61,481 nucleotides of DNA, filler included, from Sphacelaria rigidula (GCA_964200075.2; 9 parts of 9 records of this genome joined end to end with filler, not necessarily neighbours in it), one strand, 5' to 3'; shown: positions 1 to 61,481, numbered from the whole stretch's first letter. Program-made: numbers and translations. The notes: generated by a model not told the origin, from the letters alone.

Positions 1-405
1 CCCACTGGTCGTTCTGATGTGGTCGATAAATTTCGCCTCGACCTGATTGGACAGGTCGCTCCCAGACTTATACATTATTATTTTACCAACACATGGTGAA
101 CATGGTGTTAGTGAGCTTCAGTCCTAAAAGGGTTAACGGGGGAAGTACGGTCTTGAACGAAAATATAAGCACTAATTGATTTATGGATGGATGAATGAAT
201 GGATTGACATACGTGAACTGATCGGCTACGAATCCAGCATCCGCTCAAAAAAACTCGGGAAAGGGAGCGAGAATGAGTAAAGATGGGGGAAAAACAGAAA
301 AATGAAGAGAAGTGGAAATATTTTTGGCATATATGTCTTATAACTCGAATGAGTAGATTGCTTCGCAGTCGAAGTGTTTCCCGCCCTTTCGATGAGTGTA
401 GATGT

Positions 406-1270
406 GCCGGTCGTCCCGGTGGCTCAGGTGGTAACCTCGAAACCTCCTGACGGTTCGGTTGTGGATTCGAATCTCGGTGAAGTCACACGATCTGGGATTT
501 TTTCTCAGGCCGCTCCTTATAATAGGCAAGCATGAAAATGTGGAAAAGTGCCTTTCTACAGTAGAGCTTTTACATCGTTTAACGCCCCAAAAGGGAGCTA
601 GGCTGAGTTTGACACGTTGGAATGACTTGCTTTACTAGTTGACACGGTTCCAGGACATTTTCCCGTTTTCCGTTGGCCGCAGTTTTCATTTTGGCCAAAC
701 AAGAAGTTTTGTCCGAGAACGGTAGAAAACAATCAAATCTAAAAAAAAATCGCCACTTTCCTCTGGACTCGACTGTTTTTTACCGTTCTTGGATAAACAT
801 TCTTGTTTGACCAAAATGAAACTTGTGACCACCGGAAAACGCGAAGATGTCCTGGAACCGCCTCAACTAGTAGAGCAAGTCACTCCAAGGTGTCAAACTC
901 CGCCTAGATCTCTTTCGGGGCGTAAAACGACGTAAAAGCTCCAAAAAAGGCACGTTTTTCCAGATTTTTACTCTTGTCTGTTATAAGGAGCGGCCTCATA
1001 CCATACCCAACAGTAGAGAGGGACTATGTCGTGGGTGGACAAATTTCGACTTCATGGTCGACGAGGGAAAGGTACCGCTGAACCCTTGTCGCGATAAGAA
1101 GTAAGGCAGTCACCGCAGAAGGAAGGTTAAGTGCTAGAGCAAGAAAAAAAGTCCTGTGATGACCTTCCTCCTGTGTGACCCCGGCTGATGCGTACACATA
1201 CACCGAACGGTGTAGACTGGCGTGCAGAATAGATGTAGTGACAAGACGAACACACACACATACACACACA
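406..1270 (+). mobile_element. tRNA-derived SINE family A (CA-repeat tail), interrupted by a MITE at 508-995
   Basis: Head has A-box TGGCTCAGGTGG and B-box-like GGATTCGAATC. Body is homologous to 32126-32490, 33268-33650, 56781-56990 and 30033-30128. Ends in (CA)n. Confidence 0.8.
508..995. mobile_element. PIF/Harbinger (Tourist-like) MITE, almost fully palindromic
   Basis: Terminal GGCCGCTCCTTATAA...TTATAAGGAGCGGCC. TCA is duplicated at 505-507 and 996-998. Arms are complementary over ~230 bp. Other SINE A copies lack the insert. Confidence 0.88.
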
Positions 1271-1369
1271 TGTACTTGATGCAACCGTGCCTCAAAGAAC
1301 AAAATGACCGAGCCACCTTGTCTTTTTTGTCGCCACACTTTCAAATCTGCCTCCCCCACCACCACTGTG

Positions 1370-1445
1370 GTGCTCCGTTTTGAAAGGGATGCGTGGTCAA
1401 TGGTCAAATGACTAGGGCAAGCAACAAACGAGTACGCCTCCCCCC
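1370..1445 (+). mobile_element. 5'-truncated LINE 3' end (C-tailed family)
   Basis: GAAAGGGATGCGTGGTCAATGGTCAAATGACT...GAGTACGCC followed by a C-run. Homologous to 2745-2817(-), 25872-25936(-), 26775-26945, 27372-27570 and 32670-32885. Confidence 0.7.
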
Positions 1446-1853
1446 ATCACCACTATGTGGTTGGCGTCGGTTGGCAATGACGCTGTAGAACACGCCTCTC
1501 ACTGCGTAAGCTAGGCAACCAGGTTACCGATTTTTTTGTTGCGCGCTTGCGTTTTGTTGCAGTTTGTGCTGGGCGAGAGAATCTCAACTCCGCGCAAAGG
1601 AGATGATCATACTACGTAGTGAAATCTAGGAACAACCTTATTGAATTCATTAATCAATCATTCTAATCGATCATTCCAATCGATCAAGCCAGCGAGCGAT
1701 CAAATATCGGGGAAGGCACCTCTCAGCTGACGTGTACCAGTCCAAAAACATCGAGGAGCTTTTGTCGAGAGACTGAAGTACCCAAAAACATCAAATCTGG
1801 GAAAAATTCACACCCTGGTGGACAACATATGGTCAATAGATGCCATAGACCTA

Positions 1854-2420
1854 CAGTAGTGGGCCGTCTAACTATTCAGGGGTATTTTGGGGACTTCCCC
1901 TCGTACTGCTTTTCGATAGAACTCGATGCTGCTGGCGTCGGTAGATTTTGGTACAATAAACAGATAGATCATCCTCGCAACACAGTGCCCAAGTCGGTGT
2001 TAGTTGGTGTTATCGGGCGATGCGAGTTAATACCTTGTTTATCAGGAGGATGCCATTGAACGTGAAACACAGTTTTTTGGCTCTAATGCAATGAGTAGGT
2101 GGAATGAAGAAAAAAAATGTACATTTCTTCACAAATATGATCGGGACGGGCTTGATCGACCGAAAATATCGAAGAGTAAGAATCTTGGCTGAAACGTGGC
2201 AGGACCTCCGATGACCGGTCAGCCCGCAAGTCACTCAATAGTGACCACAGATTACTTTTTTTTCTTGGAATGTGGAGCGGATACAAATATCTTCAGATCC
2301 TCCATGTGATACGCGGTGGCAAGCGAAAAGAGTCCAAGAAAATCGCAAATTACGAATAATCACAAAATGCCACAAAATGAACATAGTTAGACCGCCCACT
2401 TGTTAGACCGCCCACTACTG
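1854..2420. mobile_element. Tc1/pogo-type MITE
   Basis: TIR CAGTAGTGGGC(C/G)GTCTAAC at both ends, flanked by TA at 1852-1853 and 2421-2422. Confidence 0.8.
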
Positions 2421-3350
2421 TATACTTAATTCGGTACCTTTTTGGTCTATTGCATCTATTTTCCATCGAGTATACTGTCCAGGGTGTGGAATAATTCCAA
2501 TCAATCGCGACGCGGTTGTTTTAATGAAAATGGCCAGATTGTCACCGTTAAGGTTGAAGAGAATGATTCCCGATCCGTTGCGTTTTTTCTTCCAAGTATA
2601 CGATTTCCACCGTCGAAAGAGTATGAGTAAGTGGGCAAACAAAAAGTAGTTGGCTGAGTTTGTTAGACAAGAGTTGACGCGGTGCGGGAGTGTGCTAATG
2701 GTCATGATCCAATCCGCGAGACCAACATGGAAGACGTATACTAGGCGGGCGTACTCATTTGTTGCTTTCCCTTAGTCGTTTCACCGCTCACGACGCATCC
2801 CTTTCGAGACGGAGCAAAGGCGTGTACCGGGGAGAGATAGGTTGATCCCTTGAGACCACGGACTCGTCCCGAGAAAGGGGAAGGGGCTCGAAGTGCGACA
2901 ATTGCAAAAAAAAAGTCGATCGATCATTCTGCATATCAAGTCAGTAACCGATCAAATTTCGGAGGAGGGTTCTATTACCTGATCTGTACCGGTGTTAACC
3001 GCTGGGAACCATCGCCGAGTGACTGTGGTACCCCAAAACATGAAACCTCTAAATACATTCAATCAATCAAGCCAGCAAGCGATTAGATTTTTGAGCAGAC
3101 GTCTTTCAGCCGTCTTGAAAGCTTAATGTATGACCATTATACGGGAATGTACAACGCACTCGTGTTTCTTGGCGTCAGCTGTCACAAAGGCCGTGGAGCA
3201 TTGACCACCACCGACCACGAGTGACGCCGTGAGAATAATGACGGCGGATGTGCAGGGCATACCTACCCGGAGGAACTTTTCGTTACAAGCGTACTTTTTT
3301 GCTCCGTCATACTTCAAACTTTAACTCTTGCATATATATATATATATACA

Positions 3351-3712
3351 TAAGTCTGGGCCGAAATATAAGCAGGATTTGGAAATGCGGCGCAATAACT
3401 TTGAACTTTTCGGTCGATCGTTTTTTTCATCATTTTCCTGGCGTTCTCGCTGGACTGTCAAGGCTGTTACTTTTTCAAAACAACACAGTCCTGCACGCGA
3501 CAACGGCACCCGAAGCAGGGATAGTCAGAGCTCTCGTGCGGCAATCACCGTGAAAACGCCTTCCGGTCTGCTGATGAACATGTCCGTTGCTGGAGGCACT
3601 GCTCAAAAGGTGTCCGAAAAGAATCTCAACGAAAACGAGAGACGCGCGTTGATCGAGGAGCTCCTCAAGGGCAGCAACAATGGCAAATTGGTGAAGAGGG
3701 ACCTGAATAAAT
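3351..3712 (+). mobile_element. 5' fragment of a mariner-like (plant DD39D-type) transposon
   Basis: Reading frame KNLNENERRALIEELLKGSNNGKLVKRDLNK resembles the N-terminus of plant mariner transposases. A candidate left end (AGTCTGGGCCGAAATATAAGCA) follows a TA run; a similar end lies at ~147-171. Confidence 0.55.
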
Positions 3713-4421
3713 CCCGGGGATTTTCCCCGTCATCCCCTGTGCTCCGAGTGTCTATTGAGCAACGAAACTCCTTGGTGTGCCGTGTATGATGTACCACGTA
3801 CCACGGTATGGCGCGCGCTAATGCGTAGGGAGTTTTGGCCAAAAGTGCACTAGTAGGAAGGCACTATGTGATGACGTGATGTCTGCACTTGGAATCCCAG
3901 GGGAATCCAGGGAAAACCGGGGACGCTAGTATGGCGCCCCCGGGTCACCGAGGGGACTTGCCTAACCCTAGCTTTGCCTCACTCGCATATTTTAACACTA
4001 CTACGCTTGTAGAACTGCTCTACAGTCATTCTAGGGCGGTCCATCCATATCAGGCTCATATTCCGGTTTTTCCAAATCCTCAATATATTTCGGCCGAGAC
4101 TGGTATATGTATATTTTAAAAATTATATTTTTTCTCTACTTAGTTAACTCTACTTGTCTATTCTACCTTTTTGTTTTGTTCACTTTCGTTCGGCGCGTGT
4201 TCCCACTTTGTTTTTGCGAGCCTGGCCCGGCAAAACCCCGTCGTTCTCCGTCCCGGCTTTGTAGGGATGTGGAGTTAATGGTGATGAGACTACGGCATAC
4301 AAGATCATAAGTACATCCCCCCGACCCCCCGACCCCCGCGCGCTTCTTGTACACGCTCTTTTTCTTTACGCACGTTTGGAATATTCTCTTCTCTCTATTT
4401 GAAACACACAAACCTGCACAG

Positions 4422-4548
4422 CTGGAGAATGGTCAGCTGGTGTCTGTACCTCCAGTTCTGATTCGGCGATTGAAACAGCACATGGTTTCGCTGGGGGACA
4501 CGGGCGTGGATGTCATCTTGGGTACAAATGGGAACGTCTGGATTTCTC
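4422..4548 (+). CDS. RRP4: Exosome complex component RRP4/EXOSC2, internal exon (KH domain)
   Basis: LENGQLVSVPPVLIRRLKQHMVSLGDTGVDVILGTNGNVWIS matches the RRP4 KH motif (VILGxNGxIW). CAG acceptor at 4419-4421, GTGAGT donor at 4549. Confidence 0.9.
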
Positions 4549-6538
4549 GTGAGTTGTTTTTATTTTTTAGAGAAACGGGAAAAGAGGGAAGGGCTGGATG
4601 GGGGCATGGAGGAGGGCGTGCTGTAATTTTCCTTGTGTGTGTGTGTGTGTGTGTTGCTTTTCCAGTATTTATAGTAGTGGTAATAGTAGTGTTGATTAGT
4701 ATAGGCGTTGGTATCAACATCATTGCGGAGATCACATCCTCGACGCCCCCGGGGTGATTTATTTCCGGCTCCCTAGATAATATCCACGAGGATCATCCCT
4801 CTGAACCAAGAGCTTTACTATACAGTGGCTGTTTAGCGGCCGATAATAGTTTCATTGCTCAACCGTCTGAGTCGCCTCGATCTGCTCACGGAGTCGAGAC
4901 GCATACATGGGGCGGTGATGTGGAGAGCACGTTCGTGCCGTATCTCGGGTTCCGTAATTCTGGCCCCGTAATCAGCATCCACGAGGATCATTTCCCGTGA
5001 CCAGCAGCTGTGCTAGGAGCTGGTTCTGAGGATCGATCATTCTCAATCCTGAGCAACCTGCGTGTGTGCTCCACACTACTGTACCACATCCACGAACCCA
5101 GGCTCTACTTACAACCAAAACGAGCACCGACACAGCGCCCGCAATATTGCACCCAGTCTTCTCCGTGGGAGCATACCGTCTTCAGGCCGCCTCTCATGAT
5201 CCGAAAAAGAAAATGTCGCGGAAAACTGCCTTATTTTAGGGCTATGCATTGATCACTTCGTCAGTAAAACATCTATTGTTGGAGATTCGTATCAATATAC
5301 CAATGCATGTGACTTTTGCGCACGATCTTTTCCACTGAAGCGATGTGGCAGAGGCGGGCCACTTCTATTAATTTTTTTTTGTTCTAGTCTTTCTCTCCCC
5401 TTTTTTTTCTTTGCTCTTATTTTCTGTTCTCAGCCTAGTCTGTCTGTTCTACGTTCTTGTTTCCTTTACTTTTCTTCCACGAGTATTTCCATTTTTTTTT
5501 TTTACCTCGGGTACGTCTATCATATAGACAATGACCACAGCTGGATTCCTAGGAGATCAGTTATGGTGCGACAGTCAATCAATGAACAAATGGGGCGGGA
5601 GGGGGGTTGGGCAGAGTCTGACACCTCGGAATCACTCTGCTCTGCTCTTCGGGACGGGGTACATTTACGTTGTCCGATGGCTGCAGTTTCATTTTCGGCC
5701 AGGCTGTTCGAGCAATTCCTTTCAACAAGCGATCAAAGTTCCGAAAACAATCCTCTCTTGCTTGTTTTTGTTTTGTTCGTTTCGTTTGCATGTTTCCGCG
5801 CGGTTTAGGCCTTCTTATGATTGGCGATTTGCACGTAAAAATTCCCGAATTCGCTCCAGGCTGGATTAGTAAACGGGGTAGTATCCATAGGACAGTACAT
5901 TGTAGTCGCCGAGGATAGTGTAGCTCCTGCTTCCCTGAGGAGGATGACTGTGGTTATAGTTTCTTTGACCGAACTATCCTCCGGAGCTATAGGAGGCATT
6001 TCATCCCTCTTGATACTGAGGCAAGAAGTTGAGCACACTAGAGAGTGTCCCGCACGTACCTCCGACGTGTAGTCTCGGAAGTCTGCAGGATGACACATTT
6101 ATGCCGAGGTTTTCCACGGAGGAAAGCAGGAAATCCACAAATTTGCCCGTTTATCTGTGTCAGGTGAAGGATTCTGACTCCAGTGGTCGTCGTCCGAAAC
6201 GCTCCGAACCAGTGCTAGAAACCACGAGCACAAAAACACCGCATCCTGGATAATGACAAAATATTACATTGTTCAGGGTGTAAACAAACACCCGCGATCA
6301 TTTTTTTTTGTATACTTCGAAGTATACGGCAAGACCGGGTAGAGTTTCTCGGGAGACATCATCCAGAGACATCGTCCCACGCCTCTCCTGTCGTTTTTTT
6401 TTCTAGCACGGATGGATAAATGTATTTCGATCGTTTTCTGCATGGTGGCGAAAAATCGTAATCAATGTCCGGTGCAGTACAGCCAGTCTTCACGAATGAA
6501 CGTAAATCCACAAAACAATCCGCTTTTGCTCACTCCAG

Positions 6539-6651
6539 GAACGCCTCCAGAAGAATGGAAGGGGGCGGAGGAGGGTGATGCGGCGGGTACGGGAAGCGTA
6601 GCGCCTAAAGCGGAGACGCTGATGCGGCAGCGGAAGCTACACGCCGATACG
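6539..6651 (+). CDS. RRP4: RRP4, probable next exon
   Basis: CTCCAG acceptor. The phase-1 junction with the previous exon gives CGA (R), then TPPEEWKG...APKAETLMRQRKLHADT. GTGGGG donor at 6652. Confidence 0.7.
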
Positions 6652-6743
6652 GTGGGGGAAAAGAGCGAAAATTTTGGAACAAGAACAAAAAAACGTTCAT
6701 ATATCTGTGGCATTGTTTCGGTCTTTTTTTTTTTTGTCAATCG

Positions 6744-6843
6744 NNNNNNNNNNNNNNNNNNNNNNNNNNNNNNNNNNNNNNNNNNNNTTAATTAATTAAN
6801 NNNNNNNNNNNNNNNNNNNNNNNNNNNNNNNNNNNNNNNNNNN
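6744..6843. other. Artificial contig linker (44N-TTAATTAATTAA-44N). Identical linkers at 13587-13686, 20430-20529, 27272-27371, 34114-34213, 40956-41055, 47798-47897, 54640-54739
   Basis: Eight identical 100-bp spacers carrying a six-frame stop 12-mer. They delimit segments of 6743,6743,6743,6742x6 bp, consistent with length-sorted contigs. Confidence 0.98.
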
Positions 6844-8149
6844 CTCGAGGAAATTTGTCCCGTTAAACTTACTGAGACTCTCGATGACTTCTGTGACGGA
6901 TGGCTCTCCAGATGAATTCATCCGTTACAATCTGTGTTACTTCTATTCACACCTCAATTTTTCTTCACCTCTTCTTCGTCTTCGCGACGAAACTATTCTA
7001 TCCACACCTCAATGTTTCTCTTGATGTCCTCGCTGATTGGCGGGACCACCACGCTCCTTCCCTGCTGTAGTTTGACGTCCTCGATGGGGCGTCCTGGCTG
7101 CTGGTGCCGAAGACTACGGTACTATACTGTAGTCTCACAATAAAAGCCTGATGACGTTGTGAGGCTCTAACCTGTTGCGCAAGGCTGATCAACCTGTTAC
7201 AGTACCTGTAAACGAGGCGAACGACCTGTTGAAATATAATTGGCTATCGTGGCTTGTGTATAAAATACACAGTGTTCAACTGTCAGTAGACAGGAACAAT
7301 CGGGTCAACTTGTGAACCCAGCTCTAACAAGAGAGCTCGCAGAGGCTGCACAGTGTTGGTAAAACACTTGTTTGTGCGAGAGAGAGGATGCTTAAAATTG
7401 CCGCTTCATCTGGGCGTTTCTTAAATCAAACACATAAAACACTTGGTTCCTTATTAACGCAGAAACCAATAACAAGCTGACAGGCTTGCTTGAGGTGGGT
7501 CGCATTGGAGAGTAAAGCTGATAGGCTTGCTTGAGGTGGGGCTATTTCACTCTGTCAATGAAACTCTTGGACACTATAAAACTGTCCATCCAAACTGTCC
7601 ATACCTTAGACTCTTGGTACTCAACCCTTCACTATTCTGACAATATGCTGACTCTCTGTATACGAGCTATACAGTACATGAGCTATTCATTATTCTACGA
7701 CGAATATCTCACACACTGCACTACTTCGGTTATTCCGACGATCTTTATTCTGACGATGAACCGTTACTGGTTTTCCCGCTAATCCCGACTATGTATATTC
7801 GGAACTATTATTTCTTAAACTTCCAACAAGCACTTCCTTTCCTCCAGAGAGATTAGGGGCATTCGGAGGCCTTTTTTGCCTCTGGGGGGCCGCGCATCCC
7901 TCCGGGGGTATTTGGGGGGACAACCAAATGACCGCGTGTTTCACTGGTTCGAAGGGTTGTATGTGCGCGTGCGGCACAAGTGATCATGGATTCGACTCCT
8001 CGCCAGATAAGCGTTTGGCGGAATATTCGGACCTCGGAATACGCCAGGGAGGTCTTCTTTTTGCGAGGCAAAGCGTTTCTACTTCGTGGCTGGTCCATTG
8101 TGATGATCATGACAGTTATGACTCTCCTTCCACTTTTACCCTAACTATT

Positions 8150-9040
8150 ATACTGTACAGCGATACCTTACAGAGAGTCAGTTGTACAAACAACTTTAGT
8201 ACAGACAATACGGTACGCAGCACTTTCAGACAGCAGACCTCGGCCGCATTGCGATGATTTCTCCACATGCCACCCATCACGGTGGTGGAAGACTTCATGA
8301 TCTCTCACGGGATGGGAATACAGCCAGGTGTAGTACTGCTTGCGCGCTGTATGTAGACTACGAATCGTCCCCACCGTCTTCTTCCAGCTGAGGCTGGCAA
8401 GAGTGAGGAACTGCACCCAAGTCAAGGTGTGCCCGTCAAGCATTGGAATATTCACGCAACACAACCAAGCGAATGCTGATACCATGGCAGCGTGAGGGGG
8501 GTCTTCTGATTGTCATGCCAAGCTTTTCTACTGCGTGAATGGTCCGTTGATGGATGATGAGTGTCCCACTTTGCTCGTTAGGGTGTGTTGACTTTGGATT
8601 GGACGTGACCATGGCGGTAAATGTGGGCGTGGTCCTTCTTCATTCCGCTATGAGCTCTGAAGAAGAATCGCGGTTTTCAGAGTGAAGTGGTGCAAACGGC
8701 CCTTTGACTCTGAAAACAATGCTCTGGAAAAAACTTCATAGCGGAGACTGTGTAATGCGTGAGAGGACCGCGTGCTTAAAGGACCGCATCGGAATTCGAA
8801 CATCCCCATGGTTAGGGTTAGGGTTAGGGTTGGTGTTAGGGTTATGGTCGGGGGCGTGGTACCCGCAGGGACTGGTCTGATTGGTTTTGAAAAACATCAA
8901 TCCTGACGTGGTTTGAACTACGGCGCGGTCCTCTAAGCACGCGGTCCTCTCACGCATTACAGACTTCACCGTTCGTTACCGGCTATTTTTTCTTCCACTC
9001 TGACTCTGAGGTTTGAAAAAACAATTTCCGAAACTCTCTC
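8150..9040. repeat. Dispersed repeat of unknown class; second copy at ~24370-25020
   Basis: Colinear nucleotide similarity between contigs 2 and 4. Only this copy carries the MITE at 8751-8961. Confidence 0.8.
8751..8961. mobile_element. TGT...ACA MITE with internal TTAGGG repeats, copy 1
   Basis: 28-bp perfect TIR TGTAATGCGTGAGAGGACCGCGTGCTTA. Flanks GACTG/GACTT. Confidence 0.85.
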
Positions 9041-9655
9041 ATGTGCTGTCTTGATTATTACTATCCACATGCAGCAAATTGGGTGAAGAGAGAGGAAGAT
9101 TTGTCAGGGAGTACGGCGTAGAGCACTACCCTGTCACGATAGCCTACGACCCAAGCTACAGCGTCGCAACATGCAAGATCCAATATACATTTACACTTCC
9201 CAAAATATAGGAATTCGGAACAGTTTGCCTTTCTACAGTCACGCAGAACGTTGTCAATAACCTTGCCAGAACAATAGAATACCCCGCAATCTCCCCGCTC
9301 ATGCTTCCGGCTACTGTCCCTAGATCAACTATTTTGAACAAAACACCCCTATGGTTAGGGCTGGGGTCAGGGGCGTGGTCCCTGTAGGGACTTGCTCGAT
9401 TGGTTTTGACAAACGTCGATCCTGGGGTGTTTTGAACTGCGATGCGGTCTTCTATTCTATAAGCACCCGGTCGATGCCCTTAACCTGCCACAGGTCCCGT
9501 CACGAATTTCAGACTACAAAATGGGCAGCAAGAGAGCATTGTTGTGCAGAGTAGGGATGGTGCATCTTCATTCATCGCTCAATCACCAACATGTTTCGTC
9601 TCCCTCTTCGACGGTTTTGTCACCTACTGATCTGTCGCTGTACCTTCCGGACTAG

Positions 9656-9818
9656 GTGTAACACTGTCGCTGTGGCGTGCTACACGGCGGGAGGTGCCGT
9701 GTTCGGCACCGTAACTGCTGGCATTGGCATTTTGCCTACTATAATCGGCTGCAATGCAGCCCTAGGGACCTGTATGGCGTCATGCGCTGCTGCCCTCGCC
9801 CTATCCCCCACCCCCTGA
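9656..9818 (+). CDS. Last exon of a small cysteine-rich protein (zygote-specific class V-like family)
   Basis: (G)CNTVAVACYTAGGAVFGTVTAGIGILPTIIGCNAALGTCMASCAAALALSPTP* has the family's Cys spacing and terminal PTP. TAG acceptor at 9653-9655 with a branch-like TACTGAT upstream. The upstream exon was not found in this contig. Confidence 0.85.
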
Positions 9819-10160
9819 GGCATGCCCAGGGTATGTTTACGAGTGACTTCCGCTTTCGGCCAAAAGCAGTACTATTCCACAGTGGAAGGGAAGCACGATC
9901 ATCAACAACAGCTTTCGATATTGTATTGACGGAGGTTCGCCATCTGTTGCGGTGTGGATTCCTATCGATGTAGTTATTGCGAGAGGTGTTGGCGACGTTG
10001 TGGTCGCCATCGAGGGATTTCCGTGCATTCCGGGCCGTGCACATGGATGACGAGATCAGTTGAGCGAGCTTCAGGGCGACAGACGCAATCCAAGAATACT
10101 CTGTATTCATCCCGATTTCCACTTTGCGACGTTTTGTTTCAGGATGCGATTGTCAATCAA

Positions 10161-10340
10161 TGTAATGCGTGAGAGGACCGCGTGCTTGGGGGACCGCATC
10201 GGCGTTTAAACACCCCAATGGTTAGGGTCGGGGTTAGGATCAGGGGCGTGGTCCCTGCAGGGACTGGCCCGATCGGCTTTGTCAAACGTCGTTGATCCTG
10301 AGGTGCTTTGGACTACGGTGCCGTCCTCTCACGTATTACA
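10161..10340. mobile_element. TGT...ACA MITE with TTAGGG-like repeats, copy 2
   Basis: Same TIR and body as 8751-8961. Flanks ATCAA/GTCGA are diverged. Confidence 0.8.
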
Positions 10341-10839
10341 GTCGATGTCACGAGCAGGAACGGCACGGTAGTAGATTCTTGAGCAAAGAGGGCCGATCGA
10401 GTGGTGCGTGTCGGGCGTCCTTGCTGTCGACGTAGTGTGATACATAGTGAAACATTGTGGTACTTTACCGTGGTGATGCAGGCCGGTGTTCCATGCTCAC
10501 GCAGAGGGCGGGAACGGGGGGCGAGCAGCAGGGGTGGTGTTAGCCGTGGTCGGGGATATTGAGCTAGAGCGAGAACAAGTCTGGCGCAAGTAGTTTCTTG
10601 TGTTGGAAGTATCTTTACTCCGGTGTCGAGCGTTCCCGGATTAAAACGATACATGGCCGGTTTCGTAGACGAGGGGTGAGCATCTTCGCTGACAGCAGAT
10701 GCTTACAATATTCAGAACAGTTATTGACGGAAAACTGACGTGTCCCGCCCAGGTTTCCACGCCAATGAGGCAAAGAGCAACGAATGCATTTGCTTCACTG
10801 CAACGTCGTTAGACATGGCCAATACTAGAAGCACGAAGT

Positions 10840-10950
10840 ACCTGTGGTGTAGAGGTCGGAGCGCAGCCTTCCTGGCCACACCAGCGGGGGTTCGATCCCC
10901 ACCCTTGCGTCAATTCGCGTTTGTCGGTTGAAGGGCGACAATCAATCATC
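10840..10950 (+). mobile_element. Short tRNA-derived SINE with (AATC)n tail
   Basis: A-box TGGTGTAGAGG and B-box GGTTCGATCCC, but no acceptor stem. Tail GCGACAATCAATC; similar tails at ~31810-31830 and ~36140-36180. Confidence 0.55.
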
Positions 10951-11209
10951 GAGTGATGCTGCGATAGGGTCTGCCCTTTTGGTGCCAAAACCGGCCTGAT
11001 TCAGGGGTTCCTAAAAATTAGGAACTACAAAAGAATATGGGTCAGGATATCCCCGTTCGCAAATTCATTCGTGACATCCCTAGCAAAGTGGAAGAAAAAC
11101 CCTGGCGTACTCTGACCTATTTCGAAAGTCGTATTTTGGATGAGATGAAGGGTTCCTAACAATTCTACTCTCAGGTCGTAAGAGTGCTGACCCTATCGCA
11201 GCATCACTC
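10951..11209. mobile_element. Sola2-like MITE (GAG termini, 4-bp TSD)
   Basis: 21-bp perfect TIR GAGTGATGCTGCGATAGGGTC. CATC is duplicated at 10947-10950 and 11210-11213. A diverged relative lies at ~28855-29125. Confidence 0.8.
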
Positions 11210-11254
11210 CATCAGTCATCAACAGGGTTGTGTTTCGACATCTAATTACAAAAC

Positions 11255-11403
11255 ATTGCCGTGGTCCAGAACCCTTGCTCTGTGCTGCGTCTGGTCAGAC
11301 GGTCCGTGTCCGCTTCGTTCCCCGTAACAAGAAATTGCCGTGGTCCAGGACCCTTGCTCTGTGCTGTGTCCGGTTTGTCAGTCCGTGCCCGCTTCGTTCC
11401 CCC
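11255..11403 (+). repeat. Two tandem copies of a ~79-bp unit
   Basis: ATTGCCGTGGTCCAG(A/G)ACCCTTGCTCTGTGCTG...CCGCTTCGTTCCCC occurs twice. Confidence 0.85.
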
Positions 11404-13184
11404 TTCGCCCACGACTCCCACGATGTGCAACCCTCATGACGTGCAACTCACACGGTGCAAGCAACGTTGTTTGTTGACCTTGGTGCGTCTCTGCATGCCC
11501 ATACCCTCCTCTTCGAAGGCGCGCACAAGAACACGAAGTTTGAGACGGAAACAGCGAACCTCACCTCGTCGATTTCACCGCGTTTGACGGCGGGTGATTC
11601 AGCAAAATCAAACGTCAGATTAGTGCTATATATAGGGGTAATACATGTGCCACACTGCGGCAAAACCGAATACGTGGTCTTAAACGTCACAAGATGAAGC
11701 TCCTGCCCTGTCTGGCGGGAACATATACACCTTGAGGACAACCTGTATTTTCACCTCCGTAGATCGGGTCAAAACTGGACACTGCTGAGAGTCGCAGCCT
11801 TGATCAGGTACTCCATTCCCAGTCCGCTATCCCACACAACAACGCGAAACTATTGTAAGGTTCATTTGTTTACTCACCTGGCTGTGGTCTCAAACACATA
11901 CTCGGGCGAGAATGGGACCACTGTCCAGAGTCATCGAGGGAGAAAGGGCCAGCTTGGAGATGAACACTGAGTAACCTGATACCGTGATCGTTAGGCGTGC
12001 GCACCACATTCATTCGGTGCGCCTGGTCGCAACTGCTCAACTGCTGCGGACATTTGGGGGGAAAGATGGTTTCGCTCGGTGTGACTGTTTCGCGCCATCC
12101 CTGCAAAAAAGAGGACACTTGAACCCCATTATAGATATAAACCCCAACAATAATGACCCGCTGTTTTTTCTGTCTTTCCTGCATTTTGAGGCGAGCGAGC
12201 AGCTCGGGTGGAGCTTGCACGGTTGATGTTTGGTGAGTGAAGGGTAAAAGAGATCGATACAAGAAGCGCTAATACATATTCCCCTCTGTCCAGAGCACGT
12301 CCTCTGAGAGGCCTGCCTTGTTTCAATAGGTGGCATCTATCGCTTCTCCTTTCCCGCTTGTTTGGTTGAGTATGGGTAATTCATGGCGTACACGATCAAC
12401 ATTTCGGGAGGGACGAGTCTGCGAGCAAACCAATCTGTAGACGTTGACCCTACCCCGGGGAATGTTGCCCCGTGGACTGTACGGTATTGGATCGGATTCA
12501 CTTCGAGAAAATGCCTCGGTTCGGTGGGGAAAATCAGATCGATTTCCCGATTCTGTGCAGGATGTTGGCTTTCGATATGTCACCATGTTGCTCAAACTTG
12601 TGCAACCCTGAATAGATGTTGGTCCTGAACCCCTGTCTGGGCCTTGAGGGTTTCGATCACTCGAAGACCGAGAAGCTACCATAGCACAGACCCCTCGAGA
12701 GATCCCGCTGCATAGATTCAAACTCGAATATCTTGGCCATTCGACATTCAATCAACTAACGTTCAAACCACCCCTCCCGACCACGGAGCGCTTCTGTGGT
12801 TCACCGTGTGTTTTATGTTGCTCTTGAGGCAATACGTGAGAGAAAATAATGACCACGCAGGGACTACGTGCGCTTGTTACTCACGGTACCCTGTGTGAAA
12901 GCATAGCGTAGGAAAGCACAAATCGTCCCCACGCCAATTGAGTCTCTTCCACGGCGGGCATGACATGCAGGTGAGCTTCTTCACGATTAGATCCCAATCC
13001 TACACATATGAGTTTACCAGTTCTAGGGATCTGCCCCCCCGCCCCCACTGGACGTTGGGGCCAGAAGGTCTTAGACGTGAAAGGTGGTTAAGGCGGAAGG
13101 AAATAGGTTGTAGGGGACGGGTGAAGTGGGCAGTGCAGGGCGTGAAAATTACAGTTTGGGTATGGGAGACATGCGGAACATGCT

Positions 13185-13395
13185 TCTAATGCATGAGAGG
13201 ACCGCGTACTCAGAGGACCGCGCCGTAGTCCGAAATACATCAGGATCGACGTTTTTCAAAACCAATCGGGCTAGTCCCTGCAGGTACCACGCCCCTGACC
13301 ATAACCCTACCAATAACACTAAGCCTAACCCTAACCATTGGGATGTTCAAATTCCGATGCGGTCACCTAAGCACGCGGTCCTCTCACGCATTACA
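13185..13395. mobile_element. TGT...ACA MITE with CCCTAA repeats, copy 3 (opposite orientation)
   Basis: Same TIR. Perfect 5-bp TSD ATGCT at 13180-13184 and 13396-13400. Confidence 0.85.
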
Positions 13396-14330
13396 ATGCT
13401 TCTCTGTCCGCGAAATGAATCTCAATGTATTCTCCCGTGAACAGCGGATCCCAGAAAATAGGGTTCATACAAAATATGAGGTTAAAGTGACATTTCTCTT
13501 TTGCAGGGAAGACGCGACACACTTGCGACCGAGCGAAGCCATCTTCCCCCCCCAAATGTCCGCAGCAGTTGAGCAGCTGTGGCTAGNNNNNNNNNNNNNN
13601 NNNNNNNNNNNNNNNNNNNNNNNNNNNNNNTTAATTAATTAANNNNNNNNNNNNNNNNNNNNNNNNNNNNNNNNNNNNNNNNNNNNTCGTACGATTCGAA
13701 TCAATTATACGAAAACCAAGTAATTTCCAGACGAATCATTATTTGTCCGACCCTTGGAGAGTTCTCTCCGATTTCTTACTTCAGGTAGCTATTATAGCTC
13801 ATGAGCTGTCCGACGTCTGCCACCTTCCGCAAGTGTTGAAGGAACGAACACCCACCACGTACTTAATCAACACGGTTGGCATCAGTTCTGGAAATCCTTT
13901 CACCCCCGACGCTAGAGGTGTGCTCACCACCCGGTCGATTGACTTTTTGAACAAATTTCTCGCATACATGAATCATTTTGAAAAGCAGCCCCAACTCTGT
14001 CTTCTTCAAGGCCATGTCGTTAAGCAGTCATTATTTCGCCTACATACAGTGAAGGGGGGCCTAGAAATTGCAGATCGAGCAGATGCGCTGTATGTACACC
14101 CTGTCAAAGAAAGGCGCGACCACCTCTAGCCAGGCGTCACGTCGGGCGTGGCAAGCTATTATTTTTTACATGAATTCGAGGACGGTGAAGTACGGGCCAA
14201 ATAGGGAATATTTTCAAGATACTTTGTTTTTCATTAACGTTTTTTTTCTTTCATGAATATTGAAATAAAAAAAAACATTTCTAAGAGTAAATATCACCTA
14301 ACGGGGAGCACCATCACAACAAACCGCGTA

Positions 14331-14883
14331 CACCCCGGACAATCAGTATTCTTGTAAAAAAAAGTGTACTGCGTACAGTATGGAATTGATTGTCTACTTG
14401 CAATAGACACAATAGTCGATACTGTACGCATTACACTTTTTTTTTACAATGTATACCCTTTGTTTTTTTGTACCGGGTGTGAAAGCGCTCAAGTTTCCTC
14501 ATCGTCGTCATCGAGATCTGCTTCATCCGGGATAAGGACCACCGAAACCAGGGGCAACCTCACGAACATCATTTTCAGCAAAAGAGCTCCGGCAGCATGT
14601 CGTTTTGACCTCCTTGGTGCCCAATATGCGAACAGGTTCGGGTCCACCACGACAAGATCATCATGGTGGAGAGGCCTGGGAACACCTCGTACATCTCAGC
14701 TTCGTCCAATGAATCAGAAACACCTTCACACACCAAACCGTAGATTACCTACTTCGTCCAAAAGTGTGTTTCATACAGTATCGACTGTTGCATGCATCTA
14801 TTGCAATAAACGAACAACAAGTTCCGTTCTGTACGCAGGATATTTTTCGACGATGTAATTTATTGTTGTCATTATCCAGCGTG
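14331..14883. mobile_element. EnSpm/CMC-like non-autonomous element (CAC termini)
   Basis: Ends CACCCCGGACAAT and ATTATCCAGCGTG. Subterminal sequence is shared with 33066-33208. Confidence 0.55.
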
Positions 14884-16119
14884 TGAACAACTTGCGCTTC
14901 TTCGATCATCGTTGTGAACCAAAAATCGATCTCCCGGCCACATACCCCAGCGTAGGCCAATCTCACACCACGCTGCATGACATGGGGCGATGTTAACGTG
15001 CCAGCAACAGTCGCCGTATAGAAGTGACAGTTCTCGAAGCAGTGAAGAGTGCACGGGGCATGTACGTGTGTGGTGTTTCTTGTTTTTCAGCCCGATCATT
15101 TTTGTGGGCTGTGGACCGGCGAGGGTGGCCCATTTGTCAAACCGGCACCATTTCCACTAGGAAAACGACCCATGTGACCCACTCGGGGCATCGACGGGTC
15201 ACGTTGCTTCAGTCATCGTTGCGAACCGCTTCTCCTCCGGTTATTCGCCAGCGTAGGTGACCGAACTAACCTGACAACATGCTGCATTCTATCGCTAATG
15301 CTGATGTACCATGGGGAGATGTCTGGTACTACCATCAGATCTCAACTGGCAGAGAACATGATACCGCGTGTTTCTCATGTCGGATCGCTTTTGTGGGCTG
15401 TAGTTTGTTCTCTCAGACCTAGCACATGACTGCGTCCCCTTTCTGTATTTGCTCGTATCATGGATGTTCGATTGAGATCAAAAATTGTGCTCACATTGTA
15501 CAGCTCACCATCGCACACTACATCTCCGGTTATACAACCGCGAAGGTCGCCAGCAGCCAGCGTTACGCCGCGTTTTATGCTACGAGCAATGATGCCATGC
15601 CAGCGGTTGAGGTTTGGAAGAAGTTTCACGGCAGACAAAGCCACCGTATTTTCTGTAAATCTCTGCAAATTGACTAGCGGCGTGCGTGTCGTTCATGATG
15701 TGGTTGCGTGTGCGTGACAAGTTCAAGAGCTCCAATTTGTGATCGACCCATTTCAATTTCACCGCTGAGGCTCGAAGAGAAAACACAAATTGCGGGAGAG
15801 GGGAATTCATCCATTGGTGGGCCCCAGAACTGTAGCCACCTGTCACCCACTTGGAAAGCGCGCTGGAGAAGCATTGAACAAAGGCAAAGAACACGAAGGG
15901 ACGTCTATTCTCCGGATTCAACTCGATTTTTTTGTTTTTATGTCATCAGTTATCCCCTTGATTTCCTGAGCATATAACGCAACTCGTACAGCGCCCGAAA
16001 CTTCTCACATCATCCTGAACGCTCGTGCATGGACAACTGCGTTTGAGGGTTACTCGACGATGCCCGTAAAGTTGAAAGAATATACCATAGCTCCCAACTT
16101 GGAAGTTGGTGATTTTAGG

Positions 16120-16450
16120 GGAGGGGGAGGGGGGAGGGGGGGTGCTCATGATGTGCATGCCGTAGTCATAAAACCATTGACTTCGCATCCCGAAAAAGCT
16201 GGGATGGAGCACGCCGGCTTTTCGCCGGACCAAGCTCGCAATCACCACGAACCAAGCGCCGCGATGTGTTCGGCGAGTCGCATGAGGGGTGAGCTGCGCC
16301 CTGCTAAGATTGTTCGGTCCGAAGCGTACCAATTATTTTGCACATGACAGCCTTGCATCCTCGCATGAGTTGCTCCATTTTCTGGTCTCGCCATTTCCGG
16401 AGACAGCTAAAGGTTACACACTGCCTCATAGGTGTCTCACCATTTATGTA
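16120..16450 (-). mobile_element. Structured-head C-tailed retroposon family, 3' part
   Basis: Homologous to 37585-38105. The G-run on + at the left end corresponds to the C-tail on the sense strand. Confidence 0.75.
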
Positions 16451-17064
16451 TCAGGGTAAGGGGAGGGTGGGGGGTATCAAGGGAAGTCCATGCCCTCCCT
16501 GCGTACGAGGTCATTATCCAGCGTGTGCATGTCGATAATCTACAAGGTCACGTAGAGGGTTAAAATCAACTACACTGCATTCAAGTAATTATGATTGGCC
16601 ATACTTGATCCGAGTATAATCAGTTCGCACAGACTAAAGTCAAGTATCTGAATGTACATCTATGCTTGACCCAAGTAGTAAGGTCTGCAAAGTCTAGAGT
16701 CAAGTAGTTAGTTGTCGATTGTTATGGAGTTTGGCATTGCCACAACATATTCGAGTAAATAAAATCAGTTTCGCTTGATCCCAGTAGCTACTTAGCCAAG
16801 ACTAAAGTCAAACCCGGGTTGCTGTTATCCGGGCCCCTGGGGCAGCGAGATGGCAACGATTTCAGGCGCACCAAGAGTACTTTGCTCCTGCATGCGGCTG
16901 TTTGGAGCGAGATCCCACAGCAGTACAGCAAAGTATAGCTGCACAAGAACAGTACAGTACTTGCAGCGGTAGCATTGTAGGCGAGTACACCACGGAGCTC
17001 ACTCGAGCAGACCGACTGGGTCCCAACTGAATGTGGAAAATACGTGTCATGTTGTGAAGTTGCA

Positions 17065-18774
17065 CACCCTCGACACTAGACGGCATCCATTGCAATAGCA
17101 ATAGAATCTGCTGCAGTAGATGCCAATATCGTCATCCGTAATGGCCATCGATCGGCAATTTTCCCTTTCTATTGCCGTTGGCAATATCTATCGATAGACA
17201 AGTTTCCCACACTTTTGACCGGGCAGCAGTCTGTTGTGGCCCTACACCGAAATCTATTGCGGCCGACCAAATGCATCGATCGATAGCTTTACAAACCTAT
17301 TGATGACGGCAATGGCTATCGATAGACCGCATGCCCAATCTGTTGATGACGACGATGGCTACTGACAGATCGTATGCCGAATTCATTGATGGCGGCAATA
17401 GCTATTGATAGATTGCGTATACATCTATGCATTGCGGCAATGAATAACGATAGATACATACCACAATCTACTGTGGTATACAATGCCTACCGTTATGTAC
17501 TGTCTGTCATCCATCGTCACAGCTACATCGCAACATACTACGTATAGAGCATGTTATACTTCGTTAAGGTACGGTAGAGAAGACGCAGGTGGGCATTCAG
17601 TGGGTATATCATGTTACTACTTGTCAATATAGGACATCACGTTTCTATGATTTTGTAACGCTCATATTTTGAAGGAATCCGCAGAAAGTGTTTTGTCGTT
17701 GGTGCGGTACTGGTACTTATGGTTGCCCCTCTGATGGACATGAGCGCTCACAGTACCTTTGTGTGTGGACGAGATGTGCTTATACCCTGGACGATAGACT
17801 ATGTAATAGAACATTGGTGCTGCAAGACCCCCGAACATTTGACTGTTAATGTGTATTGCCAGTCATAATCGACTGTCATCAATGTCTATCGATAGCTATT
17901 GTAGGCGACAATAGATTGGGGACAAGGGACGGAATGTATCATCGCCGTGACAATGGAGGGGCCAAGTTATCTATCGATACAATTTGTTTGTTGCGATAGG
18001 CTCTGAATTACGGCCATCAATGTCTACTGCCAATCACAATATGATCTGCCACGCGGCCACCAATACATACAGTCGGTCACAATGGGATATCATTTGCGCC
18101 CACCAATGTCCATTGAGGGTCACAATAGAATCTGAACCGCGGCCACAAACGTCTACCGCTGTTCACAATGTAATCTGAATCGCGGCTACTAATATCTATT
18201 GCTCACCACAACAGTAGCTGAATAGCGTCGATCACTAGCGCTATTCATGCACATATTTTGTATCGTTGGCGTCACTGACCATCGATAGGTGCAAGAAACA
18301 ATCGATTGTTGACGGCGATGCCCATTTTGATGATACCAAAAACTGCCTTGTTGGCAGCAGAGGCTACCGATAGACGGCTCACCAATCTATTGATGACGGC
18401 AATAGGTATTGATGGATGGCTCACCTAACCAATTGATGACGGCAATGATTATCGATGGATGTCTCACCAAACCATTGATGACGGCAATGACTATTAACGG
18501 ATGTCTCACCAAATATTTTGATTATGACAATGGCTATCGATATATAGATCCCAGAATCTATTGCGGTACACGATGTCCATCGATTTCGAGTGATCTGTAT
18601 CTATTGCAATTGCCATAGACCATCGATCGACTATTGCGCCATATATTGTTCCTTGCAATACATATCAATATATGTGTTTCACCATCTATCGTGTTCGACA
18701 ATGTATATCGATAGGTTTTCCCCCGTGTCTATTGCTGACGCAATGTACTATTTTTGTGCCCATTGTCCAGAGTG
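17065..18774. mobile_element. EnSpm/CMC-like non-autonomous element with ~43-bp internal repeat arrays
   Basis: Imperfect TIRs CACCCTCGACACT / ATTGTCCAGAGTG. Arrays of A(T/C)CTATTGATGACGGCAATGGCTATCGATAGA-like units at ~17250-17480 and ~18340-18580. Confidence 0.6.
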
Positions 18775-20144
18775 TGCAAAGTTGGCAAGTGTCTTGGTTG
18801 CTGAACTAGTGGCATATCAAGGAAATGAAGCAGAGGATGCACCGTATGACTTCAAGTATGCTCACAACGAACGGAATAAAACACATCATTCCTAGACATT
18901 CAAAAAGTACCGTACGTTTCCAGAAACGTATTGCGCATAAAAGTTGATTATTTCCCCCGGGGGGAGGCAGAGATGGTATCCAACATTCCAGCCGATGAGC
19001 ACCCTGGGGTCACTCGAAGGCGGACTGCCCGACATACAGGTCCCTCTCCGAACGCTCCGAGGGTGAACACTCGAAAATAAATTTCGCGTTTGTGCTACAA
19101 AGTATCTGACGTCTTGCGCCCCGCCCCAAGCGCGCGCACGTAGTTGCTCTCGCCTCGATTTCCCGACGTCTCTGCTGCTCTTGCCCCTGCGTACATCATG
19201 ACCTAGGAAGCGCTAGAATTCCTCGACATTGTGAACTCACACTTTGTTGAGGAGACGCATCCTCGAATCCCCGATCCTAGCGAGCTTGCGCGCGCTTATT
19301 GTGTCCTCGTCTGCTACTTGTATGCCTCCGCAGCCTTCGGCTGACGGCTAACCCAGGTGCAAATACCGACGGTAGGCGATGCAAGAGACACCGGAGTGTA
19401 CATGAGATCGAGGGGAGACAAAGACAAGCGTGCGAGGAGGGAGAGGGCGTTGATCAACCATGGTCATCAATTGTATAACAAACGTTGCAAGGGCGATGTA
19501 TCTATGAGAGATGACAGAGTATTGTGGTGCGTACCTCTGGAACTGTCTCAACGAGTAGAGAGTGCTCAAAGTTAGGTACAGATAGTCATTGGTCATTGGT
19601 GCTTGAGACGGTAGGCTACAAGGCACACGAAGCTGGAATGGGAAAGAGGTGTCACGAGCAGTGGCATTAGCGCCACTTATGGTGGGGGAAAATAGGGTGC
19701 GGCAAAAGCGGTTATCCATTCAGACAGCGGCTTGTTAGCACGCTTGCAGTGTGTGTGTGTGTGTGTCCAAAGAGTCGGCGAAGATTGAGTTGTCACTGTG
19801 CAGGGGTTGGATGGTCTGTGCGCAGCGGTTGGGGGTGTGCTGCATGCACCGCAGTAGCACAAAAAGTACATGTAACGGCGGGCTTCCACGTAGCCGCCGC
19901 GACCCGGTGGTCTGAACTAAAATGCCGCGCCAACGGCCAGCTAGGGCGGCAGGCTTGCGGGTTCAAATCCCGACGGATACGATCTCCGTGAGCAGATCCG
20001 ATTTTCGTCGCCGAAAACATGAGGACGTGAGCAGCAGAGAAAACTCGACGATAGTCTACATGGTGCGGAGGTTCTGGTCATATCCTCGTTAGCAAAAAAG
20101 GTCGGGCAGGTTCTGAGGGGGAGGAGGCATTTTTTTTTTTCCCC

Positions 20145-20429
20145 CACACTTCGAATCCCTCCCCTTCCTCGGGATGAGTCCGTGGTCTCAAGAGATCAAC
20201 CCATCTCTCCCTGGGTACGTGCCTTTCATTTTGGTGTCACGGATTGGGTCATGACTGTCAGCACTCTCGCACCCGCGTCAACTCACGTCACATAAGCCTA
20301 GTCGACTACTTTGCGTACTCACGTTCTCACGCTTTCCACGGTGGAAGTCATACATTACGAAGAAAAAACCCAACGCATCGGGAATCAAACCCCCGTTCTC
20401 TCCACCCTAATGGCGACAGTCGGACCATC
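20145..20429 (-). mobile_element. tRNA-headed SINE family B
   Basis: B-box-like GGTTTGATTCCC. Body GTCATGATCCAATCCGCGA...ACCACGGACTCGTCCCGAGGAAGGGG is shared with ~2580-2900, 21870-22130, 25570-25960, 31860-32520 and 32900-33040. Confidence 0.65.
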
Positions 20430-20529
20430 NNNNNNNNNNNNNNNNNNNNNNNNNNNNNNNNNNNNNNNNNNNNTTAATTAATTAANNNNNNNNNNNNNNN
20501 NNNNNNNNNNNNNNNNNNNNNNNNNNNNN

Positions 20530-20885
20530 CGCATGAAGGGTGAGCTGCATCCTGCCAAGAGTGTTCGGCCCGAAGCGTACTGATTATCTTGCATTTGGAT
20601 GACAGCCTCCGACGAGTTGCTTCATTTTCTGGTACAGTCAAATCCAGAGACAGCCACGGCTTACACACTGCAACATGGGTGTCTCACCATTTCAATACTA
20701 CGTAGTACGATTTTCTCATTTGAGGTTTTCCCACGCCGCACAAAATGATCTAGCTCAACCACCATGATGGTTACCGCAAAAAACCCGGTAACCTGGTTGC
20801 CTAGCTTACACAGTGATCGGTGTGTTTTACAGCGTCATTGCCAACCGACGCAAACCCAAGAGTCTGGAGGTGGCGGGGGGGGGTG
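20530..20885 (-). mobile_element. Structured-head C-tailed retroposon family, 5' two-thirds
   Basis: Reverse-complement homolog of 37585-37950, including the GCGTC/GACGC-TGTAA head. Confidence 0.78.
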
Positions 20886-21173
20886 TAGTAGCGATATGGG
20901 TGGATCCATATTCATATCCTAAGCAAGCAATAATCTTGCGTCGCATGGTTTCGGGGATGTTCCTCTGAAGCGTATTTTTCATTACCTCGAATCGTTTTCC
21001 ATTCCGCCATCGGAGCACTGTCACACTCCGAGGATATACACAGGTCAAACAGAGCACCTCAAACAGAGCTGCACCTCTCCTCGCTCTCTCCCGTGTCCCA
21101 TGCCCTCCCTGGCACTCACAAAGTATTGGGTTCAAAACGAAATGACAACTACAGCCATATATTGGTAACTCAC

Positions 21174-21282
21174 ATGGCACCAGTGGAATCGCTTCTGCGC
21201 ATAGTTGAACAGCTTGGCGGATTCCATGAACACGTCGCTAACGTCGTGCACCAGCATAACCAGAGTCCCTATTCGCACCAAA
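21174..21282 (-). CDS. LAG1: Ceramide synthase (LAG1/LASS, TLC domain), internal exon
   Basis: [36 protein letters not shown] is the second half of the Lag1p motif. CAG acceptor and GTGAGT donor. 109 bp, phase 2 to 0. Confidence 0.93.
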
Positions 21283-22643
21283 CTGCCGATACGAATAAAA
21301 TTTGCGGGAAAGAAATTAAAAAAAAAGCAAAACGGAAAAAGACAGACGGGGCGAAGAGCAGCGATGAAGTCAAAAGCTCGTCAACACCAAAAGTATCACG
21401 CTTCATGCAATAGCGGTTGAAACATGGGCAAGTACTAACAAAAACAATTTTTTGTCAGGATTCCATATAACAATATACGTGCCCATTGAAATACCAAGGG
21501 GCAGGAGAGGAAAAAAACGCAAGGAGACATCGGGGGATCCTGCTATGGTTACAAGAAAAAAAAACAGAGAGAGAGGGGGGGTATCACAACCCAATCGGTA
21601 TTATTAGTAATTTTTTACAACATCCCTGCGCCGGTAGAGGTTTCTCCAACCTGCAACGACACGCTGGATTTGAGTATGACCTAGAGGAGCGCGCCCATCG
21701 ATCAGCGCCGAATCCGCACAAAATGCACGGGAGGTAAATAAATATGAAACACAGCACCTGTTGTATGAACGTACGTATTGGATTCGAATGGCGCCGGACC
21801 TCCTTCAAGCACATGTGAGTGAGTACAGCTGCTCTGCTTTGACTTCACGAATTTATTTATTGTTGTCATCACACTCTCAACCCCTCCGCTTCCTCGGAAC
21901 AAGTCCGTGGTGTCAAGGGGTTCGACCACGCCATCTCTCCCGGGGTACACGCCTTGCACTTCGGCCTCGCGGGTTGGATCATGACCATCAGCACTCTCGC
22001 CATAACAAACTCAGTCAAACGAACCCATTTCGCTACTACTCACGTACGTCCCCACGCTTTCAATGGCGGAAATCAGATACTTCGAAGCGAAAACTCAAAG
22101 GCATCTGGCAGGACTCCCGAACCCGCCTTCTCTCCAGTTGCATCATGACCATTACACCCCCGGGGCGCGGCATTGCCAACGTATATGCATACACCAAGGA
22201 TCATGCTCCGCACTACTGCTGTCAACAGTTCCAAGAGGTCTGTGGCAAGAAGTTTCGATGGTGTATACTGAACTACTTCTATGCTCTTTTGGCAAGTAAT
22301 ACAACCCACGGGATTTATGCTTTTTGTCCAAGAAAAAAAATCCAGAGAAAAAGGCTGTTTAGAAACAGCAAGTAAAGCAAAAATATCTCCTTCATAGCTC
22401 CCCAAGCACAGTAGCGGCCCGCTCGTGAGAGACGATATTCGAGAGTTCCGGAAGATGTTTTTTTTCATCATAAGGTCACAGTGCAGAGTGGAAACTTCGA
22501 AACTTCACAGTGGACGTTAAAAAATTCATAGCGGAAGCTGATGTGACGTGGTTTGACGTGTTTTTCGGGGGGGTTTTGTCGCAGTGATTGGCCGCTGGTT
22601 GCCCCGCCAAATGTACGATCGACCAGCATCCATTTTGAAAGTG

Positions 22644-24151
22644 GGCAAAAAGTATATTCACCCATATGGGTGGATCCTTATTCCCACCGTCACCTTTTAT
22701 CATGACCGATCCCGCGTTGTTTTTTTTAATTCGGTAGTTGACATTTTTTTTATCTGCGACCCGCTACGGATGTTTGCAAACAAAGTGAAGCCTTCACGTG
22801 TACCGGAGTGCAGGCAGTAGTCAGTAGTCATATCCTCTGCATCTGCATCCACCGTCATGTACGTGCATCTGCATGTAGCCTCGAACCCTACAGTGAAGAC
22901 GGAATAGTGCTGTACTGTATTGGCAAAGCACAGCTACCTACTGTGCTCGCGAGTACAGCCCGTGCTTGTAACCTGGCAGAGTACAGCCTGTACTTGGAAA
23001 TGGAGTAGTACAAGGTTACAAGTACAGCCTACAGCTGTGCCGTGTTTGTGAAGCACAGCCTATACTTATGATGTCGTTCTGTTCGCAAAATTCACGGTCT
23101 GTACTTGTGAATACTTATGTGCCCTGCTGTAACACCCTGACACTGCATTGTACTACCGTTATACCGTAAAGTCTACATCGTGCAGGAAGTGTTGTGCCCA
23201 TCATCTCGACAAATCTCATCCACGGCACCACCGGATGATGAACGATCGAATTGGGTGTTTTCCGTCGTGCTCAACATTGAGTCGTGATGGCTGGACTTCG
23301 ATACTCCGTCGGTCCTCCTTGTGCTTGTCGCTGCTGTATACACTCATTTTTTTTTGTTGTCTTTTACGTCCTTACCGTCTCCCTTGAATTGTGCGATCAC
23401 TTTTGAATAGACGTTCAGAGTCATGCGGAAGGGGGTCGTCCATTTTGACCCAGATGTTCATCATCGAGATACTCTCAGAGTTAGGACCGATACAATGATG
23501 AAGACAAGACATTTCAGGTGCATTTGTTTGCCAACCGTGGCGTGCTCACATGTATTTTTCGAGTTGGTTTTCGGATGAGAGACACTGCTCCCAACAAATG
23601 CCATTGAAGACATGTCTTGTGATTTTGATTGTGTTGCCATCGCATCAAATAGAAGGAGGCACACGACAGATTTACCCAAGATGGTTACTGAGGTTTTCCT
23701 GTTCTTGCATTACTCAGCTGGCTTGGACGCGAACCCCGGCACTTTTTGCGCTGTAACCTTGTACTACTGCATGTCCAAGTACAGGCTGTACTCTGCAAGC
23801 ACAGACAATACAGTAGTGCCAGGTTACAAGCACGGGCTGTACTCGCGAGCACAGTAGGTAGCTGTGCTTTGCCAATACAGTACAGCACTATTCCGTCTTC
23901 ACTGTAGGGTTCGAGGCTACATGCAGATGCACGTACATGACAGTGGATGCAGATGCAGAGGATATGACTACTGACTACTGCCTGCACTCCGGTACACGTG
24001 AAGGCTTCACTTTGTTCGCAAACATCCGTAGCGGGTCGCAGATAAAAAAAATGTGAACTACCGAATTAAAAAAAACAACGCGGGATCGGTCATAATAAAA
24101 GGTGACGGTGGGAATAAGGATCCACCCATATAGGTGGATATACTTCTTGCC
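22644..24151. mobile_element. Mutator-like element (MULE), non-autonomous, intronic
   Basis: Highly similar ~375-400-bp inverted arms (22644-23020, 23752-24151) starting GGCAA. Perfect 9-bp TSD TTGAAAGTG at 22635-22643 and 24152-24160. Confidence 0.92.
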
Positions 24152-25871
24152 TTGAAAGTGCATAGGCCGCCACAACACTGACTGCACCGTAAGCTGCGGC
24201 ACCGTACGCACCGTACACCACGCCTTTTCACTGCACCTGCAGTACTTTAATCCACTACGGCAACACTACAGGACACTCTAGTGGTGTAGTGCTGTGCAGC
24301 GTGGAGTATAGAGCAGTACAGAGAGCGCAAAACAGAACCCTACAACGTGCATTGCGATGCGATGAACTTCTCTACAGCGATACCGTACAGAGAGTCAGTT
24401 GTACAAAGAGTAGCACAGACAGTACGGTACGCAGCTCCTTCACACAGCAGACCTCGGCCGCATTGGGGTGATTTTTCCACATGCCGCCCATAACGGCGGT
24501 ACAAGACGTCATGATCTTTCACGGGATGGGAATACAGCCAGGTGTAGTACTGCTTGAGCGCTGTAGACTACGAATCGTTCCCGCTGTCTTCTTCCAGCTG
24601 AAGCTGGCAAGAGTGAGGGACTGCACCCAAGGCAACGTGTACCCGTCGAGAATTTGAATTTTCACGCAACACAACCAAGCGAATGTTGATACCATGGCGG
24701 CGTCAGGGAGGTCTTCTGATTGCGATGCCAAGCTTTCCTACTTCGTGAGCGGCCCATTGTGATGAGTATGGCAGTTTTGATGGATGATGAATGTCCCACT
24801 TTGCTTGATAGGATGTATTGACTTTGGACTGGACGTGACCATGGTGGTGAAGGTGCATTCCGCTCTGAACTCTGAAGAGGAACAACGATATTCAGAGTGA
24901 AGTGGTGCAAATGGTACTCTCACTCTGAAAAAAAATCAGAGTGGAATGTGCACCGTAACCGGCTATTTTCCCTTCCACTCTGACTCTAAGATGGGAAAAA
25001 ACGTTTTCCGAAGCTCTCTGTTGTAATGAAATCAAGCTAAGAATTCTGGCGGCGACAAAAAAATGAAGTGTCCAGCCTCAGCGACGACCACTACATGAAG
25101 TCCAATGCAGTAGGCCATTATCGACCCGTGCATTAGATCAGAAACCCAGGCTGAGCGTGATTTTCGGTTTCTCACGAGCGGGCCGCAAGTGTGTACGCTT
25201 TGAAATATAAACAGTAAAATTGAAACGATATTCACGGCTTATCTCAACACAAAAAACATCTAGAACACTACACACGTGGGACAGCTCATTTCCTACCTGA
25301 AGATCACTTGTTATTAGTGTACTGATCTGGATCATCAGCTACCTCATTTGGCCTCTTTTCTATACTTACTCCCTACAGCACTGAACGACAAGCACGCGGA
25401 GTACCGCAAAGGTAGCGCCCTGACTTCTCAGACCCCGCTGTCACGTATGTTGTGTTATTGGACAACGGATCTGAGAGTAGTCCTTGATTATATATTTCAC
25501 GTAGCTGCTCATGAGCTGTCCGACTTATGGAACATCAGAACACTAAGGTCGCCACGCCCCGGTGGTGGGGGATTCCGTTATTAGAAACGCGGGGACGTGA
25601 GTGGCGCCAACGAGAGGGTATTTGACGACAGTCGACGCAGTGAGGGAGTGCTTATTGTCATGATCCAATCTGCGATGCCTGGAAAATGACAATGGGTCAC
25701 ATCATCAACGACTGTGGACATCGTCTATCGCGATGTAGACGCATTAGGTAGCCGATACTGTACGAACTTCACTTCTTGACAATGTAATATGATGTCATTA
25801 AATCGCAAGGCGTGTACCGGGGAATATATAGAGATGCCGTGAGACGCGACGGGGTCGCCCCGAGGAAGGGG

Positions 25872-25936
25872 GCGTACTCATTTGTTGCTTGCCTTAGTCA
25901 TTTGACCATTGACCACGCATCCCTTTCGAGACGGAG
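25872..25936 (-). mobile_element. 65-bp 5'-truncated LINE tail inserted in SINE B
   Basis: 14-bp TSD CCCCGAGGAAGGGG at 25858-25871 and 25937-25950. Confidence 0.85.
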
Positions 25937-26034
25937 CCCCGAGGAAGGGGAGGGGTTGAACATGTGACCAAAAAATAGAGACTAGTTTGTTAAGGTGATT
26001 CGAGATACCTCCACGCCTAAGGGCCCTGGGTCAC

Positions 26035-26123
26035 CTGAGCAACCACGAGTAGGTGAGCAGGAACAGAGTGGCCACGTGGTGAATAAACATCTGCCAGAAG
26101 TCCGATCGTCGCGTGTCCCAGAA
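26035..26123 (-). CDS. LAG1: Ceramide synthase, preceding exon (RxDF...HH motif)
   Basis: FWDTRRSDFWQMFIHHVATLFLLTYSWLL with AAG acceptor and GTGACC donor. It ends in phase 2 (AG|T = Ser), matching exon 21174-21282. Confidence 0.93.
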
Positions 26124-26350
26124 CTTGGAAGAGGCGGGCGGTGTCGGTAGCATCATCAAAATCGGAATAATTGAATAAAACAACGGGGGGGGGGATCGCG
26201 AGCACGGTTCGACAGCTGTTGGAGTGGTGGAGAACACAAATCACGAAATTACAAAACCAAAGCAGCGCCAAAATGAGGTGTTGAAAAAGCGAACTAGGAT
26301 CTTCATCCAAATCACGCTACAGTTTGCCCCCCCCCCCCCCCCCCCCCCCC

Positions 26351-26389
<39 letters not shown>

Positions 26390-27371
26390 CCCCCTCGCCN
26401 NNNNNNNNNAAGGAGGGGTTGAAAAAGCGAACCAGGATCTTCACCCAAACCCCCCTACAGTTTCCCCCCCCCCCCCCCCCCTCACACACACACGCCCCCC
26501 CGCGCGTCTACTGCGATTTCGGGCGGGAGACTTGGACCTGTCACAAAGTACAAGGAGGTATACCAGTAGTCGGGCGAAGGAGGAAGTAGATGCACAAAAC
26601 TACCCGTGTGGCAAAGCAATAGAGAGTAGAGCGCATATCGTGGGAGGATGTGAACTATAAAAGGAGGAACGGGACGTGTTAGAGGGGGAAATGAGGGAGC
26701 AGTATGAACAAGAAAGAGACATAATATCATTTGGTACATAAGCTATCAACAAAACGATTGGTATACTGTACTAGGAAATCGATGGTGGTCACAGGCGGCA
26801 AAACAGGAAGGGGATACAATACGTAAACACGTTTTGGGCAATGTATGGAAGAAGCATATGGGCCCCTAAATGTTGCAGGTGTCCCAATCATCAGGAGTCG
26901 GAACGGTGCTCCGGCTCGAAAGGGATGCGTGGTCTATGGTCGAATGTTCCCCGGAATACCGCACTACTGTGGGACCTCCGTGCCTTGGTGGTCCAAGTGG
27001 TTCTTACTAAAAAGGGCAATGGCCTAGAAAAGGTATACCTTCTTGTTTTTTGCCTAAGAAAGGTACGAAAGATGGCCAGACACGCGAAAACAGCCAAACA
27101 CGCCATTTTGACCGTCTTCGCTCCGGATTTTTCACGCACACCGTTCGGGGGGGGCATTGGCACCCGGGACTAGAAAAAAAACGGATAAAAAACATGTTAC
27201 TCGAGAGATATGGCCACGCAAAAACGAACATTTCGCCTCCAGATACCGCTTACCTTTTGTAGGCCACATTTNNNNNNNNNNNNNNNNNNNNNNNNNNNNN
27301 NNNNNNNNNNNNNNNTTAATTAATTAANNNNNNNNNNNNNNNNNNNNNNNNNNNNNNNNNNNNNNNNNNNN

Positions 27372-27570
27372 ACGGGGATAAGATATGTACAAGGTTTGTG
27401 TGCAATGTATGGAAGAAAGGTAAGTAGCTTTTGAAGAAACGTAATGAGCGCCAAAATGTTGGAAGTGTCTATTAGGAGTAGGAACGGTACTCCGTCTCGA
27501 AAGGGATGCGTGGTCAATGGTCAAACGACTTAGGCAAGCAACAAATGAGTACGCCCCTCCCCCCCCCCAA
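27372..27570 (+). mobile_element. LINE 3' fragment (C-tailed family)
   Basis: Degenerate ORF end ...KKRNERxNV...SIRSRNGTPSRKGCVVNGQTT*ASNK*, then GTACGCC and a C-run. Confidence 0.72.
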
Positions 27571-29234
27571 TCGTAGCATGGCTCGGGGGAAACACTACTT
27601 TATAGCATCGAGCGACTTCATAGCATGGAGTGAGCAAAGCAAACGAGACCACATCCCACCGAAACACCCACGAAAAATGCCGCAAACCCCAAACTAGAGG
27701 AGAGCATATCTCGGGACGAAAGTGCAGCACACCTGACAACGTACGGCCGGACGCGAAGCGATTAATTACGGCCGATGCTGCTTGCCCTTGCAAGCACAAC
27801 GTACGCGAAAACATCGAAAGATATACAAGTATCCGAAAACCAAATGAAATAAGGCGGGAGAAAAAACGACAAGACAGGAAGTCGCGTCAAGAGCGAACAA
27901 TATGCAAGTAAATACCATACCGCGACAATTTGACAAATACACACATACAATACCGCGGCGCCGCGGTGATCAAGGTAATGAGTAGTCCATTGATATTGGT
28001 AGGTTTTGTCGTCGATATCATGAGTTATCATCGGAACGGGTTGATCGTGTTTTCATTTTCCTTTCCTTTCCTTTTCATTCCTTTCCTCTTCCCTTCCTAT
28101 TCCTGGTTTCATTTCTTGTATAGGATTTCTGTTTTTTTTTCTTCTTGTCGTTTGTGTTCAGTTTAACGAGCTCCATTCGTTCTTCTATCTCTCATTTTTC
28201 CTTCGTCTTCTCCCTTCTTCGAGTTTACTTTATTTAGCACGTGTAACATGTTTCCAGTATGCTTTATTTCCTCGGGTACATACGTCCATCTCGTGATTGA
28301 GTACAGCTCAATCTCTCAGGGGTCACTCACGTACGTCAGTTAACCAACCCATCCACCAACCATATCAATCCAACCGGTGCGTTCCAATCCTGAAGAGCAG
28401 TGGCGTTTAGAACTGGTTTAAATCGTGGTAACCGTCAGAATGGGAGTCAACACACACACACGCACGCAAAAAAAACTGACGAAAGTGAACAGGGTGCGGT
28501 AGTGTTAATGGTCATGATCCAATGCACGAGAAAAACTGATAAGCCAGGTATCGGAGGAGCGATGAGTCGGCGTCTTCAGACGACGGATTCGTCCGGAGGA
28601 AGGGAATTGGGGGGAGGGGGGGTAGCAAGTTCGACGAATAAAAAGCAAATACACGCACTCACAGAAACAGAGAGAAAGGGAGAGAGAGAGAGAGAGACCG
28701 TCCTGATAAGAAACGGTCATCGTTCAAAGGGTGGGGAGCAAAAAAGAAGCGGAAAAACGAAACAAAACAAAACAAAAATAACAAAAGCGACAACAAATAC
28801 CGATGTAAAACAACACTGCCCAACAAAAACAAACAAGTCCAAAAACCAGTGGAGGAGCCACGCCATGGTGGGGGTTAGACATTCGGGCATCCCCACATGT
28901 TTCTCGTTGACGGGCTCCTAAAGTGAGAGGCTATACAAGAATATGGGTCATAAAAGCCGCGCTTCCAAATTAAACTCGAGATACCCCTCGCTCATCAGAG
29001 TGCTAATAATCGTGGGGGTGCTCTGATGTATTTCATGAGTCGTGTTTTGGATGAGATGATTGGTGGGCTTCTAACACTTCAAATCTGAGGAATATTTTCA
29101 TGCACCCCTCCCTTGGAATGACTCTCAGTAATGTATCAAAAAGCACCATGACATATGACGAGGCAAAAAGACGAAGGAATATACGAAGAAACCAAAGAAA
29201 GAGGGGGAGACAAACGATGCACCAGCTACCTTAC

Positions 29235-29370
29235 CGCAGCTATAGCACCCCCCGCCGCGAGCGCTGCGACGTCGTATCCGAACTTTGCGATGTCCGTCTC
29301 GTCTCCAACATTTCCGCCGTTGGCCTCGCTCAGCGCCTTCACCTTCCGTACGTACTCCGGGCTATGGAAA
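29235..29370 (-). CDS. Class II histone deacetylase-family amidohydrolase (bacterial HDAH-like), internal exon
   Basis: (Y)FHSPEYVRKVKALSEANGGNVGDETDIAKFGYDVAALAAGGAIAA. AAG acceptor and GTAAGG donor. Phase matches exon 33869-33993. Confidence 0.9.
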
Positions 29371-30534
29371 CTTCCGAGTAATTTTCGGAGCAGGTGAGGA
29401 CACACCGGAGACGAAAAGGATAAGGTACACATGTGAGGAAGGCGTATCGCCAGGGTAGACAGCGACCTACGGGGGAGACTGTCGTTGGAGATGTCGTCTT
29501 GATGCAGAAGGAACTTCGAGGCTGGCGATGATTTCCTCATGTGATATGTAGGCAGGAAGTGGGTCAGACATGAGCGGTGGGTTGATCCGTAACGTCGGGG
29601 GGTGTTGGCCCGTCCTGATATCGGGCTCTTCCTAGCATCACGCCGAGTAGTCTGGTATCGTTGGCCTTACAGGGTCCCGGTAATCTGGCCCTCTCGGACC
29701 GTTCCTACCTCGTACCTGCATGCGCTGGTTCTTCATACATGTGTGGCATCAATCTCTGATGTGTCTCTGCAAAGAGGTGTCTTTCATTCACAGCGCGATA
29801 TAGATCTACAGCATGGTAGCCCAGTATCACGCTATCACCCTGTAAGATCATTCCCATTTGTACATGTTGACACCGATGGCTGTCCTGTTCAAGTATACAT
29901 ACATGCAACGGTTTTTTGGCGACTTAGGCCGCCATGCTCAACACATTGAGTTTCAATATACATGGGAACTGGCGATACGATGTGACGAAAATCTCGTTAC
30001 AGATACCGAAAAACAAAAAACTGTGCTAGCTGGCCTTCCTCCTGTGTGACACGGGCTGATGTACCCATACACACCGGAAGGTGTAGACTGGCGCCCAGAA
30101 AATAGATGGGATGACAGCACACACACACTACAATGCGTGCACGACTCCGACGTTAGGTTTAGTTTAAAATGATGATAAAACTGCACATAAAGCACCCGTC
30201 AACATCCCTCGAACATCGTCAACGAGAACACCTGACACAAATAAAAGGACCCAACTACACAGAATGGAAAAATTTCCATGTACCCGGGGGTTCATCAACT
30301 AACGCATCCAGTGTAGTCACCGGATTCTTCCGCGCGTGAAGGAGAGAGGAGAAAGACCAAAAAAGGGTGCACCGTGGCCAACCTCGAACCCCAGATGTGC
30401 ATAAGCATCAGAGAAGCATTTTACCAGTCTGCCAGTTTCCAGCACATTCGGCTACACAAGGGATAAATGACTGCATCTCTTAATGCTCTTCTTTAGGCGG
30501 TGAACTGAGGCACTCAACCCCCCTACAATCTATT

Positions 30535-30561
30535 CCTAACCCTAACCCTAACCCTAACCCC
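30535..30561. repeat. Short interstitial (CCCTAA)n tract
   Basis: CCTAACCCTAACCCTAACCCTAACCCC, internal to an intron. Confidence 0.8.
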
Positions 30562-30597
30562 TACACCAGAGCTCGGGTAGTGCGCTTGGTAAGGATA

Positions 30598-30874
30598 CAC
30601 GGTTCGGACGAATCATCGCCGGTTCGAATCACCAAACGCACGATTTTTCAGGCCTGATTGCTCGGACGAGAGAGAAAAGTTGACCGCTGGTCAAAAAGGT
30701 CTCCACGCAATGTTCGCGCCATTCCGCGTGCCTGGGTTGCACGTACCTTGGTTGCACGTACCTGGGTTGCAGCGCTGACAACAAAGCCGAAGGATTGATT
30801 CATACGGTACAAATCAATTACACTAAAATCAAGTCAATTCCAGACGAATGAATCGGTGATTCGTCCGACCCCTG
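30598..30874. mobile_element. hAT-type MITE
   Basis: TIR CA(C/G)GG(T/G)TCGGACGAATCA. 8-bp flanks TAAGGATA/TAAGGTTA (7/8 match). Partial copies at 13687-13757 and 61413-61481. Confidence 0.8.
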
Positions 30875-31449
30875 TAAGGTTATTGGTTGGTGTAGCTTGG
30901 ATAGGTGCTAGGTTGGTGTGGGTGGTTAAAGCCACGCCGCCACGGGACTCTTGCCAGGTCTGGGTGCATCCCGTATATGCATCACCCCCGAGTGCATCGA
31001 ACTGTTTAGCCCTCGATCGCTTCTGAAGAACGATGTCGTTTTCAGCCAGAAGAGGAACATAGTTGATTTGGGTACCTTCAATTTTAATCCGTTGTTTTGG
31101 ACTGTCGGTAACGTAACCGCCCCCCCGCGCGCCCTCCCTTTACAAGGGGTCAGGTACGAGAATACGGAACGGAACCATGGTTATGATCCAAATCGCGGTC
31201 TCGTGGGGGAAGGGTTGGTGAAGTCATTCCCCAGTACAGTCTGTGAAAGAAAAAAAGACGTGTGCGTGCGTGTATACGTTCGTGCGTGCAGAGATATCAA
31301 GACCGTTGCATTCTGAGCTACTGAACCATCTCATAATTGTGTTGTAGACGATGATCACTACCGCAGCCCGTCGAACTCCCTCGACAAGCTTAGCAGACTC
31401 TCGCTTCAATGTCTTCAGCGGACAGAATCCGGAAAAATGAAACCCTTTG

Positions 31450-31699
31450 GACACTTTCTACGATAGCCCCAGTCAAAAAGGTGCCTGGTTTGAAGAGGCG
31501 AAATCTTCACGCGAAACGAAATGGAAAAAGCCGAGCACAACAAGCAGATGAGAATCCCTACGCTTAGGTTCGTTCCCGCCAATGTCGCCTATACGAGGCG
31601 CTTCATGCAACCTGAGCCCAAACATCAGGCGCTGTATGTCCATTTGTTTCGTGACGCTTTTGGACTGGTTTCGGGAGAGGAGCTATCGTAGAAAGTGTC
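31450..31699. mobile_element. MITE with GAC...GTC termini (4-bp TSD family), copy 1
   Basis: TIR GACACTTTCTACGATAGC. Flanks TTTG/TTTC. Homologous to 39584-39834. Confidence 0.82.
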
Positions 31700-32125
31700 T
31701 TTCCTACTGTCGACCTTCGAACTCGAAGAGTTAGCCCAGAGAAGCGGTGGTGGTGTACAGTACAGGTGATGTGGGGTACAACTGACCACGGCTGAATCTC
31801 TGGGGGGTCAGTTAAAGTGTGACAATCAATAAAAAAAAAACAATCAAATCAATAAAAAACTGACACCATTAGGGCGGGGAAAAGCCGGTTCGATTCTCGC
31901 TAGAAACGTCGACTTTGCAGCCTTTTTTTTTCATCACACGTACAGGATTCCCCGTGATTAACGGCGTAAGGACATGAGCAGCAGAAAAAATCATCTTTGG
32001 TTTCGTTTGTTAGACGACAGTCGACGCGCTGCGGGAGTGTTAATAGTCATGATCCAATCCGCGACGCCAAGATGTTAGTCATGTACCACGGAAGAGACGG
32101 ATTGATCCCCCGAGAACACGGAGTA

Positions 32126-32490
32126 GCTGGTCGCCCCGGTGGCTCAGCTGGTAACCTCGAAACCTTCTGACGGTTGGGTCGTGGGTGGGAATCTTGGTGC
32201 AGTCACACGATGATCTAGGATTTTTTGTCGCACAGTGCCCAACAGTGGAGAGCGACCATGTCGTCGTGGGTACACAAAAAATCGACTTCACGATCGACGA
32301 GGGAAAGGGACCGCTGAACCTCTCTCGCGATGAAAAATAAAAGTCAAGCACAGCAGAAGGAATGTGGAGAACTGAAACGAATAAAGAAGAAAATGATCTT
32401 GTGTTAGCCTCCTGTGTGACCCCGGCTGGTGCGCCCACATATACATACCGAAAGGTGTAGACCGGCGTTCAGAATAGATGGGATGATAGC
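32126..32490 (+). mobile_element. tRNA-derived SINE family A, nested in SINE B
   Basis: A-box TGGCTCAGCTGG and full body. SINE B sequence resumes after it. Confidence 0.8.
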
Positions 32491-32669
32491 ACCACGGACT
32501 CGTTCCGGGAAAGGGGAAGGATTAAAATCGACACAAAACAAACAAAGGTACCGATTTGGCCAGTGAAGCACGTCGGTTGTAATTTTTGAGGCACAAATTG
32601 CGTGCAGACTACGTATAGATGTGTACACATATATTCGTCATACTCCCCCCCCCTCCGCTCCCTCCCCCC

Positions 32670-32885
32670 CGCGATAGATGGTGGCCACAGACGGCGAAAC
32701 AGGACCGGGATAAGATACGTAAAAGTTTTTTGTGTAGTGTAAAGAAGAAACGGAATGAGCGCCTAAATGTTGCAGGTGTTTCTATTAGGAGTAGGAACGG
32801 TGCTCCGTCTCGAAAGGATGCGTGGTCAATGGTCAAACGACCAAGACAAGCACCAAAAAAAGTACGTCACCCCCTCCCCCCCCCC
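32670..32885 (+). mobile_element. LINE 3' fragment (C-tailed family) flanked by C-rich tracts
   Basis: DRWWPQTAKQDRDKIRKSFLCSVKKKRNERLNVAGVSIRSRNGAPSRK. C-runs on both sides. Confidence 0.75.
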
Positions 32886-33065
32886 TCTCTCCTCCCCGCC
32901 TCGCCCGCCCCCGTTCCTCGGGACGAGTCCGTAGTCTCAAGGAAGATATCGAGTCATCACTCTCCCGGTACACGCTGTACATGTTTGCTATCGCGGATTG
33001 TATCAGCGCCCCCGCAAACCACGTTGACTTCCGTAAACGCAAACTATTTTTGTCGTAGTACTCCA

Positions 33066-33208
33066 CACTCTGGGCAATAGTATACATTGTGAAAAATATG
33101 TGCTGCATACAGCGTGGAATGTATTGTCTATTGCAACAGACGTAATAGTTGATACTGTACGCGGTACACTTTTTGACAATGTAACACATTGTCATTATCC
33201 AGGGGGTG
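33066..33208. mobile_element. Small EnSpm/CMC-like MITE
   Basis: Ends CACTCTGGGCAAT...ATTATCCAGGGGGTG, flanked by CA on both sides. Confidence 0.65.
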
Positions 33209-33267
33209 CAGCAAAAAAAAAACAGCTGCTTCTAGCGGGACTCGAACCCTCAATCTTACCGCCGTAG

Positions 33268-33650
33268 ATCGGTCGCCTCGGTGGCTCAGTTGGTAACCTC
33301 GAAAGCTTCTGACGGTTGGAACGCGGGTTCAAATCTCGGTAATGTCATACGATCTGGGACTACTTCTCACATCATGCTCAACAATGGGGAGCGACTATGT
33401 CGTGAGAACACAAAAATCGACCTTACGATCGAAGAGGGGAAAGGGACTACTGAACCCTTCCTCGTTTTAAAAAAATGAGGCAAGCGCCGCAGAAGGAACG
33501 TGGAGCGCTACAGTGAAATAAAAATGATAGAACTCCAGTGATGACCTTCCTCCTGTGTGAACCGGCTGATACGCCCATATATATATATATATTATATGAA
33601 GTATCGAAAGGTGTAGACTGGCGTCCAGAATAGACGGGGTGACAGCACAC
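33268..33650 (+). mobile_element. tRNA-derived SINE family A
   Basis: A-box TGGCTCAGTTGG and B-box GGTTCAAATC. Body as in 406-1270 without the MITE. Confidence 0.8.
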
Positions 33651-33868
33651 GAAACAGGTCTCAGCTGTACCTGTCAGTAAGACCGCCGGGACTCGTACTA
33701 GTTTTTGCAAATGTAAGGTATGTCGTCAAGCCATCGCAATTTTTTGCCGAGCTGGGTGTAGACCTGCCTCGTATCTGTGGGCGTACTGTGTACATTTTTA
33801 TTTTTCAAACAAACAAGAGTTGACGAGACTGTCGTGGGGCGAGCGGGGAGGGAGCTACGGAAACTCAC

Positions 33869-33993
33869 TAGCAGAGCTCTTCCTCCGTGGCCTGTCTCGG
33901 CTGCACGATGTCGAGCTGCTCCAGCATCCCGCTGGCGGAGATGAGGTTGTGTAACCTACGCTTCGTTTCCGGGTGTTCCCAGTGCCGGCAAGG
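33869..33993 (-). CDS. Class II histone deacetylase-family amidohydrolase (HDAH-like), upstream exon
   Basis: PCRHWEHPETKRRLHNLISASGMLEQLDIVQPRQATEEELC. CAG acceptor and GTGAGT donor. 125 bp, ending in phase 2 (TA|T = Tyr). Confidence 0.9.
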
Positions 33994-36221
33994 CTGCATC
34001 CACGGATCAAACGTCTTGAAAAAAAAAGGGGGGGGAAGGGGGGGGCGGATTAGTTGAATGAAGTATCTGTCGGTGCTGAATTGTAGGCGCACGAAATGAT
34101 TCGAACAAGAAGCNNNNNNNNNNNNNNNNNNNNNNNNNNNNNNNNNNNNNNNNNNNNTTAATTAATTAANNNNNNNNNNNNNNNNNNNNNNNNNNNNNNN
34201 NNNNNNNNNNNNNGTCTAGGTTTTGGTGGCTTGTTTTACAGCGCCGTTGCCACTCGACGCCAACCCAAGAGTCTAGAGGTGAGGGGGAGGTGGGCGGAAG
34301 GGGGGGGGTTGAGTCGATTTGTTGCGCGAAGGTTCCACTTTTAACACGTCGCTACAAGCAGAAATATCCCTATACTGCTCTCGTTATCAATATCAAGTTT
34401 TTTCAAACCTGTCGACAGCGTTTTCACCCATGTTGAACTCCATTGCTCGTGTGTGAGGTTGTGAAATACACTCGCGACACCAGTTTTTAGTGCAATCCCC
34501 TCCCCCCCCCCGTGCCCCCTATCGTAAAATCAGACCAAACTAACCATCTCCAACACACAGCGAGGAAAGCCAAGGTCCAGCCCCCCTCAAGCCGAATTCG
34601 AGAGCATCGCTACGACCCGTGGGAATAGAAAAACCAAGTCGACATCGAGAAATGACCATGAGATTCAGCTATATTCGTGCGCGTGGGGGGCGTGCATGCC
34701 AGACGGTAGAACCAACATAACTCGTCTCATCGCCGACGCCAGTATATAGTGGCTGAATATTCCATTGCACCTTTTTTTAATATAATTACTCACGGGAGGT
34801 GATACATCGGTCCGACCATAACCTCTGGACTCACGCGATTCATAGCTTGTGTTCTCTCGTTCGATGCCTTCCCTCGTGTAATACCAAGCTGGCATCAATC
34901 CGCCAGATGGGAAGGTACTCTCGAGTGAGCAGGGGGGGGGGCGGGCATGGGATGCAGTTGGAGGGGTATCCATCATGAACGACAACGAGGCGTTACTCAC
35001 TCGGGGTTGGGGGCTACAGGTCTGATGGGTATTGAACACAGCCATATACCCGTCGTTTTGGAGGCAGGAAACCAGTACAACCTGTGAGCCTTGTAATATC
35101 TTGCATAACATATCGGCCCACTTTCTGGAGGAGCTCACCAAGTCACGGAGTATGACGTAGATGGCGGTCGCCATGCTGCCATCGCGGGCGACCGGTGCCA
35201 ATTGTTTTTGCAGTTTGTACCGTCATTGGTTCTTTCGGATAATCCAATCGGGACCCACGTAATATGTGAAGACTCGTCAAGCGTCACCCGTATAGTAGCG
35301 GTATGACAGCCATGGTCTACGCCATGTCATGACAATTGGTACGCTGCTTCAGTAAGGATGCCGGTACATAATGCCAGAGAGGTGACTCCAACCAGTGCAT
35401 GCGTCCGGAGTGGTGGGCCATGAGAATGTGGGCTATGCCACAGCGGCATGAAAATGCCAAAAATATCGTCATGTGGGCCGGTCAGACTCACGCGAGAGAA
35501 TTCAACCGACACAACACCAACACTCTAACAAGGTGTGGCCCAACAATGAAGAGAGGGCAGCAATGATGAAGGGCGTTCTGGCTGCTGCCACAAGCACATG
35601 GCGAACACAGTAACGGTGTCTCGCCAGGCTTGATGGGGAAAAGTGTCGTACAAACACAGCTCACAAACCGAAATGCAGCTCAATCAACGTGAATCTGTTG
35701 GCCCGAGAGCTACTGCGGGCAGGCTAGAGAAAAAACAAAATAGGGTATGCAGTGCATACACTACAAGCACGTGCGAATTTCACCGTGTATTATTGATCGC
35801 GAGGAATAACGACACGTCTCTTGCGTAAGATGCATGTCCAAAAGCGTGTGCGCCCGACTAGCATCTTGAAACCATCCGAGGTATAGTGAATGACGTTGCA
35901 GCGGAGAGAGTACCTTTGTCTTCGCAAGACGTATCTTCGTTTTGTCGTGTTCTCTGTACTTCTTTCTGTACTTAGCTTTTGTTGCCTTTTCTTTTTTTCA
36001 CGTCTTAGTCTACTATGTCGTTTCTTTCGATTTTTTTTTCCCTCCTTTTTTCTGTTCCTTCTTTTTCTTCAGCGAGTGTTTCACTTTTTTTCTTCTTAGG
36101 TGCGTTTATCATGTGACCACGGCTTGACCCCTGGCGGGTCAGTTAAAGCGCGACAATCAATGAATCAATCGATCAATCTGTTGGCGTTCGTGCTCACCGA
36201 AAACAAAAATTACGTTGACAG

Positions 36222-36356
36222 GGAAACAACAGAAGACACAGCTTCGACATATTTCTCATCGACGCCAACAACCAGCCGAGCCTTGTGTACGTCGGCCGTA
36301 GTGGAGGACTGACGCGCAACATGGAAACGTTCTCTCTGGGCGACAGGGCCGGGGAG
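36222..36356 (+). CDS. CBM32/F5-8 type C domain exon of a CBM32-thaumatin fusion
   Basis: GNNRRHSFDIFLIDANNQPSLVYVGRSGGLTRNMETFSLGDRAGE resembles the GxxRxxxFDI...SSGxTxxLETF segment of CBM32. CAG acceptor and GTCGGT donor. 135 bp, phase 0-0. Confidence 0.72.
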
Positions 36357-36787
36357 GTCGGTTGTCAAACGACGTACTATTGCACCAACATATGTTTATA
36401 CAGTTAAAAGTGTAGCATTTGTCGATCGACGCTTGATAATTGAGGTAGGAGCCGTAGCTAACCCTGCTCATACTGCCTACCCGATTTTCCCAGGGGCATG
36501 ACACCTCGGAGCAGGATACGGGAAGCTAAGGGTCGGGGTGAAAAAGAGATTGCATCAACGCGTTATTGTCCAGGTTTCCTTGCTGTCGAGAAATCCGGGG
36601 TAGCGTGTGCGTAGCATCGAAAAACGTCGTCATCTTGCAGGTGCACCGGAAGGTTGGTCACAGCAGGGCTGTGTCTTCAACAGCCGACGGTAGCCCTCTC
36701 TAGCGGCTTGCTCCACAGCTGATATGTTGGTTAACAAAGCCTCTCATCCTCTCCCTTGTATACCTCGATTAATGGGAATCTTATTAG

Positions 36788-36984
36788 GCGATGGCGGTGG
36801 CAATCGTGGGTTACGGCTCGGACAAGAATAGATGGAACGGGTTCTCGGAGGTTCAAGTTTGCGCCCACGTTCCGAAGCGAAGTGATAGCACGGAGCAATC
36901 TTCTTCAAGCAATCCGACCCCCGAGGAAATTGGGGTGCTGCAACCTTTTCCGGAAGGTCGAAAGGGCTTTAATGTGGTCAACAT
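36788..36984 (+). CDS. End of CBM32, Ser-rich linker and start of thaumatin domain
   Basis: AMAVAIVGYGSDKNRWNGFSEVQVC matches the CBM32 end (ARYVRIVGxGNxxNxWNSITEV pattern), followed by a linker and RKGFNVVN. TAG acceptor and GTGGGT donor. AT|G joins the next exon. Confidence 0.78.
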
Positions 36985-37584
36985 GTGGGTTTGAGGGGTA
37001 AATATTCGTGATGAAATTCGGTTCTACCGTGCAACAAATGCAGGCACGTCCTTTCGCAGGGGAGGGTACGGGAATGTGCATAAAACCGACAAAATATTGC
37101 GTTACACTGAAGTAATCGTGATAAATGGGCTCAGCCGGGCAAACATGATACTGCACGGGTGCTGCGCCGCAAGCTCAAACGGTTACGTGTAAGTGCGCAA
37201 CATTCGTCACATCAGACGCTCGTTTGTCATCGACGTTCATACTGATGAACAGCTGAGCTTTCACCACGCGCCTGTGATCGCCAGCGAGCGAGGGGCAAAA
37301 CATTCAGGAGCGGCGCTAATTCATCATGCCGCTTCAATTTGCCCCTCGTATGTTCATGCACTACCACTATATTTCCGTTAGTTTACTGCAACGAACCCCG
37401 ATGTTAGGTGGGCTGCTACTGACGCTGGCGTCAGCTTCCACTACTGTGAGTTGTGACAATCAACTAGCCTGAAGCTGTTGTACTCTCTACGTACTTTCAG
37501 CTCCTCCTCCCCCCTCCGCCCCTCCCCTCAGCCTAGTCCGGCGAAAACCCGGCGTGCTCCGTCCCGGCTTTGTAGGGGCGGACC

Positions 37585-38105
37585 CCCTATGGAGTTGGCG
37601 TCGGTTGGCGATGACGCTGTAAAACACGCCACTTATTGCGTAAGCTAGGCCACCAGGTCACCGATTTTTTTTCTCGTTTGTGTGTGTTTTTGTAGTTACC
37701 ATGGTGATGGTCGAGTTATATAATATTGTGCGGGGTGGAAGAACCTCAACCCCGCGCAAATGGGATGATTGTACTACGCAGCGTTTAAATGGTGAGACAC
37801 CCATGAGGCAGTGTATAAGCCGTGGCTGTCTCTGGAAGTGGTGATACCAGAAAATGAAGCAACTCATTGTAGGCTGTCATCCGAATGCAAGATAAGTAGT
37901 ACGCCTCGGGCAGAACAATCTTAGCAGCATGCAGCTCACCCTTCATGTGACTCGCCGAATACACCACGGCGCTTCGCTCTTGATGATTGACTGCGAGCCT
38001 GGTCCAGCTAAACCCCGGCGTGCTCCGTCTCGGCTTCGTAAGGATATGAGGTCACCGGCCATATGACCGTGGTATGCAAGATCATAGGTTCACATCGCCC
38101 CCCCT
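37585..38105 (+). mobile_element. Near full-length structured-head, C-tailed non-autonomous retroposon (intronic)
   Basis: Hairpin-rich head followed by a T-run, a shared body, and a 3' end homologous to the LINE tail. Fragments at ~1450-1620, 4215-4335, 16120-16450, 20530-20885, 34214-34310, 40880-40955, 41056-41255, 44540-44595, 45780-46100 and 61030-61110. Confidence 0.8.
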
Positions 38106-38358
38106 CAGCGCGTGCGTACTTCATGAGTATCTGAAACACGACATCGTTCCTCCAGCGCAAGAGAGTATCACAGCCATGTTAATTTCAAACCGCGACACTC
38201 TGCGAACGCAGCCAGAGGACGCGACAAGGCTTCGTGCGACCACACCATTCGTCATCGTCCTTCCTCTAGATGCGGCACGATGGGAAAACACGGCTAAACA
38301 CCCGCCCGACCACTGTGTTCAGGGGCTCATACCTCCCCTACCTTTCCCTTCGCCACAG

Positions 38359-38541
38359 GTGCTCGTTTCCGATCCGCGTGGGATCAACGGGGAGTCATGC
38401 TCCGTGTGGCGATGGCACGGCAGAGAACCCTGGCGACGGAGAATGCTTCTGGGCATTGCCCGATGGGAAGAGGGACCTGAGGCCTGGTGAAGCAGAGCAG
38501 TACGTGCTTCCCGAGCTCGGGCTCAAGGAAGGGAGCTTGAT
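38359..38541 (+). CDS. Thaumatin-like domain exon
   Basis: (M)CSFPIRVGSTGSHAPCGDG...CFWALPDGKRDLRPGE...GSL(I). CAG acceptor and GTGAGC donor. Phase 2-2. Confidence 0.85.
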
Positions 38542-38985
38542 GTGAGCGTATTCGTGACGGTACTGCAATAGTCTCTTGCGTTGGTGGTGTCTTGCGTTTG
38601 GGCGGTAGTTTCAAGAGGTGTCGAAGATAACCCAAGGTAAAGCGTTGCCATTGAATGTCCGTCTCCGTCGGCTTCTCAGACATCTTTTGCCTGAGTGTTA
38701 ACCCAGGTCGTGTATGTTTATCGCCCTCGGCTAACCAAGAAAAGGTATCCGGGGCTCAGTACATCTATCTCGTGTCGGTGAACGTTGGTCAGTGCTGACT
38801 GACGCCTCTGAGTACGTGACTGAGACGGCATGGTGATCCTCACCTCAGCCCCGTCGAAGTTGCTCATGCCACGCAAAACCGTGAACACGCACATCATCAC
38901 CATCTCACAACATCAAACCCGGGTAGACGAATCGGCCGATGGACTCGTTTCTCTCCCTTCGAACGCGAACTGAACTGCCGCGCAG

Positions 38986-39192
38986 ATGGGCTGGAAATAT
39001 CTGGGCAAGCACGGGCTGCGCGTCAGACATATCGGATGACTACGATGACCCTGTTTCGGAAGGGTGCGTGACGAACTATTGCCGGGAGGGCACTTGCCCG
39101 GACTACTTTGGACCCACCGGAACCACGACAAAGGCGGAATTCGCGCTTCAAGAGGGCGGGCTCGACTTCTACGATGTCAGCGTTATTGACGG
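38986..39192 (+). CDS. Thaumatin-like domain core exon
   Basis: WAGNIWASTGC...GCVTNYC...GPTGTTTKAEFALQEGGLDFYDVSVIDG contains the thaumatin motifs WxGxIWAxTGC, TxAEF and DFYDVSxxDG. CAG acceptor and GTACGT donor. Confidence 0.93.
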
Positions 39193-39583
39193 GTACGTGG
39201 TTGATCCACGCAGAATAGATAAAGCGAGAACGATGTTGAGCGTCTTGAAACGTGGACCGAAGAGTGGAGAAACATCCGTAGGTCCTACTGCTGTGATGAT
39301 TTTTACCGACGCATACCGCTCGGTGATATTGCGTGGGTTTTGTTCGAAGGTGGACATGAAAACAAAATCTACAACGGGATTGTGCGCTGCTGTATGGCGA
39401 CAGGTGGCGCTGCGGCACTCATTGAGCGCCGACAGTTGGAATAAATGAATGACAACAGCAACCGCGCTTGTTACGCATAGCGTATGGTCAGCCCGAGGCC
39501 TTAGAAGATTGCAACGATAGGAAGTGTCGCCTCCATGGTACAGGGCTGCTAACAATGTTTTCGTGAGATTGAGCGTAGAGGAT

Positions 39584-39834
39584 GATACTTTCTACGATAG
39601 CCCCCCCCCCCCCAAAGTACATGATTTTGGAAGGCAAAATCTTCACGTAACTCGAAATTGAAAAAAGCGAGCACAACGAGCAGCTGGTGATCCCCGCGCT
39701 TGGGTTCGTTCTAGCCAATATCGCCAATATGAGGCGTTTCATTCAGCCTGAACCCAAACATCAGGCGCTGTATGACCATTTTTTTCGTGACACTTTCGGG
39801 CTGGTTTTGGGAGGGGGCTATCGTAGAAAGTGTC
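39584..39834. mobile_element. MITE with GAY...GTC termini, copy 2, nested in another MITE (~39552-40103)
   Basis: GGAT is duplicated at 39580-39583 and 39835-39838. The host-element copy at ~47028-47322 has a single GGAT (empty site). Confidence 0.88.
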
Positions 39835-41295
39835 GGATACGATTGAGAGTGAAAAACAGTTAATCAGTGAATTAATCGTTTTAGTTCCGAGATACCTCTC
39901 CACGAGGCCTGATATGCTTTCTGTTGTAGCTTGCCACTGAGGCCCTTGATACCCCTGAGTAGGATGTCCACGTGTAGCTGTAAGCACACGGCAGTAATGG
40001 AGGTACAAAAAAGAAAACACGGAATGAAAATTTGGTTAAGTTAAAGCGAATGATCAAAGCCACTCTCAATCAGCGCTATACTCTCAATATCACGATAACG
40101 TAGTTTGCCGTGGTGAATGAAGCCACCTACGTACCCAAGTTGGAGGAATATTTCAAACACCACATCTAAGGGTCATTTTCCAACGGGTTAAATATTTCCG
40201 TACTCTTCATCCATTTTGGGAGAAAGTTCGACTTTTTAGGGGGAAAAAAATGCAGCAAAACAAATCCAACGTGAAATATCCCGAGTAATATGTAGCCAAT
40301 CTTGAACTGTTTTATACCTCGTCTCGGCTGAGAAATTTACTGTCACCCTTTTTGGGGAGGAAGTTTTATTTTCGCCTAAACGTTTGGACAAGTCCGAAAA
40401 AAACACAGCCCCGCTAATATGCCCCTGACATGCACAAATTGAAGATCGGAGTCACAGTATAGGCACCTCTTGCCTGCTGCGCAAGCCTCGAGCTGCCGCG
40501 TTCAATTCGAATACCGCACGGGCCCGCCGGCCTCCAGCCTGGCGGTTAATTTCCCGTACCCTCGAACAAAGGGCCAATGTGCACATGAACCAAACTGGTG
40601 CAAATTTGATGTTGGAGCTGCGCTGTTCTCACCTTTCAAAGTAAAACTGTTCTTGGAGTGGTCTCCCTTCGATTCTGTGCGTGACACGTTTGCGATGCAG
40701 GGCGAATATTCCCCTGATGATTTCGCCGACGACCGCGGTGCATACGGACAACCCCTACTACTGTGGAAGTCCCGGCTCGACCCTGGAGCAAGGAGGTACT
40801 GGCTTCGGAGTCATGCTACGATAGGGGGGGGGTACTCATGGTCATGCATGCCAAAGCTATATGCTACGATGGGGGGGGGGCAGGGGGGGTAGGGATGATC
40901 CGGCATGCCCAAGTCATCAGACCATTCACCTCTCCATCCTACAAAGCCTGGTCGGNNNNNNNNNNNNNNNNNNNNNNNNNNNNNNNNNNNNNNNNNNNNT
41001 TAATTAATTAANNNNNNNNNNNNNNNNNNNNNNNNNNNNNNNNNNNNNNNNNNNNTGGGCCGAACAATTTTGGCAGGATGCAGCTCACCCTTCATGCGAC
41101 CCGCCGAACACACCACGGCGCGTCGTGCTTGGTGACTGAGTGCGAGTCTGGTCCGGCGAAAACCCGGCGTGCTCCCTCCCGGCTTTGTAGGGATACGAGG
41201 TCAATGGTCTGATGAGTATGACATGCATGATCAAAAAGAACATCCCCCCTCCCCGAAACGACCCCTGCTTTTCACAATTGTCCGTATTCGTACAG

Positions 41296-41962
41296 TGTAC
41301 AACACCCTTCAACGACGACGGAAATACCAGCAAGTCCTCCTTTCGGGGCCCAGCGGGGCACCAAGCAAGCAAGCGTGCCCAAGCCGCAGCAACCATGCAG
41401 GACGCCCACCGAATGCACTACTGCCACTACTCCCACCCCCACTGCCCCCCCCATCAGTGCCAAGCACGACTCGCCTCGTCCCGATAAGCCCACGGCGATG
41501 GCAGTTCAGCCGCAGCCGGCACCATTGACACCCCCGGGTTCCGCCTCCCCTCTTCCACAGGCGCAGCAAAAGGGATGGGCAGGCCGGAGTCTGCGCGTTG
41601 CCGACTCAAGCGGCGATTGCGGCGAGGGGGGGCTACCACCGTTCTCCCTTCCCAACGACGGCGCGCCTATCGGGTATGACGACTCTGACGGTGGCCTGCG
41701 AATCCCCAAGCAAAAAGGGAGACAGCTTCACGGGCAGCAGGGAATTCATCAAAGCAAATCGGCGGCGGCGGCGGCGGCTGTCGCGTTTCAAAACTGGATG
41801 GCGAGGGAGAGCAGGGTGCCTTCCTTCCCGGGGCCTCTGTCTGCTTCTTCTTCGATCGGGATGTGTAGCCAAGGTATGGCGAGGCTCATGGGGGCTAGAC
41901 GCTGCAACTTGGAGCAAGGATGGGGCGGGTCGGTGGATAAGATATCGAGTATCAACTCTTGG
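41296..41962 (+). CDS. Long low-complexity exon of an unidentified protein
   Basis: Open, GC-rich, Pro/Ser/Gln/Ala-rich frame ending SSINSW. TACAG acceptor (start tentative) and GTGAGT donor at 41963. Confidence 0.6.
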
Positions 41963-42531
41963 GTGAGTGGTGACAGTCTCTCCGCCGCAGCGCTTTGGAC
42001 GAGCTTCCGTGTGTAGCAATGACAGGACATGCACCATTCAATGTACTGTATCTCATTTCAAGTAGCGTGTACCGCGTTTGGTTAGAGGCGTATGGTGAAA
42101 TCTTCGTACGCCTCAGGCATGACACGAGACTGGCGCACGCCTGTGGGCTGATTGTTCTTTTCGATGTCCCCTTTCACCGTCTGTGTCCAACCGACTCCAT
42201 CTAAGCGTACAAAGCAAGGATCCCTCGAAAAATGCGGGACTCTCAGCGGATGAAGAATCTCAATCAGCGTGGATCGTCAAGGGGTCAAGATAGCACGGCA
42301 TTCATGCTGTTCGGGGTCGGTGCATTAGATCATTAATTCCCGTACCCACGCCTGGGTTTCAAGGTTGATTTTCGAGGTGAATCGAAACCATCTGACCCGC
42401 ATCAAGGTAGGCGAGCAGCCTTCCACTGGCATCCACTTGAAATCAGTCACATATAAAAAAATAAAAATATACAACCGATCCCGTTGTCTCATCCTTTTGC
42501 GAATCATGCGATATTTCCCCGAACAACGCAG

Positions 42532-42870
42532 ATCGATCTCCAGGATTTTGATCCTGATGTGAAGTCATTCTCCGGTTTGAGTTGGCCGCAGCCCGGCGCG
42601 AATCAAAACGTTCTGGAGTCCATCAGCGGGACTGGTGGAGCCGACACAGGCACGTCATTTTCGTCGTCCGTTAGAGAGTTTCCGCACGCTGCACCCAGTA
42701 GTGCTCGTCAAGGGGAACAAACATCCCACGGCTTCATGTTTGGCGGGGCACCGTCAGGTGGCGCATCTACTGCGACGACGACTACACTCGATGCCCAGTC
42801 GTCCCTGCGCGACCTTTTGCTGGAGAAGTGGCCTCCGGTGCCCATTAGTGAAGTGACCCCCATTCTATAA
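42532..42870 (+). CDS. Terminal exon of the same unidentified protein
   Basis: GCAG acceptor, phase 0 matching the previous donor. IDLQDFDPDVKSFSGLSWPQP...LRDLLLEKWPPVPISEVTPIL*. Confidence 0.62.
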   Translation: MDLQDFDPDVKSFSGLSWPQPGANQNVLESISGTGGADTGTSFSSSVREFPHAAPSSARQGEQTSHGFMFGGAPSGGASTATTTTLDAQSSLRDLLLEKWPPVPISEVTPIL

Positions 42871-44710
42871 TGAGGTGTCCCATACTGAGGCTGCTTGGTG
42901 GTCTTCAATCTGTGGCTCATTGCGTTCATTTATTTATTCACACAATTGTTCCCAGCGAGTGTCTGTCGTTACTATAGCATCTGCATCTGTAATGCTGCGT
43001 AGTCTTTGCCAGTCTCTGACAAGGAGTTTTGATACGTTTTTTACGCGGAAGGAGTATCACCATGGGTTTCCGATCGTTTTTATATTACCACAATGCATGC
43101 AAATGCCTTCTGCGGTTTAGGTGCATAAGCTGCAGTACAATTCCCCAGGAATGGAGATGCGCTTGTGTACCGGGACGGGGGGACGGGCGAGGTATGTGCT
43201 GACGTTTTTGAACATTTACGAAGGGATGGCGTGACGGTCTCATACCATCTTCGTGGCAGGCGGATGAGCGATGGCGCTAGGTGGACGCATATATATATAT
43301 ATAATATATATATGGTCGATGGCTGTACGTATGTGTGTTTACGTGTACGGGTGGGGGTGCGTGCGTTTTGTCATACGTACAAGAGGGATGATTTTTATCG
43401 CATCTCGTTATCTGCCGTGTGAAGTGAAAGTTGTGGTGTCTGTTGTTACCCCGAGTGCTGTCACTTGAATTTCTCCTGCCCGAGGGGCCGAGCCACTTGC
43501 CTGTGCCCGAACGTCACGCTTGGAAAGGGCTTCTCCTTCGTTCGTTTATTATTCGTTCATTTTGTATGGTTTTTGTACGAAGCTGCATATGCTGCAAGTT
43601 CGAGTGAAGTTTGCACGCCGGCGAGCCGAGGCCGGAGTGAGGGGCACCGCAGTTGACACTTGTCGAGTCGTGGACTCTTGGCAGTGGAAGCAAACTGCGC
43701 TGCGAGCTCTAGGGGAGCAGTTGTTTGCGCGTGTCCAGTAGGGACACTGTGGTTGGCGTGGTGGGCGTCATTTTGGGTACGTGAAGTTTCTCGATAAGGG
43801 GGCAATCCCGAAATTGCCCTTCTTCGTAATTCACTCTTCGTGTCAGCAGTCATGAATGCTTCCACTCGAAGACTGATGCGTGGGACGCATTTCTCCACAA
43901 ATGTTGAAGAGGTTGTGCTATGATGCGCGGTGGGTTACGGGGTCGCACGCACCCGGACAGGGGTGCTCGTGCAGTGATTTAGCGTAAGGGTGGTGAAAAC
44001 TGCTCCAAAAAATATTCATCCACTATCAAAGAGGACCGGTGAGGATTAGGCTGCGATCGCATGACCCTTTTCGACGCTTTGCAATCAAGGATGTTGTCGG
44101 TGGTGGGAGTTGGAGTTTTTGCTAGAATGCAAGGAATAGTGGTGTGCAGAGAAACGAATCAGTGGCACGCAGTAAACACACGAGAAGAGTGGCACGGGGT
44201 TTCTCCCATCGGCCTAAACAAATTTGTGTGAAGAGTGTGATTGGCCGAGTATCCCTGGTCAACGACTGATATCGTACATGGGTTTCGAGGGGGATGAACG
44301 TTTAGTAATGTATGGCGTCACCTACCTGGTACGTGTTCGAAAAACTTTGTGGCGACAACCAAACTCTCGGAGGTTTCCTGCGCATGGCGTTGATGACGGC
44401 ACTTTATGGGCTTGGCATGGTTTATTGATTTTTTCGACGTATATAGTATGTGTGCTGGGTCGCATGGGTCAAAACACGCGCGGGACACCTGCTGCGGCGT
44501 GCAGCCCGTTGCGTGGTAGTCCGGATGGGCTTACGAGGGGAGGGGGGATGTACTAGTGATCTCGCATGCCCTAGTCATGAGACCTTTGACCTAAGGGCTG
44601 GGGGGGGGGGGGGGGGGGGGAAGGGGGAGCCAACCCCCATTTTGTTCGGGTGGGAAACAGGGAAAAAGGATCACCGGTNNNNNNNNNNGGGGGGGGTGGG
44701 TTGGGGGGGT

Positions 44711-44773
<63 letters not shown>

Positions 44774-44974
44774 GTAAGGGCAAGGCAACGCCCATTTGCT
44801 TTCGTGCGGATAACGGGAAAATGGATACCATGTGGAATGAGCGCGTAACACTCGCTTTCATTGTCCTCCGCAGACGGCTCTTGCGCTCATAGAGTCACTG
44901 CGGATTATTGGCCCATGTCGTGAAACGTCTTGAATTGATTTTTGCTCTTCTTGGTGGAGGCAAACATTTGCACG

Positions 44975-45100
44975 ACGTTGTTGCTGATGGTGTTGTCGTT
45001 GCTGCTGCTGTCGTTGTAGTTGTCGTCATCATCGTCGTTGTAGTTGTCGTTGCTACTGCTGTTGTTATTGTTGCTGTTGTTGTGACTGTTGTGACTGTCT
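44975..45100. repeat. Degenerate (GTT/GCT/GTC)n trinucleotide microsatellite
   Basis: Directly visible. Confidence 0.9.
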
Positions 45101-47027
45101 TGCGTATCGCAGACAGTGATTGTACAGGTGTAAAGGGGCCAAGGGGTGCCGAAGGATGAACATGGTGCGTAATTTGCTGGTTGTCCGGAAACAGAATCCA
45201 TGAAATCTGATCGGCCGATATCCCTTGGTCGACGTGCGCGTATTCTCCGAAAAAAAAAGTGGTGCAACAGGCAGTACGGATTCTTCTGCACATTTTTCCG
45301 ACAAAAGCTGTTCTCATGGGTTAAATTTTCATCCATATGTGTGTCAGCCGTTGTTGTCCGGAATTAAACTTATTTGATGATGCCCTTTTTGTGGCTGCGT
45401 GGTTTAAGACGCCAATAGAGGAGTGACACGGAATAATTTGCTATTTAATAACGAAATTACATTTCAACGTTACTCCTTCTCGGGTTCAGGATCTCAGAAA
45501 AGCGAGAAATTTGATGATGGTTCTCTTGACTACAAAACCAAGTTGTTCGCTCGGTTGCTTCGTTCTGGCTTTTGCCGATGATGAATAATGCCGGTAACAG
45601 GAAAATGTTCTGTGGTACCCGGCAGTGTACCGTGGCCTCACCACCTGTGAAACCTTCCTGCGGCAACGTGAAAGCTAGCGCCATCGAGGAAGCTGGGAAT
45701 AGCACAACGAGATTTCCAACAGGACCCTAAAACGGTTCTGGTATCCCCTTGTGCGCCGTGGTATGAATGATGCGATAAAGGGGTGTGGGGGGATGTACTC
45801 ATGATGTCGCACGTCGTAGTCACATGATCATTGACCTCGCATCTCTAAACCGCCGCGACGGAGCACGCCGGGTTTTCGTTGGACCAGGCTCGCGATCATT
45901 CGCCAAGCGCGAAGCAACGTGAGTGGCCTGAAGGGTGAGCTGCACCCTGCTGCGATTATTCGGCTCGAAGCGTACTGACTATCTTGCATTTGGATGACAG
46001 CCTCCTATGACTTACTTCAGTTTCTGGTATCGCCTATTCCAGAGACAGTCACGACTTGCGCACTGCCTCCTGGGTGTCTCAATATTTGAACACTGCGTGA
46101 TGTCATCATCAAAGATATACTTGAAGGCTTGAATTTTTTTGTCCATGTGGTCTCAGATTGTGATAAGGTGGATATTTTCAATTTTCGGAATATACTACAT
46201 CATACGATATACGGGTTGGTCTACGCCTTACACCTAAATTTCACCAATCAGCAATCCATTGCCTTTCCGCGATACCTAACCAGTTGTCGCATGCATGGTG
46301 TCAAACTGATCGCCACGGAAAACTAAATAGGGTGACACAGCCGGGTTTTGTCGTAGGCTACAGAGTGGTGGCGCTTAAGGCGAAAAAGGGGCAAATATGA
46401 CCTAGGTACCTCCACCAAGCAGTCGCCGTGAAATTATCCTGAAGATTAAAATGCGGAGTCCCAACCCGAATTCTACCTAAAATCTCTCAATACTGCACAT
46501 CGTAGTAATCGCCATCAGCTGCAGAACCTCACGGCAAGAACACATTTGATATATGGTTCCCGTGGGATCTATCATACCCCAACCCGTGGTAATTCGGTGA
46601 TGCAGCGTTTCGGCGTCGCCGTATTCCCACTGACGATAATACGCACCGAAAAAGATCCAGAATCTTCCCGACGGTTTTCCTGGTAATATCTGTCGTGGTG
46701 AAGCTCCCACCACCCCCAAACTTGGTGGTTCGGCAGGTGGAGCTCTATTGATGTCCCAAACGGAAGAAATAAATAGTTGCGAATAAATATATGTCAAGCT
46801 TTTTCCGCCCTTTATCGGCTTCCGGGGGGTACTCGAGCGATGACCTCCGGAAGGCGACACAGAATGTCCAAAAATAATGTCTAGATAACTCATGCGTCCG
46901 TCCCGGCGTAGTCCAAGGAGCATCTGCACGAAGTCAAGTGTTGCTCTGTAATTTAGAGAAAAAGTGACGTAATAGATTCGATGAAGCGTTAAGCGTACGA
47001 GCTGGGCCAGCCTAGAAGCGGGTTTAA

Positions 47028-47322
47028 CAACGTTTCCGTGACTTTGAGAGTAGATCGCGGATTGAGAGCGGCTTGGATCATTCGCTTTAATGTCGCCAAT
47101 TTTTCATTCCGTGTGTGCATTTCCTTGTCTCCGTCACTGCCGTGTGCGTACAGCTACACGATCATATCCTACTCGGGGATATCAAGGGCCTCAGTGGGAA
47201 GCTACTACGGAAAAAATATCGGGCCTCGCGGAGGTGCATTTTGGAACTAAAACGATTCATTGACTCATTGACCGCTTGTCATTCTCAATCATATCCTCTA
47301 CTCTCAGTTTCACGAAACATTA
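47028..47322. mobile_element. MITE of ~290 bp; second copy inverted at ~39552-40103
   Basis: Imperfect TIR ACAACGTTTCCGTGACTTTGAGAGTAGA / TCTACTCTCAGTTTCACGAAACATTAT. Colinear with the contig 6 copy. Confidence 0.7.
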
Positions 47323-48149
47323 TTATTTGGAGTTTGCAGGCCAATTCGTTAGAGTTGAACCGTAAAATTTGGAACGAGCAAAGGCACTAATCGCAGCATT
47401 AAATCTGGATATCGCGCCTCAGTTTTGAGAATGGGCTTTGAAATTTTGCAAGGAGAATCGTCGCTAGTGATTAACAGCCGATTTTAAATTTTGGGGCTCA
47501 ACACTAAAATGGCGCTGAAGTCGCATTTTTCTATTGCAGGGAAGATACGAAAGAGTAACACGGAGCGAAAGTATCTCCTCCCCCAAAAGTCCGCAGGAGG
47601 ACTTGACCATTAGACCGCGAGAGTAGGTCACCTGCTGAATCGGCATCAATATTCACTTGAAAAAAGTACCCGCGTGGTCCAGATGGACTACGGGCACCGC
47701 GGTCCAAGGCTTAAGCAACTCTGGCTAGGTGCACCCAACGAAATGCGGTGTACACGCGTGTCGATGGCGATATCACCAGAGAGAGAAGCAACGACAGNNN
47801 NNNNNNNNNNNNNNNNNNNNNNNNNNNNNNNNNNNNNNNNNTTAATTAATTAANNNNNNNNNNNNNNNNNNNNNNNNNNNNNNNNNNNNNNNNNNNNCAG
47901 CTATAAGGCCCAAATGAGTCGCGTCGTGCAGCACGAAACCAGCTCTGACGACATTTACTATTATCGCCTCCGTGCACGTTTTTGGCCGGTTCGGGGGGGG
48001 GGGGGTTATCTCGGCAGCAGTCTTCTACACCCCCCGTCCCAATAGAAAACGTAAACTCGTCTGTGTCATCTATCTTCGGCGGTCTTCGTTATGTCTTTGC
48101 CGGTGAAAGCATCCGCCTCTGCATCCGAGCATATGGAAGCGCTACCGAA

Positions 48150-49560
48150 CCCATCGCCATGATCACATCTTCTCCATATCATGGGCAATCAAGTAATTTG
48201 TGCCTCTTTTTCCCGCACTTGCCGCGGTACCTGTCCGGGCAGCCTCTCGCCCGATGCATCGTCATCTGCTGGCAGATGTAACAGCGCCCCTGCGTCGTAG
48301 CCGCCGATTGACCATCCGGCGGTGGCGTCGACAACTGGCTGCTTGTGACCTGATCACCGTCGTCACCATCTGAGCCCTAGCTCTTCCACCGTTTTCCCTC
48401 CCGGCATGGGCCGTTGGGTCTGGTGGGTCCTCTTGACAACAAGGGCCTGGACACCGGAGGACGTCTTCCTCCCTTCGTCGAGTCACTTTTTGAAACGTGT
48501 CGATTCGAAGCGCATTTGAATGGGCCCTACTACACATGTCCGCGTGAGGGGGCCCGCAAGGTCATGAGCCATGCTACGATAGAGGAGGAGGTATTCTGAA
48601 CCATTTCTGCCGCGAAAATTTACTTCAAACTGTCGTTGAAAGCGGCAACAACTATTATAACGGGCTCGATACTGATAAATAACGCTCATTGATACTGCTT
48701 GACACCACGTTTGCCGAAAAACGAGCACCTCGCAAGTGTATTTGTCTGACACACCGTTGCGACTTTTTTTCGTGGAGTCAAACACCTTTCCCCCCCTTTC
48801 GTAGCGTGACTCTCCTCCAGCATTTGCTTCTGGAGGTAGTACTCAGGAGAAAGGGCGTTGACAAATTTCATGAGGGATTTGTGCTTCCGACAGGTTGATG
48901 TGATCACCATACGATCTCAATTGTCTAGCCGCATCCTCCGTCTCGACTAGCTTATGTATCGGGTCATCTCGAACGCCAATTCTTACGTTATCATTCTTCT
49001 CCAGCAATGCTAGTCTAGCTCCGTTTGTCTTGGGACTACAGGACTCTTTTAGTTCACGCCATGCAGCCGCAGGGGAAGGGATTCGGAACAGAATATCCCA
49101 GTCTCTCTTACTGTCTAGACTTACAAACGGCATCCGCTTGGCGCTTATATTCGCAGCCACTGTTCACTTGCCGTGCCTTGCCTCCAAGTAATGCACTGAC
49201 AGCTCCATGTTTCCTACTTCCACATCATGTATATGAACCATTGTCAGATATGGTGAAAACCCAGTCAATACCTTCGCTTTTCGCAAAATGATAAGTTCGT
49301 GTTTATAATGAGAAAACGCCGCTCTATCTGGAAAATCTCGGCACAGTGGCCTTGGGGACGGGCACACAACTACATGATGCATACCCAGTCCGCCATGATC
49401 ATACATTGTGACCGACTCACGTGCGGAGTCCATGCCCCTTGCTCCGTCGCGTCCTGCCCTATGGTTACTTTTCGAGATGGAGCTCCCTGCTCGCTTTCGT
49501 GATAGCCCCGGTGGATGCCTGTCACGCTACGTTTGGTTGAGCTCTCCGCCTGTTGTTGCT
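48150..49560 (-). mobile_element. Ty1/Copia gag relic
   Basis: AAWRELKESCSPKTNGARLALLEK...DDPIHKLVETEDAARQL and KFVNALSPEY (UBN2-type gag). Zinc-knuckle remnant KCGKKRHKLLDCP near 48180-48225. Frameshifted. Confidence 0.75.
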
Positions 49561-49903
49561 GTTCTGCTGCTTGAGTTCCTCTCCCAGGAAACCCTTCGCT
49601 TTCGATGACGTGAACTCCACATACTCATGCGACAGCACCACACGAATACCACTTGTCCTTCCTGCGTGACGTATGGATATTTCTCGGAATACGGACGATG
49701 ACTGTTGCTTAGTAGCCTAGAAGCCTCGATCGTAGTCCTCTGTACAACTCTTTGCCATGTAAGTATTATTTTAACGCCACAAATCTCAGGATAAAAGCTG
49801 CCACGCATGATTCATGTCACGAATACGCGGAAGATTCAATACTATTGTACCCAACACGTATTGAGTTTCTACACACACATAATTATTGATCTCGCACAAA
49901 CTC

Positions 49904-50555
49904 TGTTACAAACAGACGGTATAGTGGTGGAGTTCTCAGTATTAGGCATCGCAACTGGCTTACAGGAAGACGATATGTCTCGTGGTCTCGAACAAGCATC
50001 CAGTTGAGTCAAATCACGCGCATGAAAATTCGTGATGATGACTGATATATACCATGTTGACTATGCCGGAACATGTTGCAAATACACCATCTGTTTGCGC
50101 ACTGAAACCCATTATTATAATAGTATCATGACGACATGGTTCGGGAATCCGTACTACTGTACTGTCTCACCGTGTTCAGCAACCAACCAGCAAATCATAG
50201 CAAGAGGGAATACGTCCAACGCAGTACAGTTCACCCGGAACGGCAATGATCTTGATCATAGCTCCATAAGCGATTCAGTTTCTCTTTCGTGGTGGTGGTT
50301 TTGATAGCCTCATCAATAGATTCACATAAGCTCTTTGCTCGTTTTTCATAAAGAGAGTAGAAACCAAGGGTCGCAGCGAGTCATGAAATCACGGCGCGCA
50401 CGGAGGCGTGTCTGCAACCGTTACAACGGACACCACTCCCTCTCCTCTAGTTGGAATACCCGTAGGTCATATCAACTAGCCCTCCGAGCCCATCAGTCGA
50501 ATAGCTGGACTCATCCTCGTACTACCCTCCCACCATTACGTCGTGATCCATAACA
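49904..50555 (-). repeat. Probable 3' LTR of the Gypsy relic
   Basis: On the minus strand the polypurine tract GAGGGAGGG directly precedes TGTTA at 50555. Candidate TAACA end at 49904 (tentative). Confidence 0.55.
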
Positions 50556-50689
50556 CCCTCCCTCAGGCCTAGGGTTGAAAAACCCTGGGACTGAACATGT
50601 TTCAACGATGGATCGCCGCGTTACCATGTTCCTCTTCCCCGAGTAATCGGCGTTGCTTCGTACAGCCGTCGATCTTGGCAACCGTTCTG

Positions 50690-51035
50690 CCGGGTTAGCC
50701 CACGTGGGGAATATAAACACCGTGCAAAACAATCTCGAACAATCTCGGCAACTCCTGCTCTTGTAGGTCTCTCTGCCGGGTTAGACCACGTAGGGAGTTA
50801 AAACACCGTACAGAAACGATCCCATCCAGTCCGGAGAAGTCCTTGATCTTGTTGACCGCTCCGCCGGGTTAGACCACGTAGGGAATTTAAACACCGTACA
50901 GAAACGATCCCATCCAGTCCGGAGAAGTCCTTGATCTTGTTGATTTCTTTGCCGGGTTAGACCACGTAGGGAATTTAAACACCGCACAGAAACGATCCCA
51001 TCCCGTCTGGAGAAGTCCATGATTCTTTTGACCGC
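50690..51035. repeat. 88-bp tandem array (3 conserved units plus 1 diverged) in the Gypsy 3' region
   Basis: CCGGGTTAGACCACGTAGGGA at 50776, 50864 and 50952. Diverged unit at 50690. Confidence 0.92.
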
Positions 51036-54000
51036 TCTGGGCTGTCCGTAAACCGTTTACGGATCTTGGTACCTCGGGGAATCTGCCGTGCGATTGAATC
51101 CCATTCTGCTCGAGGTGGTGTGTCAGATAAACGTGGCCTGGTCTGCGGGTGATATAATTCCCACAAGGCATGAAACACGTCCAATGGTAACCCAGTGAAA
51201 CTGTCCAAAGCCTCTCCTCTGAAAGCCAGTGTGGCTCAGCTCCGTCGTGAAACAGCCGTTGATGGTCCCACACTCACGACGATTCGAGGCCCAGCACTGC
51301 TTCCCTATCCGTTAGAGTATATAGTACAGGTGTGTACATGATGTCCCCAGCCAACCCTACATCTGCCGCGCCAAGCTAGCTAACAGACCTCGTCTGGAAA
51401 TGAGTGCTGCAGCTGTTCTGGGCGCACATGAAATCTCTTTGGGTTGGCCACGAACACCGTTCGCTCTTGTACTTTACGCACCTGCATTTTTGACCTCAAG
51501 ATTGAGACCTGGTATCACCACCTGCTGCGCCGTCCCTGGCCCAGTACACAAGTCGTGTACAATTTGGCCGGTACATCTTCGTTCAGAAGAGAGCTGTTAG
51601 ACTCTTTGACTAGCATAATATCTTATACCTTAACGCGCGATCCTGCCGACTGACGAATCATCTCGGCATTTTAGCTAATCTCACCTCTTCCCTACGCCGG
51701 TGGCGTTGGGTTAACAGCTCATGAACGTTCTTCAATTTTGTCGCTGTTGCTCTACCGTGTTATTCACCGGTAGGGATTTTGCTTCAGGTGGCACAGAGTC
51801 GACTTGGGTGCGAGGCTCGCGCTCAAAAGCAGCATTAATCGCGCTGGGTTATGCGGCAGTGACTGATCGGAAGTAGTGTGATGAATCCATACAACAGGAT
51901 GAACATACTCGTCCCACCATTCCAAACACTGCTTACATAGCTCGGCTAAAACGCCATGCAACCACTCTCCGTATCTTTTCACCACGCCCTGATCGCGAGG
52001 GTGATCTACGGGGCCATGATTAAGTTTCACGTTCATCCACATGGTATATACATGGTTTATTACTTCCGTAGTGAACTCCCCCCCAGCGTCACTTCAAACG
52101 AAATAGGGCGTTTCGAGCGTGAAGAACAGTTTCAGCAGACCCTTAACTACGTGCTCAGTAACCGTGGCTGCTAGTGGGAGAGCAAAAAGAACTTGGTCGC
52201 TCGATCCATAACAACCAACAAGTATCTATCACCAGAAGTAGAAATCTGCGTCGTGTTCGATGTGTTCATCTACATCATCTCCCAGAACTGCAAGAAGCGG
52301 GCGGGTCGCATCGCTACGGTGTGACTATTAGTACGTTTGTGTCGGAGACATCCACAAGACAGCACGAATTTGTGAGTGTCGGCGAAAAGACCGGATCACT
52401 CATAGCGTGCGTTGAACACTACATTCGTTTTCATCACTCCGGCGTGCTCATGCGTAGTGTGCACCAAGGCGAGCAGGCTAGGCACTAGACTGCGTGGAAT
52501 TGCTAACTTACCTGGCGCCCTAGGTGAGGTATACCATAGAAGATCATCATCATTTTGGAACGTACGCTTCCTGCCTCTTACCTATTTCTTCGTCCTTATT
52601 CTCCTACATCAAACTATCCCTGATGGGCCCAAGCCGGGAGCCCCGCTCTTGCAGCAAAACTAGTTGCGGCTTGTTCATCAGAATCGTTCTCGCCTGCTCG
52701 AGAACGGTCTGAGAGCTACCTTTACCTGGTATCCGTGGCTCCTCAGTTGGAGCCTCTCCCCCACCAGGGTCTTGGTCTGACTTCTGCTCTGCCTCTTGAA
52801 CCAACGAACGAGTAATAGCGGCTCCCCGAGCCTCTGGTAACTCTGCTTCGTCACGAGGCCACATCGTGGCGAGCGTGCTCAAATTTTCATCCTCACCCTG
52901 GATATGAGTCAGGCTAAACAAACCTTCCGCTTCCACTAGATAGAACCGCCTTCACCATCCACGGGTCAACGAAATTAGCCACAATCTATGGCATGGCGTC
53001 GTTATTTAGCGGGGGTGGTGTCTCGTAACAGTCGAGAATAGTCGCAACTTTAATCAAATCGCCCCTTTCCAGCTCGACTGCTTCTTCCTATCCACCTGCG
53101 TCCGCCCTACGGGGTCTGAATTCCTCGCGCCTTGGTTTCCATTTCGTCAGCTGGAAACGAGATAATCTGGGCGTCGGATTGTCGGAAGTGTGCATCGCCT
53201 TGCCCTGTACTGTCGGCAACAGAAAAATAAATATACCTGTCCGCCCTAATCGCTAACCCAACGTGGAGCATGCGACGGCGTACGCTTCCACTCGCTGCTT
53301 CCACGCTCGCACTTGTCCTTCCCTCCGACGACCAGCTTTCAAGGCGACCACACAGGTCCGTCTCTTCCGATACGGTGCGCCCACCTGCACGGCTGAGACT
53401 GAGGCCTACTCGGTGAGACACCCAGCTCCGCTTAACACCGGGCAAAAAGCTCGTTCCCACCAGGAGAGCGCACCATCACAGCAGTACTCTCCAAGATCAG
53501 CATTGTCACAGAGGTTGATGAGAGGAATTACTCGACCAACTCTTTGGCGGCGCTTGCTAACACGGACTCCGGCTCGGCCCATTCGATTGGTGCAACCCGA
53601 CTTATATCCCCTACCAATACTTCTGGTTGTACTTCTTCCACAAGGTTGTGGAAAGAACCGCGCCCCGGGCTCGTACGTACCAGTCTGACTCCCTTCCCAA
53701 TCCGGTTTAGTCCAACACAATCAAACGCCTTCCAGTACGCATCAGCGTATCACTTCCACGAACTCTTTGGCTACCAAAATACTTCCTCCACCTCCAACTG
53801 GAAAAGCCCGTTTGCTAAAATCAACACTCGTAGAGTACTTGGATTCTGCTAGCCCACTATACATGGTCTGCATATCCCTCAAACTGCCGCTGTATGACTC
53901 CAGAAGTTGGTTCAGTCGACGATAATCTTGACATAGTCGTCAACTACCGCCCGTCCTTTTTTCGGACCGTGACGCAGGCGGCTGCCCATGCTAGCGTCGA

Positions 54001-54600
54001 TCGCACGTAGCCCGGGACTAGCTTGTCAGCGAAACCTTCTGAGCTTACGTCTACCATTGAATGCAGCAGCCACTGCAGCGTAGCATTGTCCTCCCACGCC
54101 GCTCCAGGGCTTTTCCACACTTCATTCGATGCTTCCAGTTCCCTCCGACCAGATAACCTTCCTGACGAGTCGTCACCGAGCGCGCCTGACTTGACAGCAC
54201 GGAAAAGGTCCAAAGTTGCCGAATCTCCTTGGCTGGTGAGGTGGTTGGTGTCAACAGCTCCGAGTTTTGGGGGACTGTTCGACACGAACCGTACTCACGG
54301 CGCCTCCGGCGAAGGCCGAAATCTCGATCGCCCTTCGAAAGATAACGTGCTCTTGTTTCTCCTGAAGAAACTCGCTCCTCAAATAAATCCACATGGTAAT
54401 CCATGGATCACCCGGACCCATATCTTTATTAACTTATCCTCTGTGTAGAAACGAATAGGAATTACCGCTGACCCTATCATCTTCATCGGGGGTATCTTAC
54501 TGGTACTAGGAGTAGCAGACCTCAAAATTCCTGCTCCCTGTCGTTGCAACTTATTTGCTATATTACCCCACGTTACCAACAACCTCCACCACTGTTTCGA
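51036..54600 (-). mobile_element. Ty3/Gypsy pol relic (protease, RT, integrase), degenerate
   Basis: Protease end (HGLPCGFI*GASFF). RT start WAAACVTVRKKDG...CQDYRRLN...SVD. Integrase LAIPRSLVPSLLALVH...HAGV, RYLLVVMDRATKF and DQGVVKR...WDEYV. Order is PR-RT-INT. Many stops and frameshifts. Confidence 0.9.
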
Positions 54601-54607
54601 TGCATAG

Positions 54608-54639
<32 letters not shown>

Positions 54640-54789
54640 NNNNNNNNNNNNNNNNNNNNNNNNNNNNNNNNNNNNNNNNNNNNTTAATTAATTAANNNNN
54701 NNNNNNNNNNNNNNNNNNNNNNNNNNNNNNNNNNNNNNNAGACGCCGACGCCCGGCCTCGCTCTTTTTTCTGTAGCCAACCCTCGCATG

Positions 54790-55875
54790 GTCCCCCCCCC
54801 CCCCCCCCCCCAACGAGTGTTGCGAATGCCAGTCGCTTCGGTAGTCCTCCGTCCACTTGTCTAGCCAGGGCTCCCGCGAATAGCAGTCGCCGTTGCCGGA
54901 CGAGGGCTTCAGCACTTTGACATCCGGTCTTCTTGAAGGCCTGAGGGTAAGATAACTGTCGGTATGTGCCACGCACTCGGCGGTACCCGATATCTCGCAG
55001 AAGAGGCCAGTAGTGTACCGTCCTCAGCAACCGGTAGTGCTCGCGGCGCGGGGCCCACGTCATGCATCCGTTCAGTAGCGGCTCAATCGCATCTGCCTTC
55101 AGGCAGTCGGACCTCGAGTTCCCGCGGTGGTTTCGGTCGGTCAAGGAGCTCTCGGGAAAACCTTCTGATGCACACCCACGCGACTCTGCGATGCTTGATG
55201 ATCTCTTGTGTGCGCTCGACATCTTCGGTGACGAGCCCACCCAACTATCGAAACTTCGTGGTCTGTGCGTACTTCTAGCCCGCTGCTTCGATGGCCAGTG
55301 GGGGTGGGGGTGGGGGTGGTGCCCCCCCCCCTCTGGGGCAATTTTTCCGTTACAGTAGAGTCTCGGTCCTCGGACACCGTCAGTCCGAAGGCCCCAAACG
55401 CGCGTGCTATAACGTTCATCATCCTCGCCAGGCCGTCAGGGGACCTCGAGACGACGGCCGCGTCATGGGTATATACAGTTATCATCCCCCACACCGCTAT
55501 CCGTACGCGTTCCAGAGTTGTCTCCGTCTCCCTCACCGTCTCCTCGTCGAGGTATACCATGTCCTTGAGGATGATGCCGTCCTTGCTGAATTGCACGAGA
55601 ACCATAAAGAGCGCCGCAGCGAAGAAGATGTTGAACAGCAGCGGAGATAGCACACACCCTTGCCGTAGTCGTTGGGTGACCTCAAACCACTCCGAGAGCG
55701 CCCCGTCGTCCATGCGTACTCGGGCCTGCATGTCATCGTGGAATTGGCGAATAACTGCCATCATCTCATCCTGAATCCCAGCTCGGGCGAGCACCTGCTA
55801 TAGAAGCTCTCGGTCGACCGAATCATACGCCTTTTGGAGGTCGACGAAGCACATGTATAGTAGTTTTCTCCGTCT
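54790..55875 (-). mobile_element. RTE-clade LINE reverse transcriptase fragment (pseudogenised)
   Basis: LYMCFVDLQKAYDSVDRELL*QVLAR...[24 protein letters not shown]...[16 protein letters not shown] and a degraded YADD (YTHD). Downstream LLNGCMTW...RQRRLLFAGALAR...LPKRL. Confidence 0.93.
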
Positions 55876-56780
55876 CCGTGTGGTATTGGAGCAAAAAAAC
55901 AGTTTTTGGACGTTTCCACCCACACGCGTTTGCACGTATATGTCGAAAATACGGTTTTGGCTCTAGGACGCTGAGAATGAAGAAAATCTCCTTGATTTTT
56001 AATTACGTGCTCGTAGTTGGTGCCACAAACGTACCGAAATTGGTGTACTTCGTTTTGTTTTGCGGGAGATATGGCGATTCTTGATTTTCAGAATCTCATC
56101 CTACAGATATCGGTCATCCTACGCTTCTATTTCACATTGTTTGATGGAGTTCGCGACACCGTAAATCGACCCATGTTGCTGCTTTATCTATATTGCTCGT
56201 AGCTTCTCCGCGTTTCTATCAGTGTTTCAGAAGCTGTCTTGACAAGACCTGAAGAATCCACAGGATGTGAAAAACTATACGGTAAATAATGTATGTATCG
56301 ATCAAGAAGAAAAATCGCGTCAGATCAAACCTCTCTGGCTGGTACGTGGTTTACTGCGGCATTTTTAACTGACAGGGCATGGGGTGTGCCCCTAGGAGAG
56401 GCTAGTCAACCCGCGTTGGGCTACATACAAATGTCAATGGTTGACACATTTCACCAGTACAGACTTGAAGCAAGTGATGTGTCAACCATGAACATTTATA
56501 GCCCAACGCCGGTTAACTCTCATGCGCAGCGTACAACGAGAAGATGCGGCGGATGTTGCCAGCCAGCGGCAAATTACTCAAAAATATATATACGATCCGC
56601 CGATATGGGGGGAAATTACAATGAGATGTACACTGTATCTCAAGCTCGAGGTTCCCGCTACAGTTGACAGTAATCTTTAGTACTGTCAACTATACCGGGA
56701 ACCTGATATCTAGGCAGCTCCTTAGACCATTTTTCAATGGCAACAAATTCGTATTTGCACAAATAGGACAATTTCAGCCC

Positions 56781-56990
56781 GTCGACGAGAGAAAGGGACT
56801 GCTGAACCCCTCTCGCGATAAAGAATAAAGGCAAGCACCGCAGAAGGAAGGTGGAGTAGTAAAAACAAATAAATAAATAAAAGTCCTGTGTTGCCCTTCC
56901 TCCTGTGCGACCCTGGCTGGTGCGCCCACATATATCGAAAGGTATAGACTGGCGTCCAGAATAGATGGGACAACACACACACACACACAC
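56781..56990 (+). mobile_element. SINE family A, 3' half
   Basis: Shared body and (CA)n tail. Confidence 0.8.
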
Positions 56991-56992
56991 TT

Positions 56993-57429
56993 TGGGCGAT
57001 TTTCTCCCGTGGATTGATTTTTCCGACCCCAGTCCGTTGTGCGATGTTATTCGGCTAGCTGTGAGGAAGCCAGATCACTTCTCCAATTATCTGACGTTAA
57101 CTTTTGGTATACCGCCTTTCTGCTCAGGTGCGGGACTTGAAAAAACCAGATCACTTCTGCAATTCTCTACACGTTGACTTTTGGTTCACCTCTCTGCTCG
57201 GATGCGGGACTTGAGGAAACCAGATCAACTGTCCGATTCTCTGAACGTTGACTTTTGGTGTACCACTTTTTTACTCAGATGCGGAAGTTCCGCATCCGAC
57301 CAGAAAAGTGGTGAACCAAAAGTCAACGTCCAGAGAATCGGACATAGATCTGGTTTTCTCAGAGCTAGCTGAATAACATTGCCCAACAGACTGGGGTCCG
57401 AAAAATCAATCCGCGGGAGAAATCGCCTG
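56993..57429. mobile_element. Palindromic MITE (Tc1/mariner-like right end CTG|TA) with internal sub-repeats
   Basis: GGCGATTTTCTCCCGTGGATTGATTTTTCCGACCCCAGTC is complementary to 57388-57427. CCAGATC...ACGTTGACTTTTGGT motif occurs three times forward and once inverted. Confidence 0.8.
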
Positions 57430-59694
57430 TAACGGGCTGAACTCCCCACATATGTACAAATACATATTGGTTATCATGAAAAATGGTGTAAGTGAGGGTG
57501 GATCTTTGTTTAGAGGTGTTTGGATATATGTTGAACTCGAGATTCCAGGTATACTCAACAGTAATTTCCTCTTGAATATATCGGGAACCTCCAGGTTTTG
57601 ATATCTCTATTGGCTGAAATACATATTTTCACCCTTTTTAGTAACAACGGGGAAAACGAGTCGACTGAAGTGGAGTAGTTGAACATGAACGACGTGGGTG
57701 GTGGGTGGGCTGATTCATGCAGGATTCTCCTCTCGGGAATCACAGCACTTATTTTTACATCGCAGCAGCAGTAGTTGGGAACGACTAATGTCATGAACAA
57801 CAAAACGCACGAGGGATGGGCCAAAGACCTATCGTAGATATCCTTCCACCGCCCACCTTCCACCTCGTACGGTAGGCGTTTTCCGCCTTGACGCCAGCCA
57901 AAAGATGGCCATAAGATGAGCGTACAAGCCTTCTTTGGCTTGTGTAACCCTTGGACTGCAAGGGTAATTTATCTGGATCGTGGATACCCTTTCGAAGTGA
58001 AATTAAAACCGATTCAACGGATGACCTACTGTCGCCGTGTAGGGGTTAACCCTTACACGGCGAAATTAGGTCGTCTCATGAATCGGCATTAATTTTACTC
58101 GAAAAAAAGTATGATCCAGATGGGCTAACCCCCTCGCAGTCTACGAGTAGCGGTTGAACGATTTTTGAGTCGTGAGCGAAAATGACATCGATTTCGATTG
58201 TTGATTCTCGATTTTCGATGGTGATGCACGTGGATCTGACACCTCCAACGGAAATACTCCGTAGACATGATAGTTCACTCGAGCTGATGACGACCAACAG
58301 CTGGCAAACATGCTGATGATGTAAATCGCAGTGCACCCCGGAGAGTGCTCGGTTGGCCCGCACGGTACAGTGATTTCACAACATCGCTGATTACATCAAG
58401 TACAAATCCGTGACGAACGATTTCTGGCGAACTGCTCAGCACAAGTGATGGTCAAACTGCGCACTTGGGGGATCGGCGTGAAGATCGTTGATGCTCGCCG
58501 AACTCGACCGCAAAGTCACGTGACCAAAGCAGCGTGTACACTAGCTCCAGTGCAATCAGGCTACTGCTACAATCCACGGGTGTGCCGTATTTGCGTTCCA
58601 TTCCGGGCGGATGTACGTGATCTTGCACGATGATGACCTGCTGAGCTGTTGGGCACACGTGTGCGTCTCGAAACGCTCTGATGGGCATTGGCGTCCAGGT
58701 GAGTTTGCGCTGCCTTCAAGGCAAGCTTGCACCAGCGTCCAGGCAAAATCTTCACACCTACTTCGAATCGACGTGGATGATCAGCGCGAAGCGGATTCTG
58801 AGGTCTGAGGATCGAGCACGAATCGTTTCGATCGGGGTATTATACCAAACTCAACGTTACCAGGATATTCAACACAATTTACAGCAGTCAACTTTTAAAT
58901 TTAGGTATGCCTTATGCCGGGGGTAATTAGCCTGTGACCACGGAAGGCGTCCGCACCAGATGCTCAGTACAGAGTACTACGCAGATCTCGGAACGGTTTC
59001 TAATATAAGGACAAGAACAAGAACAAAAACAACAGCAGCAGCAAGAACGACAAGTCGACACTGGTCAACGCTTTTTATTCAGTAGCACGCCCAGCTTGAA
59101 TTTTTCGACTTCGGGGTGTCGGGGGGATCTTCCTGCAAAGTGGTGCACGCCTTTCACCTCGAGTATATTCATCCGCAAAACCTTACGCCGTTTTTTGGAG
59201 TTGGACCGTTCCTCATGTTTTTTGTTGGGACATGATATACAGGTGTTGGCCCTGAGAACAGTGAATATCGTCCAGTAGACCTTCGAGAAGAAATGCCCGT
59301 GAACATTGGTCGGTACTCGATTTTACTTGATTTCATACTGAAGAACGCTGTGAGAAAATTTATGGTTGACAGGTGAGCAGTGGTGAGCGGTACAAAAGAC
59401 CCAGCTCGTCCAGAACGTGTTTTGGTCCAAAGTCGGCGCCTGCGGCGTCGATTCGAGCTCTGGCCACGCACACTTTGCTTAGGAAACACTGTGCACCCCC
59501 CTTGCCCGAGGGTTCTCGGTATGCCTTGGTCGGGGTTAGGGTTGGCGGCATCCCCACTGTAGTATCAACCGTTGTTTACAGACATTTCTTCAAGTGACTC
59601 CATATCGTCATCACATGTTTTGAGCACTTTGCATCTCCCCACCGAGAGGAGTCTAGTCCACGTTTTGTATTCGCTTGGCTTCGAGATTTCGAGA

Positions 59695-60427
59695 TTGGTT
59701 GTGTTGTAGAGGGTACGGGTATGTTCAGTAGTATGTGGGATTCCTCATAGAACTTCCAGAGCCTATTGGATAGGGCATGTATGAAAGACTTACAGAACTC
59801 ACAGAACTTGTCGGGTAGGGTGTGAAAGTTACGCAGGAAACCGAACGCGCAACCGGGTATTTTCACGAGGGTATACCCGCGCCACGGGTAAGGGTAAACA
59901 ATTCGTTCAGGTCTCACGCTACTGTATAGTGTATGAAATATCCAAGTTTGATTAATTTGTGGGTGTTTGTTGGGTGGGGTTTCATCGATGGGGGGTTTGA
60001 GGCACAAGCTCAGGTTATCAGATTGGATCGGGATTGAACCTATATCCATACCTTCCCCGGGTACATTCCTGCTCTCGTACCTGCATCGGCTATATCTTGA
60101 AGGGTACATACCCCAACCCCGGGTTGGGGGTATGGGAGGCATACAGAACTTACAGAACTGTCGGGTAAGGGTATGATAGTCTTACAGAAGTTACAGAATT
60201 TGCCGGGTAGGATGTAAAGGTCACACAGACAACCGTACCCGCAACCGGGAATTCTTATGAGGGTATACCCGTGACCCGGGTAGGGGTATGGGAGGCTTAA
60301 GAAGCCACATAACTATTGGGTGGGGGTATGAACGTCGTACAGCAGTCACAGAACTGTCGGGTACGGGTAATACCCGGGGAAATACCCTGGGTACACAAAA
60401 AAACATACTCTACAGAACACAACCTTG
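59695..60427. mobile_element. Non-autonomous DNA element with repeated GGGTA(C/G)GGGTA and CAGAACTT motifs (hAT-like)
   Basis: Ends GGTTGTGTTGTAGAG / CTCTACAGAACACAACC are inverted. No clear TSD. Confidence 0.5.
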
Positions 60428-61481
60428 CAAAAATCCACTCGGACATGGAAAAGTACCGTGTCTACAGATTTCTTCATTGATTTGTTCAATATTTTCACAT
60501 CGTGCTCACATTTATCATGTCCAGTTGGATTTTGTTCAGAGGAAATGTTCGAAACCTCAGAGCCGAGCAAATCGGAAAAAGTGGACTAGACTCCTTTTGG
60601 TGGGGTGGTGCTTAACTCCAAGACATGTGATGGTGATGTTCCCTGTTTGAGGGCCAAAATGTGGGTCAAATGTCCCGAAACTGAAGACCGCCCCCCCCAA
60701 AAAAAAAAGAAGAAAAGAAAAGCGGTCCGAGACTCTGAAAAATTACCGAGATATACTATGCGGACATGACAAAATTTTCGAGGGCAGGTCGGGTAGGGTA
60801 CACCCGATATTTGGATATTTTTGAAAGGTGGAGATCCGAGTCATCCCCATAACGACAACTAGCTCAGCGCTGTTGTTCCCCTCTCTAAAGCCCATTCAAG
60901 CCATTGTAACTGACTTGGGCAGGTGATGATGTCCGACTTTTCAAAAAACTAAAATGTTGAGTATACCCTCCGACCACCCCTAGGAGACTGTTGATGGACG
61001 ATGCGTTTTCACCTGTTATCGAGGGGTCCCAAGGTGTTGGGGGTGCGAGGTCAATGATCATATGAATACGTCATGCAAGATCGTGAATAACCCCCCTCCC
61101 CTCCCCTCCCCTTTCTCACCTACTCTAAACATCAAACGCCAACTTCAGGGCTCCGGTGTCTTGATATCAATTGTCGGGTACCCTTGATGCATGCACCGCA
61201 TGATATCCCCTTACCCTCGCGCGCCAGTCATGTGCGGCCATGACATATACCCAAACGCGTTAACTTAGATTGATTTTCCACAGACGTTGGTGGCTTAGAT
61301 GCACACCCCACCAACGCAGTCTATCGCACTTGGCTGTCGCGAGGTGGTCAAACCGAGCCTCCGGGTAATTGGTACCCGGTTCTGTTCGCGGGGTAAGTGC
61401 TGGGTAATGTTTCACGGTTAGGATAAATCATCACGACTCAAAATCACCAAATTCACGATTTCTTCGGCCTGATTGCCCAAA

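What the first reader, a model, noticed from the sequence alone, without database searches (positions are those of the whole stretch)
37585..38105. Abundant non-autonomous retroposon with a non-tRNA structured head that folds like an SRP (7SL) Alu domain
Seen: about 11 fragments, present in most contigs. The head (also at ~1458, ~20800-20870 on - and ~34225-34280 on -) reads GGTT-GGCGTC GGTTGGCAA TGACGC-TGTAA-AACAC GCCAC..GYGT-AAGCT. That is a hairpin, UGUAA, and a second hairpin with potentially kissing loops (TGGC/GCCA). A GGCAACC/GGTTACC hairpin and a T-run follow. No tRNA A/B boxes. Known: this helix-UGUNR-helix layout is the SRP Alu domain, and 7SL-derived SINEs are described from very few lineages, mainly primates and rodents. 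Inference: possibly a 7SL- or other small-RNA-derived SINE in an alga. Alternative: the head resembles the CTCCAG..GGGTTGG..GTAAAA 5' UTR motif of RTE-type LINEs, which would make it a bipartite LINE derivative.
Basis: partly seen in the sequence, partly recalled or inferred. Interest (0 to 1): 0.7.

Follow-up and report, generated by a model that had tools for sequence, protein, structure and literature searches.

The report
Brown-algal LINE-dependent short retroposon
This is a very abundant short mobile element of a brown alga that is copied by a C-tailed LINE; its front end shows no measurable likeness to signal-recognition-particle (7SL) RNA, so it is an ordinary member of a recently described kind.

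Summary
The repeat family is real. I count 12 fragments in 5 of the 9 joined pieces of the window, and heads at the four places named. It is also hugely over-represented in public runs of the same organism.

The 7SL/SRP-Alu reading is not supported:
- No Rfam family matches any of the three complete heads on the head strand, even at E up to 10. That excludes SRP, 5S, tRNA and snRNA models.
- The heads fold no better than shuffled sequence (z +0.3 to +0.5).
- Only 1 of 16 proposed pairs co-varies, and by CpG-type changes.
- The published 7SL box A and box B motifs are absent.
- A T6-8 run sits about 80 nt into the element.

What it is: a non-autonomous retroposon. Its last ~60-65 nt plus (C)n tail are homologous to the 3' end of an intact 1382-aa endonuclease-RT LINE that I recovered from related contigs. 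That LINE's closest named relatives are Ectocarpus proteins. A host exon in the window is 89% identical to an Ectocarpus protein, so the host is a brown alga.

The 2025 Ectocarpus TE catalogue describes this kind: RTE-X LINEs with (C)n tails and C-rich target duplications, and ~600-bp non-autonomous RTEX-N elements with a "5' head unknown". New copies land in C-runs, which explains why every head follows another element's tail.

The origin of the head remains unresolved.

The parts
37524..37532 (+). Candidate 9-bp C-rich target-site duplication, 5' copy. The same 9 letters recur at 38101-38109.
   Evidence: Read directly. A 9-mer match in C-rich sequence could be chance.
37530..37577 (+). Z: a 48-nt fragment of the family's own tail region, lying directly before the head. 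It is 85% identical to 37996-38043.
   Evidence: (family D20). In run X8, contig records 25 and 26 span this fragment, the head, the linker and the body in other copies. Most contigs carrying this fragment continue instead with the normal tail (959 loose ends behind 37577 in X1).
37587..37661 (+). Head: a short leader, hairpin-capable segment 1, TGTAA, segment 2, and an imperfect segment 3.
   Evidence: No Rfam match. Fold z +0.31 and +0.39.
37662..37669 (+). T8 run closing the head (T7 in B, T6 in C).
37670..37789 (+). Linker: variable, with a GT-rich stretch. It is shared with B and C but far less represented than the head or the body in the laid contigs.
   Evidence: summed depth 9 thousand to 378 thousand here, against millions on either side.
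37790..37995 (+). Body. Its first base is also the 5' end of copy E, and of many copies elsewhere that are preceded by a C-run.
   Evidence: 364 loose ends before 37789 in X1, consensus a C-run. No similarity to the LINE.
37996..38097 (+). Tail. The last ~60-65 nt are homologous to the 3' end of the LINE ORF.
   Evidence: Other copies of this tail hit the LINE 3' end at 73-78% identity (E 8e-8 to 0.006).
38098..38104 (+). (C)7 terminal run.
   Evidence: All seven tails aligned end in a C-run.
1453..1619 (+). Copy B: head, T7 and linker only. It ends at the position matching 37792 and lies directly after a LINE 3' fragment with its C-run (1369-1445).
20532..20862 (-). Copy C: head, T6, linker and body, cut by the piece edge. 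It is preceded by another tail-like end and C9.
34214..34271 (-). Copy D: a divergent head cut by the piece edge, preceded by C9.
16123..16446 (-). Copy E: body, tail and C-rich run. Its 5' end is at the position matching 37790 and follows a C-rich stretch.
45779..46098 (-). Copy F: 5'-truncated at about the position matching 37764.
41057..41254 (+). Copy G: body end and tail, cut by the piece start.
4214..4337 (+). Copy H: tail only, with a C-rich run.
26511..26946 (+). 5'-truncated copy of the partner-type LINE (C-terminal coding part), preceded by C-runs. Further LINE 3' fragments lie at 27374-27568 (+), 32673-32885 (+), 25868-25941 (-), 1369-1445 (+) and 2744-2816 (-).
   Evidence: tblastn with the 1382-aa LINE protein. 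BLASTN.

Best explanation
The element is a ~520-570-nt non-autonomous non-LTR retroposon of a brown alga. It is copied in trans by an RTE-X-type LINE, which has a single endonuclease-RT ORF and a (C)n 3' tail.

Architecture:
- a head of about 75 nt closed by a T6-8 run;
- a variable linker of ~120 nt;
- a body of ~205 nt;
- a tail of ~105 nt, whose last 60-65 nt derive from the LINE's 3' end;
- a terminal (C)n.

Inferred mechanism. The LINE's reverse transcriptase recognises the shared 3' end. The (C)n of the RNA pairs with a G-run at the nicked target. This gives target-primed reverse transcription into C-runs, C-rich target duplications, frequent 5' truncation, and tail-to-head tandems, because earlier copies' (C)n tails are the commonest targets.

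The head is not detectably derived from 7SL or from any other catalogued small RNA. My odds for its origin:
- about 0.3: the 5' end of a LINE (a bipartite derivative);
- about 0.1: an undescribed small RNA;
- the rest: captured or unknown sequence.

Because of the internal T-run, I infer that full-length templates are made by Pol II or by read-through transcription, not by Pol III starting in the head.
For: Shown:
1. Copies share one 3' end and differ at their 5' ends. E, F and H are truncated at three different points, which fixes the orientation and the retroposon nature.
2. All seven tails aligned end in C-rich runs.
3. Scanning for a 20-nt tail motif gave 126 loci. Four of them are real relatives. 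Two of these, and the whole 5259-nt contig L129, carry an intact ORF of 1382 aa. It has Exo_endo_phos (E 8e-11) and RVT_1 (E 7e-32) domains. Its stop codon lies about 10 nt before the (C)n.
4. The family's tails align with that LINE's 3' end.
5. The window itself holds six 5'-truncated fragments of that LINE.
6. Among the 93 hits to the LINE protein, the best named ones are Ectocarpus proteins (60% identity). A host Rrp4 exon at 4311-4754 is 89% identical to an Ectocarpus protein and 81% to an Ascophyllum protein.
7. In PMC12477816 I read main-text passages and supplementary file 1, part 1. It lists RTEX-1/2_Ec32 as 'single EN-RT ORF; (C)n 3'' with C-rich TSDs. [quoted passage not shown]
8. 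All 4 heads in the window, and the one divergent head in L129 (E 4e-5), lie directly after another element's tail region. In four of the five a C-run stands between tail and head. For head A it is a truncated tail fragment followed by a short C5.
9. In the runs, sequence before the head and before the body start is mostly a C-run: 291 loose ends before 37594 and 364 before 37789 in X1.
Against: - No full-length LINE of this organism was available, so the actual partner and its 5' end are unseen.
- The LINE's clade was not tested by phylogeny. RTE-X is inferred from its architecture, its (C)n tail and its Ectocarpus relatives.
- I could not compare the element with the RTEX-N1/N2 consensus sequences, because the FASTA supplements are not readable here.
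- The tail shows no supported conserved stem: 7 predicted pairs, none with a compensatory change. Recognition of the tail by structure is therefore unproven.
- Copy B has head and linker but no body or tail. The linker is orders of magnitude less represented than the head and the body. The ~520-nt form may therefore be a chimera of two units, not the master form.
- The 9-bp duplication around copy A is in C-rich sequence and may be chance.
Confidence: 0.8

Rival explanations
1. A 7SL-derived SINE (SINE1). The head is a shortened SRP Alu domain whose fold helps it reach the LINE machinery.
For: The layout of hairpin, TGTAA/TGTAG, hairpin is present in the heads that reach it. The motif also fits UGUNR in the divergent L129 copy. 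One pair in hairpin 2 changes on both sides in copy C.
Against: - No SRP model (nor any Rfam model on the head strand) matches at E up to 10 in heads A, B and C. At gathering thresholds the whole window gives 0 hits.
- Fold z-scores are +0.31 to +0.46, so the heads fold no better than shuffles.
- Covariation: 1 of 16 pairs, reached by 153 of 500 shuffles. The double change is two CpG-type transitions.
- The 7SL box A given in PMC7245038 is in 0 of 4 heads at up to 2 mismatches. Box B is in 0 of 4 at up to 3; the one nearby hit is in B's linker, and total hits are at chance (128 against 136 expected).
- No segment corresponds to the 7SL 3' end, which SINE1 families keep (PMC7245038 sections 5 and 10).
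- A T6-8 run ends the head.
Confidence: 0.02
2. A true SINE with a new kind of head. The ~75-nt head plus oligo-T would be a retro-copied, so far undescribed Pol III small RNA of brown algae. It would have been fused by template switching to an older non-autonomous element (linker or body plus tail).
For: - The head has a fairly discrete 5' end and is closed by T6-8 in 3 of 3 copies, like a Pol III terminator.
- The body alone (E-type) exists as a separate and more represented unit with its own 5' end at 37790.
- Chimera formation between small RNAs and RTE-type non-autonomous elements is documented (PMC7245038 discussion).
Against: - No Rfam match.
- No A or B box better than chance.
- No stable or conserved fold.
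- The same T-run would stop Pol III before the tail that the LINE needs.
- All 5 heads follow another element's tail region, which insertion into C-runs explains without any small RNA.
Confidence: 0.1
3. A bipartite LINE derivative. Head and linker would be the 5' end of an RTE-X LINE, joined to its 3' end by internal deletion, so the element uses the LINE's own promoter.
For: - The curators of the Ectocarpus library note 'weak homology to 5' of RTEX-2_Ec32' for the head of RTEX-N1.
- Bipartite non-autonomous derivatives are common for RTE-type LINEs (PMC7245038 discussion).
- An internal T-run is no obstacle for Pol II.
Against: - Head, linker and body show no similarity to 5.1 kb of the related LINE in L129, including about 1 kb upstream of its ORF. 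The only hit is the head-like stretch after its (C)n.
- However, Ectocarpus RTE-X LINEs are 5.5-5.9 kb, and L129 ends in ~70-nt tandem repeats. The extreme 5' end is therefore probably missing.
- L129 belongs to a sister tail subfamily, not necessarily to the true partner.
Confidence: 0.3
4. The ~520-nt form is not one element. It would be two families joined in a tail-to-head tandem: a 'head plus linker' unit and the 'body plus tail' (E-type) unit. Some such joins would later have been co-transcribed and copied as a unit.
For: - B stops at the position matching 37792, and E starts at the position matching 37790.
- The linker is about 1000-fold less represented than the head or the body.
- Many contigs have a C-run directly before 37790.
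- Copy A itself carries a tail fragment before its head, and other copies share that arrangement (X8 records 25 and 26).
- The Ectocarpus counterpart 'can be present in tandem'.
Against: - A and C share the same linker-body junction with no C-run between them, at 76% identity over 354 nt. The composite therefore propagates as one unit.
- B has no tail or (C)n of its own, so a free 'head plus linker' retroposon is not shown.
Confidence: 0.25

Closest known systems
RTEX-N1_Ec32 and RTEX-N2_Ec32, non-autonomous RTE-X elements of Ectocarpus (PMC12477816, Genome Biol 2025; I read main-text passages and supplementary file 1, part 1)
   Same: - Brown-algal host.
- A few hundred bp long (607 and 188 bp there; ~520-570 bp and a ~310-bp E-type form here).
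- The 3' ~60 bp are homologous to an autonomous single-ORF EN-RT LINE.
- (C)n tail and C-rich target duplications.
- Can stand in tandem.
- Among the most abundant repeats of the genome.
- A 5' head of unknown origin, with no Pol III promoter identified.
   Different: Sequence identity to those consensus sequences could not be tested, because the FASTA files are not readable here. The representation here looks far higher than the ~6000 copies reported for Ectocarpus, although one search gives no copy number. A T6-8 run after the head and the three-segment head are not mentioned for the Ectocarpus families.
SINE1: 7SL-derived SINEs such as Alu, B1 and hagfish SINE1-1_EBu (PMC7245038, sections 5 and 10 read)
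   Same: A short non-autonomous retroposon. SINE1-1_EBu is likewise mobilised by an RTE-type LINE through a shared 3' tail. There is a superficial hairpin-UGUNR-hairpin layout.
   Different: - No sequence or covariance-model similarity to SRP RNA.
- No 7SL box A or box B.
- No 7SL 3'-end segment.
- No supported Alu-domain fold.
- An internal T-run.
Bird SINE-like families with GC-rich heads of unknown origin upstream of bipartite RTE sequences (mentioned in the discussion of PMC7245038; the original paper was not read)
   Same: A head of unknown origin joined to RTE-type LINE-derived parts, with a uniform chimeric structure among copies.
   Different: Different host kingdom and a different LINE subgroup. 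The tail here is (C)n and not a short microsatellite. No direct comparison was made.

Membership tests
SINE1 (7SL-derived SINE) | The 5' ~90-96 nt show strong sequence similarity to the 5' part of a 7SL RNA gene (PMC7245038, section 5). | tested here: not met
   Rfam cmscan including all SRP models, at E up to 10: no SRP hit in heads A, B and C. Zero hits at gathering thresholds in the whole window. The host's own 7SL gene was not available.
SINE1 (7SL-derived SINE) | The 7SL Pol III box A and box B lie inside the head (motifs as printed in PMC7245038, section 5). | tested here: not met
   Box A at up to 2 mismatches: 86 hits in the window, 0 inside the 4 heads. Box B at up to 3 mismatches: 128 hits (136 expected), 0 inside the heads and one in B's linker. 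The motifs are the human ones; the host's may differ.
SINE1 (7SL-derived SINE) | A second segment from the 7SL 3' end, so that a complete Alu domain can form. | tested here: not met
   After the second hairpin come only ~25 nt and then a T6-8 run. No Rfam SRP match anywhere in 37480-38120.
SINE1 (7SL-derived SINE) | An Alu-domain secondary structure kept by compensatory changes. | tested here: inconclusive
   Only 4 heads: 90.7% of cells paired, 1 of 16 pairs with a double change, reached by 153 of 500 shuffles. MFE z-scores +0.31 to +0.46. The test is underpowered; hundreds of copies are needed.
SINE in the strict sense (small-RNA-derived head with an internal Pol III promoter) | The head derives from tRNA, 5S, 7SL or snRNA and carries A/B (or A/IE/C) boxes. 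| tested here: not met
   ARAGORN finds 0 tRNAs. No tRNA, 5S or snRNA Rfam hit on the heads. The best A or B box match has 3 mismatches, the same as the shuffled mode. The T6-8 run would terminate Pol III at about nt 85.
RTE-X-dependent non-autonomous element (RTEX-N-like) | The 3' terminal ~60 bp are homologous to the 3' end of an autonomous LINE. | tested here: met
   The tails of E, F and G match the 3' end of the L129 LINE at 73-78% identity (E 8e-8, 1e-5 and 0.006). Alignment of 16 tails.
RTE-X-dependent non-autonomous element (RTEX-N-like) | A (C)n 3' tail and C-rich target sites or duplications. | tested here: met
   C-runs end all aligned tails. C-runs precede heads and 5'-truncated copies. 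A candidate 9-bp C-rich duplication flanks copy A. No clean set of duplications was established.
RTE-X-dependent non-autonomous element (RTEX-N-like) | The partner LINE belongs to the RTE-X clade (single EN-RT ORF). | tested here: inconclusive
   L129 has a single 1382-aa ORF with Exo_endo_phos and RVT_1 domains and a (C)n tail. Its best named relatives are Ectocarpus proteins. No phylogeny with reference RTE-X sequences was made.
RTE-X-dependent non-autonomous element (RTEX-N-like) | Sequence similarity to the RTEX-N1_Ec32 or RTEX-N2_Ec32 consensus. | not testable with these tools
   The library FASTA files of PMC12477816 are listed but cannot be read here.

The most novel reading that the evidence does not exclude
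The ~75-nt head closed by an oligo-T run is a retro-copied, previously undescribed Pol III small RNA specific to brown algae. It was fused to an RTE-X-dependent element. This would make the family a true SINE with a new class of head in a lineage where no bona fide SINE head has been identified.
Probability: 0.1. Interest if true: 0.6.

Novelty: new member of a known kind. Interest (0 to 1): 0.25.

Why it matters
7SL-derived SINEs are known only from Euarchontoglires and hagfish, so one in an alga would have been a striking third origin. The evidence here says it is not one.

What remains is useful but ordinary:
- It extends the RTE-X / RTEX-N system, just catalogued in Ectocarpus, to another brown alga, where it seems to be a dominant genome component.
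- It gives a simple explanation for the tail-to-head tandems and for the C-runs that break assemblies: targeting of (C)n by a (C)n-tailed LINE.
- It leaves one small open question shared with Ectocarpus: where the head of these elements comes from, and which polymerase transcribes them.

Tried and rejected
- No whole genome is held for the window, so no genome-wide consensus, no host SRP RNA and no full-length LINE of the same organism could be obtained.
- Exact-pattern scans for the head gave 0 loci in metagenome contigs, viral contigs and genome contigs.
- The tail pattern gave 0 loci in viral contigs. It gave 69 + 57 loci elsewhere, of which 122 of 126 share only the 20-mer.
- Searching the MAG G001 with the whole element found nothing.
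- The only other RT in the window (55141-55870, minus strand) is a 5'-truncated LINE of a different family. It is 25% identical to the L129 LINE and cut by the piece edge, so it gives no 5' UTR.
- Sequencing runs: no RNA holder is listed. Run X8 is only guessed to be RNA and consists of contigs, so nothing can be said on expression or on a ~100-nt small RNA.
- By eye the head recalled parts of 5S rRNA, but no 5S match appeared in any Rfam scan, so I dropped the idea.
- Conserved structure of the tail: RNAalifold gives 7 pairs at -3.2 kcal/mol with no compensatory change. I make no structural claim.
- Earlier findings of this scan: nothing by place, by sequence or by words.
- Two literature searches for poly-C-tailed LINEs and algal SINEs gave only the Ectocarpus paper as relevant. 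The listing supplied the SINE1 papers.
- For PMC6007223 I read only the abstract. It concerns T-stretch targeting by RTE-related SINEs and I did not use it further.

Full report
1. WHAT IS THERE

The window is nine pieces of ~6742 nt joined by N blocks. No whole genome is held for it.

The stretch 37585-38105 is one full copy (A) of a repeat. BLAST and alignment give 12 fragments in 5 of the 9 pieces:
- A and C carry head, linker and body. A has the tail as well; C is cut by a piece edge.
- B has head and linker only.
- D is a head cut by a piece edge.
- E, F and H are truncated at three different 5' points.
- G is cut by a piece start.
- Z is a 48-nt tail fragment directly before head A.
- Three further pieces are tail only.

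All copies that reach the 3' end share it and finish in a C-rich run. A shared 3' end with variable 5' ends is the signature of LINE-mediated retroposition, and it fixes the orientation.

A profile of the four heads finds exactly these four in 61 kb. It ends in T8, T7 or T6 in the three complete copies.

2. IS THE HEAD AN SRP ALU DOMAIN?

No test supports this.
- Rfam at gathering thresholds gives 0 matches in the window.
- With permissive filters and E up to 10, the whole element and heads A, B and C scanned alone give no SRP, 5S, tRNA or snRNA match. The only hits near a head are three at E about 5 on the opposite strand of C.
- ARAGORN finds no tRNA.
- The heads fold no better than dinucleotide shuffles (z +0.31 to +0.46), and the MFE structures differ between copies.
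Only 1 of 16 pairs changes on both sides, and 153 of 500 shuffles reach this. The change is G-C to A-U through two CpG-type transitions.
- With four sequences this covariation test is weak, so I call the structure untested rather than disproved.
- The proposed TGGC/GCCA loop match is complete in 2 of 4 heads.
- The 7SL box A and box B motifs printed in PMC7245038 (section 5) are absent from the heads.
- tRNA-type A and B boxes match no better than in shuffled heads.
- SINE1 families keep a second segment from the 7SL 3' end. Here a T-run follows about 25 nt after the second hairpin.

3. WHAT MOBILISES IT

A 20-nt motif of the tail was scanned in public contigs. Of 126 loci, 4 share real similarity with the window.

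Two of them, and then the whole 5259-nt contig fetched through handle G001, carry an intact ORF of 1382 aa.
- The ORF has an Exo_endo_phos endonuclease domain and an RVT_1 reverse transcriptase domain.
- Its stop codon lies about 10 nt before a (C)n run.
- The 'tail' is therefore the 3' end of a LINE.
- The window holds six 5'-truncated fragments of this LINE.
- The tails of the family under study align with its last 60-65 nt at 73-78% identity.
- Head, linker and body have no counterpart in the 5.1 kb of LINE available.

4. HOST AND PRIOR KNOWLEDGE

The LINE protein's best named relatives are Ectocarpus proteins (60% identity). A host Rrp4 exon at 4311-4754 is 89% identical to an Ectocarpus protein and 81% to an Ascophyllum protein. 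One holder run is labelled 'algae metagenome'. The host is therefore a brown alga.

The Ectocarpus TE catalogue (PMC12477816; passages and supplementary file 1, part 1) describes:
- RTE-X LINEs with a single EN-RT ORF, a (C)n 3' end, C-rich target duplications and lengths of 5.5-5.9 kb.
- RTEX-N2_Ec32: 188 bp, head unknown.

The element here is the same kind of thing. I could not align it to those consensus sequences, because the FASTA files are unreadable here.

5. WHY EVERY HEAD FOLLOWS A TAIL

All four heads in the window, and a divergent head in L129 (E 4e-5), lie directly after another retroposon's tail region. In four of the five a C-run stands between. For head A it is a truncated tail fragment and a short C5.

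In the public runs, sequence before the head (291 loose ends in X1) and before the body start at 37790 (364 in X1) is mostly a C-run. Truncated tails also follow C-runs.

The simplest account is an inference from the known logic of target-primed reverse transcription. The (C)n of the RNA pairs with a G-run at the nick. New copies therefore enter existing C-runs in the same orientation, which gives C-rich duplications and tandems. A candidate 9-bp duplication flanks copy A, at 37524-37532 and 38101-38109.

6. UNRESOLVED ANATOMY

The parts are unequally represented in the laid contigs. Summed depth is in the millions for the tail, the body and the head, but only thousands to hundreds of thousands for the linker (these are not copy numbers).
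- B stops where E starts.
- A and C nevertheless share the same linker-body junction.
- Copies elsewhere carry the same arrangement of tail fragment, head, linker and body (X8 records 25 and 26).

So the ~520-570-nt form propagates as a unit, but it may have arisen as a chimera.

The T6-8 run argues against Pol III transcription from the head through to the tail. I infer Pol II or read-through templates.

The origin of the head stays open: the 5' end of a LINE (the L129 contig probably lacks the extreme 5' end), an unknown small RNA, or captured sequence.

7. VERDICT

The 7SL reading is not supported. This is a new member of a kind described in 2025, and its interest is low to moderate.

Noticed in passing
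window 406-507, 995-1264, 32126-32492, 33270-33650, 56781-56989, 30031-30132: A second short retroposon family with a tRNA-like head. Its A and B box-like motifs have 2 mismatches each. ARAGORN calls no tRNA. One copy ends in a C-run at 32645-32653. It probably uses the same or a related C-tailed LINE.
   Followed up: partly
window 26327-26394, 26464-26481, 44703-44772 (-), 54608-54639, 54792-54811: Very long C or G runs (up to 70 nt), several interrupted by 10-N assembly gaps or lying at piece ends. In this genome such runs sit at retroposon junctions and seem to break the assembly.
   Followed up: partly
window 27570-27579 (+), 40861-40870 (-), 40813-40822 (-): The same 10-mer follows a retroposon (C)n run three times. 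There are 4 exact matches in the window (9 within 1 mismatch, against 2.5 expected). Two of the three flank a ~40-nt truncated tail like a target duplication. The third is at an independent locus with similar downstream sequence. It may be a preferred target or part of another repeat.
   Followed up: partly
window 55141-55870 (-): A 5'-truncated reverse-transcriptase fragment of a different LINE family. It is 25% identical to the C-tailed LINE, has internal G and C runs, and is cut by the piece edge.
   Followed up: partly
L129 (G001:C43) and L130 (G001:C51): A genome bin labelled as an uncultured bacterium holds contigs that encode eukaryotic LINEs with brown-algal relatives. This is likely host contamination of the bin. 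The L129 region upstream of the ORF carries ~70-nt tandem repeats and ends the contig.
   Followed up: partly
window 22644-22978 and 23817-24151: A 335-nt inverted repeat, 98% complementary, with arms 838 nt apart. It may be the ends of a DNA transposon or a recent inverted duplication.
   Followed up: no
window 50671-51037; 17248-18588: Tandem arrays with periods of about 88 nt and about 43/85 nt.
   Followed up: no
window 38927-39445 (+); 4311-4754 (+): Host exons near the repeats: a thaumatin-family stretch (E 4e-12) and the KH domain of exosome subunit Rrp4 (E 3e-12).
   Followed up: partly
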